DNA from: a phage | DNA: 64,000 nucleotides | Direction: 5' to 3' (one strand) | Sequence record: PZ445453.1 | In this document: one piece after another, positions 1 through 64,000 of the stretch | How positions within the stretch are numbered: the stretch's first letter is position 1 | How the letters are laid out: each line of letters begins with the position of its first letter | Translations under genes and position numbers: made by a program | The notes under the pieces: generated by a model | Told to the model about the DNA's origin: nothing | Seen by the model: the letters and a program-made list of their open reading frames with translations, nothing else | Databases searched by the model: none

Positions 1-200
1 TCATTACTAAGCTAAATATAATCTATCTAACCTTTAAAACTATAACTATAATCTATCGAATTGTTGCACAAAGTAACTATTAAATTGTTAGTAACATTAC
101 TAAATAATTAATATCCTATCTATTTATGATCTAATCTTTACCTTCCTATCTATTACCTAAATAACCATTTCATACAGAAATCATTTCATACAATAACTAT
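1..200. repeat. AT-rich leader with short direct repeats (CTATCT x4-5; CATTTCATACA x2)
   Basis: Motifs read at ~24-36, 49-61, 113-126, 142-156 and 165-198; no ORF. Confidence 0.5.
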
Positions 201-259
201 AACAAGAAATATAATTAGCAAGCGTATCATTAGCAGCCTATGCCGGACACATAGGCGGC

Positions 260-400
260 TAATAATAACGCAACTACACACCCCACATAATAACCATCAC
301 CGATAGTTATTATTTGTGCTTATGTAGCTTGCAACAATTGCAAGCGCAACAATATACATGGTATATTGTATCCCTTACATTGTTGCGGTGCGTTATTATT
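260..400. repeat. inverted-repeat / palindrome cluster
   Basis: TAATAATAACGCAAC (260-274) vs GTTGCGGTGCGTTATTATT (382-400); internal palindromes TTGCAACAATTGCAA and CAATATAC-ATG-GTATATTG. Confidence 0.5.
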
Positions 401-704
401 AGCTAATATTTGGAACATTGGCTATAATATAAGCTACATATAATAAGCTATTCAATAATAAACATCGTGAACAATGACATTGATGATCATAATGCGCCAC
501 CTTCCAGGGGACGCTATGTGAACACAAAGAAATCTTTCTTGTCAAGAAAAATATCACCATTATTGCGCAAAATTATTTATATCTGAATAGATGGTTTTTC
601 ATACTATTGCCCCATATAACCTATCATTTGTTGAGCCTATTCTCTTAAAAGCGCAATAAATCAGAATTATCTTGATTTTTAGGTAGTTTTATAGTATAGA
701 AAAT

Positions 705-913
705 ATGCAAATGATAATCATTATCAGCTATCTTCCACGGGTGGCACTATTTCACGCCAGATCATTTCATTTGGCAAGGTGTAGATAGATGTTTAGACTT
801 GCCAAGCCATTGATTTACTTAGAATTTATCTGTTTTGTTGTGAGTAGTACCTTTCTTGCTCAGAAAATAATCAAAAGTCTTATAAGTCATTGAATGATAA
901 TGCAAATGATAAT
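705..913. repeat. 14-bp direct repeat ATGCAAATGATAAT (705-718 and 900-913)
   Basis: Exact repeat read in sequence; both copies next to ATGATAAT-like half repeats. Confidence 0.55.
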
Positions 914-1042
914 AATTCTCATTGATATTTGAGGGGGACGGTCGGCAGAAATCGGGGGGCGCTGAAAATCGCGTTAAGCACCTCTCGCAAGCGAGCAGTA
1001 TTTTGCGGCAAGTTATTGATATTATTGGCTTTACGCTTATGA

Positions 1043-1131
1043 AAAGGGGTGTGTCGAAATAAATCGGGTATACCGGAAAATTTTTGTGGTATAGATATTT
1101 ATTTGTCTATATTATGTACAAAGGGGTGTGT
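1043..1131. repeat. direct repeat AAAGGGGTGTGT (1043-1054 and 1120-1131)
   Basis: Exact 12-mer twice, each followed by (C/T)(G/A)AAA(A)TAA, just upstream of the first ORF. Confidence 0.5.
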
Positions 1132-1224
1132 TAAAAATAATAGGTATATATAGAATAATTGATAGGGAAATCCTATACTAATTCCTCCATTAATGATGTT
1201 TCTATGTTACTGTCCTTGTAATAG

Positions 1225-1647
1225 ATGAAAAGACGCTATATGATGTGTGGCATGAAACGTAAATTTATAAAGGAGTCTGATATGTGTGTTCCTCTTAGCA
1301 GTCCACTGCTGTTAGAATTTTACAAAGCATGGATGGAAGATCATTCCTCAATGCATCGTGAGAATGTTGGTTTGTGTAATTGCCTTATGGATTACCTGGC
1401 AACCACTATGTCAAAGAAAAAACCTACGGAAGAAGATATAGAATATTTCAAGATGGTTCGTAGCAAAACGCTGGAAGAGATGAAACTGCAATTCACGTGT
1501 GCTGGGCTATCCTCCTTCCTACCCTTTAATTATGATCTTCTGTGTTATGAAGATGAAGGTAAGACACATTCTTGCCATACCAACCCAAAGAGATTGCAGT
1601 GGGTGAAAGATAGAATCGAAGATGCAAATAATGCTTGCATTGAATAG
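1225..1647 (+). CDS. hypothetical protein, paralog family A member 1
   Basis: 140-aa ORF; shares LLxFY...GLCxCL...PFN...KRxxWVxDR pattern with 3575..3943 and 4567..5151. Confidence 0.55.
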   Translation: MKRRYMMCGMKRKFIKESDMCVPLSSPLLLEFYKAWMEDHSSMHRENVGLCNCLMDYLATTMSKKKPTEEDIEYFKMVRSKTLEEMKLQFTCAGLSSFLPFNYDLLCYEDEGKTHSCHTNPKRLQWVKDRIEDANNACIE

Positions 1648-1717
1648 AAATGTCTGTACACTGTGTTCCATAAGATATGCAATATCGCGCATAACAAACT
1701 ACTAATGAGAGGTGTAA

Positions 1718-2176
1718 ATGAAAACTGTATCTTTGTATCTTGCTAACACGGAGCGTGTACATAATCTTGTAAAAGAATGCGGTGTGAGTGTTCAATTTAA
1801 CATAGGAAAGCCTTCCGTGGTGACAGGCAGTGAGATGTGTGTTATTGATTTCCTCAATGAATATTTTCGTGGAAAACCTATTGCTCGTCACTTCATTCAA
1901 GAAATGCGAGATGTTCTACAGGATTATGAATTCTACCCAGAAATTTGTGAACGCTATGAAACGATTCTTAGTTCTGTAGAAGATCCAGATACTAGTGAAA
2001 CAGGTGCTTCCCACTTGCTGTGGATGTTGAATGAAATTCAGGATGGGTGTAATGGTATGTCTGAAACCAAACGCCATCGTTGGCTAGGCTATATTCAGGG
2101 TGTTATGGTTATGAAAAACCTTATTACAGTGAATGATGAACGTAACGCTACACGCCCCGTCTTTAATGGAGCATAA
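1718..2176 (+). CDS. hypothetical protein
   Basis: 152-aa ORF in co-directional packed block. Confidence 0.55.
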   Translation: MKTVSLYLANTERVHNLVKECGVSVQFNIGKPSVVTGSEMCVIDFLNEYFRGKPIARHFIQEMRDVLQDYEFYPEICERYETILSSVEDPDTSETGASHLLWMLNEIQDGCNGMSETKRHRWLGYIQGVMVMKNLITVNDERNATRPVFNGA

Positions 2177-2177
2177 C

Positions 2178-2393
2178 ATGAAAAGCATTAGGGTGTGTAT
2201 TGAAAATAATTGTGGCTATCTGGGGTTGACACACGTTGCTTTCCCTCTTATATTGGATGCCGATATAGCTTACAGCGGAGTTGCTTATGTGTCATTCAAG
2301 ACAATGAGCCAAGTACCTGGCTGGAATTGGGAAGTAGTTGATGTTGTTGAAGGAGAAGACTATGTTTTCCTTCCACACGAATATACTGTTTAA
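2178..2393 (+). CDS. hypothetical protein
   Basis: ORF trimmed to ATG at 2178 (GGAG 6 nt upstream, directly after upstream stop). Confidence 0.45.
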   Translation: MKSIRVCIENNCGYLGLTHVAFPLILDADIAYSGVAYVSFKTMSQVPGWNWEVVDVVEGEDYVFLPHEYTV

Positions 2394-2408
2394 AGAGAGG
2401 AAAAGAAG

Positions 2409-2591
2409 ATGGATAAACAAACTACCGTGTACTTAGTAACAAAGAATACCCTAGACTGGAACCAATGCAGCACTGTCCCTTACAAGATCTGTGCAACATT
2501 AGAACTAGCACAACGTGCAGAAGCAGAAGTGGATGCCATGCAAATGCAACACAGCTATGGTGAAATCATTCCTTTTACTATTGAACAATAA
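2409..2591 (+). CDS. hypothetical protein
   Basis: 60-aa ORF, RBS-like AGAGG upstream. Confidence 0.45.
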   Translation: MDKQTTVYLVTKNTLDWNQCSTVPYKICATLELAQRAEAEVDAMQMQHSYGEIIPFTIEQ

Positions 2592-2602
2592 GGATTTGTG
2601 TA

Positions 2603-3055
2603 ATGTTTGAAATTGGTAAAGTGTATCGTTTTAAGAACGCATCTTATATCCGTAAGTTTGCTAATGTGTCTGAGTGCAATAGCAGGATTGCTTCTTTCTT
2701 AGGTGATTCCTGTTTTCGTGTATTAGATGTGGATGACTGGTATGGTGTCACTTCTTTGCAATCCTTAGCAGGAGAGCAAGAAATTATCACTCAAAATGAA
2801 GGAGACTTTGTTCTGTGTTACACCTTGCTTGCAGAAGCTGAGTTTGAATACTTTGTAGAAGTATTAGAAGAAGCACCAAAAAGTAAGCATGAAGAGAAAT
2901 ACCTGCTTGTAGTGGATGGAGTTCCAATTGTGGAAACCATCTCCCGTGAGGAAGTTGAAAAAGAGGCAAAACGTTACAAGCTGGATCGTACACAGAGTGT
3001 AGTTGAAGTCTATTCTCTTGTTGGTGTTGCAGATGTTCATGTGAACATTGTATAA
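2603..3055 (+). CDS. hypothetical protein
   Basis: 150-aa ORF. Confidence 0.55.
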   Translation: MFEIGKVYRFKNASYIRKFANVSECNSRIASFLGDSCFRVLDVDDWYGVTSLQSLAGEQEIITQNEGDFVLCYTLLAEAEFEYFVEVLEEAPKSKHEEKYLLVVDGVPIVETISREEVEKEAKRYKLDRTQSVVEVYSLVGVADVHVNIV

Positions 3056-3269
3056 TATGTGTAATGATAGATACATTCTTCGTGTATCTGATAAGTCTCC
3101 TATGTTTGACTGGCGGGGCTGGTGGCTACTAGCTCCGATGCAAGGTCTGACAGACGTGGAAAAGGAGGCTTATGTGTATACAAAAGAAGAGATAGAAGAT
3201 AGCCTTTATTTGACAGATAACATTAAGAATGGTATCTTTGAGTGTAAATTGAAAGGAGAGGAAGAATGA
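3048..3269 (+). CDS. hypothetical protein
   Basis: 73-aa ORF, short overlap with upstream gene. Confidence 0.45.
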   Translation: MYNMCNDRYILRVSDKSPMFDWRGWWLLAPMQGLTDVEKEAYVYTKEEIEDSLYLTDNIKNGIFECKLKGEEE

Positions 3270-3565
3270 CTGTTACAGAAAAACTGCGTTGTATTGCAAA
3301 GCAAAGTGGAGAAGGTTTGTGGTTTCCTATTGATGAAGTTATTCAGGACTGTTACGATCAGGCTAAAACTGGCAAATACTCCAAAGCATTTAAACCATCT
3401 GTTTTCGGTTTGGATGACTATCCGACAAATGAACAAGCAAGGAAACGCCAAGTTGATTTGATTGATCTTGCTATGGAAGCACTACGGGAGCGTGGACTTA
3501 GTAAGGTGTATGCTTTAAACACCAAAGAGGGTTTTGTAGATTCAGTGATCGTAGACTGGCATTAA
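3266..3565 (+). CDS. hypothetical protein
   Basis: 99-aa ORF, ATGA-type overlap with upstream stop. Confidence 0.5.
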   Translation: MTVTEKLRCIAKQSGEGLWFPIDEVIQDCYDQAKTGKYSKAFKPSVFGLDDYPTNEQARKRQVDLIDLAMEALRERGLSKVYALNTKEGFVDSVIVDWH

Positions 3566-3574
3566 GGAGCAGCC

Positions 3575-3943
3575 ATGCAAGAGAATAATAAAGTGTGTAA
3601 CATGAAAAGCAGCCCCTATTTGCTACAATTTTATGAGTGGTGGTTGGAACAAGAAGATACAAACTTTAGCAAAAAGCACTATGGTCTTTGCACGTGTCTT
3701 GTAGACTTCTTATACAACATTGCTTGGATAAAAGATGTTGAAAATGTATCAAAACTCCAATCCTCTGTACGAGAGGAAATGAAGGAACAGTTTAAGAAAG
3801 CGGGTTTGAACCATTTACATCCATTTAATACAGATTTCTCACATTACTTTACAGAAACAGAGTTAGGCATTGCACACCTTAACAAAGAACGTGTACAATG
3901 GGTGATTGATCGTATTCGTGATATGGAGGAATACAATGGTTAA
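3575..3943 (+). CDS. hypothetical protein, paralog family A member 2
   Basis: 122-aa ORF; family A motifs (LLQFYEWW, GLCTCL, HPFN, ERVQWVIDRI). Confidence 0.55.
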   Translation: MQENNKVCNMKSSPYLLQFYEWWLEQEDTNFSKKHYGLCTCLVDFLYNIAWIKDVENVSKLQSSVREEMKEQFKKAGLNHLHPFNTDFSHYFTETELGIAHLNKERVQWVIDRIRDMEEYNG

Positions 3944-4154
3944 GTTTAAAATTTTCTGTGCAATTACTGTTTGTCTTATTCTTGCATACGTATTATTCTC
4001 TAATATCATCCGTTTAGGTGAGTATATGGCAAGAGAAGCTCGTGAAAGCGAAGCTAAAAAAGAACAGTGTATTGTGTTCAAGCATCAAAGAGATGCTGAA
4101 AAGTTTCTCGCACTTGATTGCAATCGTTATGTATCTTATCAAATGTATAAGTAA
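3936..4154 (+). CDS. small membrane protein, paralog family B
   Basis: Start moved to ATG 3936 after GGAGGA; N-terminal hydrophobic helix; C-terminal KHQRDAEKFLALDCNRYVSY resembles 8648..8872. Confidence 0.45.
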   Translation: MVKFKIFCAITVCLILAYVLFSNIIRLGEYMAREARESEAKKEQCIVFKHQRDAEKFLALDCNRYVSYQMYK

Positions 4155-4163
4155 GGAGGATTT

Positions 4164-4388
4164 ATGGTAAAACGTCTGGAATGGGATGCGTGTACTGCTC
4201 ACGCTTGTCACTGCGATATTGTGGAAGATCCTAATGGAGAAATGGTGTATTATGAGGATTACGAAGCATTGCATAATGCTGTGATCGCTTTACTGGATGA
4301 TATTAGCTCTCGCTATCCAGGACAACAATTTACGTGTCCACACATTCAACTGTTAGCTAAACTTACGGAGTATCCAAGTGTTCCATAA
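4164..4388 (+). CDS. hypothetical protein
   Basis: 74-aa ORF with GGAGGA RBS. Confidence 0.5.
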   Translation: MVKRLEWDACTAHACHCDIVEDPNGEMVYYEDYEALHNAVIALLDDISSRYPGQQFTCPHIQLLAKLTEYPSVP

Positions 4389-4389
4389 T

Positions 4390-4557
4390 ATGGGTGTCCC
4401 TGAACAACTCCTCTTTATTGTAGGACTAGTAGGCTTATTGGCGGCTGGCGCTAAAGCCGCTTCTCACACGCATCACATAATGTTAAGATTTCTATTCCTG
4501 CTCCCTTCTATCCTCGTGTTATTAGTCATACTGATCGATAATATTTTGCACAATTAA
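4390..4557 (+). CDS. small hydrophobic protein (sub-threshold ORF)
   Basis: 55-aa ORF not in supplied track; two hydrophobic stretches; fills intergenic gap. Confidence 0.3.
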   Translation: MGVPEQLLFIVGLVGLLAAGAKAASHTHHIMLRFLFLLPSILVLLVILIDNILHN

Positions 4558-4566
4558 GGAGAGGTT

Positions 4567-5151
4567 ATGAGTAAAATTATACCAAGCAGTTATGAATTAT
4601 TACAGTTTTATGTATATTATATAGACTGGGTTACTAGATCAAATGTTAAAGACAATGCGATGTTTAGTAAAAACATCTGTTTAACAGAAAGTATCTTCCG
4701 TTACTGGCACACAGGCAGAAAGTGTACACACAGTGAAGCTATGCGCATTGTAGGTGAATACCTAGAGCAATTGCAAAAAGCAGAACTTCCTGTCCTTCAC
4801 CCATTCAATGAATCTAAAGAAGAATTAGAACAAGAGTGTAGGGAAGGTAAATGCCATTTGAATGAAAAACGTATTGAATGGGTAAGGCAACGTTTAGCCG
4901 ATGCAGGAAAGTCTCCTAGTGACTCTGACTATACGTGGTACGATGTAGAGGGTTTAGTTCAAGGTTTTGAGGCTTGTGCTATAAATAATACCAACTTTGC
5001 CAAAGTTTTATGCGAGGTTTATGACCTGGCAGATAAAATCCGAAATCAAGGATGGAAACAAGAGCATAAAGAATCATATGAACGCCTTGACAAGATTTTC
5101 AAACAGATCTATTCTAACCACAAAGAGATGTTCCAAATGGAGGATGTGTAA
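4567..5151 (+). CDS. hypothetical protein, paralog family A member 3
   Basis: 194-aa ORF; family A motifs (LLQFY, ICLTE, HPFN, EKRIEWVRQRL). Confidence 0.55.
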   Translation: MSKIIPSSYELLQFYVYYIDWVTRSNVKDNAMFSKNICLTESIFRYWHTGRKCTHSEAMRIVGEYLEQLQKAELPVLHPFNESKEELEQECREGKCHLNEKRIEWVRQRLADAGKSPSDSDYTWYDVEGLVQGFEACAINNTNFAKVLCEVYDLADKIRNQGWKQEHKESYERLDKIFKQIYSNHKEMFQMEDV

Positions 5152-5837
5152 TGAAAGAGATTATGTTTGAAGGGCATCGTTACGAAGTTCCAGACAATGC
5201 AAATTTCATGGCTCGTGATATCACTGGGGATGTGTTCTGGTTTGAAGATGAACCTGTGTTTTCTTCGAACAAACACTGGTTTTCACAACAATCTTCTTCG
5301 GAAAATATGACTTTTGGCTACGTAGAGCCTAAAGTACGTTGCAAAGCAGCTTCTTCTTTGGTAAAAATTTCTCAAGATGATCAAGAAAATACTCAAGATG
5401 TTGTTAGTGCACTACTGAAGTACATTGCAGAACTTGAGAAGAAAGTTAAAGAAGCAGAAACTAAAGTGAAAGCACGATCAGCAATCATCGAAACTATGTC
5501 TGAACGTATTTTAGAACTGGAAGATTTGTGTGGAGAGGCTTATCAAGTGGTTGGTGCACTGGCTTGTGAAGCAGAAATGTTTGAAACTTCAGAACAAGTT
5601 TCACATATGTTAGATAATTTAAGTGAATGTAAAATGATTCATGATGATGTATTGCCATTTTGTTGCAATGTTAACAAAACAGAGCAAACAGAAGATTCAG
5701 AAACAGTTTATGTTCCGCTGATGTGTGTTCCAGATCATCTAAAAGGTGTATTCTCTTGTAAATGGTCACTGTTGAGCGTTACCAACTGTGGTGAAAACTA
5801 TTCTGCTAACATTGAATTGCTAAAACACGTTAAATAA
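5151..5837 (+). CDS. hypothetical protein
   Basis: 228-aa ORF; central predicted coiled coil. Confidence 0.55.
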   Translation: MKEIMFEGHRYEVPDNANFMARDITGDVFWFEDEPVFSSNKHWFSQQSSSENMTFGYVEPKVRCKAASSLVKISQDDQENTQDVVSALLKYIAELEKKVKEAETKVKARSAIIETMSERILELEDLCGEAYQVVGALACEAEMFETSEQVSHMLDNLSECKMIHDDVLPFCCNVNKTEQTEDSETVYVPLMCVPDHLKGVFSCKWSLLSVTNCGENYSANIELLKHVK

Positions 5838-5847
5838 GGAGAGTAAG

Positions 5848-6252
5848 ATGTGGTCTGTTAAAATCAAATATAATGCACAGTATTATGGTGGACAACCTTA
5901 TGAAGTTGTTATTTGTGACTGTATCTCTAAAGAAGTTGCACAGCTTTGTGGCGCTGGCGTTAGTGAAGCTATGAACAAAATGCATAACTCGACTGTGCGT
6001 TACCTGGATCAAGATATTCCAGAAGATGTAAATGACTATGCTTACGAAGTTATTTACAGTGAAGGTAAGAAGCTCTCTATTGAAGATGCACTTAAAGCAC
6101 TACCTGCTATGTGCAGCCCAACACCAGAAGCAGTTAAAGAGATTTTACCAGAATCCAACCCCGATGAATATGCCTCTATGGTTGCTTCAGATATGTGGAA
6201 TCTCTGTCGAGAAACTATGATTAAAAATCTTGTGGAAATGGCGCATGAGTAA
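5848..6252 (+). CDS. hypothetical protein
   Basis: 134-aa ORF. Confidence 0.55.
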   Translation: MWSVKIKYNAQYYGGQPYEVVICDCISKEVAQLCGAGVSEAMNKMHNSTVRYLDQDIPEDVNDYAYEVIYSEGKKLSIEDALKALPAMCSPTPEAVKEILPESNPDEYASMVASDMWNLCRETMIKNLVEMAHE

Positions 6253-6463
6253 AACACACTTTATACATCCGTTTGATCCAAAGAACAAGGCTGTTATACA
6301 CCGCCGTTGGACTGAAACGCGCATTACGAAATGTCCTGTGCCAGCAGCACAGGAATATAACAAAACATATAAAGCAGAATTTGTGGAGTACACCTTTATA
6401 AATAACAAAGGGAAGGAGGTTTATGTTCCAGAATACTGCCTTTGGATAAAATGGGAGGAATAA
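6245..6463 (+). CDS. hypothetical protein
   Basis: ORF trimmed to ATG 6245 overlapping upstream stop. Confidence 0.4.
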   Translation: MSKTHFIHPFDPKNKAVIHRRWTETRITKCPVPAAQEYNKTYKAEFVEYTFINNKGKEVYVPEYCLWIKWEE

Positions 6464-6630
6464 TGCAAACATTTTTTATCGACAAGTTCAATAAAAATAT
6501 GAACACGTGGATGGCAACATTCACTATGCAATTTGCGTCGTTTAAAGAAGCTCAAGAATGGTGCGATCAACACAAGGATTTTGATTTTTACTATCAAATC
6601 AATCTGAATCTCTCTCCAGAGGAGAAATAA
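6463..6630 (+). CDS. hypothetical protein
   Basis: ORF trimmed to ATG 6463 after GGGAGG. Confidence 0.4.
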   Translation: MQTFFIDKFNKNMNTWMATFTMQFASFKEAQEWCDQHKDFDFYYQINLNLSPEEK

Positions 6631-6631
6631 T

Positions 6632-6976
6632 ATGTTGGCTGATATTGAAATCCTTATGTACCGACAAGGTATGATCAAAATGTGGCTGGACTCTTTTAGC
6701 AACATATACAGCACAGTGCGATCAGCAGAGGAGCGTAAAACGCTTATTTTATCTGCTATTGTTGATAAACAACGTTTCTTCAAAGAAGTTTTGCAAACAG
6801 GCTTCTCCGATGCAGGAGTAGAGATTGCAACTCTTAGTCTTGGGGTGCTGTCTTACTTGGAGTCCGTTGTTTTATATGTCTTCTCTTTAGAAGAAGACTT
6901 GCAATTTGAAGCATTAAAACTTATCTTAGATGCTGCAATTGACATAGAACAAAATCGAATTGATTCTTTTGAATAA
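6632..6976 (+). CDS. hypothetical protein
   Basis: 114-aa ORF. Confidence 0.5.
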   Translation: MLADIEILMYRQGMIKMWLDSFSNIYSTVRSAEERKTLILSAIVDKQRFFKEVLQTGFSDAGVEIATLSLGVLSYLESVVLYVFSLEEDLQFEALKLILDAAIDIEQNRIDSFE

Positions 6977-6992
6977 AAATAAGGAGAAAACT

Positions 6993-7451
6993 ATGCAAGA
7001 GGTTAAACATTATCCACATGGTCGTAGTTTTGTAGCTGTATGGCATGTTCCTGCTCGTAATGAACTGTTTTGTGCATCTTTTCATTACAAAGATGGACAA
7101 TATTTCACCTATGACGAGACGATGGATGATTTTATCCCAGAGTGCGATCATGGGTATACACCAATGTTCTTTAAACGTATGAAAGCTCGTTTCTTCGTTA
7201 CAGATGTTGATGGTGAACCTACTTGGCACATCGAAGAAGATTGGCAAGATTCTGTGGATATTAAAGAAGCCCCAGAATGGGCTACACTACTGGTACACGT
7301 GAAAACCCCTACCCTTGACATTATGGCGTGGGTTAATCATGATGATACCCATTACCAATACATAAACAGTAGCACAGAGATTTCTGGTGAGATTATTGGT
7401 CGTTGGAAGCCTACGAATCAGGTTGCTATTGTCGGATATAAGGCAGTATAA
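6993..7451 (+). CDS. hypothetical protein
   Basis: Start at ATG 6993 after AAGGAG. Confidence 0.5.
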   Translation: MQEVKHYPHGRSFVAVWHVPARNELFCASFHYKDGQYFTYDETMDDFIPECDHGYTPMFFKRMKARFFVTDVDGEPTWHIEEDWQDSVDIKEAPEWATLLVHVKTPTLDIMAWVNHDDTHYQYINSSTEISGEIIGRWKPTNQVAIVGYKAV

Positions 7452-7452
7452 T

Positions 7453-7647
7453 ATGAAAAGTAGCGTAGATTGGGATGATTTATCCGCTTTTGAAAAATGG
7501 TTCTTAGGTAGTGGTTGTTATGCAGATGGGGATCTCGAAAGAGATCCTTCTGGAAACTACATTATGCCATTAACCCAAGGTTTTTATGAGTGCTGGTGCG
7601 CAGCACAAAACAACGTACTGAATAAGGAGACAACACAATGCAATTAA
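7453..7647 (+). CDS. hypothetical protein
   Basis: ORF trimmed to ATG 7453 directly after upstream stop. Confidence 0.4.
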   Translation: MKSSVDWDDLSAFEKWFLGSGCYADGDLERDPSGNYIMPLTQGFYECWCAAQNNVLNKETTQCN

Positions 7648-7877
7648 ACATCGGACAACCAATTTTTGATGCAGATACTGGTCAATATGCAGTGATTGTT
7701 GCTCGTATGAGCGGTGATGACTTTATTGTTTCAGAACTACTGGAATCAGATCCGCAACTGCGTGTGGTTTGTGACCTATATCTTCGAGACGAAAGTGATC
7801 GCATTGCACTGAAAGAAGATGGTATGCTTTACTACACCTGGACTAGAGATCCTGGTGTAAAGGAGGTAGAGGTATAA
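7638..7877 (+). CDS. hypothetical protein
   Basis: 79-aa ORF with AAGGAG RBS. Confidence 0.5.
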   Translation: MQLNIGQPIFDADTGQYAVIVARMSGDDFIVSELLESDPQLRVVCDLYLRDESDRIALKEDGMLYYTWTRDPGVKEVEV

Positions 7878-8176
7878 TGGTAAGGAATAGGGGTTTACAT
7901 AAAAGAAGACACCTTACTTACTGGCATCGCAAAGTACATGAACCTGTATCAAAGAAAGAATGGCAATACCTGCCTTATGGAAAGGAGCGAAGGAAGTATT
8001 TGTTAGCTCATTTAAGAGTACATGGTTCGCTTCCTGTTAACAGTAAGTGGCAATTGCAAACAGTTTATGACGAAGATATGAAATATCTGTTAAAGAGAGG
8101 CATTATTTGCCTTGTTAAGATAGGACGATGGAAATCTCGTCAATCTTATATCGTACTTAAACAGGAGAAACCATGA
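7877..8176 (+). CDS. hypothetical basic protein
   Basis: 99-aa ORF, Lys/Arg-rich. Confidence 0.5.
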   Translation: MVRNRGLHKRRHLTYWHRKVHEPVSKKEWQYLPYGKERRKYLLAHLRVHGSLPVNSKWQLQTVYDEDMKYLLKRGIICLVKIGRWKSRQSYIVLKQEKP

Positions 8177-8424
8177 ATATCAAAGATGTTGTAGCATATG
8201 TAGAAGATGAAGTTAAAAACCATACAAGTTTACTGAAAGTAATGGTTGTGGTTAAAAATGGCATTGGACAAGTAAACGTACAACATGTCTTATCTGATAC
8301 TGTATATAATGTGTTTGAATGTAAAGACACACCTCATGGAGTACGTGTGGTGTATATTGATAACAATTTCAAAGAATGTGTGAGACATACCTTAGAAAAT
8401 GAACTAAGGATCACAATCTTATGA
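8173..8424 (+). CDS. hypothetical protein
   Basis: 83-aa ORF, ATGA overlap. Confidence 0.5.
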   Translation: MNIKDVVAYVEDEVKNHTSLLKVMVVVKNGIGQVNVQHVLSDTVYNVFECKDTPHGVRVVYIDNNFKECVRHTLENELRITIL

Positions 8425-8594
8425 GTTATTATGTTGTACCCTATGCCAATAAGTGGAGAGTAAGAGAAACTTGTTTTCTATTCTCCTGGTGGGCTACGTT
8501 CGGAGATGGTTGTGGAAATGATACAGGGAAGCCTGTAGAGTATGACACAAAAGAAGAATGTGAACAGTGGATAAAATTAACACAAAGATGTTGA
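8421..8594 (+). CDS. small Cys-containing protein (sub-threshold ORF)
   Basis: 57-aa ORF not in supplied track; ATGA overlap with upstream gene. Confidence 0.3.
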   Translation: MSYYVVPYANKWRVRETCFLFSWWATFGDGCGNDTGKPVEYDTKEECEQWIKLTQRC

Positions 8595-8647
8595 CACGAT
8601 CTTAACTTCTTGTTAGTATCAATATGTACTAACGATAAGGAGGGTTT

Positions 8648-8872
8648 ATGAAGTCTGTAAACAAGTTGCAACAATTTTTGTTATCAACAGCAATCTTTTT
8701 GCTTTTGTTAATTGGTATTCTGTATGGTGCATCTAACTTATACAATCTACACAACAATGTAGAACATAATATAGAGAAGTGCACCATCCTAAAACACAAT
8801 AAACAAGCAGAAGATTTCTTAAAGAATAAGTGTTACAATTACATTGATTATGAGGAGACAAACAATGATTAA
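8648..8872 (+). CDS. small membrane protein, paralog family B
   Basis: N-terminal TM helix; KHNKQAEDFLKNKCYNYIDY resembles 3936..4154. Confidence 0.5.
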   Translation: MKSVNKLQQFLLSTAIFLLLLIGILYGASNLYNLHNNVEHNIEKCTILKHNKQAEDFLKNKCYNYIDYEETNND

Positions 8873-9107
8873 ACAATTAGGGATGCGAGTATACAGTGAG
8901 TGGACTCCAAGCAATGGCCCAGGAGTTGTTGCAGCTAAATGTATCAATGGTCGTATTGAGTACCTGGAAGGTTATGAAGATAATGAAGAGTTAGTAGATT
9001 ATGCTAAATCTTTTATTGAAGATGATACAGACTTTATTGTATTGTATGATACAGGAGAGTTAGAGTATGGATATGATGGAGATGGGGATATCTTTGAACT
9101 TCAATAA
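8865..9107 (+). CDS. hypothetical acidic protein
   Basis: ORF trimmed to ATG 8865 after GAGGAG. Confidence 0.45.
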   Translation: MIKQLGMRVYSEWTPSNGPGVVAAKCINGRIEYLEGYEDNEELVDYAKSFIEDDTDFIVLYDTGELEYGYDGDGDIFELQ

Positions 9108-9125
9108 GAGTAGTAAGTAAGATAT

Positions 9126-9174
9126 AAAGAGTATATAGTTAGTTATAGAGTTAGTAACATTACATATACTCTTT
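9126..9174. repeat. intergenic inverted repeat (AAAGAGTATAT ... ATATACTCTTT)
   Basis: 11-bp arms read at 9126-9136 and 9164-9174. Confidence 0.5.
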
Positions 9175-9314
9175 CCATGTATAACATGGAATATTCTCTA
9201 CCTCGCTATCGCTCGGTATATAAGATTAGGGTAGCATGTTTTTTACGAAAAGTAAAACTGTTTGTACCGATTGATAGCAGGTTTTTAATAGATTTTATCT
9301 ATGAGGAGTAGAAA

Positions 9315-9533
9315 GTGTACAAATTATATAAAGCAAAAGATAAGTTTACGGGTAATACATCTGGTTTCTATGTAACACCACGAGGTGTTGCTGTATTTGA
9401 TTGGATCTCTGGTACTCCAGATCGTGAAATGATCTCTCTTGTAAAACTGTCAGAACAAGAGTACACTTACGGTGACATTACAACATTCTATTCTCGTGCA
9501 GAGAATCCAAAACTGATTGCGGAGTGGGAATAA
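9315..9533 (+). CDS. hypothetical protein (GTG start)
   Basis: 72-aa ORF, GAGGAG RBS upstream of GTG. Confidence 0.45.
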   Translation: MYKLYKAKDKFTGNTSGFYVTPRGVAVFDWISGTPDREMISLVKLSEQEYTYGDITTFYSRAENPKLIAEWE

Positions 9534-9796
9534 TGGTTACACGATATGGTTTAGAGGTGTACAGCCAAGGTGCTGCTGGTCAATGTGATATTGTACCAGA
9601 TCCAGAGGGGGATTATGTTCTTCTTGCTGATTACAATAAGCTAGAAGAAAGACTTCTGGCTGTGTATGCTAAAGAGAACAAAACAATCTGTCCTTATTGC
9701 AGTGGAATGGGTTGGGTGGTTGCAGATGTTGGACAAATGTATGAATGTGTACCTTGTAAAACCACAGGATTTATTGAAAAGGATACTGACAAATGA
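9533..9796 (+). CDS. hypothetical protein with CxxC...CxxC
   Basis: CPYCSGMG...CVPCK zinc-ribbon-like spacing. Confidence 0.45.
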   Translation: MVTRYGLEVYSQGAAGQCDIVPDPEGDYVLLADYNKLEERLLAVYAKENKTICPYCSGMGWVVADVGQMYECVPCKTTGFIEKDTDK

Positions 9797-10041
9797 CTGT
9801 AGCAGATAAAATGAGAGAACTGGCAGAAAACGCAGAACTTAACAAAGCAAAGGAGAGTTTACAAAATATCTACGCGTATATTGAGAGAGCAGCTAAAGAT
9901 GGGGACAGAGAAGTTGCTATATACACGCTTTATCCAACTTTTGTAAAAGTTAGCTTGGATGCTGAAGGTTTTTCAACTTTTATTGATACAGAAACATCTC
10001 ATTACGATGAAAACTTTACTCGAATAGTTATTCGATGGTAA
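9793..10041 (+). CDS. hypothetical protein
   Basis: 82-aa ORF, ATGA overlap. Confidence 0.5.
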   Translation: MTVADKMRELAENAELNKAKESLQNIYAYIERAAKDGDREVAIYTLYPTFVKVSLDAEGFSTFIDTETSHYDENFTRIVIRW

Positions 10042-10146
10042 ATTTCTGACATTTATGCGCCCTGGCTACCTGGGCGTAATAAATTCAGTTTATATTTGAT
10101 CCGCGCCTTCGGCGCTTAGGCAAAGCCACGCCACATAGGAGAGTTT

Positions 10147-10557
10147 ATGTTCAAATGGTTAAAAGGGTTTCTAACATCTTTGGCAGAACCTAAGCAAGAT
10201 GTTATTAAAAGCTCTATCACAGGAAAACCGCTTGTTATCGTTACAGGCGGCTTTGGTCATGGGTTTTCCCTTAAACAAACAGATATAGGTTTACAGGGAT
10301 GTTTGATTAGTTTTAGAATCACTCAATTAGGAGACAACAGACAAACAATCTTAGATCTTTTCAATGGAGAGTTTGATGATTATTTATCTAAGAGTGATAA
10401 AGAACGTCTGATCGAGCATATAAAACACCGCTATGAACGTGGTGGTTACTATCTAGAGACAAAACGTAATTCACAAGGTAATCTTGACATAGTTAGCACA
10501 GCGTGGGATAATGAATTTAAAACTAAACTTGGTAAACTTCTGGAGGAGTTATGGTAA
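10147..10557 (+). CDS. hypothetical protein
   Basis: 136-aa ORF with GGAG RBS. Confidence 0.5.
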   Translation: MFKWLKGFLTSLAEPKQDVIKSSITGKPLVIVTGGFGHGFSLKQTDIGLQGCLISFRITQLGDNRQTILDLFNGEFDDYLSKSDKERLIEHIKHRYERGGYYLETKRNSQGNLDIVSTAWDNEFKTKLGKLLEELW

Positions 10558-10733
10558 ATATTAAAACAGGTGATATTGTACGTCTTGCCAGTGAAGAAAT
10601 GTTAATGACTGTAATGGTATCTACTTATGATACTTGCGAAGTGGTGTGGTTTGATGTTAATGAGCAACTACAGAAAGCTACATTTGATAAACGTATGCTT
10701 CGTAAAGTTGAAGAAGTGAAGGAGGAAGAATAA
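10551..10733 (+). CDS. hypothetical protein
   Basis: 60-aa ORF. Confidence 0.45.
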   Translation: MVNIKTGDIVRLASEEMLMTVMVSTYDTCEVVWFDVNEQLQKATFDKRMLRKVEEVKEEE

Positions 10734-10734
10734 T

Positions 10735-10947
10735 ATGACAATGTTGCTTCGTGTTTTTGTGTTTCTTATGTTCTGGATTATCGTTGGTAACGGTATCGTA
10801 TTTTTGATTTTTCCTGAAGTAATGACAGGTAATGAAAATAAAGCCGTGCCTTACATTATGCTTATTGGTTACGGTATTGGTACACTTGGACTACTGTTTG
10901 CTGATTGGTTGGTCAATACTTTGTTCTCTAAGTACAGGAACAACTAA
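10735..10947 (+). CDS. small two-TM membrane protein
   Basis: 70 aa with two hydrophobic helices. Confidence 0.5.
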   Translation: MTMLLRVFVFLMFWIIVGNGIVFLIFPEVMTGNENKAVPYIMLIGYGIGTLGLLFADWLVNTLFSKYRNN

Positions 10948-10948
10948 T

Positions 10949-11221
10949 ATGTCGGAAAAATTACCTAACGTCTTCTTTTGTTTTGTAGACTGTGTTACAC
11001 AAGAAATTATAGTTGACGAAGAAGGTATGTTTACCTATTTTGCATCTGAAGAAGAGGCAAAACTATCAGCTATGAAATGTATAAGCCAATTGTCAGTACC
11101 TGCTGTCAACAGGTTCGGTATTGCACAGGTGTATAAAACAGTAACAGAGTTTACACCAGAGCGAAAACTAACTTTTCTTAACGTTCACTTTGTTTGTAAG
11201 TTTAGTGAACTACGACATTAA
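10949..11221 (+). CDS. hypothetical protein
   Basis: ORF trimmed to ATG 10949. Confidence 0.4.
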   Translation: MSEKLPNVFFCFVDCVTQEIIVDEEGMFTYFASEEEAKLSAMKCISQLSVPAVNRFGIAQVYKTVTEFTPERKLTFLNVHFVCKFSELRH

Positions 11222-11234
11222 ATCAGGAGTAAAA

Positions 11235-11834
11235 ATGAAAGAATATTGGAGTGGTGAGAAGGGCTTGCTAAAGCCAGGAATGCTTTTGCGAGTAAAGAAC
11301 ATGTTGATCACACAAGATTACATAATGCCTAATCCTGGAACATTAGTAGAATTCCTTACTGCACGAGATCAACCTGGGGTTGGTGAAATGTGGATTGTAA
11401 CATGGATATCTCTCGATGGTAAATTGCGCGTTGCTCCTATTGACCCAAAACACTTGGAATCTCCTTACGCCAGCATTGATTCTCGGATCATAGATTTGGC
11501 TAGAGTTTATAAGGCTAGGACTGGTGTAGAATTAGATGTAGAAATTTTAAATCAATGTATTGACTTCTTACCTGAAAAAGTGCATAATGCACAACAAGAA
11601 GATAGCGGTTTAGAAGTTATTCTTCTGAATGATGGGATGTTCTCTGGTCTGGCATCTGTAGATTTTCCAATAACATTAAGATTGTTACCTGGGGAATACG
11701 TACTGGATGACACTACTATTGCTATATCCTCTAAAATTTTAGAACTCATTCCAGGTGCAAGGTGTGTTGGTGATACATCTTCCTTGCTGTTTACCCTGAA
11801 TGAAGAAGCCATTATAGTTAAAAAGGAGAAGTAA
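11235..11834 (+). CDS. hypothetical protein
   Basis: Start at ATG 11235 after CAGGAG. Confidence 0.5.
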   Translation: MKEYWSGEKGLLKPGMLLRVKNMLITQDYIMPNPGTLVEFLTARDQPGVGEMWIVTWISLDGKLRVAPIDPKHLESPYASIDSRIIDLARVYKARTGVELDVEILNQCIDFLPEKVHNAQQEDSGLEVILLNDGMFSGLASVDFPITLRLLPGEYVLDDTTIAISSKILELIPGARCVGDTSSLLFTLNEEAIIVKKEK

Positions 11835-11990
11835 ATGATGACGTTTATTGTTGGTGTTGTTGTTGGTTATTTTGGTCACAAGTACCAAGATGTTATCATC
11901 GCTAAAGTTGACGAAGTAATCGAAAAATTTAAACACTAATTTTCTAAAAGGCTGTACTATTGTGCAGCCTATCTTTCAAAGGAGAGTAAA

Positions 11991-12164
11991 ATGTTCAAAG
12001 ATACCAATTATAAATGTGTACATTGTGGTAAATCTTTTGGTGATCACCAAGCTAAAACATTCAATTGTCCACGAAAAGGGCGAGGTAGCTTTAAAGGTTT
12101 TAATCCATCCCACGTTTATTCTCCCAACTACGAGAAACCAGAAGAAGAAAAATTTGTAATCTGA
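11991..12164 (+). CDS. small C2C2 zinc-finger protein (sub-threshold ORF)
   Basis: 57-aa ORF not in supplied track; AAGGAGAG RBS; KCVHCGK...FNCPRKG. Confidence 0.35.
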   Translation: MFKDTNYKCVHCGKSFGDHQAKTFNCPRKGRGSFKGFNPSHVYSPNYEKPEEEKFVI

Positions 12165-12173
12165 GGAGGCAAT

Positions 12174-12461
12174 ATGGAACTAGTACAAGAAGTTTATGAA
12201 AAACTAAAAGAAGAGAATCTTGATTGGCCTGAACATGCTCTTATTGTCGTCAAAGATACTAATGGTGAAATAAAATTCTCAAGTGTAAGTGAAGATGATG
12301 TTGTTTTAAGTCCTACAGGATATTATATGAGAGGTGTTACGTGCCTATTCAACACCAAAGTGTATCCTGAAATTAAACTTAGTTACGGGGAACCTGATCA
12401 TCCAGAAATCGTTACACGTAATGAATATGAAAATTATTATTTTGCTCGTGAAAGCAAATAA
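12174..12461 (+). CDS. hypothetical protein
   Basis: 95-aa ORF with GAGGAGG RBS. Confidence 0.5.
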   Translation: MELVQEVYEKLKEENLDWPEHALIVVKDTNGEIKFSSVSEDDVVLSPTGYYMRGVTCLFNTKVYPEIKLSYGEPDHPEIVTRNEYENYYFARESK

Positions 12462-12469
12462 GGAAAACT

Positions 12470-12793
12470 ATGCAAAAAATAAACACTGGTTCTCGTCCTA
12501 AACAGAAGCAAACAAAAGCAAGGGTATCTTATGTTGATAACTCTTGTTATAATTTCAAAAATGTTAAAGAAGTTGTCATTGATGAAAAAGAAGGTTTGAT
12601 TCACATTTCATCTGAACGTTTGAAAGGTAGTGTTACTCTTCGTGAGAATGTATCTATACCTATGAAAGTTGTGGTTACACTTTGTGTTGATAAGCCAGAT
12701 GTTGTTAACTATTATGTGTTCCGTGATAGTTGTATTTCATCTCATAATAAGATTTTTAAATCTTCGCACGTTAAAACAAAACACATTGTATAA
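12470..12793 (+). CDS. hypothetical protein
   Basis: 107-aa ORF followed by terminator. Confidence 0.5.
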   Translation: MQKINTGSRPKQKQTKARVSYVDNSCYNFKNVKEVVIDEKEGLIHISSERLKGSVTLRENVSIPMKVVVTLCVDKPDVVNYYVFRDSCISSHNKIFKSSHVKTKHIV

Positions 12794-12798
12794 CACAT

Positions 12799-12822
12799 AA
12801 ACCCGCTTCGGCGGGTTTTCTT
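12799..12822 (+). terminator. intrinsic terminator
   Basis: CCCGC-TTCG-GCGGG hairpin then TTTTCTT. Confidence 0.7.
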
Positions 12823-12878
12823 GTATGTATGCTCTTCATCTGTTATAAACACTTTTAGCATAAACAATAGGAGGTATT

Positions 12879-13100
12879 ATGTCTGTAGTTGTAGAAGGTA
12901 GTATTGGTTTCTTAGTAGATAACCCTCACCCTTTCGTGGTTAAGGTTCATATTCAAGAAAAGGTAAGCAACAATACGTGGCTGTGCTTGTTAGATAGTAA
13001 GATACACTCTTATACAGAGGTTTATCTTCACACTTGGCAAATTGGTACGATAACAGCAGAGGATGAATTGATAATTGAACTATATGAACGAGATCTATAG
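12879..13100 (+). CDS. hypothetical protein
   Basis: 73-aa ORF with AGGAGG RBS. Confidence 0.45.
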   Translation: MSVVVEGSIGFLVDNPHPFVVKVHIQEKVSNNTWLCLLDSKIHSYTEVYLHTWQIGTITAEDELIIELYERDL

Positions 13101-13180
13101 ATGACTTTATTAGAGAGTATTGTAGTGTTAATCATCTTTATCATTGTTGTCATAGGATATTTTACAGAAGACTAAAATAA

Positions 13181-13213
13181 AGCCCCTAGAATCGCTTCTA
13201 GGGGCTTTTGTTT
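13181..13213. terminator. bidirectional intrinsic terminator at strand-switch
   Basis: 11-bp stem AGCCCCTAGAA/TTCTAGGGGCT flanked by A-run and T-run. Confidence 0.7.
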
Positions 13214-13275
13214 GCATAAGGTAGGGAAACGTATTACTAAAATAAAAAGTGCGTTAGAATGCGTTACAGGAGGTT

Positions 13276-13533
13276 TTAGGAATGCATAAAATCTTCTTCA
13301 GGACAGGTTGAGAGATAAGAAATGCACGTTGGGACAACAACAACATTATCTTTAAGGTTTGCAACCAAACCTTTTGTAATCCCAGCTACTGCCCCGTTAA
13401 TATCTGCTTGACGGATACCAAAACCTTGTTGTGCGGATAGATAACAAAATCCCTCACCTTTCTGTTGATTATTATTGAAGTAATAAACGTAGTGCATCAT
13501 AAAATGGTCTTTAACGATTTGTTCTGTGGTCAT
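13276..13533 (-). CDS. hypothetical protein
   Basis: 85-aa ORF. Confidence 0.5.
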   Translation of the reverse strand: MTTEQIVKDHFMMHYVYYFNNNQQKGEGFCYLSAQQGFGIRQADINGAVAGITKGLVANLKDNVVVVPTCISYLSTCPEEDFMHS

Positions 13534-13544
13534 AATATTCTCCT

Positions 13545-13570
13545 ATAAGAAAAGGGGCTTTCGCCCCCTT
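13545..13570 (-). terminator. intrinsic terminator
   Basis: GGGGC-TTTC-GCCCC hairpin; T-run on minus strand. Confidence 0.6.
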
Positions 13571-13577
13571 GGTTAAG

Positions 13578-14390
13578 TTATTTAGTCAAATGATCTTCTA
13601 TCATTTTTATGAAAGCAGGATTGCTAAAAGCATCTGCGGCCTTTTCTCGATAAACAAAGACTCCTCTATCTTCGTAAAGAAGAGTTTCTTCGTAATTAAT
13701 TCCTGGGTTAACAACGATCATTTTTGTACCCATATTAAGTGCAGGGAATAATTCCCAATTAAAATTGATAACTTGGTTTGAACATCCTACTACTACAACC
13801 AAATCTTGCATGGTTAAAGTATCAAACAAGTGAGCCATATCTGCATACAAAGGTGCAGCCTCACCAAAAAATACAACATTAGGCTTCACCCAGTTATAAT
13901 CATCTATGTTTATACTGCTGTAACCAATATCTACCAGTGTCTTGTAATCTCCAGGATGCATACGATAAACTATTTCAGGAAGATATCCGTGCACGTGAAT
14001 AACAGAATCCCTGTCTACACCTGCTCGCTCTAGTAGATCATCGACGTTTGTTGTCAAGTTTACTACTTGGTTAGGATATTCCTTAAACCACTTTGCTATT
14101 TGAATATGTGCAGCATTAGGTTGTACATCTTTAAGCTCAACACGTCTTTTGTTATAAAATTCGTGTGTTTTGGCATACAAATCCATACCGTTCTCGTCTA
14201 CACCACCAACCACGGGAAGATCTGGAGATGTTCTAACACGATAACCTGCTTGGAAAGCTCCAATATCGCAGACCTCTTGTAAATCATATTCCTCCCATAA
14301 GGCACGACCACTATCTGTGTCTGTTCGGAATGTTCGAATCCCACTGTCTGCACTTAAACCAGCGCCACTGACAAAAATTACTCTTCGCAT
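13578..14390 (-). CDS. Sir2-family (sirtuin-like) NAD+-dependent enzyme lacking Zn-ribbon
   Basis: GAGLSADSGIRTFR, TTNVDDL and VHG motifs; no CxxC...CxxC module. Confidence 0.8.
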   Translation of the reverse strand: MRRVIFVSGAGLSADSGIRTFRTDTDSGRALWEEYDLQEVCDIGAFQAGYRVRTSPDLPVVGGVDENGMDLYAKTHEFYNKRRVELKDVQPNAAHIQIAKWFKEYPNQVVNLTTNVDDLLERAGVDRDSVIHVHGYLPEIVYRMHPGDYKTLVDIGYSSINIDDYNWVKPNVVFFGEAAPLYADMAHLFDTLTMQDLVVVVGCSNQVINFNWELFPALNMGTKMIVVNPGINYEETLLYEDRGVFVYREKAADAFSNPAFIKMIEDHLTK

Positions 14391-14947
14391 TCAATATCCT
14401 CTTCGTAATCATCATCCCAAGAAGATGCATCGTAACGCTCTTCCTCTTCGAAATCCCAATTAATTTCTACTCCAAAATCTAAAAACAATTTAACAATGTT
14501 TTCTGTAGAATAGTATTTATCATAAGCGTTAGCTAGTTCCCAATACTTGTCACTCAATTTTTTATAAGTAGGATCATTATAGTCATAATCTACTTTATAA
14601 CCATAGTCATACATCTCTTGTTCAGCTTTAAGCATAGCTTCTGGTGTAAGAAGATTAGGGAACGGACGATTTCTTTCTTTTAACTTAGAAGCGATCCAGT
14701 TTGCAACATTCGCCACTTCACCATCTCGATTATCACCTAAACAACTTGCATAATCTCCATCTTCGTAAGTGCCTAAATCCCCACTCACTTCATGTACAAT
14801 AGATGAATACGATCCACACGTTTCACAATCTGAAAAAGTGTCTACTGTTGTAATATCAATAGATAAAACTGGTAAAGCCATAGCTTCTTTCACACAAGCC
14901 TCCTCATATAATAACATGTCATCAAAACCCATATATCCTCCAGACAA
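14378..14947 (-). CDS. highly acidic hypothetical protein co-transcribed with Sir2-like gene
   Basis: 189 aa, Asp/Glu/Tyr-rich C-terminus; 13-nt overlap with Sir2 start. Confidence 0.55.
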   Translation of the reverse strand: MSGGYMGFDDMLLYEEACVKEAMALPVLSIDITTVDTFSDCETCGSYSSIVHEVSGDLGTYEDGDYASCLGDNRDGEVANVANWIASKLKERNRPFPNLLTPEAMLKAEQEMYDYGYKVDYDYNDPTYKKLSDKYWELANAYDKYYSTENIVKLFLDFGVEINWDFEEEERYDASSWDDDYEEDIECEE

Positions 14948-14968
14948 ATAAAGCCCCTGTTTGGGGCT
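14944..14968 (-). terminator. intrinsic terminator / 5' leader hairpin
   Basis: AGCCCC-TGTTT-GGGGCT hairpin; T-run on minus strand. Confidence 0.55.
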
Positions 14969-14985
14969 TTGGTTAAGTTTTACGG

Positions 14986-15015
14986 ATTATACCAGACTTT
15001 TAAGGTACTTGTCAA
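14986..15015 (-). promoter_or_regulatory. sigma70-consensus promoter (TTGACA-N18-TATAAT) on minus strand
   Basis: Reverse complement reads cccTTGACAagtaccttaaaagtctggTATAATccg. Confidence 0.55.
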
Positions 15016-15262
15016 GGGCTTCTTGATCACCTTGACAAACATAGCAACGGAAGTCTTGAGCAGAAGGTTCTTTGTCCTCGTCCCAATAGACAGTACCTTT
15101 ATAGCGTGAGCCTGGGAACTCGAAGTATGCCACATGAGTAATATGGTGTGGGCCACCCCAAAACTCTGTAAAAGTAAATTGAGGATACGCTGCTTTAACT
15201 GTATTTTCAAACCAAGTTTTACGATCTAATGCTTCGTTTATAAAATAAGCATGGCGTTCCAT
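14987..15262 (-). CDS. hypothetical protein
   Basis: 91-aa ORF. Confidence 0.5.
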   Translation of the reverse strand: MERHAYFINEALDRKTWFENTVKAAYPQFTFTEFWGGPHHITHVAYFEFPGSRYKGTVYWDEDKEPSAQDFRCYVCQGDQEALDKYLKSLV

Positions 15263-15311
15263 TTCATCCCAATCTTTCCAAACGCATCTACAAAGTTAAA
15301 CTCTAAACCTT

Positions 15312-15836
15312 TCATACAACCTCCTCGTAATTGTTATTGTGTTTTACTGTCTCAACATACAATAAAGATTCCATCTGTAATACATTACCAGAAATAATAA
15401 ACCCATAAGCCATTTCAGATGTGTCTATATCATATGCCCCGTCTTCCGGTTTAGCAAAGTGTAAAATTATTTCATCTGGGTTTTCTTCATCCCATATTTT
15501 AGAAATTTTCCGAACCAGAATATTAGCTAAAATAGTTGACATTCGGGATAAAGCTGTATCCTCATATCTTTTAAAACCTAACCAATAGAGGTTAAGAATT
15601 TCTACTTCTTCTTGTGTTAAGTTTTTGTCTAAAGTAATCAGATCTGTAGGATACATCGTTTCTGTTGAACCTACTATTACAAAACCTGGAGTGTTATGAA
15701 AAACAATCTTAACTTTATCACGTATGAAGTTTAAACCTTGTGCCTCAACTATATATTGTATTGTAGGTACAATATCGTTTGTTACATCAATAAAGCTATC
15801 TTTAATGACACTTATATTATTTCTGGACAAGACCAT
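15312..15836 (-). CDS. hypothetical protein
   Basis: 174-aa ORF. Confidence 0.5.
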   Translation of the reverse strand: MVLSRNNISVIKDSFIDVTNDIVPTIQYIVEAQGLNFIRDKVKIVFHNTPGFVIVGSTETMYPTDLITLDKNLTQEEVEILNLYWLGFKRYEDTALSRMSTILANILVRKISKIWDEENPDEIILHFAKPEDGAYDIDTSEMAYGFIISGNVLQMESLLYVETVKHNNNYEEVV

Positions 15837-16395
15837 TCTCCTCTAAAATAGGTTTAATAAATTCGAAGATTTGTTTTTTACTTTTACCTCGAATATTAAA
15901 ACAAGGAACATTAAACTTTTTAGCCAACATCCAAGCTGTTCTTGTACCACCTAAAGGATCTCCATTTTTATCTGTATTTGCACAAGCTAAAAGAAAACAA
16001 GATGGTTTTGGATTCTCAAGATCTCTGCCAAGAACTTGGTGGATATTTCTTTGATGTAATTTTTTAGCACCTTGAGATAATCTGTCCCAAGCTGGATGCA
16101 ATTCTTTTGCATATTGCAAGGTTAGAGCATAGTTTACACTATCTGGTCTGTCAAGAACAATAACCTCTCCCTCTATCTCATTACCTTTAAACGAAGGCCA
16201 AGGAATGTATATTTCTTTCTTTGTATTGTTTCCACTATCATACACCCCGCATTCAAATGCGGAATCTGCACCTTCTGCTTTACCAGATCGTAAAATGAAC
16301 CATGTAGATAACCATTTTGCAACAGCTACCATAGTGTCCCATTCTTCGTCTGTAATATCTCTGCTACCAACACCTGTGTAGAATAAATCGCTCAT
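15817..16395 (-). CDS. SLOG/DprA-like Rossmann-fold protein
   Basis: YTGVGSRDIT ... SGKAEGADSAFECG pattern; start set to ATG 16395 with AAGGAG RBS, the 38-aa extension in the track rejected. Confidence 0.5.
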   Translation of the reverse strand: MSDLFYTGVGSRDITDEEWDTMVAVAKWLSTWFILRSGKAEGADSAFECGVYDSGNNTKKEIYIPWPSFKGNEIEGEVIVLDRPDSVNYALTLQYAKELHPAWDRLSQGAKKLHQRNIHQVLGRDLENPKPSCFLLACANTDKNGDPLGGTRTAWMLAKKFNVPCFNIRGKSKKQIFEFIKPILEENGLVQK

Positions 16396-16405
16396 GGTTT
16401 TCTCC

Positions 16406-16726
16406 TTAACAAGTAATATTGGGAATAATACTGGGAGTAACAATTGGAGTAATAGGGTACGTAAACCAAGGGCTTCCAATTTCCCAAGGACTATAAGGTG
16501 TACGAGGATCAAATGGAGGCGTTACTTGAGGCTTTTTCCACATCTCCGCTAGTTGTTTCTTCCATTTATCCCTTGCTGTATCGTTATCTTCATCCAACTG
16601 CTCGTCATTATCTTTTATTTCTGATTTTGGAAATAAAAGCTCTTTGACTAACTCAACGTCTTCCGTTTCAATAGTAGTTTCTTTCGTAATATTCCCTACC
16701 GTCTCTTTAATTGTGACTTTATACAT
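16406..16726 (-). CDS. hypothetical protein
   Basis: 106-aa ORF with GAGGAGG RBS. Confidence 0.45.
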   Translation of the reverse strand: MYKVTIKETVGNITKETTIETEDVELVKELLFPKSEIKDNDEQLDEDNDTARDKWKKQLAEMWKKPQVTPPFDPRTPYSPWEIGSPWFTYPITPIVTPSIIPNITC

Positions 16727-17472
16727 TAGTCCTCCTCTAAAGTAGAATAAAATTGTAACGTATTTGAATCATCAAAATATGCAAAGGTTAAATTACCATT
16801 GAAGCAAGATCCTGTATCCATATATACCCTATTACTGCTAATTACAGGTTTAGGAACATAAGAATGCCCGTGAAATACATAATCTACTCCTGAAACTCTA
16901 GGAAGAAGAATTCCTTCAAGTGCGCAATCTATCATATCACGATCCCACATTAAAGATTCTGTGAATCGAGATACTTGTTCTTTATTCATATTCGAACAAA
17001 ATGGCAAAACTTCCGTCACTGGCAGATGTTCCAAAACTGAAGGATATCCTCCGTGAATAAAGCCTAGTTTCATATTACGATAATTGACAACAAGTACAAC
17101 AGGTAAGTCTTCTAGCATCAAAGCAAGAGCAGTTGCACCTTCTTCTCCACACTCGTTTAAAACTGTATGGCCTCCGTTCTGAAACCAACATTCGTAATAT
17201 CGCCTATCACCTTCTAGCAACCCTTTAATCATCATATCTTCGTGGTTCCCACGGATACCATAACGATTTAGCTTTCTGGTGAATTCAACAACACAACGAA
17301 AATTCTGCTTGCCGCGATCTGTAAGATCTCCTAAAGATACAACAACATCTTGATCTCGGATACCTAAAGTATTAACACCTTTCTGGTACAAATCAAAGCA
17401 ACCATGTAAATCACCAATAATAAACAGGTCTTGATCATCTTTTACACTAATTTCTTGATATACTAGCATCAA
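16726..17472 (-). CDS. Ser/Thr protein phosphatase (calcineurin-like metallophosphoesterase)
   Basis: GDLHGCFD, GDLTDRG, GNHE motifs in order. Confidence 0.85.
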   Translation of the reverse strand: MMLVYQEISVKDDQDLFIIGDLHGCFDLYQKGVNTLGIRDQDVVVSLGDLTDRGKQNFRCVVEFTRKLNRYGIRGNHEDMMIKGLLEGDRRYYECWFQNGGHTVLNECGEEGATALALMLEDLPVVLVVNYRNMKLGFIHGGYPSVLEHLPVTEVLPFCSNMNKEQVSRFTESLMWDRDMIDCALEGILLPRVSGVDYVFHGHSYVPKPVISSNRVYMDTGSCFNGNLTFAYFDDSNTLQFYSTLEED

Positions 17473-17795
17473 CTCTCCTCAAAATCCATAAGTATAAAGA
17501 TATTAACTTTACCTTCTATATTATGTTCTACAACAAGATCTGCAAATTCTTTGTAGGCTTTTTCTTCTATTTGTTCAATGTGAGACGCTACATCTTTGTA
17601 TATAGCGTCACCATCTACTTTAACAAGGAGGAATAGAGATCTTACTTCAATCTCTTTATTTTTGCGGGGTAGAAAATCGACGGCTTCTTGTATACGCCAG
17701 CCGAGATACCCTGGAGTCCTTTGAATATCCTCCAAATGACTTTCTAAGATTTCCCTTCCTTTGTCTATTAAAGCCTGTTCTGTCGTTATTTTCAT
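17469..17795 (-). CDS. hypothetical protein
   Basis: 108-aa ORF, ATGA overlap. Confidence 0.5.
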   Translation of the reverse strand: MKITTEQALIDKGREILESHLEDIQRTPGYLGWRIQEAVDFLPRKNKEIEVRSLFLLVKVDGDAIYKDVASHIEQIEEKAYKEFADLVVEHNIEGKVNIFILMDFEES

Positions 17796-17805
17796 CCCCT
17801 TCTCC

Positions 17806-18378
17806 TTAATGTGTTAATGAAACTGCGTAACTAAACACAGGTTCAGATATTACATCGGCTACAGTAATAAAAACGTCCTCATCTTGCGTTGTTTCTACAC
17901 GACATACAGTTACACCATTTACTACAAATTCAACGCAATGAGGAATATCTTCACAAACGAATGTAGTGTAAGTAACACCCAAAGCATCATACAAAGATTT
18001 AACAGTGTTTGCAAGTGCCGCAGTTTCTTCTTTTTCTGAGACAATGAATGCTGTAACAACAAGATTGTTTGCATAGTTTAGACTGTCCTCTATAGCCAAT
18101 GATTTACAAGGTAGTAATGCAAAATATTTACCTGGTTTAATCAGACCTGCTTCCCATTGATTCAAAATTGCTTGGGATGGTTTAGTAATATAAAACAGAT
18201 TTTCGCTTGGATTATCAATATTACTTCTGGCGATACAACGTGAAGGATTATTAATATCAAACACATGATCAAAATCTACACAAACTGGTAAACTGAAAGG
18301 TGTGAATTTTTTATCTAATAATCCTACTGCTGACAATATGTTTGCTGTGCTTATCTTCCCGTTAAAAGCTAAACGCAT
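17806..18378 (-). CDS. hypothetical protein
   Basis: 190-aa ORF. Confidence 0.5.
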   Translation of the reverse strand: MRLAFNGKISTANILSAVGLLDKKFTPFSLPVCVDFDHVFDINNPSRCIARSNIDNPSENLFYITKPSQAILNQWEAGLIKPGKYFALLPCKSLAIEDSLNYANNLVVTAFIVSEKEETAALANTVKSLYDALGVTYTTFVCEDIPHCVEFVVNGVTVCRVETTQDEDVFITVADVISEPVFSYAVSLTH

Positions 18379-18389
18379 ATTTAACTCCT

Positions 18390-18593
18390 TTAACTAGCAA
18401 CCGTAACTTCCGAACTTTCTTCTTTCGTACTGTCTACGATATGCCTGGTGGCAATATACGAGACTTGCCAGTTACCATCTGGTGTAGTCTCAATAAGTAC
18501 CCTATCTACTTCGAGAAAATGCAAAAATTCAACCATCGCTCGCTTCGATAGGAATTGTTTTTTAACAGTCTCCTCAAAAGATTGAACTGCCAT
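18390..18593 (-). CDS. hypothetical protein
   Basis: 67-aa ORF. Confidence 0.45.
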   Translation of the reverse strand: MAVQSFEETVKKQFLSKRAMVEFLHFLEVDRVLIETTPDGNWQVSYIATRHIVDSTKEESSEVTVAS

Positions 18594-18602
18594 GTTTCCT
18601 CC

Positions 18603-19265
18603 TTATTTAATATTCAATTTTGCACAAAGACGTTGTACCGCTTTGGCATCGAACAAACTCCCACGAATAGTTCTCTTTCCTGATTCATTCAGATGCTTTG
18701 CAATCGTCATATATGGCGTTTTACAAGCCCTGTATGCAACTAAAGAATCTTTTAAAGAAAGCGCAAACTCTTTTGAGCGTTTTGCTTCTTCCGTTTTCGT
18801 ATAATCTGTTCTTTTGTATTTAGGGTTTGCTGCACCAAGAAGCGTTCCCTTCGCTTTTGCTACCTTAAGGCTCTTCTTAACACGATCAGATATTGCACGA
18901 GCCTCTTCTTCTGCCAGAACTGCTAAAATATTTATTATCATATTTTCAGCGGAGGGCATCGTTGCTATTCGTACATTAATCATCTCTAACAAGGTTGCAA
19001 CAGAAGCTGTGTTACGTCCAAGACGGTCAACCTTAGCAACAACAAGTGTAGCACCTGTTTCTTTGCAAAGATTAACAGCTTTTACAAGCTCTCTACGTTG
19101 CTTCCAATCGCCTTTACCAGAATAAAACTCTGCAAAGCTACCTACAATAGTATAATTTTCTTGTGAATCCAGGAAGCGTTGGATATCTGCTTCCTGTGAT
19201 TCTATACCATACTGGTTGCCTTGTTGTTTCTTCTTAGAAAGTCGATGATACAGTACAAACTTCAT
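18603..19265 (-). CDS. serine recombinase (resolvase/invertase family)
   Basis: N-terminal YHRLS...Q with Ser nucleophile, VDRLGRN motif, C-terminal HTH-like segment. Confidence 0.75.
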   Translation of the reverse strand: MKFVLYHRLSKKKQQGNQYGIESQEADIQRFLDSQENYTIVGSFAEFYSGKGDWKQRRELVKAVNLCKETGATLVVAKVDRLGRNTASVATLLEMINVRIATMPSAENMIINILAVLAEEEARAISDRVKKSLKVAKAKGTLLGAANPKYKRTDYTKTEEAKRSKEFALSLKDSLVAYRACKTPYMTIAKHLNESGKRTIRGSLFDAKAVQRLCAKLNIK

Positions 19266-19322
19266 AATACCCTCCTGTTCTGTTACAGGAAGTATGCACT
19301 ACCTTAACGTTAAAGTCAACAG

Positions 19323-19538
19323 TTAAGTAGTGGTAATATCATCTTCTTGAATATCAGGATCAACTTCTGCAAAGATAGCTTCTACAGGAATTTCTTCACC
19401 TGCTATTCTAGAAAGAAGCACTGAACCAATAGCTTTTGCGTGTTCTTCGGATTCCGCATAAACATTAGTCCCTGTGTCTTTTTTCTTAGTTTCGTTAAAA
19501 TATACCAGATAGTAATTGTATGCCATTATTCTTCCCAA
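19323..19538 (-). CDS. hypothetical protein
   Basis: 71-aa ORF. Confidence 0.45.
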   Translation of the reverse strand: MGRIMAYNYYLVYFNETKKKDTGTNVYAESEEHAKAIGSVLLSRIAGEEIPVEAIFAEVDPDIQEDDITTT

Positions 19539-19777
19539 TCGTTGTTACGAGCATTTTCAAGAACCTTGACAACTTCTGCATACTCTACAGCTAAACCAGC
19601 ACACACTTCAGCTTGTTTTGCAATTGCTTGTTTAAAGAACATAGCGATTGCAACACTCTGTGTTGTGTGAATGTTATCTGCTTTAGTTGATACGTGAAGA
19701 TCAAAATCTTCTTCATCAAAGGTGAGTTCCATAGTAACAATAAATTTCTCGGTCATAAAAATGCTCCTCTTAAACAA
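19526..19777 (-). CDS. hypothetical protein
   Basis: 83-aa ORF. Confidence 0.45.
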   Translation of the reverse strand: MFKRSIFMTEKFIVTMELTFDEEDFDLHVSTKADNIHTTQSVAIAMFFKQAIAKQAEVCAGLAVEYAEVVKVLENARNNDWEE

Positions 19778-20279
19778 AATAGAAAGGTTGAGTTAAACCC
19801 AGCCTGTTTTTTGGGTCGTAGACGTACCAAGCATATGCTGTCTTATCAGTACCACCTGCAACAAAAGATGGTCGTTCAGAAAGAACAATCAAATTTGTTG
19901 GTGGATTCTGTTTATGGAATTCCCTTCGTTTAATAGACTCTAGGAACCCAAGACGCAACAAGTATATGCAAACGTCTGCTTCTTTTAAGCTCTTTTGCAA
20001 GAACTCAAGTGCAAGTCTGAATGGTGGATTTGTGATTATAATATCCGGCTTAGTATGCCATTCGTGGTTAAAATAATCCTTCCCTTCTTCTAACTCACAA
20101 TATTCTGATCCTTCTGGAAAATGTTGATAAATTGCAGCAGCAGCGCCTTTACACGGTTCTGCAAAAATAAAACCTTCTTCTTTAAGGTTATTAAAATCTA
20201 TTACACTAAATAATGCATTTATACATTTTTGTGGAGTAGGATAGTAATCAGTTGGTGGACGATCATACTTATTTGCCAC
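19770..20279 (-). CDS. putative DNA N6-adenine methyltransferase (small)
   Basis: IITNPPF (motif IV N/DPPF/Y) and EPCKGAAA (SAM-binding-like). Confidence 0.55.
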   Translation of the reverse strand: MANKYDRPPTDYYPTPQKCINALFSVIDFNNLKEEGFIFAEPCKGAAAAIYQHFPEGSEYCELEEGKDYFNHEWHTKPDIIITNPPFRLALEFLQKSLKEADVCIYLLRLGFLESIKRREFHKQNPPTNLIVLSERPSFVAGGTDKTAYAWYVYDPKNRLGLTQPFYFV

Positions 20280-20697
20280 TACTTAAAATCTCCTCTTTTG
20301 TGATTTCAGGGTTTTCTTCAAAAACCATAATATCTCTTAAGAACGTTAATTCTTCCATAGATACTGGTATTGTATCTTCTTCTGTTTTTCGTTTACATAA
20401 ATCGTCAAGAAAGTTTTTAATGTTTTCTGACACATCGTAAAATTTCAACAGTTGATAATCACAGGAGGAGATCCTATCTAGTTCTAACATCCTTTCTAAG
20501 ATATTTTCTGTGTTGCCGTACAACACACGAACTTCTCCGAAAGGGTTGACTAAATATTGTGAATTTCTAAACCATCCCTTTTTAGATACAGTGTAACGCT
20601 GTTCTGCTAAACTTTCAATAAAATTTTTAGCTCTTTTACAGTTTTGTTCTAAAGAGTAGTAGGCTTTTTCTACAAATATTACAGGTACTGGTAACAT
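20269..20697 (-). CDS. hypothetical protein
   Basis: 142-aa ORF; GGAGGA RBS. Confidence 0.5.
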   Translation of the reverse strand: MLPVPVIFVEKAYYSLEQNCKRAKNFIESLAEQRYTVSKKGWFRNSQYLVNPFGEVRVLYGNTENILERMLELDRISSCDYQLLKFYDVSENIKNFLDDLCKRKTEEDTIPVSMEELTFLRDIMVFEENPEITKEEILSSGK

Positions 20698-20737
20698 ATC
20701 TCCTCCTAATAACCCCCTTAAGGGGGTTTATGATAGA

Positions 20738-21391
20738 TTAATTATCAGAGGATACTTTATCAAGTTTTTCAGAGACTGTCAATACTTTTTCTTGTGATTC
20801 TTTCATTTCTGCTAAAATACTTTCAGCTTCATCACTATCAGGATCACCAGTCAACAGCATACTAATTAGTTGCTCCTTGCTGAAGTTGAGAATATCTTCC
20901 GCTGTTAACTCCAGTTGTTCTTCGATCTCTTCGATAAAAGTTTCACCGCCTGAAAAAGCATCTCGTAGTTTTGCAACTTCCATCGCTTCTTCTGGGGTTG
21001 CCCCAGCATCTAAAGCTGCTAAAGCAAAATCTGCCCCACTACCAACTGCATAATAATCTTCAGTTAAAGGATATGCTCGCGTTGGATTATTACCCTCGTG
21101 CATATAAATTTTACCGTCAGGGTGAACAACCAATGCCACAAACTCTTCATCTTCTTTATCAGGATCTGACTGGATCACCAAACCTGGGATTGTCTCTTGT
21201 GCTGCCTGGCATTGTAAGTTTTGTTCAAACCAAGAAAAGAAAGTCAGGATAGAAGATAGACGTCCTGCACCACCAACGAGGTAGTCCCCAATTTTACGCA
21301 CTTTCTTGAAATTTAAAGTGTCTACACGACTACCTACTGTTACTTTACCATCAGACAGAATTTTGTTACGTGTTGCAATAATTGTTGTCAT
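20738..21391 (-). CDS. hslV: HslV-like Ntn-hydrolase peptidase with C-terminal acidic extension
   Basis: M-TTIIA N-terminus (Thr nucleophile), KVRKIGDYLVGGAG, AVGSGADFALAAL align to HslV TTIVS / KVRRL...AGFAGG / AIGSGG blocks. Confidence 0.65.
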   Translation of the reverse strand: MTTIIATRNKILSDGKVTVGSRVDTLNFKKVRKIGDYLVGGAGRLSSILTFFSWFEQNLQCQAAQETIPGLVIQSDPDKEDEEFVALVVHPDGKIYMHEGNNPTRAYPLTEDYYAVGSGADFALAALDAGATPEEAMEVAKLRDAFSGGETFIEEIEEQLELTAEDILNFSKEQLISMLLTGDPDSDEAESILAEMKESQEKVLTVSEKLDKVSSDN

Positions 21392-21882
21392 TATACTTCC
21401 TCCTGTAGTGTTTTAAGGACTGCTTTACCACCGCTTACATATTTACGGAGATAATCAATAGCTCTTAGTGTTTCTTTATCCACAAGAATTTTATTAGTTC
21501 TTGTTAGTGGATGATTTAGTAAATCACTGCAATTTCTTACTAACATAGATTTCTTGTGAAAGATGCTGCTAAGAAAAAGAAGTTTACAATCTTCTTCATC
21601 AATTAGGAGTAATTCTGAATTAGACCCAGCTACATTTATTATACACTCAAACAAGCCTTCTTGACTATCAGATAATTCCTGGTAATATTTAGTTAGCCAA
21701 TCCTCTCCTTTCAACCAACTAAAAAACATCTGAACTTTTTGCAAAGTTGTCATGTTCTCTAAACGAAGAGATATTTCTTTTTCAATCTTGTCAATATAAA
21801 TCTGTCTAAACTCATTCGGCTTAACTAAGCCAGCTTGATAGCATTCATCAATACCATTGCGATCAATCTCAATTAGCGTCAT
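21391..21882 (-). CDS. hypothetical protein
   Basis: 163-aa ORF, ATGA overlap with HslV-like gene. Confidence 0.5.
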   Translation of the reverse strand: MTLIEIDRNGIDECYQAGLVKPNEFRQIYIDKIEKEISLRLENMTTLQKVQMFFSWLKGEDWLTKYYQELSDSQEGLFECIINVAGSNSELLLIDEEDCKLLFLSSIFHKKSMLVRNCSDLLNHPLTRTNKILVDKETLRAIDYLRKYVSGGKAVLKTLQEEV

Positions 21883-21918
21883 TTAACCTCCATAACAGGC
21901 ATCCTTGCCTTGTAATTA

Positions 21919-22671
21919 TTAATATACTTCCGTGATGAACTGAGACAAACGGGAACGTTGGTTATCAGCAGTTGTCATTTCAACATAACCAATAAAATCT
22001 ACAATAGCTTCCCTTTCTCCTTCTTCGTTAATAGGAACAACACGATCTAACAAATCACCTAACCCATTAGCTCTTCGTTTAATTGCATATGTTTGATTAA
22101 CATCGCCCATAATGACAATACGTGTATTAAGACCTGCTCGCTCAAGGAGAAGTTTTACTGTATTTGGTGACATAAGTTGAACTTCATCAATAAGAATAAT
22201 GCTGTTATCCCACGTAGCACCTAGTGCATAGTTTGGAATATTAAGTTCAATTTTGCCACTTGCAATATCGTTTTCCAATTTATTTGCAGTCATAAACTGT
22301 TGGAAAATTCTTTTAGTTGATTCGTAGTGTGCTGCTAGTTTATCAGTCTTATCTCCAGATAAGAAACCAATCTGATCATCACCTACTTCTGTCGGGTTTT
22401 TAAGGAAAATCAACTTTCTGAAGTCACCAGCTTTAAGCATTTGCAATGCTTTCCATAGTGCTGTTGTTGTTTTTCCTGTTCCTGCTGGGGCATTAACAAT
22501 GGTTAAATCATTCCAAACCATGCTTCTTACAATAGCTTCTTGATTCCCAACAGGGGTAAATTCATCAAGACGGTAATCATCATTTCCTACTGCTTTAGCC
22601 GCATAACGACTGGCACGTTTGTCATCATTGGCTGCTGATTGACGACGAGCCTTTGCGGTTTTATTTCCCAT
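21919..22671 (-). CDS. phoH: PhoH-like ATPase
   Basis: Walker A NAPAGTGKTTTAL and PhoH-like context. Confidence 0.85.
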   Translation of the reverse strand: MGNKTAKARRQSAANDDKRASRYAAKAVGNDDYRLDEFTPVGNQEAIVRSMVWNDLTIVNAPAGTGKTTTALWKALQMLKAGDFRKLIFLKNPTEVGDDQIGFLSGDKTDKLAAHYESTKRIFQQFMTANKLENDIASGKIELNIPNYALGATWDNSIILIDEVQLMSPNTVKLLLERAGLNTRIVIMGDVNQTYAIKRRANGLGDLLDRVVPINEEGEREAIVDFIGYVEMTTADNQRSRLSQFITEVY

Positions 22672-22685
22672 GTTTGCACTCCTTA

Positions 22686-22708
22686 TAAAAGGGGCTTTCG
22701 CCCCTTTG
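22686..22708 (-). terminator. intrinsic terminator (bidirectional-looking)
   Basis: AGGGGC-TTTC-GCCCCT hairpin with T-runs on both sides. Confidence 0.6.
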
Positions 22709-22709
22709 T

Positions 22710-23210
22710 TTAGTTATAAGCGTCTAATGTTCCAGTTTTAAGTACCTGAATTACACGCTCTGCGCGATTAGGCGTTTGGCGATACCATTTACTTTTACGT
22801 AAATTTATAGAGGCTTGAGTATAATATGAATTACTCACTAAAGTCAAGCTATTTTTGAAAGATTCTGCACCTTTCAATCCCATTTGAAATACCATATTAA
22901 TAATAGCCATTTTACGATTAGGACTTACTTTATCGTAAATAGGAGATAATATGGTACTTGAATGGATTTGTTGTATCGCTTTCTTTACGTCACTCTCAAA
23001 GATTTTTCTAGCTTCCGCTTCAGTAATAACTCCATTGGTTTTTCTACCTACTAAGTTATCAAGAATGCGTATAGCTTCTGCTTTATCTTTGAGTTTTGTC
23101 AGAAGGTGTCCAATACCAACTGTCCAATACCCTTCGGTATCAGGATATACAGTTAGCTTTAGTCCTTCATCAAAACGTAACATATCAAACACATCAACTA
23201 CTTTAGCCAT
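22710..23210 (-). CDS. endolysin, T4 e-type lysozyme
   Basis: Near-collinear with T4 lysozyme: DEGLKLTVYPDTEGYWTVGIGHLLTK, INMVFQMG, SRWYRQTPNRAERV. Confidence 0.9.
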   Translation of the reverse strand: MAKVVDVFDMLRFDEGLKLTVYPDTEGYWTVGIGHLLTKLKDKAEAIRILDNLVGRKTNGVITEAEARKIFESDVKKAIQQIHSSTILSPIYDKVSPNRKMAIINMVFQMGLKGAESFKNSLTLVSNSYYTQASINLRKSKWYRQTPNRAERVIQVLKTGTLDAYN

Positions 23211-23222
23211 GTTTTCCTTATA

Positions 23223-23366
23223 TTAGTCGCCCTCCCCATGATCTAGCTCTTGAAACAGTAGGTGTTCAGGAGACATTTCACGTTTAGGCTTCGTCTTTTT
23301 AGTTTGGGACTTAAGCTCTGTTGCCAAAGCACGAGAAAAGATCTTACGTTTTTGTTTACCTTTCAT
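23223..23366 (-). CDS. small basic protein (sub-threshold ORF)
   Basis: 47-aa Lys-rich ORF not in supplied track. Confidence 0.3.
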   Translation of the reverse strand: MKGKQKRKIFSRALATELKSQTKKTKPKREMSPEHLLFQELDHGEGD

Positions 23367-23370
23367 ATTG

Positions 23371-23637
23371 TTACTCCGCAATCTGAGCCATGAATTCACG
23401 TAGTTCAGAAAAACCTCCTACGTGGGTTAGCTGTTCACCATCTTCCACAAAAATCTGAGGGAATGTGCGTGGTAGAACACCTGTTTTCTCTAAAACCAGA
23501 TTCTGAATCTGATCTAAAGAATAGTCTTCATCTAAGGTAAGGTATTTAAAATCCTGTTCACGCTGTTCTAGTAGAATCTTAGCGTTAGTGCAGAAAGGAC
23601 AATTTGGTTTACCGTAGATAATAAAATTCATTTTCAC
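23371..23637 (-). CDS. glutaredoxin/NrdH-like redoxin
   Basis: CPFC active site near N-terminus, ~88 aa. Confidence 0.75.
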   Translation of the reverse strand: MKMNFIIYGKPNCPFCTNAKILLEQREQDFKYLTLDEDYSLDQIQNLVLEKTGVLPRTFPQIFVEDGEQLTHVGGFSELREFMAQIAE

Positions 23638-24464
23638 TCCTTGTTTAAAAGTATAGTTAAAGTTCTTACAATACCGCTGTCAACACTTCGCGGATTTAAA
23701 GTAGGATCTGTTTTTAAATAAGATGTTGCTGGTCTGACTGCTTTGGAATTATAGGTTGAAGCAGACACAGGATTAACTGTAACAGATAAATCTATAACAA
23801 GAAATATCTTTCGTGCAAAATCATACCAAGAAATATAATCTGCACCTGCATAGTGTACAATTTTACTGTTTACACCATCTTTTACAAGTTTAAAAATTGT
23901 TTCTGCAAGATCAGGTGCATAAGTAGGACATGATAAATGATCACATACTACATTAAATTCTTTTTGACCACCGTTGTAGCGTTCCAACATAGTTTTCAAA
24001 AAGTTATGTCCAAATTCACTATAAACAGAAGCTGTTCTGATAATAAGTGCTGTAGGACAAACTGTTTGTACTAAAGTTTCACCTAATTGTTTACTGTAAC
24101 CGTAGATGTTCAAGGGGTTTGTTTTACTGTCTTCTGTGCCAGCAACATTCCCATCAAAAACATAGTCTGTTGAAATATGTACAAACTGTATCAGTAAATC
24201 ATTACATGCTTTGGCAATGTTTGTTGCACCGTATGCATTAACATTTATACAGGTGTTAACATCTTCTTCAGCTTTATCTACTGCCGTGTAAGCCGCACAA
24301 TTCACAACAACATCAGGCATATGCTGTACAAGACTATCCATAACATCTTTAAAGTTGGTAATGTCTACATCACTTGCTTCAATCAAAATAACATCTTCGG
24401 GCGCAACTTTTGCCAAAGACTGTCCTAATTGACCTTTTGAACCAAAGACTAAAAATTTTGTCAA
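23634..24464 (-). CDS. rmlD: dTDP-4-dehydrorhamnose reductase
   Basis: N-terminal FGSKGQLG Rossmann motif, YxxxK, ~276 aa, directly downstream of rmlC. Confidence 0.8.
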   Translation of the reverse strand: MTKFLVFGSKGQLGQSLAKVAPEDVILIEASDVDITNFKDVMDSLVQHMPDVVVNCAAYTAVDKAEEDVNTCINVNAYGATNIAKACNDLLIQFVHISTDYVFDGNVAGTEDSKTNPLNIYGYSKQLGETLVQTVCPTALIIRTASVYSEFGHNFLKTMLERYNGGQKEFNVVCDHLSCPTYAPDLAETIFKLVKDGVNSKIVHYAGADYISWYDFARKIFLVIDLSVTVNPVSASTYNSKAVRPATSYLKTDPTLNPRSVDSGIVRTLTILLNKE

Positions 24465-25015
24465 AATATGATCTCCTTTAGTGTTTTGGCTTCCTGATCT
24501 TTTTGTGACAAGATAGGTTTAAAATTAATATCATTAAAGATTAAATCAAAACCCCAATCTATATTGATATCTGGATCATTCCACGCAAGACTACACTCTG
24601 AAGTCGGATCGTAATATTCTGTACATTTGTATTCAAAATCAGCAATATCGCTAATCACAACAAAGCCATGAGCGAAACCAGGAGGAATCCAAAATTGTGT
24701 TTTATTCTTTTCAGATAAGAGAACACCTACCCATTCTCCAAATGTTGGACTACCAACCCTAATATCTACAGCAACATCATAAACTTCACCACGAACACAA
24801 CGTACTAACTTCCCTTGTGGGTTTTTCTTTTGAAAATGAAGCCCACGTAGAACTCCTCGGATAGAACGTGAATGGTTATCTTGGACAAAGTTTTGTTTAC
24901 CTATGTATTGATCATATAAAGCCTGATTAAAACTTTCTAAGAAAAAGCCACGTTCATCTCCATAAACGTCAGGTTGAATGATCAACAAGTCTTCGATTTT
25001 TGTTGCTTGAATCAT
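24461..25015 (-). CDS. rmlC: dTDP-4-dehydrorhamnose 3,5-epimerase
   Basis: RGLHFQ cupin motif, ~184 aa. Confidence 0.85.
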   Translation of the reverse strand: MIQATKIEDLLIIQPDVYGDERGFFLESFNQALYDQYIGKQNFVQDNHSRSIRGVLRGLHFQKKNPQGKLVRCVRGEVYDVAVDIRVGSPTFGEWVGVLLSEKNKTQFWIPPGFAHGFVVISDIADFEYKCTEYYDPTSECSLAWNDPDINIDWGFDLIFNDINFKPILSQKDQEAKTLKEIIF

Positions 25016-25026
25016 TTAATTCCCCT

Positions 25027-25896
25027 TTATTTTAATTTAAGTAAATACTTACCGTAGTCTGTTTTACTTAAAACCTCTCCAGAACTTTTTACAGAATCTA
25101 AAGTAATCCATTCATTTTTAAAAGCAATCTCTTCCAGGCATGCAACCTTCATACCTTGTTGCTTCTCTATTGCATGAACAAATTGAGATGCTTCCATAAG
25201 ACTTTCATGTGTTCCTGTATCCAACCAAGTGAAACCTCTTCCTAGTTTACAGACACGTAAAGTCTTTTCTTTCCGGTACATCTCATTTATATCTGTAATC
25301 TCTAACTCCCCTCTAGCAGAAGGTTTAACGCTTTTAGCTTTCTGTATAACAGAATTATCGTAAAAGTACAAGCCTGTAACTGCATAATTGCTTTTTGGTG
25401 TTTTTGGTTTTTCTTCAATACTCACCACTGTACCTTCAGAATCAAACTCAACAACACCAAATCTTTCAGGATCATTTACGTGATACCCAAAGATATTAGC
25501 TCCACCATTCTTTTCAATATGTTCTTTAGCAGAATCTAAAATGCTACCAAAACTCTGACCAAAGAATAAATTATCACCTAGCACAAGTGCTACAGAATCT
25601 TCACCAATAAAGTTCTCACCAATAATAAATGCTTCTGCTAAACCTTTTGGGCTATTCTGTACTGCATACTGTAGGGAAATACCAAAAGAAGAACCATCAC
25701 CTAGAAGATTTACAAAATTAATTTGATCTTCTGGTGTTGTAATTATTAGTATTTCCCTAATTCCAGAAAGCATTAGGACAGAGAGTGGATAATAAATCAT
25801 AGGCTTATCATAAATTGGTAATAGTTGTTTACTAATCCCTTTAGTAACTGGGTAAAGTCTTGTTCCACTACCACCTGCTAAGATAATACCTTTCAT
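25027..25896 (-). CDS. rmlA: glucose-1-phosphate thymidylyltransferase
   Basis: [19 protein letters not shown]-terminus, ~289 aa. Confidence 0.9.
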
Positions 25897-25904
25897 ACTC
25901 CTCC

Positions 25905-26894
25905 TTAAACTTTATTTTCCCACCACTCTTTGTTATCTACATACCAATCAATGGTTGAATAAAGTTTTTCTTCAAATGTGCCTTTAGCTTTCCACCCTAA
26001 TTCCTTTTCAATCTTATAAGGATTCACTTCGTATCTTAAATCATGTCCAGGTCTATCTGTAACCATCTCAATAAGGCTACAAGCATCTGTTTCAGATGGA
26101 TACACCGCATCCATATAATCACAAATCATATAGATTACATCAATATTAGTTCTAGGGTTTCTGCTCCCAATATTATATGTTTCTCCAGATTTGCCTTTAG
26201 TTACTACTAGGTGTAATGCTTCTGCGTGATCGTCAACGTATAACCAATCTCTTACTTGAAGACCATTGCCATAAACAGGGATTGGTTTATGCATCAAGAT
26301 ATTTGTTATCGTTTTAGGTATTAGTTTTTCTGGATGATGATATGCTCCAAAATTATTTGAACAATTTGTTATAACTGTCGGAATACCATAAGTACGATGC
26401 CACGCTCTTACCAAATGGTCGCTTGCAGCTTTAGATGCAGCATATGGACTACTTGGCTTATAAGGATTCTGTTCTGTAAACGGATAATCCCCTTCTTCCA
26501 TATCACCATACACTTCATCTGTTGAAATATGATGAAACATTTTAAGATTTGATTTATCTCCCATTAAACGAACAGCTTCTAGAAGATTAAATGTTCCAAC
26601 AATATTTGAATTTATAAAAACACTCGGTGATGCTATTGAATTATCTACGTGACTTTCTGCTGCAAGATGCATTATATAATCTGGATTAACATCTGCCACA
26701 ATCTTAGCAGTTAACTGAGCATTTGTCAAGTCAACACGACAAAACTTTACATTAGGTGTTTCTGATAAATTTCTAGGGTCTGAAGCGTAACCCCATTTAT
26801 CTATAACGTAAATATCATTCTTAGTGTTTTTAGCCAGGAAACGAACTACCGCACTTCCAATAAAGCCTAAACCACCTGTTACTAAGTATTTCAT
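25905..26894 (-). CDS. rmlB: dTDP-glucose 4,6-dehydratase
   Basis: [23 protein letters not shown] (YxxxK), RPGHDLRY. Confidence 0.9.
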
Positions 26895-27088
26895 TTAGTC
26901 TCCTTCCAATTATTCCCTTCAGTAAAAACAATACCTTCATAAAATAACCATCTGGAACCTTTTTTAACAGGAACAGGAAGCTCTTCTTCAGTAAAGTTAT
27001 AAACCTCTCTAGCATCTTCTAAAAGTGATGCAAATGTTTTTGGACTTACTGTTACGCGAGGAGCATTGATCAGTTGATCTAGCATCAT
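26891..27088 (-). CDS. hypothetical protein
   Basis: Start trimmed to ATG 27088 preceded by AGGAGG. Confidence 0.4.
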   Translation of the reverse strand: MMLDQLINAPRVTVSPKTFASLLEDAREVYNFTEEELPVPVKKGSRWLFYEGIVFTEGNNWKETK

Positions 27089-27101
27089 TCTACTATCCTC
27101 C

Positions 27102-27428
27102 TTACCAAACGTGTTGAGAAATAATAGTTTCCGTTTCAATGTTATATTTTTCAAGAAGTTGTGCATAGGCTTCTTTTGCATTCTTATTTAGTTGCTCAAG
27201 ATCTACAGCTATACTTCCTTCGCCACCTTCTAAATAAATCCCATATATGCAATAAGATGCATCAGCGTCATAGAAAGGTGAGATACGGCTTAAATCAAGA
27301 CCTTCTTGTAAGAACCAATTAAAATCTCCATCAAATTCTTCTTCAATTCTAGGATCTTCTCCTACAGCCTCTTCCCATTTATTAAAAGGTGCACCCTGTA
27401 ACATACGCCATGCAATATCAACTCCCAC
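27102..27428 (-). CDS. hypothetical acidic protein
   Basis: 108-aa ORF. Confidence 0.5.
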   Translation of the reverse strand: MGVDIAWRMLQGAPFNKWEEAVGEDPRIEEEFDGDFNWFLQEGLDLSRISPFYDADASYCIYGIYLEGGEGSIAVDLEQLNKNAKEAYAQLLEKYNIETETIISQHVW

Positions 27429-27564
27429 TATCTTCCTCCTCTTCTTTTTCTTCTGTATGAACGAAACCTAAGCCGTTACAATTCCAACAAGGAATAAATT
27501 GTTCCATACTAACAATAAAATTCCCAGTACCACCGCAGATAGGACAAATGCTTACATCATCCAT
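27418..27564 (-). CDS. small zinc-ribbon protein (sub-threshold ORF)
   Basis: 48-aa ORF not in supplied track; CPICGG...CWNCNG. Confidence 0.3.
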   Translation of the reverse strand: MDDVSICPICGGTGNFIVSMEQFIPCWNCNGLGFVHTEEKEEEEDSGS

Positions 27565-27566
27565 TA

Positions 27567-27773
27567 TTAAAGCTCCTCAATCTTTTCTAACATCTGTTTT
27601 AACTCATTCTCTGTTAACAGAATTTCTGTGATACCATCATAAGTTTCTACCATCAGAGTAAAACATTTCTCTCCATCTGAACACACAAAAGCACCACCTT
27701 CATCTTCTGTTAAGTCAGAATTAATATCTACATCAACAAAATCAATCATCTTTTTCTCCTTTGATAATTTCAA
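27567..27773 (-). CDS. hypothetical protein
   Basis: 68-aa ORF. Confidence 0.45.
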   Translation of the reverse strand: MKLSKEKKMIDFVDVDINSDLTEDEGGAFVCSDGEKCFTLMVETYDGITEILLTENELKQMLEKIEEL

Positions 27774-27960
27774 ACTTGGCTACACCATTAACTATAATAT
27801 GACCGCAAGACATAACTCCTAGCCAATGATCACCATTCTTTTTTAAACGTTTACCGTAAACATCACAGAAACCATTCTGTAATTCGGAAGCCTCATAAGA
27901 GGCTCCCTTTTCGAAAACGTCTTTGAAGTCAGAAATTAATCCAACACAAAGTAGTTTCAT
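27742..27960 (-). CDS. hypothetical protein
   Basis: 72-aa ORF. Confidence 0.45.
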   Translation of the reverse strand: MKLLCVGLISDFKDVFEKGASYEASELQNGFCDVYGKRLKKNGDHWLGVMSCGHIIVNGVAKFEIIKGEKDD

Positions 27961-29045
27961 TAAAAGTCTAACTCCTCGTCATCACTTACATCTTTATTTG
28001 CTGAATTCAGTTTGTAAGCTGTAATTTGGATCTCCTGTGCTGCTGCTTGGATTTGATCTGGATTTAACCAAACATCCATCCAAGGCAGTGGACTTTTCTT
28101 CGGTGCACGGAATTTGTGTTTCATTTTCAGTCTGCGATAGATAGGAGCAGCATTGAAGTAAACCCAAAGTTTGAACAACTCTGCGTTACCACCAACGATA
28201 ATCCTTCCTTCACTAAACAGATAGTCACACCAATCTTCCTCTTGTCCAACTACCGTGTCAAGAATTTCTGTCAGAACGTCGATATTATCTTCGTATACTT
28301 TTCTCCAGACAGGATCTTTCAGCAGTGCATCAATAATAGCATAATCCATTTTAACGTGCAATAGTTCATCCAACATAATTTTTTGAATGAGTTTAGCTGC
28401 ACCTACAAACAGTTGCTGCTCTGCTAAGGCAAATGTTGCAGCAAAAGAGGATATGAATTGAATGCCTTCCAGACCGATAAGTGCAATCATGCCTTTCAGG
28501 ATCAGTAGACGAAGGTTATCATCCTTCTCAATCAGACCTAGAGCATATTTATGTCCTGCCTCTGCCAGATCACTCATTATCTCTTCAACTATACCCATCC
28601 TCTGGAAGATTCTTTCGTTCTCCATAATCTGATCGATAACTTCATTTGGATTAGGGATACACTGACGAATAATTTCAGAATATGTCAAAGCGTGTAAAAC
28701 TTCCATTTCTGATTGCTTCATCATCATTGCACATGCTTCGTTGTTGCTTAAAAATGGTGCAAACAAAGTGATGATTGATTTAGCAAGTGAATCATTTTCC
28801 CATTGGAAAGATAGGTTTTTGATCATAACATCATAGTTGCTTTTAGAACAAGCTACGAAATCTTTTCGTGTCTGATCTAAGTTTACTTCGTTTTCATCCC
28901 AATCTTGCTGTTTTTGTAGTTTGTACAGACGATGCATTTCTGGGTATGTTACATTAATAGAATCAAAAATACCTAACTGTTCTCCCAAAAATACAGGGTA
29001 GAAACCTTCTTTGTAAGTGTCGTTGTATAAGTTAATTGCTGCCAT
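27960..29045 (-). CDS. nrdB: ribonucleotide reductase class Ia small subunit
   Basis: Ferritin-like di-iron R2 pattern, 361 aa, adjacent to nrdA. Confidence 0.88.
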   Translation of the reverse strand: MAAINLYNDTYKEGFYPVFLGEQLGIFDSINVTYPEMHRLYKLQKQQDWDENEVNLDQTRKDFVACSKSNYDVMIKNLSFQWENDSLAKSIITLFAPFLSNNEACAMMMKQSEMEVLHALTYSEIIRQCIPNPNEVIDQIMENERIFQRMGIVEEIMSDLAEAGHKYALGLIEKDDNLRLLILKGMIALIGLEGIQFISSFAATFALAEQQLFVGAAKLIQKIMLDELLHVKMDYAIIDALLKDPVWRKVYEDNIDVLTEILDTVVGQEEDWCDYLFSEGRIIVGGNAELFKLWVYFNAAPIYRRLKMKHKFRAPKKSPLPWMDVWLNPDQIQAAAQEIQITAYKLNSANKDVSDDEELDF

Positions 29046-29367
29046 TTAAATCCTCCACAATATCACACATTGCTTTTATTGTATCAATGTGTTCTCTCTC
29101 CATACCATCCTCTAGGTAAGCCTTCTCTAATGCGTCCCATACACTCTTTGTGAGTAGTATAGTAACCTCTCCCTCATACCTTGCTCTGGTTAAAGCATAC
29201 CAGGTAGCTATGGGATCATTGGAAGCCCATATTTCAACACTGGAAAATTGAAAACCTGCAATATAATGACAACACCAATCGAATGTAAAATCTTTACTAT
29301 CTACCAGTGTATAATTTCCCCAGCGTCTTTGTGGTGTTGCTCCAGGTAATACAACTAATGTAGGCAT
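29032..29367 (-). CDS. hypothetical protein
   Basis: Start set to ATG 29367 preceded by AAGGAGGA, downstream of nrdA terminator. Confidence 0.45.
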   Translation of the reverse strand: MPTLVVLPGATPQRRWGNYTLVDSKDFTFDWCCHYIAGFQFSSVEIWASNDPIATWYALTRARYEGEVTILLTKSVWDALEKAYLEDGMEREHIDTIKAMCDIVEDLNGSN

Positions 29368-29382
29368 ATTCCTCCTTAAGAA

Positions 29383-29401
29383 AGGGGGACAAAGCCCCCT
29401 A
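29383..29401 (-). terminator. intrinsic terminator after nrdA
   Basis: GGGGG-ACAAAG-CCCCC hairpin; T-run on minus strand. Confidence 0.6.
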
Positions 29402-29407
29402 GTTTCA

Positions 29408-31669
29408 TTACATCTTACAAGCCTCACAACCGGATTCTTCATCCTCTTGAGCGAGGGAGGTTGCCGATTTTGTTCTGCTATTTAGATAATACAAAGATTT
29501 ACCACCAAGTTTTGCAAACTGAAGGATATATTGCATTTCTGATTTAATGGATAAACGACCACCTTCCATCTTAGAATAGTCAATCCACTTATCACATGAT
29601 GCACCTTGATCTAAGAATTTAGTCAATAGTCCATATGCTTCAGCCATATCTTTATCTGGCGTATCCCAAGCCGATTGGTAAATATCTTTTAGTTTATCGT
29701 AATCTGGCACAATAAACAGGACATTACCTTTTTGGCTTTGTTTATAAACTATAGTATCACGTACAGGATACACAGAGTTAGTCGTATTACTTACAAGACT
29801 ACTGGACTCATTTGGAGCAATAGCTGCTAATACGCTATTTCGGATACCACCTTGTGCAATGATATCTTGTCGTAAACCTTCCCAATCCATTTTAAGTTTA
29901 AAATTGCCAATATCGTCTACAGCTTTAGCGTAGGTATCAATAGGCAACCATCCTTCAGGCCATTTGGTTTTATGCATCCATTCTGCATTACCTTTCTCTT
30001 TTGCCAAACGAAGAGAAGCTCTTGCTAACCAATAATAATGTCTTTCTGCTAATTCGTGAATTAGTTTTTTGCCGTAAGGATCTGAATAAGTAACAAAATT
30101 ACTTGCCAGATAATGTGCAAGGTTTGTAATACCTACACCGATAGACCTACGTGCTTTAGCAGTGATTTCGTTATGTTTAAACGGATACTGCATTGTTTCA
30201 ATAACATTATCAATAGTTAGAACGGTATAATATGCAACATCTTCATATTCTTCTGGTGTAACACGACCAGCTACAATAGAAGACAGGAAGCATAATGCCA
30301 ATTCTTGATCTTCTGTATTCTCACCTGTGAAAAGATCAGTCATATTGTGAAATGCTTTCGTAGGTAAGAAAATTTCTTGGCACAAGTTTGACTGGTAAAT
30401 AACATCCTTAAACGGAGTATGCTTATTAGCATTATCCGCAAAGAACATATAAATACGTCCTGTCTCTGCTCTTTGTGTAATAATTTCTGCCAGAAGATCT
30501 CGTGCTTTTACAAACTTCTTCTTAATTCGTTTGCGACTAACTTTTTCATATACTTCTTCAAACTCTTCCTCGCTTTTATAAAGCGCCTCATAGAGTTCTG
30601 GTGCTTCGTCATAACTGACTAGCATCCAATCTTTACCTTTTGCTGCACGACGCAGGAAAGCATTGTTTACTACGATAGAGTAATCAAGTTTATCTACTCG
30701 TTTTTCACTAACAGTAGTTGGGTTTTTCAAACGTACCAGATCTTCAAAATCAGGTTCTAATATTGTAAACGTTACTGTTGCACTTCCACCACGACTTGCT
30801 TGTTTTGATGCTCCAACACTTGTCTCCATCCATTTCAGGTATGGTAAAAGACCACCGTGAACGATACGGTTATTCTTAACACCTTGTCCTGTAGCACGGG
30901 TTTGGAGGTTAACACCAATACCTGCATTATTCAATGTATATTCATGAGCAAGATAGTTAGCAATTGCTAAAGATTCTGCTGTATCATCTGCTCTAAACAG
31001 ACAACAAGAAGCACTACCTTTAATCTTAGTACGCAAAGTTGTTAAATAAGGCGATGGTAAATTAATCTTGAGATCACTTACGTAGGTATATAGACGTTTA
31101 ATGTCTTCTACTCTGCGATCTTTTGGTTGAATTTCCATTACCTTCATTGCTACACCAATGAATAAAAACTGTGGTGATTCAAAAACAACATCATTGATCG
31201 CATCTTTCACAAGATACTTATCAACCATCTGGCGCAGTACGGAATAACCATAAGTTAGGTTTTTATCGTGATTGACAATTTTACCAATCTCAATAATTTC
31301 TTCTTCTGTATAATCCATTTTTCCCCAATAGCCTTTACTTACAGACATATTGTAGAAATCCAGGAGGGAGGGGATATTATGATATCCCCCATGAGCCTGT
31401 TTATAAATCATACCAAGAAGTAACCGACCTGCCATATCACTATATGCCTGATCTTTCTTATCAATACATGCTGCTATCATAGCTTTATGTAAATCACGAG
31501 TAGGCACACCGTCGTAACAACGTTTAACAGCTTCGAGTTCAATTTCAGACCAATTTAATTTACCAGCAGCAAACTCTGACCATTTACGAAGTTTTTCTGG
31601 ATTAAATTCTTCTTTCTTGCCGTTTGTTTTTGTTACATAACGGATAGATTTGCTTAGATACTGAGTCAC
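29408..31669 (-). CDS. nrdA: ribonucleotide reductase class Ia large subunit
   Basis: 753 aa, N-terminal ATP-cone-like region, C-terminal CEACKM redox cysteines. Confidence 0.9.
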   Translation of the reverse strand: MTQYLSKSIRYVTKTNGKKEEFNPEKLRKWSEFAAGKLNWSEIELEAVKRCYDGVPTRDLHKAMIAACIDKKDQAYSDMAGRLLLGMIYKQAHGGYHNIPSLLDFYNMSVSKGYWGKMDYTEEEIIEIGKIVNHDKNLTYGYSVLRQMVDKYLVKDAINDVVFESPQFLFIGVAMKVMEIQPKDRRVEDIKRLYTYVSDLKINLPSPYLTTLRTKIKGSASCCLFRADDTAESLAIANYLAHEYTLNNAGIGVNLQTRATGQGVKNNRIVHGGLLPYLKWMETSVGASKQASRGGSATVTFTILEPDFEDLVRLKNPTTVSEKRVDKLDYSIVVNNAFLRRAAKGKDWMLVSYDEAPELYEALYKSEEEFEEVYEKVSRKRIKKKFVKARDLLAEIITQRAETGRIYMFFADNANKHTPFKDVIYQSNLCQEIFLPTKAFHNMTDLFTGENTEDQELALCFLSSIVAGRVTPEEYEDVAYYTVLTIDNVIETMQYPFKHNEITAKARRSIGVGITNLAHYLASNFVTYSDPYGKKLIHELAERHYYWLARASLRLAKEKGNAEWMHKTKWPEGWLPIDTYAKAVDDIGNFKLKMDWEGLRQDIIAQGGIRNSVLAAIAPNESSSLVSNTTNSVYPVRDTIVYKQSQKGNVLFIVPDYDKLKDIYQSAWDTPDKDMAEAYGLLTKFLDQGASCDKWIDYSKMEGGRLSIKSEMQYILQFAKLGGKSLYYLNSRTKSATSLAQEDEESGCEACKM

Positions 31670-31680
31670 TTCCTCTCCTA

Positions 31681-31941
31681 TTAATTGTGCATGTTTAGAA
31701 CATCTACATCATAACCGCCACGCATCTCATTATATAAGCCATTTGCGTATAGAAAACCTTCAAAATGATCTATACCTTCAAAACCTTTTGCCTTTGCTTT
31801 GCGGTCTGCTTCTTGTCTTTTTGGGGATAATCTTTTAGATGTATCAAGGATAACTGTTACATTGCAACCTAATGTTTCATCAAAATAGACTTCAATTTCA
31901 CAGCCTTCATATTTATTACTTTCTGTCATTTGGCCTCTCAA
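31681..31941 (-). CDS. hypothetical protein
   Basis: 86-aa ORF. Confidence 0.5.
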   Translation of the reverse strand: MRGQMTESNKYEGCEIEVYFDETLGCNVTVILDTSKRLSPKRQEADRKAKAKGFEGIDHFEGFLYANGLYNEMRGGYDVDVLNMHN

Positions 31942-32352
31942 TTAGAATTCAGAATCATCATCTCGTGATGGATCATGTTCATTTCCGAAGTCTTCCATTT
32001 TGATATGAGAGCTACCCCAACCTGTAAAATCTTCTTCTCCAAAGTGCAAAATATCTACACCTTGATAGATTCGTTTATATTTATAGTCCTGTCGAACTGG
32101 GAAAGTATACAATGTAGTATTTGCAAACACCACACGTCGATTGTTGTTACTACGAATATTAACACCACGTTCTACTGTATAATGTCCATCGGTAGACATA
32201 CCAAGCATTACTAATGCTGCTCGCAATGTAGTGTTATGATATTCGTGAGGAATTTTTCCTCCGTGTTTTTTAGCCATTTCTTTCCAGATCGGTGTAGCCT
32301 TAATGGTAGACATACTTACGGTCGCCCAAATGGTTGTATTAATTAGTGACAT
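31942..32352 (-). CDS. hypothetical protein
   Basis: 136-aa ORF. Confidence 0.5.
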   Translation of the reverse strand: MSLINTTIWATVSMSTIKATPIWKEMAKKHGGKIPHEYHNTTLRAALVMLGMSTDGHYTVERGVNIRSNNNRRVVFANTTLYTFPVRQDYKYKRIYQGVDILHFGEEDFTGWGSSHIKMEDFGNEHDPSRDDDSEF

Positions 32353-32449
32353 AAATTCTCCTTCTCTCTTTTAAGGAGAGCATAGCTCTCCTAACGTTAG
32401 CCTATACTACACGAATCTCAATTAAAAGTCAACTATAATTTTAAGTTGA

Positions 32450-33421
32450 TCACCATTTTGTATGGTTAGTCAAAAGTTGACGATGTTGAATCCAACCACA
32501 GAAGTTTCCACTCCACAAACGATGTTTACGATCCATATGTGTAATACCTTCTTCCCAAGAGGAAGGGAACGGAGGAATATTAATACCACCTTTCTGTTGT
32601 TTTAATCCTGACAAATCCATTTCTTTCATTGGCGTTGCCTGGTGTTCAAACGGAGATGCATGTACCTTTTGTCCAGACAGCAAACGAGAATAGATATCCA
32701 ATGCTTTATCTTTAGTATCATTCAACTTACGATAACTTACCTGAGCGCAACAAGAAGCTGAAATAGCTTTTGCTTCATCTTCTGTCAACATTTTCTCGTT
32801 GGAGAAGGTTTCACCCAAGAAATAACGGATCATACCAGTTTCTGGATCTCGATCACGATTAACGTAAGGTGTATGCCACTCCCCTGGGAAAAGAAGATAT
32901 GGTTCAGAAGATTCATACAGTTTTTTAATTTCTTTAGCAAGAGCCTCAATAGTAGGATCTGCATCAGCATCTACACGCAACCACAAGAAGTTTTCTAATT
33001 CTGTAGTGGTTACTACAGTCTTCATACGCTGGAATGGTTCTAGTAGTCGGTTTGCAACCTGTTTATGATAACCAGCAAGGGCAAACTCTTCTGCAAAACG
33101 TGCAGCACTTAGCGCAGCCAAGTCCCACCATTCTTTTGCAGTGTAACCTGCATCAATCAGGGCATCGTGATCTGTGCCTTTATCTTGCATACCTGGTTGG
33201 TTAGCACCAAAACGATAAGGACGTGCTGGAGATTGCCGTACCATTTCAATTAGAGTTTTAACAGGGATAGCTCGACTTGATGCAGCATTACGAGAAAACA
33301 AACGATGCGTCATCAATTCAGAGTGAATGATTCGAGGATATTCAAGTTCAAAGGTAACAATATCCTTACCTTCAGATGTTTGAGAGTGTGCAATAATTTT
33401 TGCTGAAATAGAATCTGTCAT
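32450..33421 (-). CDS. thyX: flavin-dependent thymidylate synthase (ThyX-like)
   Basis: MTHRLFSRNAASSRA resembles ThyX RHR...S.R signature. Confidence 0.65.
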   Translation of the reverse strand: MTDSISAKIIAHSQTSEGKDIVTFELEYPRIIHSELMTHRLFSRNAASSRAIPVKTLIEMVRQSPARPYRFGANQPGMQDKGTDHDALIDAGYTAKEWWDLAALSAARFAEEFALAGYHKQVANRLLEPFQRMKTVVTTTELENFLWLRVDADADPTIEALAKEIKKLYESSEPYLLFPGEWHTPYVNRDRDPETGMIRYFLGETFSNEKMLTEDEAKAISASCCAQVSYRKLNDTKDKALDIYSRLLSGQKVHASPFEHQATPMKEMDLSGLKQQKGGINIPPFPSSWEEGITHMDRKHRLWSGNFCGWIQHRQLLTNHTKW

Positions 33422-33430
33422 TATTTCTCC

Positions 33431-34021
33431 TTAAGGTAGTAAAATACTTTCAATTTCTTCCCACTGATTATCTAAACCAGTGATAATTACATTAGGAAGT
33501 TTCTTTAACTCTTCCAAGTATGGATCTTCATAAATAGTGTTGAAATATATTTTCAACGTTTCATCTGGAAACAGGACAAGATTTTCAGCCCTATCATCAA
33601 TAGTTACGTCGCAAGGCAATAAGTATTTTTCTTTTGTTGCGAAAAAACCATTACCAGATGTTCTACTAAAATCCACTTTATCTAAAGACCGTGTTACGTG
33701 TCTATATTTAGAACTAAGGTGTCCACCCTTAGTGTGGCTTGCTATAGATATATTAGCTCCATTTGCAATTATACGATGAACAACATCTGTACTATTAGGT
33801 ACTACTCCCATAGTATCATATAGATGTTGGTTATCCCAAAAAGAGTAAGGATCTACACCAAATTGCTTTTTAAAATCAGGGAAATATTTCGTAATATCAT
33901 AATGCACAGTTTTATGTGTATTATCAAATTTGATATTAGATCTACTTACCGCATTTAACCAATTTAACCACTCTATATCCGCAGGAGCTATTACTAAATC
34001 CCAATCACATACTAGACGCAT
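33431..34021 (-). CDS. HAD-family nucleotidase-like protein
   Basis: Start set to ATG 34021 (AGGAG RBS) giving N-terminal MRLVCDWDLV = HAD motif I (DxDx[TV]). Confidence 0.45.
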   Translation of the reverse strand: MRLVCDWDLVIAPADIEWLNWLNAVSRSNIKFDNTHKTVHYDITKYFPDFKKQFGVDPYSFWDNQHLYDTMGVVPNSTDVVHRIIANGANISIASHTKGGHLSSKYRHVTRSLDKVDFSRTSGNGFFATKEKYLLPCDVTIDDRAENLVLFPDETLKIYFNTIYEDPYLEELKKLPNVIITGLDNQWEEIESILLP

Positions 34022-34568
34022 TATTTCTCCTGTTATAACATTTTCTACACATTGTTTCGTAAATGTCTTCTCCCCCAATAACAATCTGTTCTTTAGAGTC
34101 GATAAGTCTAGCATTGAAAATAGCTTTTCTTCCACATTTACAAATGCTTTTCAATTCTGTAATTGAATCTGCTATGGCTAATAACCGTTCAGAACCTTCA
34201 AACAATTCTGTAGCAAAATCTGTTTTAAGTCCATAGCAGAATACAGGAATATCGTAATTATCTACCACATCTCCAAGAATGTCAACCATATCTTTAGTTA
34301 GGAATTGTGATTCATCTACAAATACTGCATCTACTGGATTTTCTTTAAGCTGTGTATAAATTTCCAGCATATCTTCTTTTGTTTTAACTGGTTTTGCTTC
34401 CTCTTTAATACCTAGCCTAGAAGCAATAGCACAACCAGATCTGGTATCTAAAGCTGAAGTTAAAAGAAGAACTTTCATATTTCTTTCTTTATAGTTCCAA
34501 GCTGTTTGTAGAAGATGTGTGCTTTTACCACTGTTCATCGGACTATATCGGAAATAAAGTTTAGCCAT
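34005..34568 (-). CDS. tdk: thymidine kinase
   Basis: MAKLYFRYSPMNSGKSTHLLQ P-loop, VDESQFL, C-terminal CxxC...CRKCY; collinear with E. coli Tdk. Confidence 0.9.
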   Translation of the reverse strand: MAKLYFRYSPMNSGKSTHLLQTAWNYKERNMKVLLLTSALDTRSGCAIASRLGIKEEAKPVKTKEDMLEIYTQLKENPVDAVFVDESQFLTKDMVDILGDVVDNYDIPVFCYGLKTDFATELFEGSERLLAIADSITELKSICKCGRKAIFNARLIDSKEQIVIGGEDIYETMCRKCYNRRNNASSM

Positions 34569-34613
34569 ATTTTCTCCTCTAACGCTCCCGTTTGTGGGAG
34601 CGATAATACTTTA

Positions 34614-35189
34614 TTATTTCTCTTCGTCAAGAAGAATTTTTACTATTTGTTTTCTTCGCTTACTTACTGTACTTTCTGGTGAAATTCCGCGCTTCGTTAG
34701 CCAATTTTTATCCTTTTTAGACTGGCATAAAGCTATCGCTTCCTTCTCCGCTTTTGCTTCCCTGAATGTCATATCGTGCTTGTCAGCATAAGCCAGGATA
34801 GCGTTACACTGCTTACAAACTACACGCAGGTCGTCTTCTGTTACATACAATAGGCGTAAAACAAAACTTGGGATATCTTCATAACAGGTTAATGTACCTG
34901 CTGCATTGATATGGTCTACTTGAAAGTCTTTCATACCTCCTGTGTGTCCACACAATTCACACTTACAATTCCAAACCTGTTTCGGTTTGCCTGTTTTCTT
35001 ATCTAAAACTACATTGCCATCTTTGTCCAACCTATCGGCTTTAAATCGTACAGATTGGATCTTTTTTATCTTATTTGGGTGTCTCACCCATGCTTTCCTT
35101 AAGCAACCCCTTAAATATGTATAAAAGGCTGCTTGAGTTTTCCAAGGTGTTCCATCTCCCCAAATAACTTTAGGTTCTTTATTTTCCAA
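34614..35189 (-). CDS. HNH endonuclease (free-standing)
   Basis: CKCELCGHT...QVDHINA...CKQCN. Confidence 0.55.
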   Translation of the reverse strand: MENKEPKVIWGDGTPWKTQAAFYTYLRGCLRKAWVRHPNKIKKIQSVRFKADRLDKDGNVVLDKKTGKPKQVWNCKCELCGHTGGMKDFQVDHINAAGTLTCYEDIPSFVLRLLYVTEDDLRVVCKQCNAILAYADKHDMTFREAKAEKEAIALCQSKKDKNWLTKRGISPESTVSKRRKQIVKILLDEEK

Positions 35190-35373
35190 TAGTGCTCACC
35201 TTTTTAGCTACATAATCTCCAGGTGGGATGTTATATTTAAAGAAAAGCATACGGTCTAAACCAGCCTTACACATGTTTTCTGGGATTGTGATTGTATATA
35301 GGAGTTTATCTCCACGCTTATTGTATATTTTATATACTTCACCCTCTCCGTATTGTTTACCGTGAGAAGCCAT
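35179..35373 (-). CDS. hypothetical protein
   Basis: 64-aa ORF. Confidence 0.45.
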   Translation of the reverse strand: MASHGKQYGEGEVYKIYNKRGDKLLYTITIPENMCKAGLDRMLFFKYNIPPGDYVAKKVSTIGK

Positions 35374-35758
35374 CTACACTCTCCTTCAATTGTTCAATAG
35401 CATCTGCTGCTTCAATGTACTTACCTTTATACATTGCTTTTAAAGCCTTACGAACAAGATCATCGTCTGTGTATAAATCAATTAGCTGATTAGCTAACTC
35501 AATTTTTACAGGGTTTTTTAGATTAGGGTAGGCTTCATACAACATATTGTAATACTTATCACTCAATTCTTTTTCAATATGAATAACGTGAATCGCTTTG
35601 TTTAGGTTGATCACACGATCACCTTTGTTTCGACAAGCATACTTAGCTAACTTAGTGAAACAAGGAGTTGCACCAATTAGATATGCAAGTTCCAAAGGTT
35701 GCATACGCATACGTTTGTAGTGATCACCATCAATTTGAATATCCAGTGCTGTAGTCAT
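35357..35758 (-). CDS. hypothetical protein
   Basis: 133-aa ORF with GGAGGA RBS. Confidence 0.5.
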   Translation of the reverse strand: MTTALDIQIDGDHYKRMRMQPLELAYLIGATPCFTKLAKYACRNKGDRVINLNKAIHVIHIEKELSDKYYNMLYEAYPNLKNPVKIELANQLIDLYTDDDLVRKALKAMYKGKYIEAADAIEQLKESVDGFSR

Positions 35759-35773
35759 AAATCCTCCAAAAAT

Positions 35774-35796
35774 AAAGGGGCTTTCGCCCCTTTTTA
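35774..35796. terminator. bidirectional intrinsic terminator
   Basis: GGGGC-TTTC-GCCCC hairpin flanked by A-run and T-run. Confidence 0.65.
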
Positions 35797-36759
35797 TTAA
35801 ATTCCAATAACAGTGTTTACACGCTTCTCTTTGCTACGCAAATTAACACGTCCACGAGACAGGCTATTACATGATGTGCATCTTAGCACTTGGAATGTAC
35901 TAACCGCTGTTGTGTAAACCTTACCAGGAACAACTTCAAGGTGCTCTTTACCGCAACGAGGACAACGAAGTTTTTCATCGTCATAGAATGCAGATACGTT
36001 AGGATGCTGTGGAATCCACGCACGAAGTTTGATGTAAAGATCTCTAAGAGAAACAACATCACCATCGTTGTATGTTTGCATACGGAAGAAGGCGTGTCTG
36101 TCTCCTTCACAACATGCTTTCCACAAAGGAAAACCTTCATTGTCAAGTTTAAAGTTTTCTGTATCAAAATACAAACACATTTCTTTAAGCGCATTAGAAG
36201 GTAGTGCAAACTGCTTCTTAGCTGCCTTGAGTGTATCAATTACAACATAGTGTGATGGTGGCTCCATACCGTGAAAAGCAAAACGTTGGTTAATATAAGC
36301 CTTATCAAACTTAATACCGTTGTGTGCGATCACAATATCTGCATCGTCAAGCAAGTGCCACAGATCTTGACATAATTCCCAATCATCTGTATGATCTATG
36401 TCAAACAGAGGGTAATTGCTAAGGTTCTTACCTTCTACTTCTCCTGTTTCTAAATCAGCAGATGAATAGGAGAGCAAGTAACCTCGACGAATAACTTGTT
36501 CAGGTGCAATAAAGGCTTTGAAACGTGAGAAGCTATACACAATCTCCGGTGCTGTCTCTACGTCAATAATTTTAATTACTGGCCCACCTTTATCTTGCGG
36601 AGCACCGCGATGTGGTGAATTTACACGAGCTAAGTAATCATTTACTGTGCTCTTCTTACTAGAACTTCCCAACACCTCTTGTGCAATCTTACGCGAAGAA
36701 TAACCTTGTGCTTTCATAGATACAATCAAGGCTTTCTGTTCGTCTGTTAATTTACTCAA
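35797..36759 (-). CDS. DEDD-family 3'-5' exonuclease with N-terminal HTH and C-terminal Zn-ribbon
   Basis: IIDVETAP (Exo I), IAHNGIKFD (Exo II), CPRCGK...CTSCN. Confidence 0.55.
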   Translation of the reverse strand: MSKLTDEQKALIVSMKAQGYSSRKIAQEVLGSSSKKSTVNDYLARVNSPHRGAPQDKGGPVIKIIDVETAPEIVYSFSRFKAFIAPEQVIRRGYLLSYSSADLETGEVEGKNLSNYPLFDIDHTDDWELCQDLWHLLDDADIVIAHNGIKFDKAYINQRFAFHGMEPPSHYVVIDTLKAAKKQFALPSNALKEMCLYFDTENFKLDNEGFPLWKACCEGDRHAFFRMQTYNDGDVVSLRDLYIKLRAWIPQHPNVSAFYDDEKLRCPRCGKEHLEVVPGKVYTTAVSTFQVLRCTSCNSLSRGRVNLRSKEKRVNTVIGI

Positions 36760-36880
36760 TGTTCCTCCTGCTCTGAAATATATGCTTGTAGCATACTTTC
36801 AAAAGTTGTTTCATCATTCGCCCAACGTTTCATATATACCAACTGAAAAATTGTCTCTATCCATTCGTCAGTTGTCATCT

Positions 36881-37873
36881 CTACTTCTTCACCATCCCAA
36901 GAAGTAAATTTAACGCCATCTGGGAACCATCATAATACTGATCTTTAACTGTCTGAAAAAGTTCAGCCTGTGTTTTACATTTGGAAATAAGATTAAAGCA
37001 AGTAATATCTCCAAACTTAACATCGAAATCTTGGTAAGGTCGAATACTATCTGTCTTATCGCCCATTAGCATTTGATAAGCTAACCAGTAACTACCCCAG
37101 CCCTTAATTTCTTTTTTCTTACCTTTTTCTACGATCCAGATATCGCCGATAGATTCATCAATCAGAATAATACAAGGATTTTTATAAACACCATCCTCTT
37201 TATAAAAGTTAAAGAGTAAACTCGGTGTGTGCAAGCTATCTTTGTCGATAGATGCTACAATATGAGAAAACTTACCAGTTTCCTTGTAGGCTTTATACCC
37301 TGCATATCCATAGATTTCTAAAGCATCATCTGCCTCAATACCAGTAACAACGTCACCGTTATGTTTTTCAACTAGATAATCTTTAGTATCTGATAAATGG
37401 ATTGGTCTTAAATCTGATCGTTCTGATTTATATTCTTTTGGCATTTTGAAAGAATGCCGGAAGGTTTTTCCTACCCCGATGACACCGCAATACTTTTGAA
37501 GTTTTAGGTGATCCATCATCTGGGTTATTTTTGTCTTTGCAGCTTGAAACGTAAAAGAAATATTGTCTGGGACTATTTGAACGTCTTTTATTTCAAAATC
37601 TTCTCTAGAGAACAACTTCTTACCAGCAGCTTCGCGTTGCGCGTTAAGTGCTCCTAGCCATCCTCCAATATTTTTTGAAGATTTACCCCAAAAATCTGTT
37701 CTTGTTTCAAACTCTTTTACATTACCGGAAGCCTTGTGTACAGCGTGGATTTTTCTTTGTTCTAAAGCTGAAGACGCTTGGAACGCCACTTGATCGTAGT
37801 CTATTGCAAGAATTGTGTTCTCGTCAACATATTTGTGCAGGTCTTCCGGTTGGATTAAAATGTAGCCGCTAAT
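36881..37873 (-). CDS. T4-type RNase H / 5'-3' flap endonuclease, non-canonical start
   Basis: GIEADDALEI, SIDKD, GDKTDSIRP align to T4 RNase H; conserved N-terminal block ILAIDYDQVAFQ lies upstream of the GTG used by the ORF track, so CDS extended to an in-frame ATT. Confidence 0.65.
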   Translation of the reverse strand: MSGYILIQPEDLHKYVDENTILAIDYDQVAFQASSALEQRKIHAVHKASGNVKEFETRTDFWGKSSKNIGGWLGALNAQREAAGKKLFSREDFEIKDVQIVPDNISFTFQAAKTKITQMMDHLKLQKYCGVIGVGKTFRHSFKMPKEYKSERSDLRPIHLSDTKDYLVEKHNGDVVTGIEADDALEIYGYAGYKAYKETGKFSHIVASIDKDSLHTPSLLFNFYKEDGVYKNPCIILIDESIGDIWIVEKGKKKEIKGWGSYWLAYQMLMGDKTDSIRPYQDFDVKFGDITCFNLISKCKTQAELFQTVKDQYYDGSQMALNLLLGMVKK

Positions 37874-37881
37874 ATTACCTC

Positions 37882-38094
37882 CTATTCATCATCTGAACTC
37901 TCTGTTGAGAATGTTCGTGTGTAGGGACACTGACGACTTGCAGAAACCTCTATAACCTTGTCGTACATACCGTTAGAGTAAAAACAGTATTTTGTACTTC
38001 CAGAAACTTGTTCTCCAGAATTAATTAAAGTTATTTGACCAGCATAAGAATAAGAACTGATTACTAAAAGTAAACCGACAAGAAGTTTTTTCAT
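37882..38094 (-). CDS. small secreted/lipoprotein-like protein
   Basis: MKKLLVGLLLVISSYSYAG signal-peptide-like N-terminus. Confidence 0.5.
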   Translation of the reverse strand: MKKLLVGLLLVISSYSYAGQITLINSGEQVSGSTKYCFYSNGMYDKVIEVSASRQCPYTRTFSTESSDDE

Positions 38095-38168
38095 GGTGTG
38101 TCTCCTTAAAAGCCCACCTAACTAAGTAGGTAGGCATATTAACACATATTAAATTAGTAAGTCAAGTA

Positions 38169-39074
38169 TTATTTTTGAATAGTTGACTTGATAAGGTCTT
38201 GCATAATACCACGGATTTCATTAAAGCACAGAAGGACAGATGCTTCAAAAGATCCTTCTTCATCGTTAAAGTATTTAGGGAATTTAATACCACTCAACTT
38301 AAATTCTTTATCGACAATAAAGTTAACGAAACCGTCATATTCCAGGCCAATGGCAACAACGTGCTTACCATCTTCCATAAGTTCTACTGCACGAGATTCA
38401 TAAAGGGACTCTTTACTCCATACAACCACACCTTCCGAATCTTCAAGTTTAATATAATTACCCAGGGTCAGTCGTTCAGCCTCATGTTCTTCTAAGATGG
38501 TATCAAAACCTTTAATAATGGCTTCTTCGTGTACACTAAACGGCAGAACTGGGAAAGTACCCAACACCTCACGAAGAAATACAGCAATATCTTCACTAAT
38601 TTTCTTAGAACCATTAAGAACATAGGTAATACTGTTTTCAGTGTCTACAACAACATAGTTATAGAAATCATCTGCTTCTGTTTCTGGGAGCAGAGAAAAC
38701 ACGATATCAGCCTCAATTGCTTTTTTACTTTCTTTGTCCAAGAAGAATTCTTTAGTAGGATTTGCAGCAATAAACTCTTGTTCCATCTCCTGGAGTTTTT
38801 CATTAAGAATGCGTTTAACTTTCTTCTTGTTAACTTTCTTAACAGACTGCCCTACTTTAATAACCTCTAAACCAGAGAACACTTTTACATAGGAACCATC
38901 ATCTTCAAAACGAACAAGACCAATGGTATGTGCTTGTTGCCCCTGTGCCACAACAAAATCCAGCGGTTTGTCTGTTACTGTGTTCAGTGCTGAAATAGAC
39001 AGACCATCACCAGAAATCAGGGTTACGCAAGATTTGAAATTTTTAGCAAACATAGTTTTCTCCTCAAATAACAA
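38169..39074 (-). CDS. hypothetical protein (possibly RdgC-like)
   Basis: 301-aa ORF; only weak size/composition resemblance. Confidence 0.5.
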   Translation of the reverse strand: MLFEEKTMFAKNFKSCVTLISGDGLSISALNTVTDKPLDFVVAQGQQAHTIGLVRFEDDGSYVKVFSGLEVIKVGQSVKKVNKKKVKRILNEKLQEMEQEFIAANPTKEFFLDKESKKAIEADIVFSLLPETEADDFYNYVVVDTENSITYVLNGSKKISEDIAVFLREVLGTFPVLPFSVHEEAIIKGFDTILEEHEAERLTLGNYIKLEDSEGVVVWSKESLYESRAVELMEDGKHVVAIGLEYDGFVNFIVDKEFKLSGIKFPKYFNDEEGSFEASVLLCFNEIRGIMQDLIKSTIQK

Positions 39075-39342
39075 CTACAAAATATTTTACACCATCATAT
39101 TCGACAATATGATCAGGATATTTAAATCCTTTATAAGATTTACCAAACAGACTAACAGCCTCATTAGCTTTGTTTTGCGGATTACTCAACCACTGTTCTT
39201 CTGTGTAAAACTTAAATTCTGTTCTCTTACCTTCTTTTTCTAAACCAACAATTTCCTGTGTGATATCTTCAATACCTGCATTCTTCAAGGATTTGATCAC
39301 CTGACGCAAACCATGTTTAAAGATATCTTCTGCTGTTAACAT
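39064..39342 (-). CDS. hypothetical protein
   Basis: 92-aa ORF. Confidence 0.5.
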   Translation of the reverse strand: MLTAEDIFKHGLRQVIKSLKNAGIEDITQEIVGLEKEGKRTEFKFYTEEQWLSNPQNKANEAVSLFGKSYKGFKYPDHIVEYDGVKYFVVVI

Positions 39343-39378
39343 AATACCTCCAATAAGCCCCAGAAGGGGCTTTATTTC

Positions 39379-40101
39379 TTAAGCAATGATTGCTGCGATA
39401 TTAGGTTTAACAAAGGTAGATGGTTTCATAATTTTACCTTTGTCATCAAAGAATACGTATACCTTTTGAACTTCGTTATATACAGCGTGTACCCCAGTAT
39501 AAGAACCTTCTGCACGATCTTTGCTTCGCATCTCGATAGCATCACATTCTTTTTCGAGAGCTTCAATAATATCCTTAGTTTCCCAAATAGCCAGGAGTTG
39601 CTTCTTGGTAGGATACTTGGACTCATTGCTATTCAACACTTCACGCATAACCTTCTTCTCGTTATAAACAGAACGTACCAAAGTATCTCGTGCCATACGT
39701 GTAAGTGTAAGAGACATTAGGGCAAATTGCAAGTCATTTTCTACCATTTTATCAAATTCAATGATAACATCGTAGATGTTTTCTGCCAGAACATCTCCTG
39801 TCGGCATTTCCAGAGCTTTATCAACACCTTCTTTACCAAAGAACATAAACGCCAGGTAGGATGCTACCACAAAAATATCTGCTGCTGCATCAAGTAATTC
39901 AACGTGATCATTTTCCTGTGCTGCTGCTTGGAACTCTTTAAGTTCTTCTCGTACAAAAGAAAGTTGAGCTTCAAACATCTCTTGAGTAAATTCTGGAGTT
40001 ACTCCACCACGTGCCTTAGCATTCCAAGCAACAATTTGATCGGCAGCTTTGATAAAGAAGCTATTGTCCACTTTTACTTGTTTGAAAAAATTCTCGATCA
40101 T
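39379..40101 (-). CDS. MazG-like nucleotide pyrophosphohydrolase
   Basis: REELKEF ... DHVELLDAAADIFVVASYLA matches ExxE...ExxD all-alpha NTP-PPase signature. Confidence 0.5.
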   Translation of the reverse strand: MIENFFKQVKVDNSFFIKAADQIVAWNAKARGGVTPEFTQEMFEAQLSFVREELKEFQAAAQENDHVELLDAAADIFVVASYLAFMFFGKEGVDKALEMPTGDVLAENIYDVIIEFDKMVENDLQFALMSLTLTRMARDTLVRSVYNEKKVMREVLNSNESKYPTKKQLLAIWETKDIIEALEKECDAIEMRSKDRAEGSYTGVHAVYNEVQKVYVFFDDKGKIMKPSTFVKPNIAAIIA

Positions 40102-40110
40102 TGTTTCTCC

Positions 40111-40290
40111 TTATTTAAAATATTGTTCTAACAAAACACTAATGCGAACTACCGATTCGCCCATATATGCCCCAGCACAGAGGAAAACAACAAATCTACA
40201 AAAATTGCAGTACCATTTGTCCACTGGAAACGAGGCTAACATTATAATTGCAATAGCAATTAACATCATAAGAACTGTTGCTAATACCAT
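40111..40290 (-). CDS. small membrane protein (sub-threshold ORF)
   Basis: 59-aa ORF not in supplied track; GAGGTAGGT RBS; hydrophobic N-terminus. Confidence 0.35.
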   Translation of the reverse strand: MVLATVLMMLIAIAIIMLASFPVDKWYCNFCRFVVFLCAGAYMGESVVRISVLLEQYFK

Positions 40291-40299
40291 ACCTACCTC

Positions 40300-41415
40300 T
40301 TACTCTGCTGGTTCCCAAGTACCTGGAATCATCTTACGTACACGTACCCCAACAGGTTTGGTAGGAATACCTTCGTCTGAAAATTCTTCGTACTCTATTT
40401 CAACAAATTGACCAATAAGTGTCAAAGCATTTTCTTCTTTACGATAGTTAATGGTTTCATCTGAATCCTTACGCATCAGGAATTCGACTACTTTACCATT
40501 TTCCATCTCGCCTGTCAATACCCCGTCACCATTTTTATCACGTTTTGCACTGACTACCTTAACTTCAAGAGTCTGCCGTGGTTTACGTTTAATAACATCA
40601 TAAGAACGTTTATCAAACTCGTAAACACCTTGTGCGTTACGATACACCACACCTTCCGCTTTTTCACGTAGAGCCTTTGCATAGAATTCATCAAACTGCT
40701 CTTGGTTTTCAATGTATTCTGTATGTACTACACAAATAAGTTCATCTAAACCTTTATCTTCAACAACTTCTTTTAGAGCAGCTAAAACTTGAACCCTCTT
40801 CTCAAATGGTACAGATGGCACAGGAACATCATATACATAGTATTTAAGAAGCGGAGTGTTAGCATTATGCTTTTTCCACGCACTATTAATTTGTTGAAGG
40901 CTAAGGACACCCAAGCCAGCAAAAACTTCACCGTCAAGAGGATGACCAACTACTTCTTTAATGAAGGTTGGAATTTCTTTCCAGTGAGGTGGAAGTTTAT
41001 ATACCTCCCCAGCTTTAGATAAACATTCACCTTGCATGTTAATCATTGAACGTAGACCATTCAATTTATATTGTGCATAACCTGGGAACAAAACACGATC
41101 AGCATAATCTTTATAATCCTGACATTTCATGGGTGTGGAAGGAACATGGTTTTCAGCTTCCTCTTTTGTTTTATAATACCCATTCTTAAGTTGCTTTGTC
41201 CATTTGGCAAGAGCTTCTATTTCAGCTTGTTCTTCTGCTGTTGTTTCATTTGAGCGACCAATATTTTTAGGTTCTGCTGTATAAGATTTGCTAGTAATCT
41301 TTCCACCTAATTGACCATGAGCAACAGTTACAACACTACCTTCGGTATAGACTGACCACTGTTTAATTTTACCTGTAGAAGTTTTACCATATAATGTAGG
41401 ATTAGTTTGTTTCAT
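40300..41415 (-). CDS. ATP-dependent DNA ligase
   Basis: Motif I KLNGLR, III DGEVF, IV EGVVYR, V VIKRK; start trimmed to ATG 41415 with GGAGG RBS. Confidence 0.85.
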   Translation of the reverse strand: MKQTNPTLYGKTSTGKIKQWSVYTEGSVVTVAHGQLGGKITSKSYTAEPKNIGRSNETTAEEQAEIEALAKWTKQLKNGYYKTKEEAENHVPSTPMKCQDYKDYADRVLFPGYAQYKLNGLRSMINMQGECLSKAGEVYKLPPHWKEIPTFIKEVVGHPLDGEVFAGLGVLSLQQINSAWKKHNANTPLLKYYVYDVPVPSVPFEKRVQVLAALKEVVEDKGLDELICVVHTEYIENQEQFDEFYAKALREKAEGVVYRNAQGVYEFDKRSYDVIKRKPRQTLEVKVVSAKRDKNGDGVLTGEMENGKVVEFLMRKDSDETINYRKEENALTLIGQFVEIEYEEFSDEGIPTKPVGVRVRKMIPGTWEPAE

Positions 41416-41605
41416 CTTTAACCTCCAGTTGCGAAAGAACCCATTTAGCCATTTCAATTTCACCGTGTAGTCTGCCTAGTTCATAGGCATCATCAATATT
41501 ACCACCAGTGTAATCATCCACCATAAAGTAAGGATCTTCGCTACTGTTAGGTGCGTTTGCAATTCTCGTTAGTTCTTCAATAAATGTCATAGTTACCCTT
41601 ACCAA
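41402..41605 (-). CDS. hypothetical protein
   Basis: 67-aa ORF. Confidence 0.45.
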   Translation of the reverse strand: MVRVTMTFIEELTRIANAPNSSEDPYFMVDDYTGGNIDDAYELGRLHGEIEMAKWVLSQLEVKDETN

Positions 41606-41823
41606 TTATACACAAGAGTTTGAATCTCTTCCATCAAGTCTTCAAGATCTGTATCAACGTATTCAGAAGATGTTGCCATAAAGTATGTAATCATTGTGAA
41701 CCCTTCCGAAGAAAGGGCATCAAGGATATCATTAAACATATCTTCCATTTCAGTATTCTCACCAAATGAGAATAACATTTGTTGATCTTCGCTTACACCT
41801 TTAACATAGATAGCTGTACTCAT
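41599..41823 (-). CDS. hypothetical acidic protein
   Basis: 74-aa ORF, very acidic. Confidence 0.45.
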   Translation of the reverse strand: MSTAIYVKGVSEDQQMLFSFGENTEMEDMFNDILDALSSEGFTMITYFMATSSEYVDTDLEDLMEEIQTLVYNW

Positions 41824-41826
41824 ATA

Positions 41827-42147
41827 TTAATCCTTAAGACGTTCATTTAAATCTGCAATAACATCACCTAAATCTTCACATTCCAGTGTTAATTCTGAAA
41901 CTTGTCCACTCAAATAACAAACTTCTTCATTTAGATCTGAAATAATGTTTTCTAATGAATCTACTTGGTCATCATATGAACGTTTTGTTTCTTCAAGTTC
42001 TTCCGTAAGATCATTAATCAAATGGAGCAAAGATAAGATATAACCGTCTCCTGTCTCGTTCCTCCACTCACTTCCGTAGCGATAAATAATAATTTCACCA
42101 TTATCGACTACTGTAAAATACTTACCTTCACCAGAATAAATTTCCAT
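41827..42147 (-). CDS. hypothetical coiled-coil protein
   Basis: 106-aa ORF. Confidence 0.5.
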   Translation of the reverse strand: MEIYSGEGKYFTVVDNGEIIIYRYGSEWRNETGDGYILSLLHLINDLTEELEETKRSYDDQVDSLENIISDLNEEVCYLSGQVSELTLECEDLGDVIADLNERLKD

Positions 42148-42156
42148 ACACTCTCC

Positions 42157-42561
42157 TTATTGTAGCTTAAGTGAACTGCGAAGACGTTTCTCTTGCTGAT
42201 CACGAATATGTTGTGGAACCTCATGAATTGAGTCGTTACCGTGCCTATTTTCAACAACTAAAGAGATAACTTGATAACCAAACTCTTCAGCAAGAGTAAA
42301 ATAAGGTTTAAGTTCTTTCTCTGTGGTTGAAGTGTTAGAGACAATAATCTTTTTAATATTAGATGCCATAGCATCACGAACAATACTCTGACACCATGCG
42401 TGTGCTTTACCTACATTCTCTGGCTTCCAATCGTAAACACCACTTTCTGTGTAATGATATTGATCTGCCTCACAGATAGGCCAATAACCTTCAGAAATAA
42501 TTTCTGCTACTGTAGATTTACCTGCACCTGAAACACCACGTAAAATGATAAGTTGTTTCAT
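42157..42561 (-). CDS. P-loop kinase (polynucleotide-kinase-like)
   Basis: ILRGVSGAGKST Walker A at N-terminus, 134 aa. Confidence 0.6.
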   Translation of the reverse strand: MKQLIILRGVSGAGKSTVAEIISEGYWPICEADQYHYTESGVYDWKPENVGKAHAWCQSIVRDAMASNIKKIIVSNTSTTEKELKPYFTLAEEFGYQVISLVVENRHGNDSIHEVPQHIRDQQEKRLRSSLKLQ

Positions 42562-43494
42562 TTAACCCCCAAAGAAGTTTTCTATTTCTTTACGTCGCTC
42601 TTGTGGATCTAGAGCAGCCCATTGAACCTTCGTAAAATTATTTCGAAGCCATTCTAGCAAAGTATAATATTCTTCGTCAACAATTTGTTTAGCATTTTTT
42701 GGGTTGTCCCAAATCATATCCCACTTCTTATTGCCACCACGCATAAGGAACTTCTTAGCAAGATAGTATGGTGACTTAATCTTTAAGAGTAAGTTAAACG
42801 GATAGTTTGTTTCACGAACAACAAAGCCTTCGTGTCTACAATGTTTAGACATTTCAACAACATCTGAAAATTTAATCATCGGATAAACTTCAGGACGTTT
42901 AAACTTTGCAACAGATGCAATCCCATCAAGAACACCTTCAGGTAACATGAAACTTGTCCCATCAAGATTTTGAATTCTTGCTCCAATTAAGTATGCGCCT
43001 GGTTCTTCTTCGACAATATGTGGATCAGAAGGATCACAGATTTCAAAAAGGAAAGTTGCTTTTGCACTTTCTGTCCACTTAATGAAATACTCTATGTCGT
43101 CACACTCGGAAACAATACGGTTCTTTGCCATAATTGCAAAATCTGATTCTAGGCTCCCTGTTGTTGATACAACAAGTTTCCCTTTGTACACACCTACAGA
43201 TGCCATAAAACCGTTTACTTTACGGACAGCATCTACAAGTTCATCTGCTGGAAGATCTGTACCATTCTCAAAACGATTAAAGATTTTAGTAAAAGGCCAA
43301 ATAACAACATTGTCTTCTGAGTCAACAACCAACCCACGACAATCTAGAAGTCGTTTGTCAACGTTCCACAAATTATCCCAGAATACATTGTTTTTGTATT
43401 TAAGTACAGCAAGACCAGCATACTCTCCAGATTTAACTTCTTTTTTATGCACTAAACCTTTTGCAATCAGGTCATCACAATTGAACTTAGCCAC
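42562..43494 (-). CDS. RNA-ligase-like nucleotidyltransferase
   Basis: Motif I RKVNGFM, III FLFEICDP, IV HEGFVVRE, V LLLKIKSP. Confidence 0.6.
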   Translation of the reverse strand: MAKFNCDDLIAKGLVHKKEVKSGEYAGLAVLKYKNNVFWDNLWNVDKRLLDCRGLVVDSEDNVVIWPFTKIFNRFENGTDLPADELVDAVRKVNGFMASVGVYKGKLVVSTTGSLESDFAIMAKNRIVSECDDIEYFIKWTESAKATFLFEICDPSDPHIVEEEPGAYLIGARIQNLDGTSFMLPEGVLDGIASVAKFKRPEVYPMIKFSDVVEMSKHCRHEGFVVRETNYPFNLLLKIKSPYYLAKKFLMRGGNKKWDMIWDNPKNAKQIVDEEYYTLLEWLRNNFTKVQWAALDPQERRKEIENFFGG

Positions 43495-43495
43495 C

Positions 43496-44047
43496 TTAAT
43501 CTCCTTTGATTATCTTATGATGGTCTACAACAACAATATCACGTTTATCCATAATAGAGATGATTTCGTCAAAATGCAAGATTTTTCCGTGTGCATCCCA
43601 ACCAACATCCAACATTTTCCCATACAAATGATCAGGGAATGATCCGTGAGAGTGTCCGTGTAGCATGATTGATCCATGCCCTTGTTTATTCCAGGCAGCC
43701 ATAGGGTAATGGCTTAAGACGAAAAACAGCTTCTGATATTTCACTTCGTCATAATAAACCACTTCTCCATACTCTGCAAGCACTTTTCGGTGTTTGCTGT
43801 AATCATGGTTCCCAACACAATAAGTAATATCCCCTTGGAGGCGGGAAGCAATCTTACGGGTATCTTCTTCAGTCCCGAAACAGAAGTCCCCAAGATGGTA
43901 CATCTTTACTCCTGGTGTTGTGGCACATTTGTTCCATGCTTCGATCAGTGCTTCTGTCATATGCTCCATATCTTCCCACGGTCGATATTCAGGAGCAAAC
44001 TCTCGAATACGTTTGTGCATAAAATGCAAATCACTTGTAATAAACAT
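43496..44047 (-). CDS. calcineurin-like metallophosphoesterase
   Basis: SDLHF, LGDFCFG, GNHD, HGHSH motifs. Confidence 0.7.
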   Translation of the reverse strand: MFITSDLHFMHKRIREFAPEYRPWEDMEHMTEALIEAWNKCATTPGVKMYHLGDFCFGTEEDTRKIASRLQGDITYCVGNHDYSKHRKVLAEYGEVVYYDEVKYQKLFFVLSHYPMAAWNKQGHGSIMLHGHSHGSFPDHLYGKMLDVGWDAHGKILHFDEIISIMDKRDIVVVDHHKIIKGD

Positions 44048-44409
44048 TAGTATAATCCCTCGCTGAATAGTTCACTATCGTGACCATTTCTTTCATAGTT
44101 AATTTGTTTGGCGTTATCTGCAATGATATAAGCATCTTTGCGACTCCACCAATTATAATACTGATCAATAAACCCTTGATTATCAGGTAAGCAAAACAGT
44201 TTATCGATCAATCCTGCATCTTTTAAAACATTAAGTTGTGCAGATAGTACAGGATTTGCATGCCTAACACAAGGAATAATTAACTCTTCGCCATTGTTGA
44301 GAATATACTTATTCGCAGCGCAGACTATAACACGTTGAGCATAGTGATCCTCACCAATCCAGGTAAGAGGTTGGTAACAAATATCATGTTGATTAGTAGC
44401 GCACATCAA
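44047..44409 (-). CDS. hypothetical protein
   Basis: 120-aa ORF, ATGA overlap. Confidence 0.5.
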   Translation of the reverse strand: MMCATNQHDICYQPLTWIGEDHYAQRVIVCAANKYILNNGEELIIPCVRHANPVLSAQLNVLKDAGLIDKLFCLPDNQGFIDQYYNWWSRKDAYIIADNAKQINYERNGHDSELFSEGLY

Positions 44410-44564
44410 TTTTCTCCATACTCTTTTAATTTATCAGCGAAAAAACTGTAATCAGGAAGTAAAAGATCATTACTCGTATCGCTCCAGTTTTCTTCCTCTC
44501 TATAGATAAAATGCCCTTCATCCTCTTCTTGCTCTGACCAAACTGAATAATGCATAATACCTAC

Positions 44565-44939
44565 TTAATAGTTAACACGTTTAATTTCAACACCATAGGA
44601 TGAAATAAAATTTTCCTTAGCTAACATATATTTACCAGCAGCAGAAGGGTTTGATGTATGGACATAGATAGTTTTAAGAGCATCCCATTCACCCGCATAC
44701 AACATACATTCTACGTCTAAGAATGCATGATATCCTTCCTGATCTTCTCCAAGATCATTATCGAAGTGTATCTCTGAGATATTATTGAAATTATCTTCAT
44801 CTGAAACAAAAGATAACCAATCCTCAAAAGATTTTAACCAAATAGCATCCTCATAACCATAATCTTTAGGATCTCTTAAATCGTCTAACCAAAGAATTTT
44901 AGCCACTATCAACCCCCTTCCTGTTTCTCTTCTTTCCAA
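44565..44939 (-). CDS. hypothetical protein
   Basis: 124-aa ORF. Confidence 0.5.
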   Translation of the reverse strand: MERRETGRGLIVAKILWLDDLRDPKDYGYEDAIWLKSFEDWLSFVSDEDNFNNISEIHFDNDLGEDQEGYHAFLDVECMLYAGEWDALKTIYVHTSNPSAAGKYMLAKENFISSYGVEIKRVNY

Positions 44940-45100
44940 GTTTTACCATTATCTACCAACTTCTTAGAAACAGCAAATCTTTCTCCATTGATATAAAACA
45001 AATAAAGAATAAAGGATTTTCCTATAGTTACAGTATCTGCTACTTCTACACGCTTTACACCTTGCATGTATTTGGCTTTACCTGAATAAATAAGGAACAT
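44909..45100 (-). CDS. hypothetical protein
   Basis: 63-aa ORF, ATGA overlap with upstream gene. Confidence 0.4.
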   Translation of the reverse strand: MFLIYSGKAKYMQGVKRVEVADTVTIGKSFILYLFYINGERFAVSKKLVDNGKTWKEEKQEGG

Positions 45101-45378
45101 TACTTATTCCTTTTGTTGTTGATCACATCTAAAGCTGTGTAAGGTTTGTTTGTACCACTGTATTCAAGAATAATTGGTACATATTCATAGACCAACTCAA
45201 AAGTACCATACACAGAATCTGCAACTGAAATAAGCATTTCAGTGCCTTCATCGTTCTTGATTAATGAAAATCTTGCGCCTGGTTTATTGAGCACTTCATA
45301 TTTCTTACCTGCTGTCAGCAAACCTGAATACCATTCATTTTGCACAACAGACAAACACTTCAGATAAGTTTTTCTCAT
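45100..45378 (-). CDS. hypothetical protein
   Basis: 92-aa ORF. Confidence 0.5.
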   Translation of the reverse strand: MRKTYLKCLSVVQNEWYSGLLTAGKKYEVLNKPGARFSLIKNDEGTEMLISVADSVYGTFELVYEYVPIILEYSGTNKPYTALDVINNKRNK

Positions 45379-45716
45379 TTCTTTTTGCTCCTTCTTTTAG
45401 GCTTCTCGTATAAACCTAACACAGCAGACTCTTTTGCACAAATAGGAACTGACTTCATTCCTCGTTTTTTAGCTTCTGGTAGATTCAAAACCCACCAGCC
45501 AAACCAATACAATTCATCTTCTGTGAAAGGATCTGCCATAGGATCTGCATCACGTTCTTCAAATTTAGCAAGAGCTTCTTCTATCTTTTCTATTGGAGTA
45601 TCAAAGACAAAAGCCTCTGTGTCAAATTTTTGTTTCTTAGGAGCGGCTTTTGCCGCCCCATCTTTAGATGCGCGCTTTGTTACGGATCGCTTCTTCGGTG
45701 TTTTCGCCATCAACAA
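45375..45716 (-). CDS. hypothetical basic protein
   Basis: 113-aa ORF with Lys-rich termini. Confidence 0.5.
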   Translation of the reverse strand: MLMAKTPKKRSVTKRASKDGAAKAAPKKQKFDTEAFVFDTPIEKIEEALAKFEERDADPMADPFTEDELYWFGWWVLNLPEAKKRGMKSVPICAKESAVLGLYEKPKRRSKKK

Positions 45717-45903
45717 CCTCCATGCGGTGTAAGAAATCTTGCTGGAATCGCCAATACTGTTGACCAGTCCTTACATCTTCGTAGATCACAACAGGATCAA
45801 ATACTTTAGATACACCTGCTGGTTTAGGAAAGCCAACTACACGATATAAACCGCCTTTGCTAATACAAGAATATGTTACATCAGTTAAAATTTCTTTTTT
45901 CAT
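45664..45903 (-). CDS. hypothetical protein
   Basis: 79-aa ORF. Confidence 0.4.
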   Translation of the reverse strand: MKKEILTDVTYSCISKGGLYRVVGFPKPAGVSKVFDPVVIYEDVRTGQQYWRFQQDFLHRMEVVDGENTEEAIRNKARI

Positions 45904-46097
45904 TTCTTAATAAACTCCAATACAGGTACGTGATCAGCAGTTAAAGTTACACAATTGTAACTCACCTTTTCAACTTCAGAGAATGCTTCAACCCACAGCA
46001 AGAAATTCTCTTTAGCTTCTTCATAATTCAATGTTGACTTAACAACATGGAACTCACCAAGGATGACTCTATAGATTGTTTGCATAGTTTGATTCAT
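45900..46097 (-). CDS. hypothetical protein
   Basis: 65-aa ORF. Confidence 0.45.
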   Translation of the reverse strand: MNQTMQTIYRVILGEFHVVKSTLNYEEAKENFLLWVEAFSEVEKVSYNCVTLTADHVPVLEFIKK

Positions 46098-46163
46098 TTA
46101 TTTTTCCTTTGTTTAAAATGTGTTAAACAATCGCAAATGCTTGTGACGCACTTTGTGATTCCA

Positions 46164-46532
46164 CTAATTAATGTCAGCACTATGATTGTTGAGAGTATAG
46201 GATACTCCATCGCCCAAGTCAACATGAATCTCAACTCCTAACTGTCTTTCTAATGGTAAACGTTTTGAGAATTGATAATTACAAAGTTTACAGTCTAAGT
46301 CAAGCAACTCATGTTTGCTTAAACCTGCAACGATAACTTTGCTTCCCACTGTCCACTCAATACCTTCAAAGTTATCTCTTCTTTTCAAAATGTCAAGTAA
46401 GAAGATGATTTGTTGCCATTCCATAGACAAGTCTTCTTCATAGAACGCAGAACAAAAAGTTTTATCATCGTAGAAAGCATACATTATGCCTCCATCTATT
46501 GTTTCACTTCTAACGTAACGTGTGACCCTCAT
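46164..46532 (-). CDS. hypothetical protein (first gene of minus block)
   Basis: 122-aa ORF. Confidence 0.5.
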   Translation of the reverse strand: MRVTRYVRSETIDGGIMYAFYDDKTFCSAFYEEDLSMEWQQIIFLLDILKRRDNFEGIEWTVGSKVIVAGLSKHELLDLDCKLCNYQFSKRLPLERQLGVEIHVDLGDGVSYTLNNHSADIN

Positions 46533-46873
46533 TATTCCCTCCTGTATGGCTCTGTAACGAGCTAATCGCCTTTAAGATATGCAATCACCTTACCTCACAG
46601 TAAAACTCGTTACAATCGTTTTTAGGAGGTTTAGGTTGTACTTAAAAATAATCCAAAAAGGTGTTGACAAACGCAAAAAAGTATGCTACCCTAACCCCCG
46701 AAAAACGCCGAGCGCAGCGAGGGGGTGTTATCTAATCTTGTGATACATGATCTAACAGACAACTGAGTAGTCTACATATAGCACTATGTTATGTCTCTAA
46801 TACTAACATACATACTCTATACTAACAATAGATTCTTTATTAATTTTATTATTAATTAAATAATAAATATTTA

Positions 46874-46902
46874 TTGACTTTAGATCTATCTGTAGGTAGA
46901 GT
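46874..46902 (+). promoter_or_regulatory. sigma70-like promoter TTGACT-N17-TAGAGT
   Basis: Read upstream of prs. Confidence 0.5.
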
Positions 46903-46941
46903 AGAGAACATAAAGTCCTAACTCAACTAAGGAGATAAAGA

Positions 46942-47835
46942 ATGAAAGTTAGTATTCTACATGGTGTTGACTGTTATGTTACTGATGTAGACGTTAAAGT
47001 GTTTACATTCTCTGGTGGAGAACAACATGTTCAATTAGATACGAACCTGTCAGGTTTCAATCATGCTACAGACAGAATCTTACTCACTTTAGAAGTAAGA
47101 TCTGCTAAAGACTTGATGACTTTGGTTATGACTAAGAATGCATTGGACAATATGCTGTATCATAAACCATATTGTGTTGATTTACTCATGTTGTATGTAC
47201 CGTATGCACGACAAGACAGAGTGTGTGAGCCTGGGGAAGCATTCGGAGTTAAAGCATTTGCTTCTATAATTAATTCATTAAATTTCTCACGTGTTATCGT
47301 TGCTGATCCACATAGTGATGTTACTCCAGCAGTGTTTGACAGACTTTGTGTAATACCTCAAGAAGAGATTGCTTACGAAACTTTAAAATGGAAGTTACGT
47401 ATGGAGAATTTTGCTCTTGTTAGCCCTGATGGTGGTGCTCTTAAGAAAATATTTAAATTATCTAAGAAAATGGCTTTAGATGTGTTCTGTGCAGAGAAGG
47501 TTAGAGATACCGCAACAGGTGCTATTGTTCGTACAGACATTTCTGTACAGGATTTCAATAAGCGTAACCTGATGATCGTAGATGATATCTGTGATGGTGG
47601 TAGAACTTTTATTGAGTTGGCTAAAGTGCTACGTGCTCGTAACGCAGGTAAGATTGAGTTGTATGTTACACACGGTATCTTTTCTAAAGGTCTTAAAGAG
47701 TTAAGTGAGCACTTTGACTGCATTCATTCTCTTAATGTGTGGGAAGATAACATCCAAGAAGATTCCGGTGTTCTTGTTAAGAATCAGTCAGATTTGCAGC
47801 AACAAATTGTATCTCCATACGTGTGGAATTTTTAA
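46942..47835 (+). CDS. prs: ribose-phosphate pyrophosphokinase (PRPP synthetase)
   Basis: MIVDDICDGGRTF PRPP-binding loop, ~297 aa. Confidence 0.8.
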   Translation: MKVSILHGVDCYVTDVDVKVFTFSGGEQHVQLDTNLSGFNHATDRILLTLEVRSAKDLMTLVMTKNALDNMLYHKPYCVDLLMLYVPYARQDRVCEPGEAFGVKAFASIINSLNFSRVIVADPHSDVTPAVFDRLCVIPQEEIAYETLKWKLRMENFALVSPDGGALKKIFKLSKKMALDVFCAEKVRDTATGAIVRTDISVQDFNKRNLMIVDDICDGGRTFIELAKVLRARNAGKIELYVTHGIFSKGLKELSEHFDCIHSLNVWEDNIQEDSGVLVKNQSDLQQQIVSPYVWNF

Positions 47836-47845
47836 ATAATAAGTG

Positions 47846-47874
47846 TTGACAATAGGGAGTATGCTTAGTAAGAT
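47846..47874 (+). promoter_or_regulatory. sigma70-like promoter TTGACA-N17-TAAGAT
   Basis: Read upstream of Nampt gene. Confidence 0.55.
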
Positions 47875-47906
47875 ACTCCCACACTAACAAACAAGGAGAC
47901 ATAACT

Positions 47907-49640
47907 ATGAATATTTTTGCACCTTTTGCTACTGATTGGTATAAACCTGGTCACAAGCAGATGTACAACCAAAATACAAAACTCATTTTCTCTAATTTAA
48001 CTCCTCGTAATGATAAAAACTTTGCACACTATGCAGATCGTGAAGCACGTGGTGTCATTGTTTTAGGTATTCGTCGAGCAGTAACCGATGCTCTTGTAAC
48101 TATGTGGGACGGCTTCTTTAAAATGTCTCGTAGTGCAGCAGTAAATAAATTTTATCGTATGTCTAAGAATGCATTAGGTGCTTCTGCTCCTTCTGCTGAG
48201 TGTTGGGGTGAATTGCACGATTTAGGTTATCTTCCGCTGGAAGTTCGATCTCTGCCGGAAGGTGTTTTGTGTCCTATTGGTGTTCCTGTGTTTACTGTGC
48301 ATAATACTTTAGAAAAATTCTTTTGGTTAACTAACTATGTGGAAACACTGTTGTCAGATGAAACTTGGAAGACAATGACTAATGCCACAGCAGCTTTTCA
48401 GTATAAGCGTATCGCTATGGCATATGCGATGGCAACGTGTGATAATATTGATCACGTTAACTTCCAGTGTCATGATTTTAGCCTACGTGGTTTAAGCAAT
48501 ATCGAAGATGGTTATAAGAGTGGTATCGCTCATTTGGCATCTTTCACAGGAACAGATAATATTCTGGCTATTGAAACTGTGCATGATTATTATGGTATTG
48601 ATTATGATCAGTTTGTTGCAGGTTCTATTCCGGCAACAGAACATTCAGTAGCAACAACTAACATTGGAGCTATTGTTGAAGATCTGAAGAAACATTTCCC
48701 ACATCTTAAAGATGATGTAGATGGGCTTCGTTATGTAGCAGAAAAAGAGTTTCTTCGTCGTTATATCGAAGAAATTGTTCCAGAAGGTTTTTGTTCATAT
48801 GTAGCAGACTCTTATGACTATTGGGCTGTATTGACTCGCATTCTGGTAGAATTGAAAGATTCCATTATGTCACGAAATGGTCGTCTTGTTATTCGTCCAG
48901 ATTCAGGAGATCCGGTTAAAGTTGTTGCAGGATACAATGTTGAATCTTTTGATAACTATGAAGACCTCTTAAATAATGGTATTGCGACAGCCACTGAAGT
49001 AGTTCATTTGGCTGATGTTAATAAGTATTACAATGTTCTTCAGGATTGCAGCGTTGCTGATTGTATTGACGAAACTTATGAGATTCCTTATTGTGAAGCA
49101 GTAGGTTCTATTCAAATCCTTTGGGAAGTGTTTGGTGGTACTATCAACCGAAAAGGCTACAAGGTTCTTGATCAGCATATCGGTATGATTTATGGCGATT
49201 CTATTACTGTTGAACGAGAACACGAAATCTTACGCCGACTGAAGAAGAAAGGTTTTGCAGCTTCCAATATTGTATTTGGTGTTGGTAGTTATACTTATCA
49301 GTTCAATACACGAGATACTTTTGGTTTTGCTGTTAAAGCAACAGGTAGTATTATCGGTGAACACGAGATTTTGGTAAGTAAAGAGCCTAAAACTGATCCT
49401 GGTAAACGCTCTGCAAAAGGTTTTATTAAGGTTGTTAAGGATGCCAATGGTAATCTCTCTCTTGTAGATAATCTTTCTTTTAAAGATATCCAGGATGAAG
49501 ACAATGAATTACAAGTTATCTTCAAGGATGGTAAGGTTATTATACCACAAGTAGAAGGACGTGATGAAACATTCACTGATATCCGCAACCGTGTTGACGT
49601 AGAGGTTCTTCGTACTATGGGAACCATCCAGGTTGACTAA
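47907..49640 (+). CDS. nadV: nicotinamide phosphoribosyltransferase (Nampt)
   Basis: N-terminal TDWYKPGHKQMY resembles Nampt DSYKVTHYKQYP; SFTGTDN block. Confidence 0.88.
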   Translation: MNIFAPFATDWYKPGHKQMYNQNTKLIFSNLTPRNDKNFAHYADREARGVIVLGIRRAVTDALVTMWDGFFKMSRSAAVNKFYRMSKNALGASAPSAECWGELHDLGYLPLEVRSLPEGVLCPIGVPVFTVHNTLEKFFWLTNYVETLLSDETWKTMTNATAAFQYKRIAMAYAMATCDNIDHVNFQCHDFSLRGLSNIEDGYKSGIAHLASFTGTDNILAIETVHDYYGIDYDQFVAGSIPATEHSVATTNIGAIVEDLKKHFPHLKDDVDGLRYVAEKEFLRRYIEEIVPEGFCSYVADSYDYWAVLTRILVELKDSIMSRNGRLVIRPDSGDPVKVVAGYNVESFDNYEDLLNNGIATATEVVHLADVNKYYNVLQDCSVADCIDETYEIPYCEAVGSIQILWEVFGGTINRKGYKVLDQHIGMIYGDSITVEREHEILRRLKKKGFAASNIVFGVGSYTYQFNTRDTFGFAVKATGSIIGEHEILVSKEPKTDPGKRSAKGFIKVVKDANGNLSLVDNLSFKDIQDEDNELQVIFKDGKVIIPQVEGRDETFTDIRNRVDVEVLRTMGTIQVD

Positions 49641-49711
49641 ATAAAAACTTCGTGATAAGATTAAGGTAAGGAGAGCCTGCAACTGCCCTGGATGGGCTTC
49701 ACGAAGGATTT

Positions 49712-49933
49712 ATGAAACAACATAATTTTTATTTTCGTTGCCGAGCCTGTAACAGACACTTGACTAATCATTCCCGTAGAGACAGGAATGGTAATATTCA
49801 AGAGTCGGATCTATGCTCGATTTGTACAAGTTTGGCATTCGACGACAGTCCCGAAAGGGTTTATCAACATCAAAGTGTAACTGATCTTCTTCTAAATTAC
49901 ACAGCACCAGAGGAGGAATTAGATTTCACATAA
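49712..49933 (+). CDS. small zinc-ribbon protein
   Basis: CRACNRH...CSIC. Confidence 0.5.
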   Translation: MKQHNFYFRCRACNRHLTNHSRRDRNGNIQESDLCSICTSLAFDDSPERVYQHQSVTDLLLNYTAPEEELDFT

Positions 49934-50053
49934 TTAAGGAAACAGTATGTCTACAGAAATTATTTTTGGCTTATCTGTTTTTATTGCTCTTGTATCTTTT
50001 GTATGCGGTTATACATTAGGTTACAGATCAAGAAAAAATATTGTAAAAACTAG

Positions 50054-50083
50054 TTGACAACATAGCTAGTTATTTGCTAAGAT
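50054..50083 (+). promoter_or_regulatory. sigma70-like promoter TTGACA-N18-TAAGAT
   Basis: Read upstream of 50114 ORF. Confidence 0.5.
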
Positions 50084-50113
50084 AAGCCCAAGTTAAACAA
50101 AAAGGAGAAAACT

Positions 50114-50380
50114 ATGACAGAACGTACTTATGGTAAAGAATTGATTGAGAAGCACGTATTGATTGATAATAAAGGTGGAGCAATCTTTATTTTTGAACCT
50201 GAATCAGTTCTTACTGAAAACGAAAATGGTAGCGTTAGCCTTAAAACAGAAAGTTTGGTAATTGACTTCCTTGCTCTTCTGGATGAAATGGGGCTTCCTC
50301 ACGAAGAAGAAGCAGCTATTGCTTTGATTACAGTTCTTCTGGAGAAACGCGAAGCTGGTGAAATGACCCAGTATGCTTAA
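50114..50380 (+). CDS. hypothetical protein
   Basis: 88-aa ORF with AAGGAG RBS. Confidence 0.5.
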   Translation: MTERTYGKELIEKHVLIDNKGGAIFIFEPESVLTENENGSVSLKTESLVIDFLALLDEMGLPHEEEAAIALITVLLEKREAGEMTQYA

Positions 50381-50387
50381 TATTCAA

Positions 50388-50463
50388 GGTTCCATAGCTC
50401 ACTGACGAGAGCGCACACCTCATAAGTGTCGAGGGCAGGGATTGTAACCCTGGGGAACCACCA
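50388..50463 (+). tRNA. tRNA-Met/Ile2-type (anticodon CAT), non-canonical T-loop
   Basis: Acceptor GGTTCCA/GGGAACC, D-stem GCTC/GAGC, anticodon loop CTCATAA, T-stem CAGGG/CCCTG with loop ATTGTAA, encoded CCA. Confidence 0.5.
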
Positions 50464-50494
50464 TTTAAAAGGAGGTGCTATGCATCTCCTATAT

Positions 50495-50580
50495 GCAAGT
50501 GTGGTGGAATTGGTGATACACATTGTGCTTAAAACGCAACGCTTAAATGATTGAGGGTTCGAATCCCTCCACTTGCACCA
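50495..50580 (+). tRNA. tRNA-Leu (anticodon TAA), type II
   Basis: Perfect 7-bp acceptor, anticodon stem TTGTG/CGCAA loop CTTAAAA, 13-nt variable arm, T-arm GAGGG-TTCGAAT-CCCTC, CCA. Confidence 0.75.
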
Positions 50581-50621
50581 ATCTAGGCTTCAATTTAAAT
50601 AATATTTTTAGTAAAAATATC

Positions 50622-50650
50622 TTGACATCTACTTAGTTTTTTGTTATAGT
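50622..50650 (+). promoter_or_regulatory. sigma70-like promoter TTGACA-N17-TATAGT
   Basis: Read upstream of tRNA-like gene at 50662. Confidence 0.55.
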
Positions 50651-50661
50651 TATTGTGAAAA

Positions 50662-50743
50662 CGGGGTGTATCTCACCTGACTTCTAATCAGGCGTTAACC
50701 GAGTAATTGGAGTATGCAGGTTCGAATCCTGTCACCCCGACCA
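50662..50743 (+). tRNA. tRNA-like gene with Arg(TCT) anticodon arm, atypical
   Basis: Acceptor CGGGGTG/CACCCCG, T-arm GCAGG-TTCGAAT-CCTGT and CCA are canonical, but only 7 nt separate acceptor from anticodon stem and a 23-nt variable region follows. Confidence 0.4.
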
Positions 50744-50761
50744 AAAAGTTTTAAAAACTAC

Positions 50762-50791
50762 TTGACAAGCAAGATAGTTTTATGTTAGAGT
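50762..50791 (+). promoter_or_regulatory. promoter TTGACA-N18-(TG)-TAGAGT
   Basis: cTTGACAagcaagatagttttaTGtTAGAGT. Confidence 0.45.
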
Positions 50792-50806
50792 TAAAATATG
50801 ATAACG

Positions 50807-50896
50807 GGAAGGTAGGGCGCAGCGGTGCGCAACCAGGTTTGAACCCTGGCCCATTGTAGCGATACGGTGATGGTTCGACTCCATTATCTTCCTCCA
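50807..50896 (+). tRNA. tRNA-Ser (anticodon TGA), type II
   Basis: Acceptor GGAAGGT/ATCTTCC, anticodon stem CCAGG/CCTGG loop TTTGAAC, long variable arm, T-loop TTCGACT, CCA. Confidence 0.7.
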
Positions 50897-50941
50897 AATT
50901 CAATTAGTAACAGATTCAGGTTGTTTTGAATAATTAAAAAC

Positions 50942-51027
50942 GGTAGATTGGTGAAATGGTAGCCACAACAGTTTGCTAAACTGTCGTCGGAAACGGCGTG
51001 TAGGTTCAAGTCCTACATCTACCGCCA
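50942..51027 (+). tRNA. tRNA-Ser (anticodon GCT), type II
   Basis: Acceptor GGTAGAT/ATCTACC, anticodon stem ACAGT/ACTGT loop TTGCTAA, variable hairpin, T-arm GTAGG-TTCAAGT-CCTAC, CCA. Confidence 0.75.
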
Positions 51028-51166
51028 AGTTATCTTTAATGTAGCTTGTACTCTTACTTTAGCAGAGTAAATCTTCGGCAAGTGGCAGTAACCACTTTAC
51101 CGATATCCCATAGTCAAGTGCCGCAAACACTGGCTATTTTAAAGATAATTTATACGAGGAGGATGT

Positions 51167-51547
51167 ATGCCAAGTAATGATTATATGCGGGAATACATGA
51201 AAACTCGGTGGCAGAAGCGAAGAGCTTCCGCAATCCTCCAGCTTGGAGGTAAATGTGTTAATTGTGGGTCTGTAGATGACTTGGAATTTGATCATAAAGA
51301 TTCAAGCGAGAAGAAGTTTTATATTAGTCGAATGAGTTCATGTTCGGAGGCTAAATGGCAAGAAGAACTTGCCAAATGTCAACTTTTGTGTCATGCTTGT
51401 CACATGAAGAAGACAAGAATTTCCCAAGACATGGGAAACAGAATTAGAACCACGGTGTGTGTTTGCGGAGCAGTATTCCATAGTACAAAGGCTTATGCTG
51501 GACATACACGGTGGTGTAAAGAGTATGCATCGTTAGCCAAGCGGTAA
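51167..51547 (+). CDS. HNH homing-type endonuclease inside tRNA cluster
   Basis: CVNCGS...EFDHKD...LLCHACH; last 21 nt overlap the start of tRNA-Lys. Confidence 0.7.
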   Translation: MPSNDYMREYMKTRWQKRRASAILQLGGKCVNCGSVDDLEFDHKDSSEKKFYISRMSSCSEAKWQEELAKCQLLCHACHMKKTRISQDMGNRIRTTVCVCGAVFHSTKAYAGHTRWCKEYASLAKR

Positions 51548-51601
51548 GGCACTTGACTTTTAATCAAGGGAGCGAAGGTTCGAATCCTTCACGATGTACC
51601 A
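51527..51601 (+). tRNA. tRNA-Lys (anticodon TTT)
   Basis: Acceptor GCATCGT/ACGATGT, anticodon stem CTTGA/TCAAG loop CTTTTAA, T-arm GAAGG-TTCGAAT-CCTTC, CCA. Confidence 0.75.
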
Positions 51602-51606
51602 AACAC

Positions 51607-51693
51607 GTAGGTATCGCATAGCGGCAATTGCTGGAGACTGTAAATCTCTTGCCCTTCGGGGCTTCGTTGGTTCGAGTCCAACTACCTGCACCA
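51607..51693 (+). tRNA. tRNA-Tyr (anticodon GTA), type II
   Basis: Acceptor GTAGGTA/TACCTGC, anticodon stem GGAGA/TCTCT loop CTGTAAA, long variable arm, T-loop TTCGAGT, CCA. Confidence 0.7.
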
Positions 51694-51700
51694 AATTAAA

Positions 51701-51785
51701 GATGGATTGGCCTAGTGGTTGGGCGACGGACTGTTAATCCGTGAACGAAAGTTCTAGCAAGGTTCAAATCCTTGATCCATCGCCA
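51701..51785 (+). tRNA. tRNA-Asn (anticodon GTT) with unusually long variable arm
   Basis: Perfect acceptor GATGGAT/ATCCATC, anticodon stem ACGGA/TCCGT loop CTGTTAA, ~15-nt variable hairpin GAAC-GAAA-GTTC, T-arm CAAGG-TTCAAAT-CCTTG, CCA. Confidence 0.6.
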
Positions 51786-51864
51786 AATAGTGCTTGTAGA
51801 GTTAATAGAAACCTCTAGAATTTTCTAGAATTGTAGGTATCAAATCCTACCAAGCAAATATTTT

Positions 51865-51939
51865 GCTCCTATCGTATAACGGCTATTACGGTTGCCTTGT
51901 AAGCAACTTATCAGGGTTCGAGTCCTTGTGGGAGCACCA
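51865..51939 (+). tRNA. tRNA-Thr (anticodon TGT)
   Basis: Acceptor GCTCCTA/TGGGAGC, anticodon stem GTTGC/GCAAC loop CTTGTAA, T-loop TTCGAGT, CCA. Confidence 0.75.
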
Positions 51940-51962
51940 ATTTTAACTCTAAAGGAGTATAT

Positions 51963-52286
51963 GTGACAGAAAAAGAGTTAGAGAAATATTTTAATATCAA
52001 TGTTTTCGATGGTTTTGATGACATTGAAGATGTTGAAAGATATTATGAAGTAGAGTTAGATAAGGATAACATTGTAATTCTTTCTGCCACTTATGATTGT
52101 GCATATTATGAAGGTGAATCTCACGTTTATTTTTATGATATGAAAACATCTTTGTTTTATGAAGTACACGCATATCATTGTTCTTGTTATGGCTTAGAAG
52201 GTCAGTGGGAACCTGAAGAAATAGGTGATTTGGACTTCACTGTTGCATATCTAAACAGACGTGGTGCATCTACTATTTTAAAATAA
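51963..52286 (+). CDS. hypothetical protein inside tRNA cluster
   Basis: 107-aa ORF with AAGGAG RBS. Confidence 0.5.
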   Translation: MTEKELEKYFNINVFDGFDDIEDVERYYEVELDKDNIVILSATYDCAYYEGESHVYFYDMKTSLFYEVHAYHCSCYGLEGQWEPEEIGDLDFTVAYLNRRGASTILK

Positions 52287-52300
52287 ATATCAAAAGCCTC

Positions 52301-52330
52301 TTGACAAAGGGGCTAATAATATGTTAGAGT
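52301..52330 (+). promoter_or_regulatory. promoter TTGACA-N18-(TG)-TAGAGT
   Basis: cTTGACAaaggggctaataataTGtTAGAGT upstream of tRNA-Gly. Confidence 0.45.
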
Positions 52331-52341
52331 AATATTGTTAA

Positions 52342-52416
52342 GCGGGTATAGTGTTAATGGTAGCATATGAGGTTTCCACCCTCCAGGTGCAGGTTCAAGT
52401 CCTGTTACTCGCTCCA
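52342..52416 (+). tRNA. tRNA-Gly (anticodon TCC)
   Basis: Acceptor GCGGGTA/TACTCGC, anticodon loop TTTCCAC, T-arm GCAGG-TTCAAGT-CCTGT, CCA. Confidence 0.65.
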
Positions 52417-52515
52417 AGATTATTTAAATGGAATCGCTAGAGAAAATTTCTCTTTTCGCTCATGGTTTTCTCCTTCAAACTCTAGCGGTTCTTTTTAAGT
52501 GATTTTTAGTTTTAT

Positions 52516-52590
52516 TGGAGATTAGCCTAGTGGGAAGGCAACGGCCTTTGAAGTCGTGATGACTAGGTTCGATTCCTAGATCTCCAGCCA
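52516..52590 (+). tRNA. tRNA-Gln (anticodon TTG)
   Basis: U1-A72 acceptor TGGAGAT/ATCTCCA, anticodon stem ACGGC/GTCGT loop CTTTGAA, T-arm CTAGG-TTCGATT-CCTAG, CCA. Confidence 0.75.
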
Positions 52591-52597
52591 AGATTTA

Positions 52598-52673
52598 CAG
52601 TGCGTAGCGCAGTTGGTAGCGTGGGAGCTTTGGACGCTTCAGGTCGCAGGTTCGAGTCCTGCCGCACTGACCA
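52598..52673 (+). tRNA. tRNA-Pro (anticodon TGG)
   Basis: Acceptor CAGTGCG/CGCACTG, D-arm GCGC-AGTTGGTA-GCGT, anticodon loop TTTGGAC, T-arm GCAGG-TTCGAGT-CCTGC, CCA. Confidence 0.78.
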
Positions 52674-52678
52674 AATTT

Positions 52679-52753
52679 GCAGAGATAGCTGAGACGGATT
52701 AGTGCTACCCTGAAAAGGTAGAAAGGATGGATCGTTACCATCTCTCTGCACCA
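52679..52753 (+). tRNA. tRNA-Phe (anticodon GAA), atypical T-loop
   Basis: Acceptor GCAGAGA/TCTCTGC, anticodon stem CTACC/GGTAG loop CTGAAAA, T-arm GATGG-ATCGTTA-CCATC, CCA. Confidence 0.65.
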
Positions 52754-52830
52754 AATAACACCATCCAAGGAGTAGACTTGGTTAACTGTCAATAGCACAT
52801 TGAGGCTTCTTACAGTGGTGTACTTATTAT

Positions 52831-52915
52831 GGCTAAGTGGTGGAATGGTATACACGATACGCTTAGAACGTATTGCCCCAAGGGATTGTGAGTTCGAGTC
52901 TCACCTTAGCTACCA
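52831..52915 (+). tRNA. tRNA-Leu (anticodon TAG), type II
   Basis: Acceptor GGCTAAG/CTTAGCT, anticodon stem ATACG/CGTAT loop CTTAGAA, 14-nt variable arm, T-arm GTGAG-TTCGAGT-CTCAC, CCA. Confidence 0.75.
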
Positions 52916-53003
52916 TATCTAAGAGATATCATAGGGTTTGCAACGGATATCTACCGTCCTGTTAAGGATACCACGCCAAGACGGGTTATAAAGGGTTAGC
53001 CAT

Positions 53004-53079
53004 TGATAGTGTGAAGCTGGCGTTTCGAGTGCTTTCATAAGGCATTGCGAGAAGAGTTCGATTCTCTTACTATCAACCA
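53004..53079 (+). tRNA. tRNA with CAT anticodon (Met or Ile2-lysidine type)
   Basis: Acceptor TGATAGT/ACTATCA, anticodon loop TTCATAA, T-arm AAGAG-TTCGATT-CTCTT, CCA. Confidence 0.55.
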
Positions 53080-53094
53080 AATTACTACAGATTG

Positions 53095-53173
53095 CGCGGG
53101 ATAGAGGAGTCTGGTCGTCCTCGCCAGTTTCATATGCTGGAGATCGTAGGTTCAAATCCTACTCCCGCCTCCA
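53095..53173 (+). tRNA. tRNA with CAT anticodon and unpaired 1:72
   Basis: Acceptor CGCGGGA/TCCCGCC with C1xC72 mismatch, D-stem GAGG/CCTC, anticodon stem CCAGT/GCTGG loop TTCATAT, T-arm GTAGG-TTCAAAT-CCTAC, CCA. Confidence 0.55.
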
Positions 53174-53231
53174 ATAAATACCTCCCTTCTGGTGTAATGA
53201 TTAAGTTACATTGACACTTCAAGGAACTCAT

Positions 53232-53314
53232 AGCCGGGTAGATTTAAAAGAGTATGGTACTCAATATGGCTCCAAACCATAGATCAAGGGGTTCGATTCC
53301 TCACCTTGCTGCCA
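53232..53314 (+). tRNA. tRNA-Trp (anticodon CCA); 5' boundary uncertain
   Basis: Perfect anticodon arm TATGG-CTCCAAA-CCATA (53265-53281), T-loop TTCGATT, 3' acceptor CCTTGCT + G + CCA; best 5' partner AGCCGGG at 53232 implies ~7 extra nt in D region. Confidence 0.45.
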
Positions 53315-53319
53315 ATTAT

Positions 53320-53395
53320 TGTGGTATCGTACAGATGGTTAGTACACTCGACCGATAATCGAGAAACAACGGTTCGACTCCGTTTACCACGACCA
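53320..53395 (+). tRNA. tRNA-Ile (anticodon GAT)
   Basis: Acceptor TGTGGTA/TACCACG, D-arm GTAC-AGATGGTTA-GTAC, anticodon stem CTCGA/TCGAG loop CCGATAA, T-arm AACGG-TTCGACT-CCGTT, CCA. Confidence 0.7.
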
Positions 53396-53506
53396 AACTC
53401 CGTGCCAGCGGTGTCTTCGAAGAACAAGCCTAGTTCCTTCTGAGATGGAGGGGTGCGACTCCTTAACGCACATACTACTACTACTAAATACTTATCAGGA
53501 GATATT

Positions 53507-53776
53507 ATGTATACTTTAAAAGTAATTCGCAAGTTTCCTCAAGAAGAGGAAGTAAGAATTTATAACACTGTACCATTCGTAGTAAATGAAGAAGAATTCT
53601 TTTATTGCTTAGAAGATGAAGTGATTATTCAATATCATTGGGAAGGTTATGACAGACCAGATGGTGTTGTAGCTTCTGTGATTGCTGGTGAAAGAGTGTT
53701 ATTCATTCACAAAACTGAATCAGCATATTTAATGAATGATAAAGGACAAACTGTTAAAGTAATTAACAGACCATAA
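53507..53776 (+). CDS. hypothetical protein
   Basis: Start set to ATG 53507 after CAGGAG; followed by terminator. Confidence 0.5.
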   Translation: MYTLKVIRKFPQEEEVRIYNTVPFVVNEEEFFYCLEDEVIIQYHWEGYDRPDGVVASVIAGERVLFIHKTESAYLMNDKGQTVKVINRP

Positions 53777-53788
53777 AGAATTTTATAA

Positions 53789-53812
53789 AAGCCTCCTTTT
53801 TGGAGGTTTTTT
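53789..53812 (+). terminator. intrinsic terminator
   Basis: CCTCC-TTTTT-GGAGG hairpin then T-run. Confidence 0.65.
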
Positions 53813-53882
53813 ATTATCTATAAAATAAAGATCTTTACAAAACGTATAAAATATGTTATCCTTAAGTAAGGAGGTGCATATT

Positions 53883-54173
53883 ATGCCTAAATTGAAAAGA
53901 GGTCGAGGTAGACCTACAGCCGAAATGCAACAGATTTATGCTATGGATGCTGCACAGGCGCAAGTAAAAGAAATTTTTGCTGGTCGTTATTTAGATGCTA
54001 TGCGTTACATTGCAGATCTTGTTGTAGATGAAAAGGCTTCTGCTAATATTAAGTTGACTGCTTCTAAGATCATCAAAGAACAAGTAGAAGAATGGCTGGA
54101 AGAACATTATGAATCTATGGAAGAAGAAGATATTCTTCCAGAAAATTCTCCCCCTCAAAAAATCGTTATCTAA
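53883..54173 (+). CDS. DNA-binding protein with AT-hook (candidate small terminase)
   Basis: Start at ATG 53883 after AAGGAGG; N-terminal MPKLKRGRGRPT; upstream of large terminase. Confidence 0.4.
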   Translation: MPKLKRGRGRPTAEMQQIYAMDAAQAQVKEIFAGRYLDAMRYIADLVVDEKASANIKLTASKIIKEQVEEWLEEHYESMEEEDILPENSPPQKIVI

Positions 54174-54218
54174 TTCTCCTCTCTTGGGAACTTTGTTCCC
54201 CCTCTCCTTGTTAATTAA

Positions 54219-54250
54219 CACCCCTTTCCGAAAGGTTAGGGGGTTTTTTA
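54219..54250 (+). terminator. intrinsic terminator
   Basis: CCCCTTTCC-GAAA-GGTTAGGGGG hairpin then TTTTTTATTT. Confidence 0.6.
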
Positions 54251-54519
54251 TTTATACCTATTGCTTTTATATATGTTTTTATGATATGATTAATACAGGA
54301 GGACTATAAAATGAGAAACTATGTAGCTAAACACGATTTCAATAGGGCTTCTTATCACAGAGATAAGAAGAACGGTTATTCGCGTAAATGGGATCTGGAG
54401 GAAGAGTTAGATTATGATTACAGAAGAACAATGGAAGGAGATTTTGGAGAATGCACAACCGATGGTAGTGAAGAAGATAGTTAATAATTCACCAAGTCTC
54501 CCTAAAGTAAAATTTAAAG

Positions 54520-54951
54520 ATGATGATACTGACTATGTTAATAAACCTACTGAAGAATAAATGGGTTAGGTATCTTGTTCTTATTATAGCACTGTTTAGT
54601 GGTTTGTATATTGGTTTAAACAAATTACACGACGATGTGTATACACAAGGCTACAACGCAGGTGTTGCTAAACAAGAACAAATATTACAGCAAAACCAAA
54701 TTAAAGCAAAACAGCAATTCGATATCTTACAAGCAAAAGCAGATTCAGAAAGATCTAAGTTGAATGAAAAAATTCATTCATTAACGAAAGAAAGAAATGA
54801 TCTTCTTACACAACTGGATAAGAAGAGTAATAACATAACACAAGAGAGAATAGATTATGCGAAAACATCTTCTGGCGCTATGTCTTGTTTTAGCCCTAAT
54901 GATGACGGGTTGCGCATCATCAACAACAGCTTCCCAGCCTCTGCTGATTGA
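54520..54951 (+). CDS. Rz-like inner-membrane spanin (i-spanin)
   Basis: N-terminal TM helix followed by long coiled coil, 143 aa. Confidence 0.55.
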   Translation: MMILTMLINLLKNKWVRYLVLIIALFSGLYIGLNKLHDDVYTQGYNAGVAKQEQILQQNQIKAKQQFDILQAKADSERSKLNEKIHSLTKERNDLLTQLDKKSNNITQERIDYAKTSSGAMSCFSPNDDGLRIINNSFPASAD

Positions 54952-55186
54952 GCAGTGTAAAGCCATAGCAACACAACAAATTAAAGCCCCTGATTCTGTC
55001 AGTATGGAGAAACCATCTACCCCTGTTTTATATACTCCTAATCAAATAAAGAAAGGAGTTACAAGATCAGAGGTAGTTGATAATCAAACTTTAAACAACG
55101 CTTTGTGGGAAAAAGATAGGATAAAACTTATCAGTTTGCAAAATTATATTAAAACATTACAAAGTGAAGGAATAATTTCTAATTAG
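54857..55186 (+). CDS. Rz1-like outer-membrane lipoprotein spanin (o-spanin)
   Basis: MRKHLLALCLVLALMMTGC lipobox; starts in alternate frame inside the 3' end of the Rz-like gene. Confidence 0.55.
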   Translation: MRKHLLALCLVLALMMTGCASSTTASQPLLIEQCKAIATQQIKAPDSVSMEKPSTPVLYTPNQIKKGVTRSEVVDNQTLNNALWEKDRIKLISLQNYIKTLQSEGIISN

Positions 55187-55194
55187 GAGGAGAT

Positions 55195-64000: not shown

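Follow-up and report, generated by a model that had tools for sequence, protein, structure and literature searches.

What use does a lytic phage make of its own activated rhamnose? The question is raised by a cluster of rml genes in a stretch of phage DNA of 64,000 nucleotides (sequence record PZ445453.1), referred to below as the window. That the cluster lies in a phage, as a sequence-only reading of the window had supposed, is borne out by positions 23200-27200, which are 100% identical to MZ501084.1, Escherichia phage JohannJBalmer (Bas62; Justusliebigvirus, Stephanstirmvirinae). The same reading had called rhamnose synthesis by a virus unusual, and RmlC homologues indeed occur in 170 of 50,697 phage records, mostly Stephanstirmvirinae. 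The cluster is already known from its GenBank annotation and from two papers, Olsen et al. 2020, who proposed a role in DNA glycosylation (PMC7552041), and Maffei et al. 2021 (PMC8594841). Its presence is thus published; for its purpose, relatives retaining rmlCD only or rmlACD, together with a portable cassette of glycosyltransferase (GT) genes, offer ready comparisons. The phi92-like and phAPEC8-like coliphages are widely isolated and are candidates for broad-host-range therapy.

The minus strand of window positions 23634-26894 encodes RmlB, RmlA, RmlC and RmlD, after which comes a glutaredoxin gene (grx). All four rml reading frames are intact, and each product exceeds the curated equivalog cut-off of its NCBIfam family, with Pfam in agreement. 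RmlB (dTDP-glucose 4,6-dehydratase, 329 aa; 25905-26894) scores 441.7 bits against TIGR01181 (cut-off 365.1) and has the SDR motifs TDEVYG at residue 125 and YAASK (YxxxK) at 151, while RmlA (glucose-1-phosphate thymidylyltransferase, 289 aa; 25027-25896) scores 474.5 bits against TIGR01207 (cut-off 360.65) and carries GGSGTRL (G-G-x-G-T-R-L) at residue 8. RmlC (dTDP-4-dehydrorhamnose 3,5-epimerase, 184 aa; 24461-25015), a cupin with RGLHFQ at residue 57, reaches 259.8 bits with TIGR01221 (cut-off 155.75), and RmlD (dTDP-4-dehydrorhamnose reductase, 276 aa; 23634-24464), with STDYVF at 98 and YGYSK (YxxxK) at 121, reaches 254.9 bits with TIGR01214 (cut-off 224.05). The rmlC and rmlD genes overlap by 4 bases, as do rmlD and grx. 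The top solved structures are Salmonella RmlA (1iim, E 5.5e-125), aligned over its full length, and, end to end, Salmonella RmlB (1g1a, E 1.2e-116), Salmonella RmlC (1dzr, E 6.5e-64) and, for RmlD, the RmlD chain 3sc6 (E 5.2e-45) rather than Salmonella 1kbz. The four equivalog scores and the catalytic motifs thus confirm the complete rmlB-rmlA-rmlC-rmlD set that had been read from the sequence, and the genes very probably form a functional dTDP-L-rhamnose pathway of the phage backbone, with enzyme activity predicted from the sequences. A literature search found no published enzyme assay for dTDP-L-rhamnose in Stephanstirmvirinae phages.

The enzymes are the same four as RmlABCD (RfbABCD) of Enterobacteriaceae, with the same motifs and full-length matches to Salmonella RmlA, RmlB and RmlC. 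In contrast to the enterobacterial genes, those of the phage belong to a lytic virus, lie directly downstream of ribonucleotide reductase genes in the order B-A-C-D, and have neither an O-antigen glycosyltransferase nor a flippase or polymerase next to them. The class I ribonucleotide reductase genes nrdB (27960-29045; Pfam Ribonuc_red_sm) and nrdA (29408-31669; Ribonuc_red_lgC/lgN and ATP-cone) are directly upstream on the same minus strand, and no excess of terminator-like sites was seen between nrdA and the endolysin gene. Also on the minus strand are a divergent ThyX (32450-33421; Pfam Thy1 37 bits, cut-off 24.8), an NT5C-like protein (33431-34021; 23.2 bits, under the NT5C cut-off of 24.8) and the thymidine kinase Tdk (34005-34568; Pfam TK, E 4.2e-54), which together would supply thymidine nucleotides. 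The glutaredoxin and the nearby NrdAB, ThyX and Tdk, noted earlier from the letters alone, agree with the ORF coordinates and Pfam. The rml genes are probably placed near nrdAB, ThyX and Tdk because RmlA consumes dTTP.

The order nrdA-nrdB-small ORFs-rmlBACD-grx-endolysin-phoH is common to Phapecoctavirus ukendt and DIJ07P1, and a more distant relative (L180, NrdB 70% identical) has the same order from nrdA to phoH, rmlBACD included. Within Justusliebigvirus the cluster is 96-100% identical, and the Rml proteins share 55-71% identity with those of Phapecoctavirus. The phage proteins are nearer to one another than to the Rfb proteins of E. coli, RmlD being 55-62% identical between phages and 33-37% identical between phage and E. 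coli RfbD. At the DNA level the best identity to the cluster in 5,426 E. coli genomes is about 65%, with no match covering 80% of it in any of them, and the E. coli gene order is B-D-A-C. The GC content is 0.35 in the phage cluster versus 0.43 in E. coli rfbBDAC, and the GC3 of the cluster (0.20-0.24) is close to that of nrdA (0.25) and phoH (0.24). To judge from these comparisons, the rml cluster is a long-standing part of the Stephanstirmvirinae backbone (phi92-like and phAPEC8-like phages), and the clusters of phi92, phAPEC8 and their relatives, being orthologous and syntenic, are substantively the same feature. On the grounds of synteny, sequence divergence and base composition we reject a host-derived insertion, which the sequence-only reading had named as a refutation.

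Not all relatives keep the whole set. Klebsiella phage KP13-26 has rmlC and rmlD only, at the same site as the full cluster, with RmlA and RmlB absent throughout its genome, and its nrdB-rmlC-rmlD junction is also found in FKP3, KP2025 and phi1_175008; a metagenomic relative (L177) keeps rmlA-rmlC-rmlD. Sequences matching the rml query were present in every E. coli genome of the collection, which fits the idea that rffH/rffG or rfb genes of the host provide the early steps. The rmlCD-only and rmlACD variants suggest that what these phages need is dTDP-L-rhamnose itself.

A user of that product was sought among glycosyltransferases. None is recognisable in the window, as had been stated at the outset: the GenBank annotation lists none, Pfam found none among the hypothetical proteins of at least about 110 aa (16 of them encoded in the window), and tblastn of the four GTs described next gave no match in the window at E <= 1. 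The homology search elsewhere in the genome, which had been suggested together with that statement, yielded four putative GTs, bas62_0046-0049 (MZ501084.1, 44550-47726), on the basis of PHROG, Pfam and fold models. Their genes lie about 67 kb from the rml cluster, adjoining a primase/helicase gene and near the DNA polymerase gene. They match PHROG glycosyltransferase families (E 2.5e-79 to 7.4e-149), and Pfam gave Glyco_trans_1_2 and weak GT matches. bas62_0048 and bas62_0049 (GT0048 and GT0049 below, and likewise for the others) are of the GT-A type with DxD motifs, and GT0046 and GT0047 are GT-B paralogues; the motifs FDDD and LRDxDT are invariant in the family alignments. GT-A folds were obtained in models with pLDDT 88.6 and 92.2, whose fold matches in the PDB include STIV A197, the Listeria rhamnosyltransferase RmlT and SpsA, although these matches are generic for GT-A (TM about 0.4-0.5) and imply neither donor nor acceptor. 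No transmembrane segment was predicted in the four proteins (maximum Kyte-Doolittle 19-residue mean 1.21). KP13-26 keeps orthologues of GT0047 and GT0049 alongside its rmlCD.

Unrelated phages carry the same trio of GT families as a mobile cassette, most often next to terminase and head genes; in IMG/VR the homologous stretches number at least 545. Outside Stephanstirmvirinae it adjoins late-gene regulators, lysis genes, terminase, portal and capsid genes; in a lambdoid-type prophage, for example, it comes after the Q antiterminator and the lysis genes, with terminase following closely downstream. A prophage of Enterobacter huaxiensis has the three GT families around an SDR that matches the dTDP-glucose 4,6-dehydratase family best, and a homologue of this SDR lies inside the cassette of IMG/VR locus L030. 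Outside the subfamily, no rml gene was found within 10 kb of the cassette in IMG/VR (78 GT-B-homologue loci and 80 RmlC-homologue loci), so the cassette has no general need of phage-made rhamnose. Distant homology links GT0046 to a GT near the left end of the genome of Streptomyces phage Zuko, and GT0048 to 51 mycobacteriophage records, among them the N-terminal part of the large Cheoctovirus GT (Bobi gp102, about 26% identity, E about 5e-7).

We propose that during infection the Rml enzymes would turn glucose-1-phosphate and dTTP into dTDP-L-rhamnose, regardless of the O-antigen type of the host, that this donor would pass to the soluble GTs encoded outside the window, and that these would build a rhamnose-containing glycan coat on a virion protein of the phage, as in chloroviruses and Che8-type mycobacteriophages. 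We infer the link between the two gene sets, and it is probable that the putative GTs use the rml product. A virion protein as the acceptor is a more tentative proposal. Taken as a whole, a backbone rml pathway feeding phage GTs that glycosylate a virion protein is our best explanation, which falls somewhat short of probable. Of the three uses named in the sequence-only reading, all of them predictions, glycosylation of virion proteins is the best supported and that of DNA the least.

A viral glycan coat has precedents. The Cheoctovirus phages of the Che8 type encode GTs, to which GT0048 is homologous, although their hosts are actinobacteria and virion glycosylation in the coliphages is a prediction from genes. 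To our knowledge the Cheoctovirus mycobacteriophages have no sugar-nucleotide pathway of their own. Capsid glycans have been described in Che8 and in Rita of that genus (as summarised in PMC11256854). Chloroviruses encode both rhamnose synthesis and rhamnosyltransferases for their capsid glycans, and PBCV-1 makes 6-deoxyhexose nucleotides, including rhamnose, and attaches the sugar to its major capsid protein in the cytoplasm, but it is a eukaryotic giant virus with GDP- and UDP-linked sugars and its enzymes are not orthologous (PMC7019647). Counting against a virion acceptor, the GT genes of Stephanstirmvirinae adjoin replication genes and not structural genes. The phages that carry the cassette also have head modules unrelated to one another, with terminase and portal families that differ, and this is hard to square with an acceptor specific to one protein. 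Co-conservation of rml and GT genes in a single subfamily may go back to one event in an ancestor. The Ser/Thr-rich C-terminal tail of the tail sheath, tried as a candidate acceptor, does not track the cassette: JohannJBalmer, KP13-26 and 05F01 have it, but Phapecoctavirus DIJ07P1 carries the GTs and no such tail, and in Vequintavirinae, where the GTs are missing, the tail is partly present. A structure of phi92 exists (PDB 21uy, which holds Phi92_gp124), and our literature search found no paper on it.

Rhamnose on a virion protein could alter antibody recognition, stability and binding to mucus or surfaces, as reported for mycobacteriophages. In its most general form, which we regard as possible and still more tentative, the proposal would be that phi92-like and phAPEC8-like virions carry rhamnose-containing glycans, assembled cytoplasmically by the mobile three-family GT cassette that is widespread among phages with Gram-negative hosts, with rml guaranteeing the donor in any host. 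If true, these would be the first glycosylated phage virions known outside the actinobacteriophages, and glycosylation of virions would be a frequent trait of phages that has been overlooked.

The GTs might instead act on another cytoplasmic acceptor, such as a non-virion protein of host or phage (compare the arginine rhamnosylation of EF-P by EarP), an RNA, or a small molecule, for example the nucleoside-like compound that the Ter-linked genes are predicted to make. These genes (TerC, TelA, TerD/vWA, ComF-like PRTase, HAD and NADAR) lie just beyond the GTs, an adjacency that recurs in the relatives L029 and L022, and predicted soluble enzymes in a non-structural region would suit such a role, as would fold data that leave the acceptor unconstrained. 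Yet no specific similarity to EarP or to a small-molecule GT was seen, the four GTs have no match at all in NCBIfam, and outside this phage group the cassette is beside head genes and without Ter genes. We consider such an acceptor unlikely.

Remodelling of a host envelope glycan, whereby enterobacterial common antigen (ECA), LPS or some other lipid-linked glycan would receive rhamnose-containing units from the GTs, perhaps as a bar to superinfection or to keep progeny from adsorbing to debris, seems less likely again. ECA synthesis (the rff/wec pathway) shares the intermediate dTDP-4-keto-6-deoxyglucose, which counts in favour of this role, and the structural neighbours of the GT-A models include the wall-teichoic-acid or polysaccharide transferases RmlT, TarP and WrtF. 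ECA is the apparent primary receptor and the LPS core a secondary one (PMC8594841), and chloroviruses, which make hyaluronan, offer an earlier case of a lytic virus that coats its host (PMC7019647). Against this, Pfam scans of the GTs and of 46 proteins found no flippase, no initiating transferase and no membrane-bound Gtr-type protein, thus neither the GtrA flippase nor the GtrB and serotype-specific GT families of seroconversion, and the GTs have no predicted membrane anchor of the transmembrane type. The phage is strictly lytic, and the company of late and structural genes that the cassette keeps in other phages would leave little time to change a glycan-covered surface.

For the DNA glycosylation proposed by Olsen et al. 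(PMC7552041), in which dTDP-rhamnose would be placed on modified bases as a defence against restriction, much as T4 carries glucosyl-hydroxymethylcytosine, one may cite the setting of rml among nucleotide-metabolism genes and of the GTs beside the primase/helicase gene and near the DNA polymerase gene, which recalls the T-even and TET-associated GTs among DNA-metabolism genes. GT0048 also has weak matches to PHROG 842, beta-glucosyl-HMC alpha-glucosyltransferase (E 5.2e-5), and to Pfam TAGT, the TET-associated glycosyltransferase (E 6.8e-5), although the latter is local (residues 16-75 only) and its 23.3 bits are under the cut-off of 27.5. In contrast to those systems, JohannJBalmer showed no ThyA-type hydroxymethylase (PF00303), TET/JBP dioxygenase or other base-hypermodifying family (46 proteins of at least about 110 aa, and annotation), and its sole thymidylate-synthase-like protein is of the ThyX type. 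T4, for its part, uses host UDP-glucose and makes no donor of its own, unlike the rml phages. The two adenine methyltransferases of the phage would be expected of otherwise ordinary DNA, and the cassette also stands upstream of terminase in a lambdoid-type prophage, a group in which we know of no precedent for DNA glycosylation. Moreover, the phi92-like BASEL phages, Bas62 included, are 'exceptionally susceptible' to RM systems (PMC8594841). Rhamnose on DNA, which we hold to be improbable, would amount to a new type of DNA modification, oddly one that gives no protection from restriction.

A purely metabolic diversion, with RmlC and RmlD draining the dTDP-4-keto-6-deoxyglucose of the host from ECA or O-antigen synthesis, or with the pathway buffering the dTTP pool, and with no phage rhamnosyltransferase involved, would fit the minimal conserved set rmlC-rmlD, which acts at the branch point shared with the synthesis of ECA, the apparent receptor (PMC8594841). 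This is very improbable: RfbC and RfbD are already being made in many hosts, E. coli K-12 among them (the host rfbBDAC set was seen), wasting dTTP would be unlikely for an AT-rich phage that has ThyX, Tdk and two ribonucleotide reductases, and the conserved GTs would lack a function. The idea that the cluster is passenger DNA, recently taken from a host and of no use to the phage, suggested by the enterobacterial resemblance of RmlA and RmlB (65% and 56.5% identical to E. coli RfbA and RfbB), can practically be dismissed, given a cluster at the same position in every subfamily clade examined, with intact frames, phage-like GC3, a gene order unlike that of the host and no DNA match above about 65% identity in any E. 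coli genome.

As for the last gene of the block, grx (23371-23637, minus strand, 88 aa) matches PF00462 (E 9.4e-12) and falls under the NCBIfam cut-offs. It follows rmlD in every relative examined (ukendt, DIJ07P1, KP13-26, L177, L179 and L180), and from its position and family it is more likely the reductant of NrdAB than an enzyme of the sugar pathway.

Window positions 23200-27200 match Escherichia phage JohannJBalmer (Bas62, MZ501084.1) at 100% identity. This phi92 relative, whose isolation host is E. coli K-12, belongs to Justusliebigvirus (Stephanstirmvirinae); on its record the window starts at 90312, reaches the end at 144831 and wraps to 1-9481. The sequence-only reading had called a complete rmlB-rmlA-rmlC-rmlD set followed by a glutaredoxin, and this call is borne out by five consecutive minus-strand ORFs (rml genes at window 23634-26894, the glutaredoxin gene grx at 23371-23637). 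All four Rml proteins scored above their NCBIfam equivalog cut-offs (RmlB 441.7 against 365.1, RmlA 474.5 against 360.65, RmlC 259.8 against 155.75 and RmlD 254.9 against 224.05), with concordant Pfam assignments, and Pfam identifies the fifth ORF as a glutaredoxin. Each Rml protein matched a solved structure, namely Salmonella RmlA (1iim, E 5.5e-125), RmlB (1g1a, E 1.2e-116) and RmlC (1dzr, E 6.5e-64), and the RmlD chain 3sc6 (E 5.2e-45), and carries the expected motifs (GGSGTRL in RmlA, TDEVYG and YAASK in RmlB, RGLHFQ in RmlC, STDYVF and YGYSK in RmlD). The intact, conserved dTDP-L-rhamnose pathway in this phage is real, its function being predicted from sequence. Four-base overlaps join rmlC to rmlD, rmlD to grx, and a small upstream ORF to rmlB. 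NrdAB, ThyX and Tdk do lie upstream of the cluster as had been proposed, ThyX being divergent in sequence, with an endolysin and PhoH downstream. Scanning positions 22500-32000 for promoters and terminators turned up no more sites than in shuffled sequence and gave no information on timing; since there is no excess of terminator-like sites in the region, the rml genes, nrdA and nrdB probably form one transcription unit.

The possibility raised earlier that the block is a host-derived insertion is contradicted by synteny, by divergence from the host Rfb proteins, by phage-like GC3 and by a different gene order; the rml cluster is part of the phage backbone. The order nrdA-nrdB-small ORFs-rmlB-rmlA-rmlC-rmlD-grx-small ORF-endolysin-phoH is also found in Phapecoctavirus ukendt and DIJ07P1, and in metagenomic relatives including one (L180) whose NrdB is only 70% identical. 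The phage Rml proteins resemble each other more than they do the E. coli Rfb proteins, most clearly for RmlD (55-62% vs 33-37%). The GC3 of the four rml genes (0.20-0.24) compares with 0.25 for nrdA and 0.24 for phoH, and the cluster GC is 0.35 vs 0.43 for E. coli rfbBDAC, whose B-D-A-C order is unlike the phage B-A-C-D. Among 5,426 complete E. coli genomes no match spanned 80% of the rml cluster, and the closest DNA match had about 65% identity.

Reduced versions of the pathway occur in relatives. The corresponding site in Klebsiella phage KP13-26, another member of the subfamily, holds just rmlC (78% identical) and rmlD (61%), and tblastn found neither RmlA nor RmlB in this phage's whole 144 kb genome; its rmlC-rmlD junction is shared by FKP3, KP2025 and phi1_175008. 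A 148.7 kb relative (L177, IMG/VR 3300030441_000047) carries rmlA-rmlC-rmlD without rmlB at the same locus. RmlC and RmlD catalyse the rhamnose-specific steps, and their substrate, dTDP-4-keto-6-deoxyglucose, is made in enterobacterial hosts by RffH and RffG for enterobacterial common antigen; every E. coli genome matched the rml query, consistent with this host route. Because the rhamnose-specific pair is what the truncated sets keep, and hosts supply its substrate, these variants point to dTDP-L-rhamnose itself as the constant requirement in the subfamily, and the full four-gene set of the coliphages can be read as freeing the phage from host serotype. A widespread loss of rmlA, suggested by tblastn counts (RmlA in 88 vs RmlC in 106 Escherichia phage records), was rejected since these totals are unreliable, DIJ07P1 having RmlA yet missing from the RmlA counts. 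Loss of rmlA or rmlB is claimed only where the whole genome (KP13-26) or a syntenic junction was checked.

In agreement with the sequence-only reading, the window yielded no glycosyltransferase in its GenBank annotation, in a Pfam scan of hypothetical proteins of about 110 aa or more, or by tblastn with the genome's four glycosyltransferases. These are encoded outside it by four adjacent genes, bas62_0046-0049 (GT0046-GT0049; record 44550-47726), about 67 kb from rml, beside a primase/helicase gene and near the DNA polymerase. All four match PHROG glycosyltransferase families (E 2.5e-79 to 7.4e-149). GT0046 and GT0047 are paralogues (40% identity) with GT-B-type Pfam matches (Glyco_trans_1_2, Glyco_trans_1_4), and the structure models of GT0048 and GT0049 (pLDDT 88.6 and 92.2) are GT-A folds, with FDDD and LRDxDT motifs invariant in their families. 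The PDB neighbours of these two models are generic GT-A proteins, including STIV A197, SpsA and the dTDP-rhamnose-dependent RmlT of Listeria, and among predicted structures of viral proteins the fold search matched generic viral GT-A proteins only. PDB sequence searches with GT0046, GT0048, GT0049 and the GT-B family profile gave no meaningful match, NCBIfam gave none for any of the four, and no membrane segment was predicted in them. KP13-26 keeps orthologues of GT0047 (66%), GT0049 (75%) and an adjacent 89-aa gene, with a distant GT0048-like gene at another genomic position. The GT-B search of the phage genome collection matched only 142 records, nearly all Stephanstirmvirinae. Vequintavirinae were among 740 tail-sheath matches but not among the RmlC or GT-B matches listed, and so appear to lack both gene sets.

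The GT-B family is widespread: the protein collection has 423 homologues and IMG/VR at least 545 stretches. Of the 78 IMG/VR loci examined, about 40 have a GT0048-like and/or GT0049-like gene directly adjoining the GT-B gene. In an Enterobacter huaxiensis prophage (GCA_024915035.1; locus positions 7797-10921), the three families and an SDR gene lie between endolysin and HNH/terminase, in the order endolysin, GT0049-like (45%), SDR, GT0048-like (39%), GT0047-like (46%), HNH, terminase, capsid, portal; this prophage is temperate and siphophage-like. E217/Pa193-like myovirus contigs have the order holin, GT0048-like, GT0047-like, terminase, portal, capsid. Pfam assignments for 107 proteins encoded around the cassette at 16 diverse loci were mostly NinG, antiterminator Q, large terminase, portal, prohead protease and lysozyme, with three occurrences of replication proteins, most likely in the loci nearest to JohannJBalmer's phage group. 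The trio is a mobile, portable phage cassette that prefers head-gene neighbourhoods. The prophage SDR has dTDP-glucose 4,6-dehydratase as its best family (179.6 bits, below the 365.1 cut-off) and a homologue within the cassette at a second locus (L030), and the presence of these genes ties the cassette to 6-deoxyhexose nucleotide chemistry on at least two independent occasions.

As for the acceptor, we tentatively favor rhamnose-containing glycosylation of virion proteins, at somewhat below even odds, since the subfamily's glycosyltransferases lie amid replication genes and rml never adjoins the cassette elsewhere: outside the subfamily there were no rml genes beside the cassette in 78 IMG/VR loci and no cassette members beside RmlC in 80. 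In its favor, the cassette sits among late and head genes in other phages, GT0046 matches a Streptomyces phage glycosyltransferase near that genome's left end, and a distant homologue of GT0048 is the large glycosyltransferase of Cheoctovirus mycobacteriophages; the capsids of Che8, the type phage of that group, are glycosylated according to the summary in PMC11256854. Chloroviruses, too, carry genes for both rhamnose synthesis and capsid rhamnosyltransferases (PMC7019647).

Glycosylation of DNA with the phage-made rhamnose is less likely than that of virion proteins. It was proposed by Olsen et al. 2020 (PMC7552041), who described the complete pathway in phapecoctaviruses and phi92-like phages, and was restated by Maffei et al. 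2021 (PMC8594841) and Vitt et al. 2024 (PMC10844046), both of whom noted restriction sensitivity. However, phi92-like phages are exceptionally sensitive to restriction-modification (Maffei et al.), a Pfam scan of 46 proteins detected no hydroxymethylase or TET-like enzyme, the TAGT match was below threshold, and the cassette is present in a lambdoid-type prophage too. Envelope remodelling by the glycosyltransferases is a further alternative, but neither a flippase nor a membrane glycosyltransferase was found.

The pathway is thus already described, and rml genes are annotated in GenBank for JohannJBalmer and dozens of relatives; our literature search found no experimental work on their function. 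Our analysis adds the partner glycosyltransferases, the rmlCD-only and rmlACD variants, the portable cassette with its head-gene preference, and the case for virion over DNA glycosylation.

The tail sheath (MZ501084.1 10170-11576, outside the window) has a Ser/Thr/Asn-rich C-terminal tail (..NRTANSQNSNSSTVSS), whose character is kept in Klebsiella phages KP13-26 and 05F01, absent in DIJ07P1 and partial in Vequintavirinae; it was rejected as glycan acceptor, being uncorrelated with glycosyltransferase presence. PDB 21uy contains the major capsid protein Phi92_gp124 (E 6.1e-220 against that of JohannJBalmer).

Just past the glycosyltransferase genes (MZ501084.1 ~50-59 kb; ~400-9100 of fetched locus L003), also outside the window, is a tellurite-resistance-like set (TerC, TelA, vWA-TerF-like, ComF-like PRTase, HAD hydrolase, Macro), and a NADAR/YbiA-like protein lies further on at ~78 kb; TerD and vWA-TerF genes adjoin the cassette also in relatives L029 and L022. 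Five records titled 'Campylobacter phage' (MG065639, MG065645, MG065650, MG065656, MG065689) share 98% identity with this E. coli phage group, and their host labels look wrong.

Within the window, the 323-aa 'ThyX' is a divergent Thy1 member, because its Pfam Thy1 match covers only profile positions 59-186 of 191 (E 3.9e-9), and NT5C, a deoxypyrimidine 5'-nucleotidase family, is matched below threshold by a 196-aa protein encoded between ThyX and Tdk (both at 32450-34021). The single difference from MZ501084.1 is one base absent at window 36931 (record 127242), where CCATTCAT becomes CCATCAT, either a variant or a sequencing difference; it shortens a putative 5'-exonuclease ORF (36881-37789, minus strand) from 345 to 302 aa. 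Also encoded in the window, within 46900-53500 and 13500-21400, are PRPP synthetase-like and NAMPT genes for NAD salvage, a sirtuin, an HslV/proteasome-like protease, two small ORFs resembling aminoacyl-tRNA synthetases, and an array of 14 tRNAs that a homing endonuclease gene interrupts.

What the first reader, a model, noticed from the sequence alone, without database searches (positions are those of the whole stretch)
36881..37873. T4-type RNase H gene lacks a canonical start codon for its conserved N-terminus
The ORF track starts this gene at GTG 37789, but the in-frame upstream sequence encodes ...PEDLHKYVDENTILAIDYDQV..., which aligns to the T4 RNase H N-terminal catalytic block (ICLIDFSQIALS). 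Between the upstream stop (37886-37888) and that block there is no ATG, GTG or TTG, only an AGGAGG RBS followed by ATT and ATA codons. Initiation is therefore probably at a rare codon, or there is a frameshift or sequencing error.
Basis: seen in the sequence. Interest (0 to 1): 0.5.

Follow-up and report, generated by a model that had tools for sequence, protein, structure and literature searches.

The report
Phage flap-nuclease gene starting at ATT
A phage DNA-repair/replication nuclease gene really begins 28 codons upstream of its annotated GTG, at a weak ATT start codon behind a strong ribosome-binding site, so most database entries cut off two catalytic residues; this copy also has a one-base deletion near its end.

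Summary
On the minus strand an in-frame TGA (37888-37886) is followed by 32 codons with no ATG, GTG or TTG before GTG 37789.

Those codons encode a conserved N-terminus. Asp25 and Asp27, counted from ATT 37873, are invariant in 43 homologs. An AlphaFold model (pLDDT 94.8) makes residues 21-25 a strand of a flap-endonuclease fold. GTG 37789 falls inside the next helix.

Across 26 distinct relatives, the codon 4-5 nt after GGAGG/GGGGG (one weaker, AGGAAAG) is ATT (11), ATC (10), ATA (4) or CTG (1). It is never ATG, GTG or TTG. In four relatives an in-frame TAA sits directly before it. pN/pS of the extension is 0.22. The gene therefore most likely starts at ATT 37873.

A sequencing error or frameshift at the 5' end is excluded. 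"T4-type" holds only at superfamily level: T5 D15, ExoIX and T4 RNase H are about equally close.

About 100 GenBank records truncate this gene. Only ESCO13 (two records) and one other phage record cover the extension.

Separately, the window equals phage JohannJBalmer (MZ501084.1) except for a 1-nt deletion at 36930/36931. That deletion frameshifts the last 57 conserved residues.

This is a known kind of feature, like the infC and pcnB AUU starts. Interest is moderate.

The parts
36756..37873 (-). Whole flap-endonuclease-family (5'-3' exonuclease) gene as it should be read: ATT start to native TGA stop. It encodes 372 aa in relatives. In this window it is interrupted by a 1-nt deletion.
   Evidence: the relatives' frame is uninterrupted; homologs of 357-373 aa cover 94-99% of the 372-aa query. 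PHROG 107 'exonuclease', E 5e-49.
37877..37883 (-). Shine-Dalgarno sequence AGGAGGT, 3-4 nt upstream of the ATT. It overlaps the TAG stop of the upstream ORF.
   Evidence: Sequence. GGAGG or GGGGG lies 4-5 nt before the start position in 25 of 26 distinct relatives; L126 has a weaker AGGAAAG.
37871..37873 (-). ATT: proposed near-cognate initiation codon (residue 1).
   Evidence: the homologous codon is ATT 11, ATC 10, ATA 4, CTG 1 in 26 distinct versions, never ATG, GTG or TTG. Four versions have an in-frame TAA directly before it; it aligns with the ATG/GTG/TTG of the 'M-G-Y-P' sister clades; the ESCO13 RefSeq CDS starts at this ATT.
37790..37870 (-). Codons 2-28 of the N-terminal extension (SGYILIQPEDLHKYVDENTILAIDYDQ), missing from the usual annotation.
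   Evidence: pN/pS 0.22; differences by codon position 1547/1545/4130. Ser2 is kept through AGC, AGT, TCA and TCT; structured, pLDDT 87-98.
37793..37801 (-). Codons for Asp25-Tyr26-Asp27. The two Asp are invariant in the family and presumed to bind metal.
   Evidence: D25 and D27 are invariant in 40 and 43 sequences, including Pfam 5_3_exonuc_N-positive members ('LIDGD'); they lie at the end of strand 21-25 and the start of helix 26-37.
37787..37789 (-). GTG (Val29): the start used by ORF callers and nearly all GenBank records. It is not the real start.
   Evidence: annotated start; this codon is GTG in only 2 of 26 versions (otherwise ATA, ATT, ATC, GTT or GCA); it lies inside helix 26-37.
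37886..37888 (-). In-frame TGA that closes the reading frame upstream.
37882..38094 (-). Upstream 70-aa ORF with a signal-peptide-like N-terminus. Its stop lies 8 nt before the ATT, so translational coupling is possible.
   Evidence: PHROG 4641, unknown function. In relatives its stop lies 8-18 nt upstream of the start.
36930..36931 (-). Site of the 1-nt deletion (GAATGG in all relatives, GATGG here). It shifts the frame after Tyr314.
   Evidence: alignment with three relatives; it is the only difference from MZ501084.1 in 64,000 bases; the truncated product is not on record in the public gene-position collection that was searched.
36881..36883 (-). Premature TAG created by the frameshift.
36759..36929 (-). 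Displaced coding segment for the native C-terminus (Trp316-His372, 57 aa), now out of frame. The native stop TGA is at 36758-36756.
   Evidence: it contains invariant M348 and D354 and nearly invariant W316, F317, P318, G320, V321, G328, W338, I342, V346, Y347, R350 and T356.

Best explanation
The gene encodes a flap-endonuclease-family 5'-3' exonuclease of a phi92-like phage. The window is Escherichia phage JohannJBalmer, genus Justusliebigvirus.

Translation most likely starts at ATT 37873, not at the annotated GTG 37789. The 30S subunit would be placed by the strong AGGAGGT (37883-37877) 3-4 nt upstream. Initiator tRNA would then pair with the near-cognate AUU, giving a 372-aa protein in intact relatives. 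Its first 28 residues form a short strand, a helix and strand 21-25 of the nuclease core, and they carry the invariant Asp25 and Asp27.

Shown here:
- The extension is coding, conserved and structurally integral.
- The start position is held by AUU, AUC, AUA or CUG throughout the clade, behind a GGAGG/GGGGG-type motif in 25 of 26 versions.

Inferred:
- Initiation happens at this codon with fMet.
- The weak codon keeps synthesis of the nuclease low.
- Ribosomes finishing the upstream ORF 8 nt away may contribute (translational coupling).

Separately, this window's copy has a 1-nt deletion at 36930/36931. It replaces the last 58 residues, 57 of which are left encoded out of frame, with 16 unrelated ones. 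Because this is the only difference from the deposited genome in 64 kb, it is most likely an error or alteration of this sequence and not biology.
For: 1. Conserved N-terminus. D25 and D27 are invariant in 40 and 43 homologs down to 25% identity. Homologs with ATG starts carry the same block.

2. Structure. The AlphaFold2 model has pLDDT 94.8, with strand 21-25 and helix 26-37. Val29 (GTG) falls inside that helix.

4. Start codon position. In 26 distinct sequence versions from isolates, IMG/VR and metagenomes, the codon is ATT 11, ATC 10, ATA 4, CTG 1. It follows GGAGG or GGGGG by 4-5 nt in 25 of them; L126 has a weaker AGGAAAG.
- In L007, L088, L090 and L094 an in-frame TAA directly precedes it, so the frame opens exactly there.
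- 18 of 26 versions have no canonical start anywhere before D25.

5. Coding signal. pN/pS is 0.22 in the extension, against 0.33 in the next 26 codons. Third-position differences are in excess. Ser2 is kept through AGC, AGT, TCA and TCT, and Gly3 through all four GGN codons.

6. Homology of the start. Sister clades have ATG, GTG or TTG at the homologous position ('M-G-Y-P...' against 'I-(S)-G-Y-I...').

7. Published measurements. AUU, AUC, AUA and CUG are the four near-cognates that initiate measurably in E. coli, at about 1-2% of AUG (Hecht et al., bioRxiv 10.1101/063800). In an optimised initiation region AUA mRNA performed like AUG mRNA in vitro (PMC5499595).

8. Existing annotation. The ESCO13 RefSeq record already starts the CDS at this ATT.

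9. Gene specificity. In a screen of the 50 of 108 CDS with an upstream in-frame extension of at least 8 codons, compared with ESCO13, this was the only gene with a long, stop-free, conserved upstream extension that is not explained by overlap with the upstream gene.

10. Deletion.
Against: - There is no experimental N-terminus, toeprint or ribosome profile for any member.
- The spacer is short: 4 nt after AGGAGG, or 3 nt after AGGAGGT.
- Near-cognate codons gave only 0.02-3% of AUG in reporters, so an active replication nuclease would have to work at a low level or rely on the strong SD and coupling.
- Variation among ATT, ATC and ATA is also what a plain internal Ile codon would show. The argument that it is the start therefore rests on the in-frame stops just upstream and on the SD.
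- The absence of ATG among about 9 deep lineages is only suggestive of selection for weakness, roughly p 0.1 by my own rough estimate.
- I could not inspect model coordinates, so the placement of Asp25 and Asp27 in the metal site is inferred from invariance and from the known FEN architecture.
Confidence: 0.85

Rival explanations
1. The protein really starts at GTG 37789 (Val29), as annotated in nearly all GenBank records. On this view the upstream conservation is non-coding or incidental.
For: GTG is a canonical start. 47 of 48 annotated Justusliebigvirus records leave the upstream stretch unannotated (three records checked directly).
Against: - Codon 29 is GTG in only 2 of 26 distinct versions.
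- There is no SD before it; the preceding sequence is ATAGACTACGATCAA.
- D25 and D27 upstream are invariant.
- The extension has pN/pS 0.22.
- The model puts Val29 inside a helix, and this start would delete strand 21-25.
Confidence: 0.02
2. Translation starts at a different near-cognate codon inside the extension: ATT 37861, ATC 37855 or CTG 37840. The conserved Asp residues would be kept but the first residues would not be made.
For: These codons are in frame. ATC 37855 is Ile in almost all clade versions (Met in L103). In some relatives a TTG or ATG lies at or near these positions and gene callers use it (P0006, P0008, L103).
Against: - They lie 16, 22 and 37 nt from the SD, with no other SD nearby.
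- Codon 37861 is GAA, CAA or AAT in 7 clade versions, and CTG 37840 is TTA, CTA or CTT in others.
- Residues 2-4 (Ser-Gly-Tyr/Phe) are conserved through synonymous and multi-base codon changes, so they are translated.
- Residues 5-7 and 9-14 are structured in the model.
Confidence: 0.07
3. A sequencing or assembly error at 37790-37890 hides a canonical ATG or a frameshift at the 5' end.
For: This window does carry one 1-nt deletion elsewhere in the same gene, so errors in this sequence are possible.
Against: - The 5' region is identical to MZ501084.1.
- It differs by at most 2 of 78 bases from 55 other records sequenced independently.
- 26 distinct versions from isolates and metagenomes all lack a canonical start at that position.
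Confidence: 0.01
4. Ribosomes enter the nuclease frame from the upstream 70-aa ORF by frameshifting or stop-codon readthrough, making a fusion protein with no initiation of its own.
For: The upstream ORF ends 8 nt before the ATT. One database protein (P0002, 444 aa) is a fusion of the two ORFs.
Against: - The frame relation is not conserved. It is -1 in the window, and in-frame with one or two stops (TAG plus TAA) in others.
- There is no slippery site at GAUGAUGAAUAG.
- The upstream protein has a signal peptide.
- P0002 has Gln exactly where the nearly identical KP13-26 DNA has TAG. That fits a gene call made with a TAG=Gln code (my inference).
- Sister clades give the nuclease its own ATG, GTG or TTG.
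Confidence: 0.02

Closest known systems
AUU start codons of E. coli infC (IF3) and pcnB (poly(A) polymerase I)
   Same: A near-cognate AUU is used as the only start of an essential-domain-containing protein. It sits behind a Shine-Dalgarno sequence and is conserved among relatives. The expected result is low translation that is sensitive to IF3. Hecht et al. (10.1101/063800) name these as the only two confirmed non-canonical starts in E. coli.
   Different: - This is a phage gene.
- The codon drifts among AUU, AUC, AUA and CUG across the clade.
- There is no evidence of autoregulation.
- Initiation here is inferred from comparative data only.
Bacterial/phage-type flap endonucleases: T5 D15 exonuclease, E. 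coli ExoIX (Xni), Pol I 5' nuclease domain, mycobacterial FenA, plastid exonuclease 1, T4 RNase H
   Same: - Motifs FRH/YK..R, EADD, DKD and GD..D align to Taq.
- The first strand ends in an acidic residue, as in 'VDG' of Pol I-type enzymes (established knowledge of the family).
   Different: - Only 12-23% identity.
- No significant Pfam hit for the window protein; only 5 of 40 relatives reach PF02739.
- Large insertion after the first helix, at roughly residues 38-100.
- An extra conserved C-terminal segment (316-372).
- Not specifically closer to T4 RNase H than to the others.
Escherichia phage ESCO13 gp105 'putative exonuclease' (NC_047770.1 / KX552041.2)
   Same: This is the orthologous gene (77% aa identity). 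It is annotated from the homologous ATT with a ribosome-binding-site feature just upstream.
   Different: The ATT start is not discussed in the genome announcement (PMC5374246). Apart from the two ESCO13 records, no other annotated Phapecoctavirus-like record listed annotates the extension, and only 1 of 48 annotated Justusliebigvirus records does.

Membership tests
Flap endonuclease / 5'-3' exonuclease superfamily (includes T4 RNase H, T5 D15, ExoIX, Pol I 5' nuclease) | PIN-like alpha/beta fold shared with solved members | tested here: met
   [not shown]
Flap endonuclease / 5'-3' exonuclease superfamily | Conserved carboxylate clusters (E-x-D-D, D-K-D, G-D-x-x-D) plus an Asp at the end of the first strand | tested here: met
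   E180, D182, D183, D210, K211, D212, D272, D275, D25 and D27 are invariant in 43 sequences. The motifs align to Taq EADD, DKD and GDESDN. The equivalence of D25 to the first-strand Asp is inferred, because the N-terminal part was not included in the hhalign match.
Flap endonuclease / 5'-3' exonuclease superfamily | Significant match to the Pfam models 5_3_exonuc_N (PF02739) or 5_3_exonuc (PF01367) | tested here: not met
   The window protein has no hit with E below 0.069, and that hit is unrelated. Only 5 of 40 relatives hit PF02739, best E 1.6e-5. Membership therefore rests on profile-profile and fold evidence.
T4 RNase H specifically ('T4-type') | Closer to T4 RNase H than to other FEN subfamilies | tested here: not met
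   [not shown]
Flap endonuclease / 5'-3' exonuclease superfamily | 5' nuclease or flap-cleaving activity | not testable with these tools
   Needs biochemistry.
Genes with a near-cognate (AUU-class) initiation codon, as in infC and pcnB | Essential conserved protein sequence lies upstream of every canonical in-frame start | tested here: met
   No ATG, GTG or TTG lies between TGA 37888 and Asp25; this holds in 18 of 26 clade versions.
Genes with a near-cognate (AUU-class) initiation codon | A near-cognate codon at a working distance from a Shine-Dalgarno sequence, conserved in relatives | tested here: met
   AGGAGG-TAAT-ATT in the window. GGAGG or GGGGG followed by 4-5 nt and then ATT, ATC, ATA or CTG in 25 of 26 versions; L126 has a weaker AGGAAAG.
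Genes with a near-cognate (AUU-class) initiation codon | Experimentally determined N-terminus or initiation site | not testable with these tools
   No proteomic or ribosome-profiling data were found in six literature searches.
Genes with a near-cognate (AUU-class) initiation codon | IF3-dependent discrimination or regulation of expression | not testable with these tools
   Inference only.

The most novel reading that the evidence does not exclude
The weak start may be an adaptive, long-conserved translational throttle on this nuclease. On this reading the whole family avoids ATG, and the phi92/phAPEC8 clade has gone furthest, holding the start at any of the four ~1%-efficiency codons for as long as the clade has existed.

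- Near-cognates fill the start position in all 26 versions of the phi92/phAPEC8 clade.
- TTG or GTG fills it in 22 of 33 versions of the sister clades.
- About 90% of the other annotated genes of the same phage use ATG.

Expression would then depend on the strong SD, on coupling to the upstream ORF and on the state of IF3 during infection. It might also involve the phage's own initiator-like tRNA (53095-53173).
Probability: 0.3. Interest if true: 0.55.

Novelty: new member of a known kind. Interest (0 to 1): 0.35.

Why it matters
Practical value:
- The annotated products of this gene in about 100 phage genomes lack the first strand and two invariant Asp residues. They are 344, 336 or even 229 aa instead of about 372.
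- Any cloning, structure prediction or activity test based on those entries would use a dead or misfolded protein.

Conceptual value:
- This is a clean natural example of a near-cognate start kept over deep divergence and drifting among exactly the four codons that initiate at about 1% of AUG in E. coli.
- It offers a tractable phage system for asking why weak starts are kept: nuclease toxicity, coupling, or IF3 control.

For this window in particular, the 1-nt deletion means the gene as given cannot encode the conserved C-terminus. It should be treated as an error or alteration of the sequence until re-sequenced.

Tried and rejected
- A Pfam scan of the window protein gave nothing relevant.
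- A profile search of PDB sequences with the family alignment gave nothing. The link to Taq, T5 and T4 needed a Pfam-positive distant member, hhalign and fold searches.
Its residues 38-216 agree with the PDB alignment printed.
I modelled the window's own 314 in-frame residues instead.
- There is no Rfam match in 36500-38500 and no unusual RNA structure around the start (z 0.08). Promoter and terminator matches do not exceed shuffles. I therefore found no riboswitch, leader or internal promoter.
- The fusion-protein idea raised by P0002 was rejected. Its Gln sits where near-identical DNA has TAG, and other relatives have two stops.
- The mini-ORF ATGATGAATAGGAGGTAA overlapping the SD is just the Asp-Asp-Glu-stop coding of the upstream gene. 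It is absent in other subclades.
- A wider screen for other genes with conserved extensions lacking a canonical start found only this gene. It covered the 50 of 108 CDS with an upstream in-frame extension of at least 8 codons, compared with ESCO13. The other hits contain stops or overlap the upstream gene.
- Six literature searches found no paper discussing this start codon.

Full report
**1. What the window is**

Window 36000-39000 matches Escherichia phage JohannJBalmer (MZ501084.1; Stephanstirmvirinae, Justusliebigvirus, phi92-like) over its full length. The whole window equals that record read as a circle: record 90312-144831 followed by 1-9481. There are zero mismatches and a single 1-nt gap. 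The gene lies on the minus strand in a tightly packed operon. Its neighbours are an RdgC-like recombination protein, a 70-aa signal-peptide ORF, this nuclease, and a DnaQ-like 3'-5' exonuclease.

**2. The observation**

The minus strand reads TGA(37888-37886) ATA GGA GGT AAT ATT(37873) AGC GGC TAC ATT TTA ATC CAA CCG GAA GAC CTG CAC AAA TAT GTT GAC GAG AAC ACA ATT CTT GCA ATA GAC(37801) TAC GAT(37795) CAA GTG(37789).

- No ATG, GTG or TTG occurs in the 32 codons before GTG 37789.
- AGGAGG is at 37883-37878 and overlaps the TAG stop (37884-37882) of the upstream ORF.
- With this phage's codon usage, the lack of a canonical start in 32 codons has a probability of about 0.24. It is therefore not remarkable on its own.

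Its weight comes from what the stretch encodes.

**3. The stretch is coding and essential**

- A protein search returned 68 homologs. The full-length ones (357-373 aa) carry the block '..DENT...IDYDQ.AFQ'.
- In alignments of 40 and 43 sequences, Asp25 and Asp27 (numbered from ATT 37873) are invariant, along with E180, D182, D183, D210, K211, D212, D272 and D275. This includes distant members that hit Pfam 5_3_exonuc_N and start 'M..LIDGD'.
- An AlphaFold2 model of the window's own 314 in-frame residues has mean pLDDT 94.8. It shows strand 5-7, helix 9-14, strand 21-25 and helix 26-37.
- The annotated start Val29 lies inside helix 26-37. A protein starting there would lack strand 21-25 and both Asp residues.
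- Among 25 distinct DNA versions of the clade, the extension has pN/pS 0.22, against 0.33 for the next 26 codons. Differences by codon position are 1547/1545/4130.
- Ser2 is kept through AGC, AGT, TCA and TCT. Gly3 is kept through all four GGN codons.

**4. Which family**

- Foldseek against the PDB gives plastid exonuclease 1, E. coli ExoIX, T5 D15 and M. smegmatis Pol I.
- hhalign of the family against the Taq 5' nuclease gives probability 94% and E 1.3e-7, aligning FRH/YK..R, EADD, DKD and GD..DN. A Pfam-positive relative aligns to Taq at E 9e-11.
- The window protein has no significant Pfam hit. It matches PHROG 107 'exonuclease'.

It is therefore a divergent flap-endonuclease-family 5'-3' exonuclease. 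'T4-type RNase H' is correct only at superfamily level.

**5. Where translation starts**

I collected the gene's 5' region from IMG/VR, metagenomes and GenBank phages. The clade with 47-100% amino-acid identity gives 26 distinct versions.

- The codon homologous to ATT 37873 is ATT in 11, ATC in 10, ATA in 4 and CTG in 1. It is never ATG, GTG or TTG.
- It lies 4-5 nt after GGAGG or GGGGG in 25 of the 26. One version, L126, has a weaker AGGAAAG.
- In four versions (L007, L088, L090, L094) an in-frame TAA directly precedes it, so the reading frame opens exactly at that codon.
- The codon before it is not conserved (AAT, AAC, AAG, AGG, GTT, AGT, TTA, TAA).
- 18 of 26 versions have no canonical start at all before Asp25. 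The rest have sporadic ones at non-conserved places.
- Codon 29 is GTG in only 2 of 26 versions.
- In the sister clades (rV5-like and others) the homologous position carries ATG, GTG or TTG directly before 'G-Y-P'. 'M-G-Y-P' there corresponds to 'I-(S)-G-Y-I' here.
- Other near-cognates in the extension (37861, 37855, 37840) are 16-37 nt from the SD, and two of the three are not conserved.

Hecht et al. report that AUA, AUC, AUU and CUG are the four near-cognates that initiate at about 1-2% of AUG in E. coli, and that infC and pcnB (both AUU) are the only confirmed cases there (10.1101/063800). In an optimised initiation region AUA mRNA behaved like AUG mRNA in vitro, while AUU was weaker (PMC5499595).

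My conclusion is SD-directed initiation at ATT 37873. This rests on comparative evidence only; no member of the family has an experimentally mapped start.

**6. Why a weak start (inference)**

- In the sister clades the start is TTG 14, ATG 11 and GTG 8 of 33 distinct versions.
- By contrast, 97 of 108 annotated CDS in 50 kb of this phage use ATG.
- The family as a whole therefore leans to weak starts, and this clade uses the weakest usable class.
- This fits selection for low synthesis of a nuclease, but the statistics for 'never ATG' are only suggestive.
- The upstream ORF stops 8-18 nt before the start in all versions, so termination-reinitiation coupling may contribute. Reinitiation in E. 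coli needs initiator tRNA and IF2 and is lowered by IF3 (PMC2268962).
- I found no RNA structure, Rfam match or promoter or terminator signal above chance.
- I screened the 50 of 108 CDS with an upstream in-frame extension of at least 8 codons against ESCO13. This was the only gene with a long, stop-free, conserved upstream extension not explained by overlap with the upstream gene. The feature is therefore gene-specific.

**7. Is it known?**

- The ESCO13 record (KX552041.2 / NC_047770.1) starts the CDS at the homologous ATT. Its genome announcement does not mention this.
- Of 56 Justusliebigvirus records, 47 leave the extension unannotated, 1 covers it and 8 have no annotation.
- Of 60 listed Phapecoctavirus-like records, only the two ESCO13 entries cover it. 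Several annotate only a 229-aa fragment.
- Six literature searches found no discussion of this start.

I rate it a new member of a known kind, and mainly a widespread annotation error.

**8. The 3' frameshift in this window**

All relatives read ...CAG TAT TAT GAA TGG TTC CCA GAT GGC.... The window has ...TAT TAT GAT GGT..., with one A missing at 36930/36931.

- The native C-terminus Trp316-His372 is left out of frame at 36929-36759.
- That segment holds invariant M348 and D354 and many nearly invariant residues. The gene as written is probably non-functional.
- This is the only difference from MZ501084.1 in 64,000 bases. The truncated product is absent from the public gene collection that was searched.
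- It is most likely an error or alteration of this sequence, not programmed recoding.

**9. Verdict**

The gene most likely starts at ATT 37873. The feature is ordinary in kind but well supported, conserved and widely mis-annotated. The window copy also carries an unrelated 1-nt deletion near its 3' end.

Noticed in passing
window 36930-36931 (minus-strand gene 36756-37873): A single-base deletion (GAATGG to GATGG) frameshifts the nuclease after Tyr314. It is the only difference between the 64-kb window and MZ501084.1, and it is absent from every relative examined.
   Followed up: yes
window 1-64000: The window is Escherichia phage JohannJBalmer (Bas62) read across the ends of the linear record: 90312-144831 followed by 1-9481.
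   Followed up: yes
window 53095-53173 (also 50388-50463 and 53004-53079): There are three tRNA genes with anticodon CAT. The one at 53095-53173 is annotated tRNA-fMet in GenBank. Like an initiator it has an unpaired first base (C1 opposite C72), but it lacks the three G-C pairs of the anticodon stem (its pairs are C-G, C-G, A-U, G-C, U-G). I did not test whether it bears on near-cognate initiation.
   Followed up: partly
window 36756-36759: The downstream DnaQ-like 3'-5' exonuclease gene (35797-36759) starts with TTG, overlapping the nuclease stop (CATTGAGT). This is another weak start in a coupled arrangement.
   Followed up: no
sister-clade loci L020-L043 and L104-L144: In rV5-like and other relatives the same gene starts with TTG (14) or GTG (8) more often than ATG (11) among 33 distinct versions. 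In 50 kb of JohannJBalmer, 97 of 108 annotated CDS use ATG.
   Followed up: partly
protein P0002 (444 aa); compare L085 587-600: A database protein fuses the upstream 70-aa ORF to the nuclease. It has Gln where nearly identical DNA (Klebsiella phage KP13-26) has TAG. This is probably a gene call made with a TAG=Gln code, not a real fusion.
   Followed up: partly
L171 40829-41044 (ESCO13 gp278): The ESCO13 record also annotates a CDS starting with ATA just after the Rz-like spanin gene. This is another hand-set non-canonical start that I did not evaluate.
   Followed up: no
window 37882-38094: The upstream 70-aa ORF has a signal-peptide-like N-terminus and two Cys residues (PHROG 4641, unknown function). 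It is conserved immediately upstream of the nuclease throughout the clade.
   Followed up: no
GenBank MG065639, MG065645, MG065650, MG065656, MG065689: Unannotated records named 'Campylobacter phage' are about 99% identical to these E. coli phages. They may be mislabelled or contaminants.
   Followed up: no

What the first reader, a model, noticed from the sequence alone, without database searches (positions are those of the whole stretch)
42157..44047. Split three-gene RNA-repair cassette: kinase, RNA-ligase-like enzyme, metallophosphoesterase
Three adjacent co-oriented genes encode a P-loop kinase (Walker A GVSGAGKST), a ligase with covalent-nucleotidyltransferase motifs I, III, IV and V (KVNGF, FLFEICDP, EGFVVRE, LLLKIKSP) and a calcineurin-type phosphoesterase (GDFCFG, GNHD). 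Together these are the end-healing and sealing activities of Pnkp/Rnl tRNA repair, here as separate polypeptides using a metallophosphoesterase rather than the T4 HAD phosphatase. With about 18 phage tRNAs in the window, this suggests a counter-defence against host anticodon nucleases.
Basis: partly seen in the sequence, partly recalled or inferred. Interest (0 to 1): 0.7.

Follow-up and report, generated by a model that had tools for sequence, protein, structure and literature searches.

The report
Phage RNA heal-and-seal repair cassette
Three adjacent genes of coliphage JohannJBalmer (Bas62) encode a polynucleotide-kinase-like enzyme, a T4-Rnl1-type RNA ligase and a metallophosphoesterase, which most likely mend RNA such as tRNA cut by host defence nucleases; the cassette is real and widely conserved, but it is already annotated and already predicted in the literature, and nobody has tested it biochemically.

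Summary
Three tightly packed minus-strand genes lie at 42157-44047: a kinase (134 aa), a ligase (310 aa) and a metallophosphoesterase (MPE, 183 aa). All quoted motifs are present. The window is Escherichia phage JohannJBalmer (Bas62), and GenBank already labels these genes polynucleotide kinase, RNA ligase and putative phosphoesterase.

- **Ligase:** it is Rnl1-type by Pfam, by a profile hit to T4 Rnl1, and by fold. Its nearest solved structures are T4 Rnl1 and fungal Trl1; DNA ligases score far lower.
- **Kinase:** its nearest folds are Clostridium thermocellum Pnk and T4 Pnk. Nucleotide kinases score much lower.
- **Natural fusions:** kinase-ligase and ligase-kinase fusion proteins exist, one directly preceded by an MPE homolog.
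- **Linkage:** in 70 IMG/VR loci that carry this ligase, the MPE is within 10 kb in 67, the kinase in 64, and both in 62. They are usually adjacent, with the ligase in the middle.

The RNA-repair reading is therefore well supported by homology and linkage. The substrate (tRNA) and the counter-defence role remain inferred. Iyer et al. 2022 already described this neighbourhood type in rV5-like phages. Novelty is low.

The parts
42157..42561 (-). Standalone 5'-OH polynucleotide-kinase-like P-loop kinase (134 aa; bas62_0236).
   Evidence: Sequence: Walker A GVSGAGKST at aa 9-17. Invariant D33 aligns with the T4 Pnk general base D35.
Family hits: AAA_33 1.1e-9; phrog_2071 1e-57; phrog_505 'polynucleotide kinase' 6e-9.
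Profile against PDB: the best informative hits are Pnkp1 4xrp, T4 Pnk and C. thermocellum Pnk.
Fusions: found fused to homologs of the neighbouring ligase in P0318 and P0382.
42562..43494 (-). Rnl1-type ATP-dependent RNA ligase (310 aa; bas62_0237), with predicted adenylylation at K92.
   Evidence: Family hits: PF09511 3.9e-14, above its cut-off; phrog_562 4.6e-68.
Profile against PDB: T4 Rnl1 2c5u at 8.8e-10. The alignment matches R53, K70 and F72 to T4 R54, K75 and F77; motif I K92; motif III E151; motif IV E222-G223; motif V K238 and K240.
Structure: AF2 model pLDDT 92.2. Foldseek ranks T4 Rnl1 and fungal Trl1 ligase domains first.
Difference: it is 64 aa shorter than T4 Rnl1, with a short helical C-terminal region (aa 242-310).
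43496..44047 (-). Calcineurin-type binuclear metallophosphoesterase (183 aa; bas62_0238), the predicted 2',3'-cyclic-phosphate / 3'-phosphate end-healing enzyme.
   Evidence: Motifs: D6-x-H8, G53-D54, G79-N80-H81-D82, H113 and G131-H132-x-H134. All of these metal-ligand positions except D82 are invariant in four orthologues of 38-43% identity; D82 is Cys in the PaP1 orthologue (GNHC).
Family hits: phrog_547 4.8e-55. Metallophos_2 scores only 21.1 bits, below the 27-bit cut-off.
PDB: the only relative found is Aquifex aq_1665 (1xm7), of unknown function, at 6.6e-18.
Linkage: within 10 kb of the ligase in 67 of 70 viral loci.
44565..44939 (-). cREC (cyclic-phosphate processing receiver) domain protein. 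It is a lineage-specific accessory, predicted in the literature to open 2',3'-cyclic phosphates. GenBank starts it at the GTG at 44906.
   Evidence: Family hits: PF20274 3e-14, above its cut-off.
Conserved motifs: WLDDLRDP, DNDLGE and VHTSNPS are shared with the rV5-like and PVP-SE1 orthologues, where the gene sits directly next to the ligase.
Distribution: present in only 10 of 70 viral loci and in 353 phage records.
44047..44409 (-). T4 arn.3-family protein of unknown function, lying between the cREC gene and the MPE gene and translationally coupled to the MPE. Its membership of the system is uncertain.
   Evidence: Junctions: its stop overlaps the MPE start (TAATG). Its likely ATG at 44406 overlaps the stop of the upstream small ORF (ATGA).
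Family hits: phrog_839, unknown function, 3.2e-47. No Pfam or PDB relative was found.
Distribution: 1509 phage records, mostly T4-like phages where it is named arn.3. It lies near the ligase in only 3 of 70 viral loci.
44406..44555 (-). Small ORF (49 aa; bas62_0240) inside the same gene string, function unknown.
   Evidence: It is annotated in GenBank. It is packed between the cREC gene and the arn.3-like gene, with an overlapping stop and start. It was not studied further.

Best explanation
This is a phage-encoded RNA 'heal-and-seal' repair module whose three activities are carried by separate proteins. The proposed sequence of events is:
1. A host ribonuclease cuts an RNA, most plausibly a tRNA anticodon loop. 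The culprit would be a metal-independent nuclease of the PrrC, RloC, HEPN or colicin type. The cut leaves a 2',3'-cyclic phosphate and a 5'-OH.
2. The metallophosphoesterase opens and removes the cyclic or 3'-phosphate to give a 3'-OH. In this phage lineage the cREC protein may help.
3. The small P-loop kinase transfers a phosphate from an NTP to the 5'-OH.
4. The Rnl1-type ligase adenylylates itself on K92, transfers AMP to the new 5'-phosphate, and seals the break.

The six genes from the cREC gene to the kinase gene are translationally coupled. They are probably expressed together from the divergent intergenic region near 46.5-46.9 kb.

What is shown here: family and fold assignments, intact catalytic motifs, natural gene fusions, and conserved linkage. 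What is inferred: the enzymatic activities, the RNA substrate, and the counter-defence role.
For: Ligase:
- PF09511 at 3.9e-14.
- Profile hit to T4 Rnl1 with all nucleotidyl-transferase motifs and the Rnl1-specific upstream residues aligned.
- Fold closest to T4 Rnl1 and to Trl1 ligase domains, with DNA ligases about nine orders of magnitude weaker in E-value.

Kinase:
- The general-base Asp is conserved.

Fusions ('Rosetta stone' evidence):
- P0318 is kinase-ligase and occurs on three independent contigs.
- P0382 is ligase-kinase and is immediately preceded by an MPE homolog (30% identity, 1.6e-25).
- The same kinase family is also found fused to HD and CNPase end-healing domains.

Linkage:
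- In 70 IMG/VR loci (ligase identity 30-96%), the MPE is present in 67, the kinase in 64, both in 62, and both within 3 kb in 59.
- The ligase is central in both gene orders: MPE-ligase-kinase in 33 loci and kinase-ligase-MPE in 27.

Phyletic match:
- The ligase is in 684 phage records and the kinase in 622, with nearly identical genus counts.

Other support:
- MPE catalytic motifs are conserved in all four orthologues compared; only the last residue of GNHD varies (GNHC in PaP1).
- There is precedent for a metallophosphoesterase healing 2',3'-cyclic phosphate ends: C. thermocellum Pnkp and lambda phosphatase (PMC2190708).
- A cREC gene sits in the same gene string.
- Independent published predictions exist for orthologous genes (PMC9503650; PMC12846349).
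Against: - My literature searches found no biochemical or genetic test of any member of this ligase, kinase or MPE family.
- The MPE's only solved relative, aq_1665, has no known function. It shows no specific similarity to the C. thermocellum Pnkp or lambda phosphatases.
- The MPE family is about twice as widespread (1324 records) as the ligase. It occurs in Staphylococcus, Listeria and Bacillus phages that did not match this ligase, so it may have a broader or different substrate.
- The kinase lacks the equivalent of T4 Pnk R38 (it has H36) and is unusually small.
- The ligase lacks a T4-like C-terminal domain of comparable size, so tRNA specificity cannot be assumed.
- T4 Pnk-type kinases also act on DNA, and an ATP-dependent DNA ligase lies about 700 bp downstream.
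- E. coli K-12, the isolation host, is not known to carry an anticodon nuclease (my own knowledge).
Confidence: 0.7

Rival explanations
1. NAD-linked, yeast-like repair pathway, as proposed by Iyer et al. 2022. The cREC protein opens the cyclic phosphate to a 2'-phosphate. The Rnl1/Trl1-like ligase seals ends that carry a 2'-phosphate. The phage sirtuin then removes the junction 2'-phosphate using NAD+, as Tpt1/KptA does. In this reading the MPE and the MazG-like protein process by-products.
For: - cREC, a kinase, a T4-like ligase, a MazG-like protein and a sirtuin are adjacent in rV5-like phages and in PVP-SE1.
- The proposal is published (PMC9503650).
- By fold, the ligase is as close to Trl1 ligase domains as to T4 Rnl1.
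- A sirtuin orthologue exists in this window at 13578-14390.
- A NARP1-like NAD+ reconstitution gene pair starts about 2 kb upstream of the cREC gene (its first gene, Prs-like, is at 46942-47835) and accompanies the core in 29 of 70 loci.
Against: - In this phage the sirtuin is 28 kb away from the cassette.
- Sir2 and cREC accompany the ligase in only 11 and 10 of 70 viral loci, whereas the MPE and the kinase accompany it in 67 and 64. The conserved unit is therefore MPE-ligase-kinase, not the sirtuin set.
- No sirtuin is known to remove RNA 2'-phosphates.
- An MPE that yields 2',3'-OH ends would make a 2'-phosphate route unnecessary.
Confidence: 0.12
2. DNA-end healing. The kinase and the MPE would convert 5'-OH and 3'-phosphate DNA nicks into ligatable ends for the neighbouring ATP-dependent DNA ligase during replication, recombination or repair of nuclease damage. 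The RNA-ligase-like protein would be a side player.
For: - An ATP-dependent DNA ligase (40300-41463), exonucleases and a recombinase lie just downstream on the same strand.
- A DNA ligase is within 10 kb in 24 of 70 loci.
Against: - The kinase is fused to, and flanks, the Rnl1-type RNA ligase, not the DNA ligase.
- DNA ligase linkage (24 of 70) is much weaker than MPE or kinase linkage to the RNA ligase.
- Nothing here suggests that the RNA ligase is dispensable.
Confidence: 0.07
3. Housekeeping processing of the phage's own RNAs rather than counter-defence. Examples would be maturation or quality control of the 16 phage tRNAs, or repair of self-inflicted cuts by phage endoribonucleases.
For: - The cassette is found in phage lineages that carry tRNA clusters: this window, the rV5-like phage Murica and Pakpunavirus (PMC12846349).
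- The enzymology would be identical to that of repair.
Against: - None of the tRNAs was reported by ARAGORN as containing an intron.
- The known precedent for this enzyme trio in phages is counter-defence (T4 against PrrC; established knowledge).
- The module sits beside a homolog of a proven anti-defence operon, NARP1.
Confidence: 0.07
4. Nucleotide-signal or ADP-ribose metabolite processing. The MPE, cREC and kinase would act on small molecules (cyclic nucleotides, or ADPR derivatives with cyclic or terminal phosphates) to blunt immune signalling or to feed NAD+ reconstitution.
For: - The module is adjacent to the NARP1-like genes.
- cREC is predicted to act on either RNA ends or 1''-2'' cyclic ADPR phosphate (PMC9503650).
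- Phages do extend NARP1 with a phosphatase (bioRxiv 10.64898/2026.01.28.702374).
Against: - That NARP1-associated phosphatase is a Macro-domain protein, not a metallophosphoesterase.
- This reading does not explain the invariable central position of an RNA ligase.
Confidence: 0.04

Closest known systems
Phage T4 Pnkp (pseT) plus Rnl1 (gene 63) tRNA repair against the PrrC anticodon nuclease
   Same: - The same three chemical steps: 5'-kinase, 3'/cyclic phosphatase, and ATP-dependent sealing.
- The ligase belongs to the same Pfam family and fold clade, and the Rnl1 catalytic residues are conserved.
- The kinase has the same fold and general-base Asp as the T4 Pnk domain.
   Different: - The phosphatase is a binuclear metallophosphoesterase, not a HAD (DxDxT) domain, and is a separate protein.
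- The kinase is a 134-aa standalone protein.
- The ligase is 64 aa shorter, with a different C-terminal region. It is too divergent from T4 Rnl1 for single-sequence search to detect, and the Escherichia record count (199) is far below that of a family shared with T4-like phages (689 for the arn.3-like protein), so T4-like phages evidently do not match at 1e-5.
- The three genes are contiguous here, whereas pseT and gene 63 are not adjacent in T4 (my own knowledge).
Bacterial Pnkp/Hen1 and Pnkp1-Rnl-Hen1 RNA repair systems (Clostridium thermocellum, Capnocytophaga gingivalis)
   Same: - The same domain trio of kinase, metallophosphoesterase and ligase.
- These systems are the precedent for a metallophosphoesterase healing 2',3'-cyclic phosphate ends (PMC2190708).
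   Different: - Here there are three separate polypeptides instead of one.
- The ligase is Rnl1-type. It is not the Pnkp C-terminal ligase domain.
- The MPE is of the aq_1665 type and shows no detectable specific similarity to lambda-phosphatase-type domains.
- No Hen1 methyltransferase was seen among the ORFs scanned.
Sirtuin-centred predicted RNA-repair neighbourhood of rV5/Mydo-type phages (Iyer, Burroughs, Anantharaman and Aravind 2022, PMC9503650)
   Same: - Orthologous genes: T4-like ligase, cREC, 'nucleotide kinase', MazG-like pyrophosphatase and calcineurin-like phosphoesterase.
- This window is the phi92-like (Justusliebigvirus) version of that neighbourhood.
   Different: - The sirtuin is not in the neighbourhood here; it lies 28 kb away.
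- My survey shows that the phosphoesterase is a near-constant partner of this ligase (67 of 70 loci), not an 'occasional' one. The sirtuin, cREC and MazG are the lineage-specific parts.
Fungal and plant tRNA ligase Trl1 (ligase-kinase-CPD)
   Same: - The ligase fold matches Trl1 ligase domains about as well as it matches T4 Rnl1.
- Natural ligase-kinase fusions of this phage family mimic the Trl1 ligase-kinase arrangement.
   Different: - Trl1 uses a 2H cyclic phosphodiesterase and needs a 2'-phosphate at the junction, which Tpt1 later removes.
- Here the partner is a metallophosphoesterase, and whether a 2'-phosphate is required is unknown.

Membership tests
Rnl1-type ATP-dependent RNA ligase (PF09511; T4 Rnl1 / Trl1 ligase-domain clade) | Covalent nucleotidyl-transferase motifs I (KxxG lysine nucleophile), III, IV and V | tested here: met
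   K92-V-N-G95, E151, E222-G223, and K238 with K240 align to T4 K99, E159, E227-G228, and K240 with K242. They are invariant in 39 homologs.
Rnl1-type ATP-dependent RNA ligase (PF09511; T4 Rnl1 / Trl1 ligase-domain clade) | Rnl1-specific essential residues upstream of motif I (T4 R54, K75, F77) | tested here: met
   R53, K70 and F72 align to them. R53 and K70 are invariant and F72 is at least 90% conserved. That these residues are essential in T4 is from my knowledge of the T4 Rnl1 mutational literature.
Rnl1-type ATP-dependent RNA ligase (PF09511; T4 Rnl1 / Trl1 ligase-domain clade) | Family HMM above the curated cut-off, and fold closest to Rnl1 members | tested here: met
   PF09511 scores 53.5 bits against a cut-off of 28.3. 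Foldseek ranks 1-10 are T4 Rnl1 and fungal Trl1 ligase domains.
Rnl1-type ATP-dependent RNA ligase (PF09511; T4 Rnl1 / Trl1 ligase-domain clade) | T4-type C-terminal domain (aa 255-374), which confers tRNA specificity | tested here: inconclusive
   The protein ends at aa 310. Residues 242-310 form six short helices. The sequence-profile alignment to T4 stops at motif V. No equivalence of the C-terminal regions was established.
Rnl1-type ATP-dependent RNA ligase (PF09511; T4 Rnl1 / Trl1 ligase-domain clade) | RNA 3'-OH / 5'-phosphate sealing activity | not testable with these tools
   This needs purified protein.
5'-OH polynucleotide kinase (T4 Pnk / C. thermocellum Pnk clade of P-loop kinases) | P-loop GxxGxGK[ST], plus a general-base Asp about 20 residues downstream | tested here: met
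   The P-loop G9-V-S-G-A-G-K15-S-T is present. D33 is invariant in 37 homologs and aligns with T4 D35.
5'-OH polynucleotide kinase (T4 Pnk / C. thermocellum Pnk clade of P-loop kinases) | Fold nearer to polynucleotide kinases than to nucleotide or small-molecule kinases | tested here: met
5'-OH polynucleotide kinase (T4 Pnk / C. thermocellum Pnk clade of P-loop kinases) | Arg equivalent to T4 R38, which contacts the acceptor nucleotide | tested here: not met
   The aligned residue is H36 here, and W, Q or H in more distant orthologues. The role of R38 is from my own knowledge.
5'-OH polynucleotide kinase (T4 Pnk / C. thermocellum Pnk clade of P-loop kinases) | Phosphorylation of 5'-OH RNA or DNA | not testable with these tools
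   This needs an enzyme assay.
T4-type bifunctional Pnkp | Kinase fused to a HAD (DxDxT) 3'-phosphatase domain | tested here: not met
   The protein is 134 aa with a kinase domain only. Nearly all homologs are 126-150 aa.
Bacterial Pnkp (C. thermocellum type) with Hen1 | Kinase, metallophosphoesterase and ligase in one polypeptide, with a Hen1 methyltransferase partner | tested here: not met
   There are three separate ORFs. No methyltransferase was found among the neighbouring ORFs scanned.
Bacterial Pnkp (C. thermocellum type) with Hen1 | Phosphatase domain of the lambda-phosphatase type | tested here: not met
   A profile of four MPE orthologues finds only aq_1665 (6.6e-18) in the PDB. Neither C. 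thermocellum Pnkp nor lambda phosphatase appears at E up to 1.
Calcineurin-like binuclear metallophosphoesterase superfamily | Five metal-ligand motifs: DxH, GD, GNH[DE], H and GHxH | tested here: met
   D6/H8, G53-D54, G79-N80-H81-D82, H113 and G131-H132-x-H134. All except D82 (Cys in the PaP1 orthologue) are invariant in four orthologues. The Pfam Metallophos_2 hit alone is below its cut-off (21.1 against 27 bits).
rV5/Mydo-type sirtuin-centred RNA-repair neighbourhood (Iyer et al. 2022) | Sirtuin gene adjacent to the T4-like ligase, cREC, kinase and MazG | tested here: not met
   The ligase, cREC, kinase and MazG-like genes are all within 5.6 kb. The Sir2 orthologue (PF02146, 3e-22) is at 13578-14390, 28 kb away.

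The most novel reading that the evidence does not exclude
The cassette is one arm of an NAD+-linked, eukaryote-like tRNA repair route in a phage. The cREC protein would open the cyclic phosphate to a 2'-phosphate. The Rnl1/Trl1-like ligase would seal 2'-phosphate ends. The phage sirtuin would act as a Tpt1-like NAD-dependent 2'-phosphotransferase. The neighbouring NARP1-like genes would keep NAD+ available. This would be a new sirtuin chemistry, and a functional coupling of RNA repair to NAD+ reconstitution.
Probability: 0.1. Interest if true: 0.7.

Novelty: already known. Interest (0 to 1): 0.3.

Why it matters
tRNA-cleaving defences are now recognised as common. Examples are PrrC, RloC, Retron-Eco7 (PtuAB), PARIS, Septu, OLD and Cas13. 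Phage tRNA genes are seen as one escape route. This module would be the complementary route, repair rather than replacement, and it is widespread. The ligase occurs in about 680 of 50,697 sequenced phage records, including therapeutic candidates of the rV5-, phi92-, PVP-SE1- and Pakpunavirus types.

The module sits in a genetically tractable BASEL-collection phage, next to homologs of the NARP1 operon, which was proven to be an anti-defence system in the sibling phage Bas63. A deletion-and-challenge experiment is therefore straightforward.

The only modest additions from this work are:
- The MPE-ligase-kinase trio, not the sirtuin set, is the conserved evolutionary unit.
- Natural ligase-kinase fusions exist.
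- The metallophosphoesterase is the likely 'missing 3'-phosphatase' noted for Pakpunavirus.

Tried and rejected
- **Single-sequence PDB search with the ligase** found nothing. A 39-sequence profile was needed to reach T4 Rnl1.
- **NCBIfam** gave no useful hit for the ligase, the MPE, the cREC protein or the arn.3-like protein.
- **The promoter and terminator scan** of 39-47 kb was no better than shuffled sequence (30 sites against 27.2 expected). It gives no operon boundaries.
- **The arn.3-like ORF (44047-44409)** has no Pfam or PDB relative. It is common in T4-like phages and rarely lies near the ligase elsewhere (3 of 70 loci). I do not count it as a core component.
- **The PHROG label 'tail fiber protein attachment catalyst'** is inherited from T4 gp63. 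Nothing here bears on it, so I rejected it as an explanation.
- **The idea that the MPE is the phosphatase that extends NARP1** (bioRxiv 2026.01.28.702374) was checked. That enzyme is a Macro-domain protein, so there is no support.
- **Literature searches** for an experimental test of this ligase, kinase or MPE family, or of Bas62 and Bas63 RNA repair, found none.
- **A paper I could not read:** Burroughs and Aravind 2016 (NAR) is not held in the library.
- **A slip of my own:** early Python attempts to read loci L002-L004 failed because several loci share one FASTA file. This was resolved.


Full report
**Source and observation.** The window is 100% identical to Escherichia phage JohannJBalmer (Bas62, MZ501084.1), a phi92-like myovirus of the genus Justusliebigvirus in the subfamily Stephanstirmvirinae, from the BASEL collection. 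The reported interval holds three minus-strand ORFs:
- kinase, 42157-42561, 134 aa;
- ligase, 42562-43494, 310 aa;
- metallophosphoesterase (MPE), 43496-44047, 183 aa.

The genes abut. The MPE stop TAA is followed by one base and the ligase GTG start, behind an AAAGGAG ribosome-binding site. The ligase stop TAA is followed directly by the kinase ATG. GenBank already names the three genes 'polynucleotide kinase', 'RNA ligase' and 'putative phosphoesterase' (bas62_0236 to bas62_0238). ARAGORN finds 16 tRNA genes at 50388-53395, not about 18.

The same tightly packed minus-strand string continues upstream with three more genes:
- an arn.3-like ORF at 44047-44409, whose stop overlaps the MPE start;
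- a 49-aa ORF;
- a cREC gene at 44565-44939 (PF20274, 'cyclic-phosphate processing receiver domain', 3e-14).

Downstream on the same strand lie three small ORFs, an ATP-dependent DNA ligase (40300-41463) and a MazG-like pyrophosphatase (39379-40101).

**Ligase.**
- It matches PF09511 (RNA_lig_T4_1) at 3.9e-14, above the curated cut-off, and phrog_562 at 4.6e-68.
- A single-sequence search of the PDB found nothing. A 39-sequence profile hits T4 Rnl1 (2c5u) at 8.8e-10.
- That alignment puts R53, K70 and F72 on T4 R54, K75 and F77. It puts K92 on the T4 nucleophile K99, E151 on E159, E222-G223 on E227-G228, and K238 with K240 on K240 with K242. These positions are invariant or nearly so in the family.
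- An AlphaFold2 model (pLDDT 92.2) finds T4 Rnl1 and fungal Trl1 ligase domains first (E 2e-13 to 3e-11). Archaeal Rnl3, Rnl2 and Rnl5 follow. DNA ligases appear only at E 2e-4 or weaker.
- So this is an Rnl1-clade RNA ligase. It is 64 residues shorter than T4 Rnl1, and its helical C-terminal region (aa 242-310) could not be equated with the T4 tRNA-specificity domain.

**Kinase.**
- It matches AAA_33 at 1.1e-9, phrog_2071 at 1e-57, and more weakly phrog_505 'polynucleotide kinase'.
- Sequence-profile hits to the PDB are weak (5e-4 to 5e-3). The informative ones are consistently Pnkp1, T4 Pnk, C. thermocellum Pnk and a Trl1-type kinase.
- D33, invariant in the family, aligns with the T4 general base D35. 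The T4 R38 equivalent is not conserved.
- An exhaustive profile search finds 13,248 cluster representatives, nearly all standalone proteins of 126-150 aa. The exceptions are informative:
  - P0318 is kinase plus an Rnl1-like ligase. phmmer to our ligase gives 1e-64, and the protein occurs on three independent contigs.
  - P0382 is ligase plus kinase.
  - P0281 is an HD domain plus kinase.
  - P0325 is kinase plus CNPase.
- In the P0382 contig, the gene immediately upstream is an MPE homolog (30% identity, 1.6e-25). That reproduces the window's MPE-ligase-kinase order with the last two genes fused.

**Metallophosphoesterase.**
- The five metal-ligand motifs are conserved in orthologues of only 38-43% identity; every ligand position is invariant except the final Asp of GNHD, which is Cys in the PaP1 orthologue.
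- It matches phrog_547 at 4.8e-55. The Pfam Metallophos_2 hit is below its cut-off.
- The only solved relative is Aquifex aq_1665 (1xm7, 6.6e-18), whose function is unknown. The C. thermocellum Pnkp phosphatase domain and lambda phosphatase are not detected.
- Its assignment as the 3'-end healing enzyme therefore rests on linkage, and on the precedent that metallophosphoesterases can heal 2',3'-cyclic phosphate ends (PMC2190708). It does not rest on specific homology.

**Linkage elsewhere.**
- In the phage collection the ligase occurs in 684 records and the kinase in 622, with almost identical genus counts (ligase/kinase): Escherichia 199/198, Pseudomonas 175/173, Klebsiella 36/36, Acinetobacter 24/24.
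- The MPE is broader, at 1324 records, including Staphylococcus, Listeria and Bacillus phages.
- Annotated examples show the same genes clustered: Murica (rV5-like), PVP-SE1 and Pseudomonas phage PaP1.
- A scan of IMG/VR with the ligase alignment gave 70 loci at 30-96% identity, 58 of them below 50%. Within 10 kb, 67 have the MPE, 64 have the kinase and 62 have both. Both are within 3 kb in 59 loci.
- Thirty-three loci have the order MPE-ligase-kinase, as here, and 27 have kinase-ligase-MPE. The median gaps between matches are about 120-160 bp. About half of the loci lacking one partner lie at a contig end.
- By contrast cREC (10), Sir2 (11), MazG (13) and the arn.3-like gene (3) are lineage-specific. 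A NARP1-like Prs/Adps gene is nearby in 29 loci.

**Mechanism.** The best-supported reading is a split heal-and-seal RNA repair pathway, as laid out under Best explanation. The MPE, perhaps helped by cREC in this lineage, removes a 2',3'-cyclic or 3'-phosphate. The kinase phosphorylates the 5'-OH. The Rnl1-type ligase seals the break through a K92-AMP intermediate. Shown here are the family and fold assignments, the intact catalytic residues, the fusions and the linkage. Inferred are the activities, tRNA as the substrate, and the counter-defence role. The last two come by analogy with T4 Pnkp/Rnl1 against PrrC (established knowledge), and from co-occurrence with a tRNA cluster and with anti-defence genes. 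I put this reading at about 0.7. The rivals are:
- an NAD-linked, Trl1/Tpt1-like route using cREC and the sirtuin (Iyer et al. 2022);
- DNA-end healing for the nearby DNA ligase;
- housekeeping processing of phage RNAs;
- small-molecule processing of ADPR derivatives or cyclic nucleotides.

The last rival is weakened because the phosphatase known to extend NARP1 is a Macro-domain protein, not an MPE.

**Comparison with what is known, and novelty.**
- The system works like T4 Pnkp plus Rnl1. It has the domain trio of bacterial Pnkp. It is not a member of either architecture: it has no HAD domain, it is not a single polypeptide, its MPE is of a different type, and no Hen1 was seen.
[quoted passage not shown] In Bas62, however, the sirtuin lies 28 kb away at 13578-14390.
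- A 2025 Pakpunavirus paper interprets the orthologous kinase and ligase as tRNA repair. It remarks that the kinase lacks a 3'-phosphatase domain, without linking the neighbouring MPE (PMC12846349).
- I found no experimental characterisation of any member.
- The finding is correct but already known at the level of annotation and prediction. The increments here are the near-universal MPE-ligase-kinase core, the natural fusions, and the structural evidence that the kinase is of the polynucleotide-kinase type. Interest is about 0.3.

Noticed in passing
window 46942-47835 (+) and the next gene, about 47907-49640 (+): A Prs-like gene (PF00156, PF14572) sits beside a gene that GenBank annotates as nicotinamide phosphoribosyltransferase. 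These look like the Adps and Namat pair of NARP1. NARP1 is the NAD+ reconstitution anti-defence operon that was proven experimentally in the sibling phage Bas63 (bioRxiv 10.1101/2024.02.11.579819). A Prs/Adps homolog lies within 10 kb of the RNA-repair core in 29 of 70 viral loci. That recurrent association is unexplained.
   Followed up: partly
window 13578-14390 (-): A Sir2-family protein (PF02146, 3e-22) is orthologous at 48-55% identity to the sirtuins that sit directly beside the RNA ligase in the rV5-like phage Murica and in PVP-SE1. In Bas62 it is separated from the cassette by 28 kb.
   Followed up: partly
window 39379-40101 (-) and 40300-41463 (-): A MazG-like nucleotide pyrophosphohydrolase (PRA-PH, 3.2e-7; phrog_671) and an ATP-dependent DNA ligase (PF01068; phrog_114, 2.3e-75) lie downstream on the same strand. 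Both recur near the cassette in rV5-like phages and PVP-SE1, and the DNA ligase also in PaP1.
   Followed up: partly
window 44047-44409 (-): The ORF embedded between the cREC gene and the MPE gene belongs to the T4 arn.3 family. This family has 1509 phage records, mostly T4-like phages. One record calls it a 'putative tRNA processing enzyme', and automated 'anti-restriction nuclease' labels in related phages seem to derive from it. Its function is unknown.
   Followed up: partly
window 50388-50463 and 53004-53079 (+): ARAGORN predicts two tRNA-Met(CAT) genes that are not in the GenBank feature table for this region. With the annotated fMet there are three CAT-anticodon tRNAs, and one may be a lysidine-type tRNA-Ile.
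   Followed up: no
window 51701-51785 (+): The tRNA-Asn(GTT) is called at 85 nt, unusually long for a class I tRNA. This suggests an insertion, a long variable arm or a miscall.
   Followed up: no
window about 51167-51547 (+): A 'putative homing endonuclease' CDS (bas62_0256) sits inside the tRNA cluster. By the GenBank coordinates it overlaps the start of tRNA-Lys(TTT) by about 21 nt.
   Followed up: no
public records MG065639, MG065645, MG065656, MG065689 and others (hits H19-H22): About 23 records labelled 'Campylobacter phage' with host C. jejuni are roughly 146-kb genomes. The four listed for this region (H19-H22) are 97% identical to it and therefore look like phi92-type coliphages, while others match the rV5-type ligase at only about 47% identity. 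They are probably mislabelled or contaminant assemblies.
   Followed up: no
L003 (Pseudomonas phage PaP1) 5493-6053, and protein P0281: HD-domain phosphohydrolases also associate with this module. One is a neighbour of the MPE in PaP1. One is fused to the kinase in P0281, an architecture like HD-Pnk. This suggests that the 3'-end healing enzymes are interchangeable.
   Followed up: no
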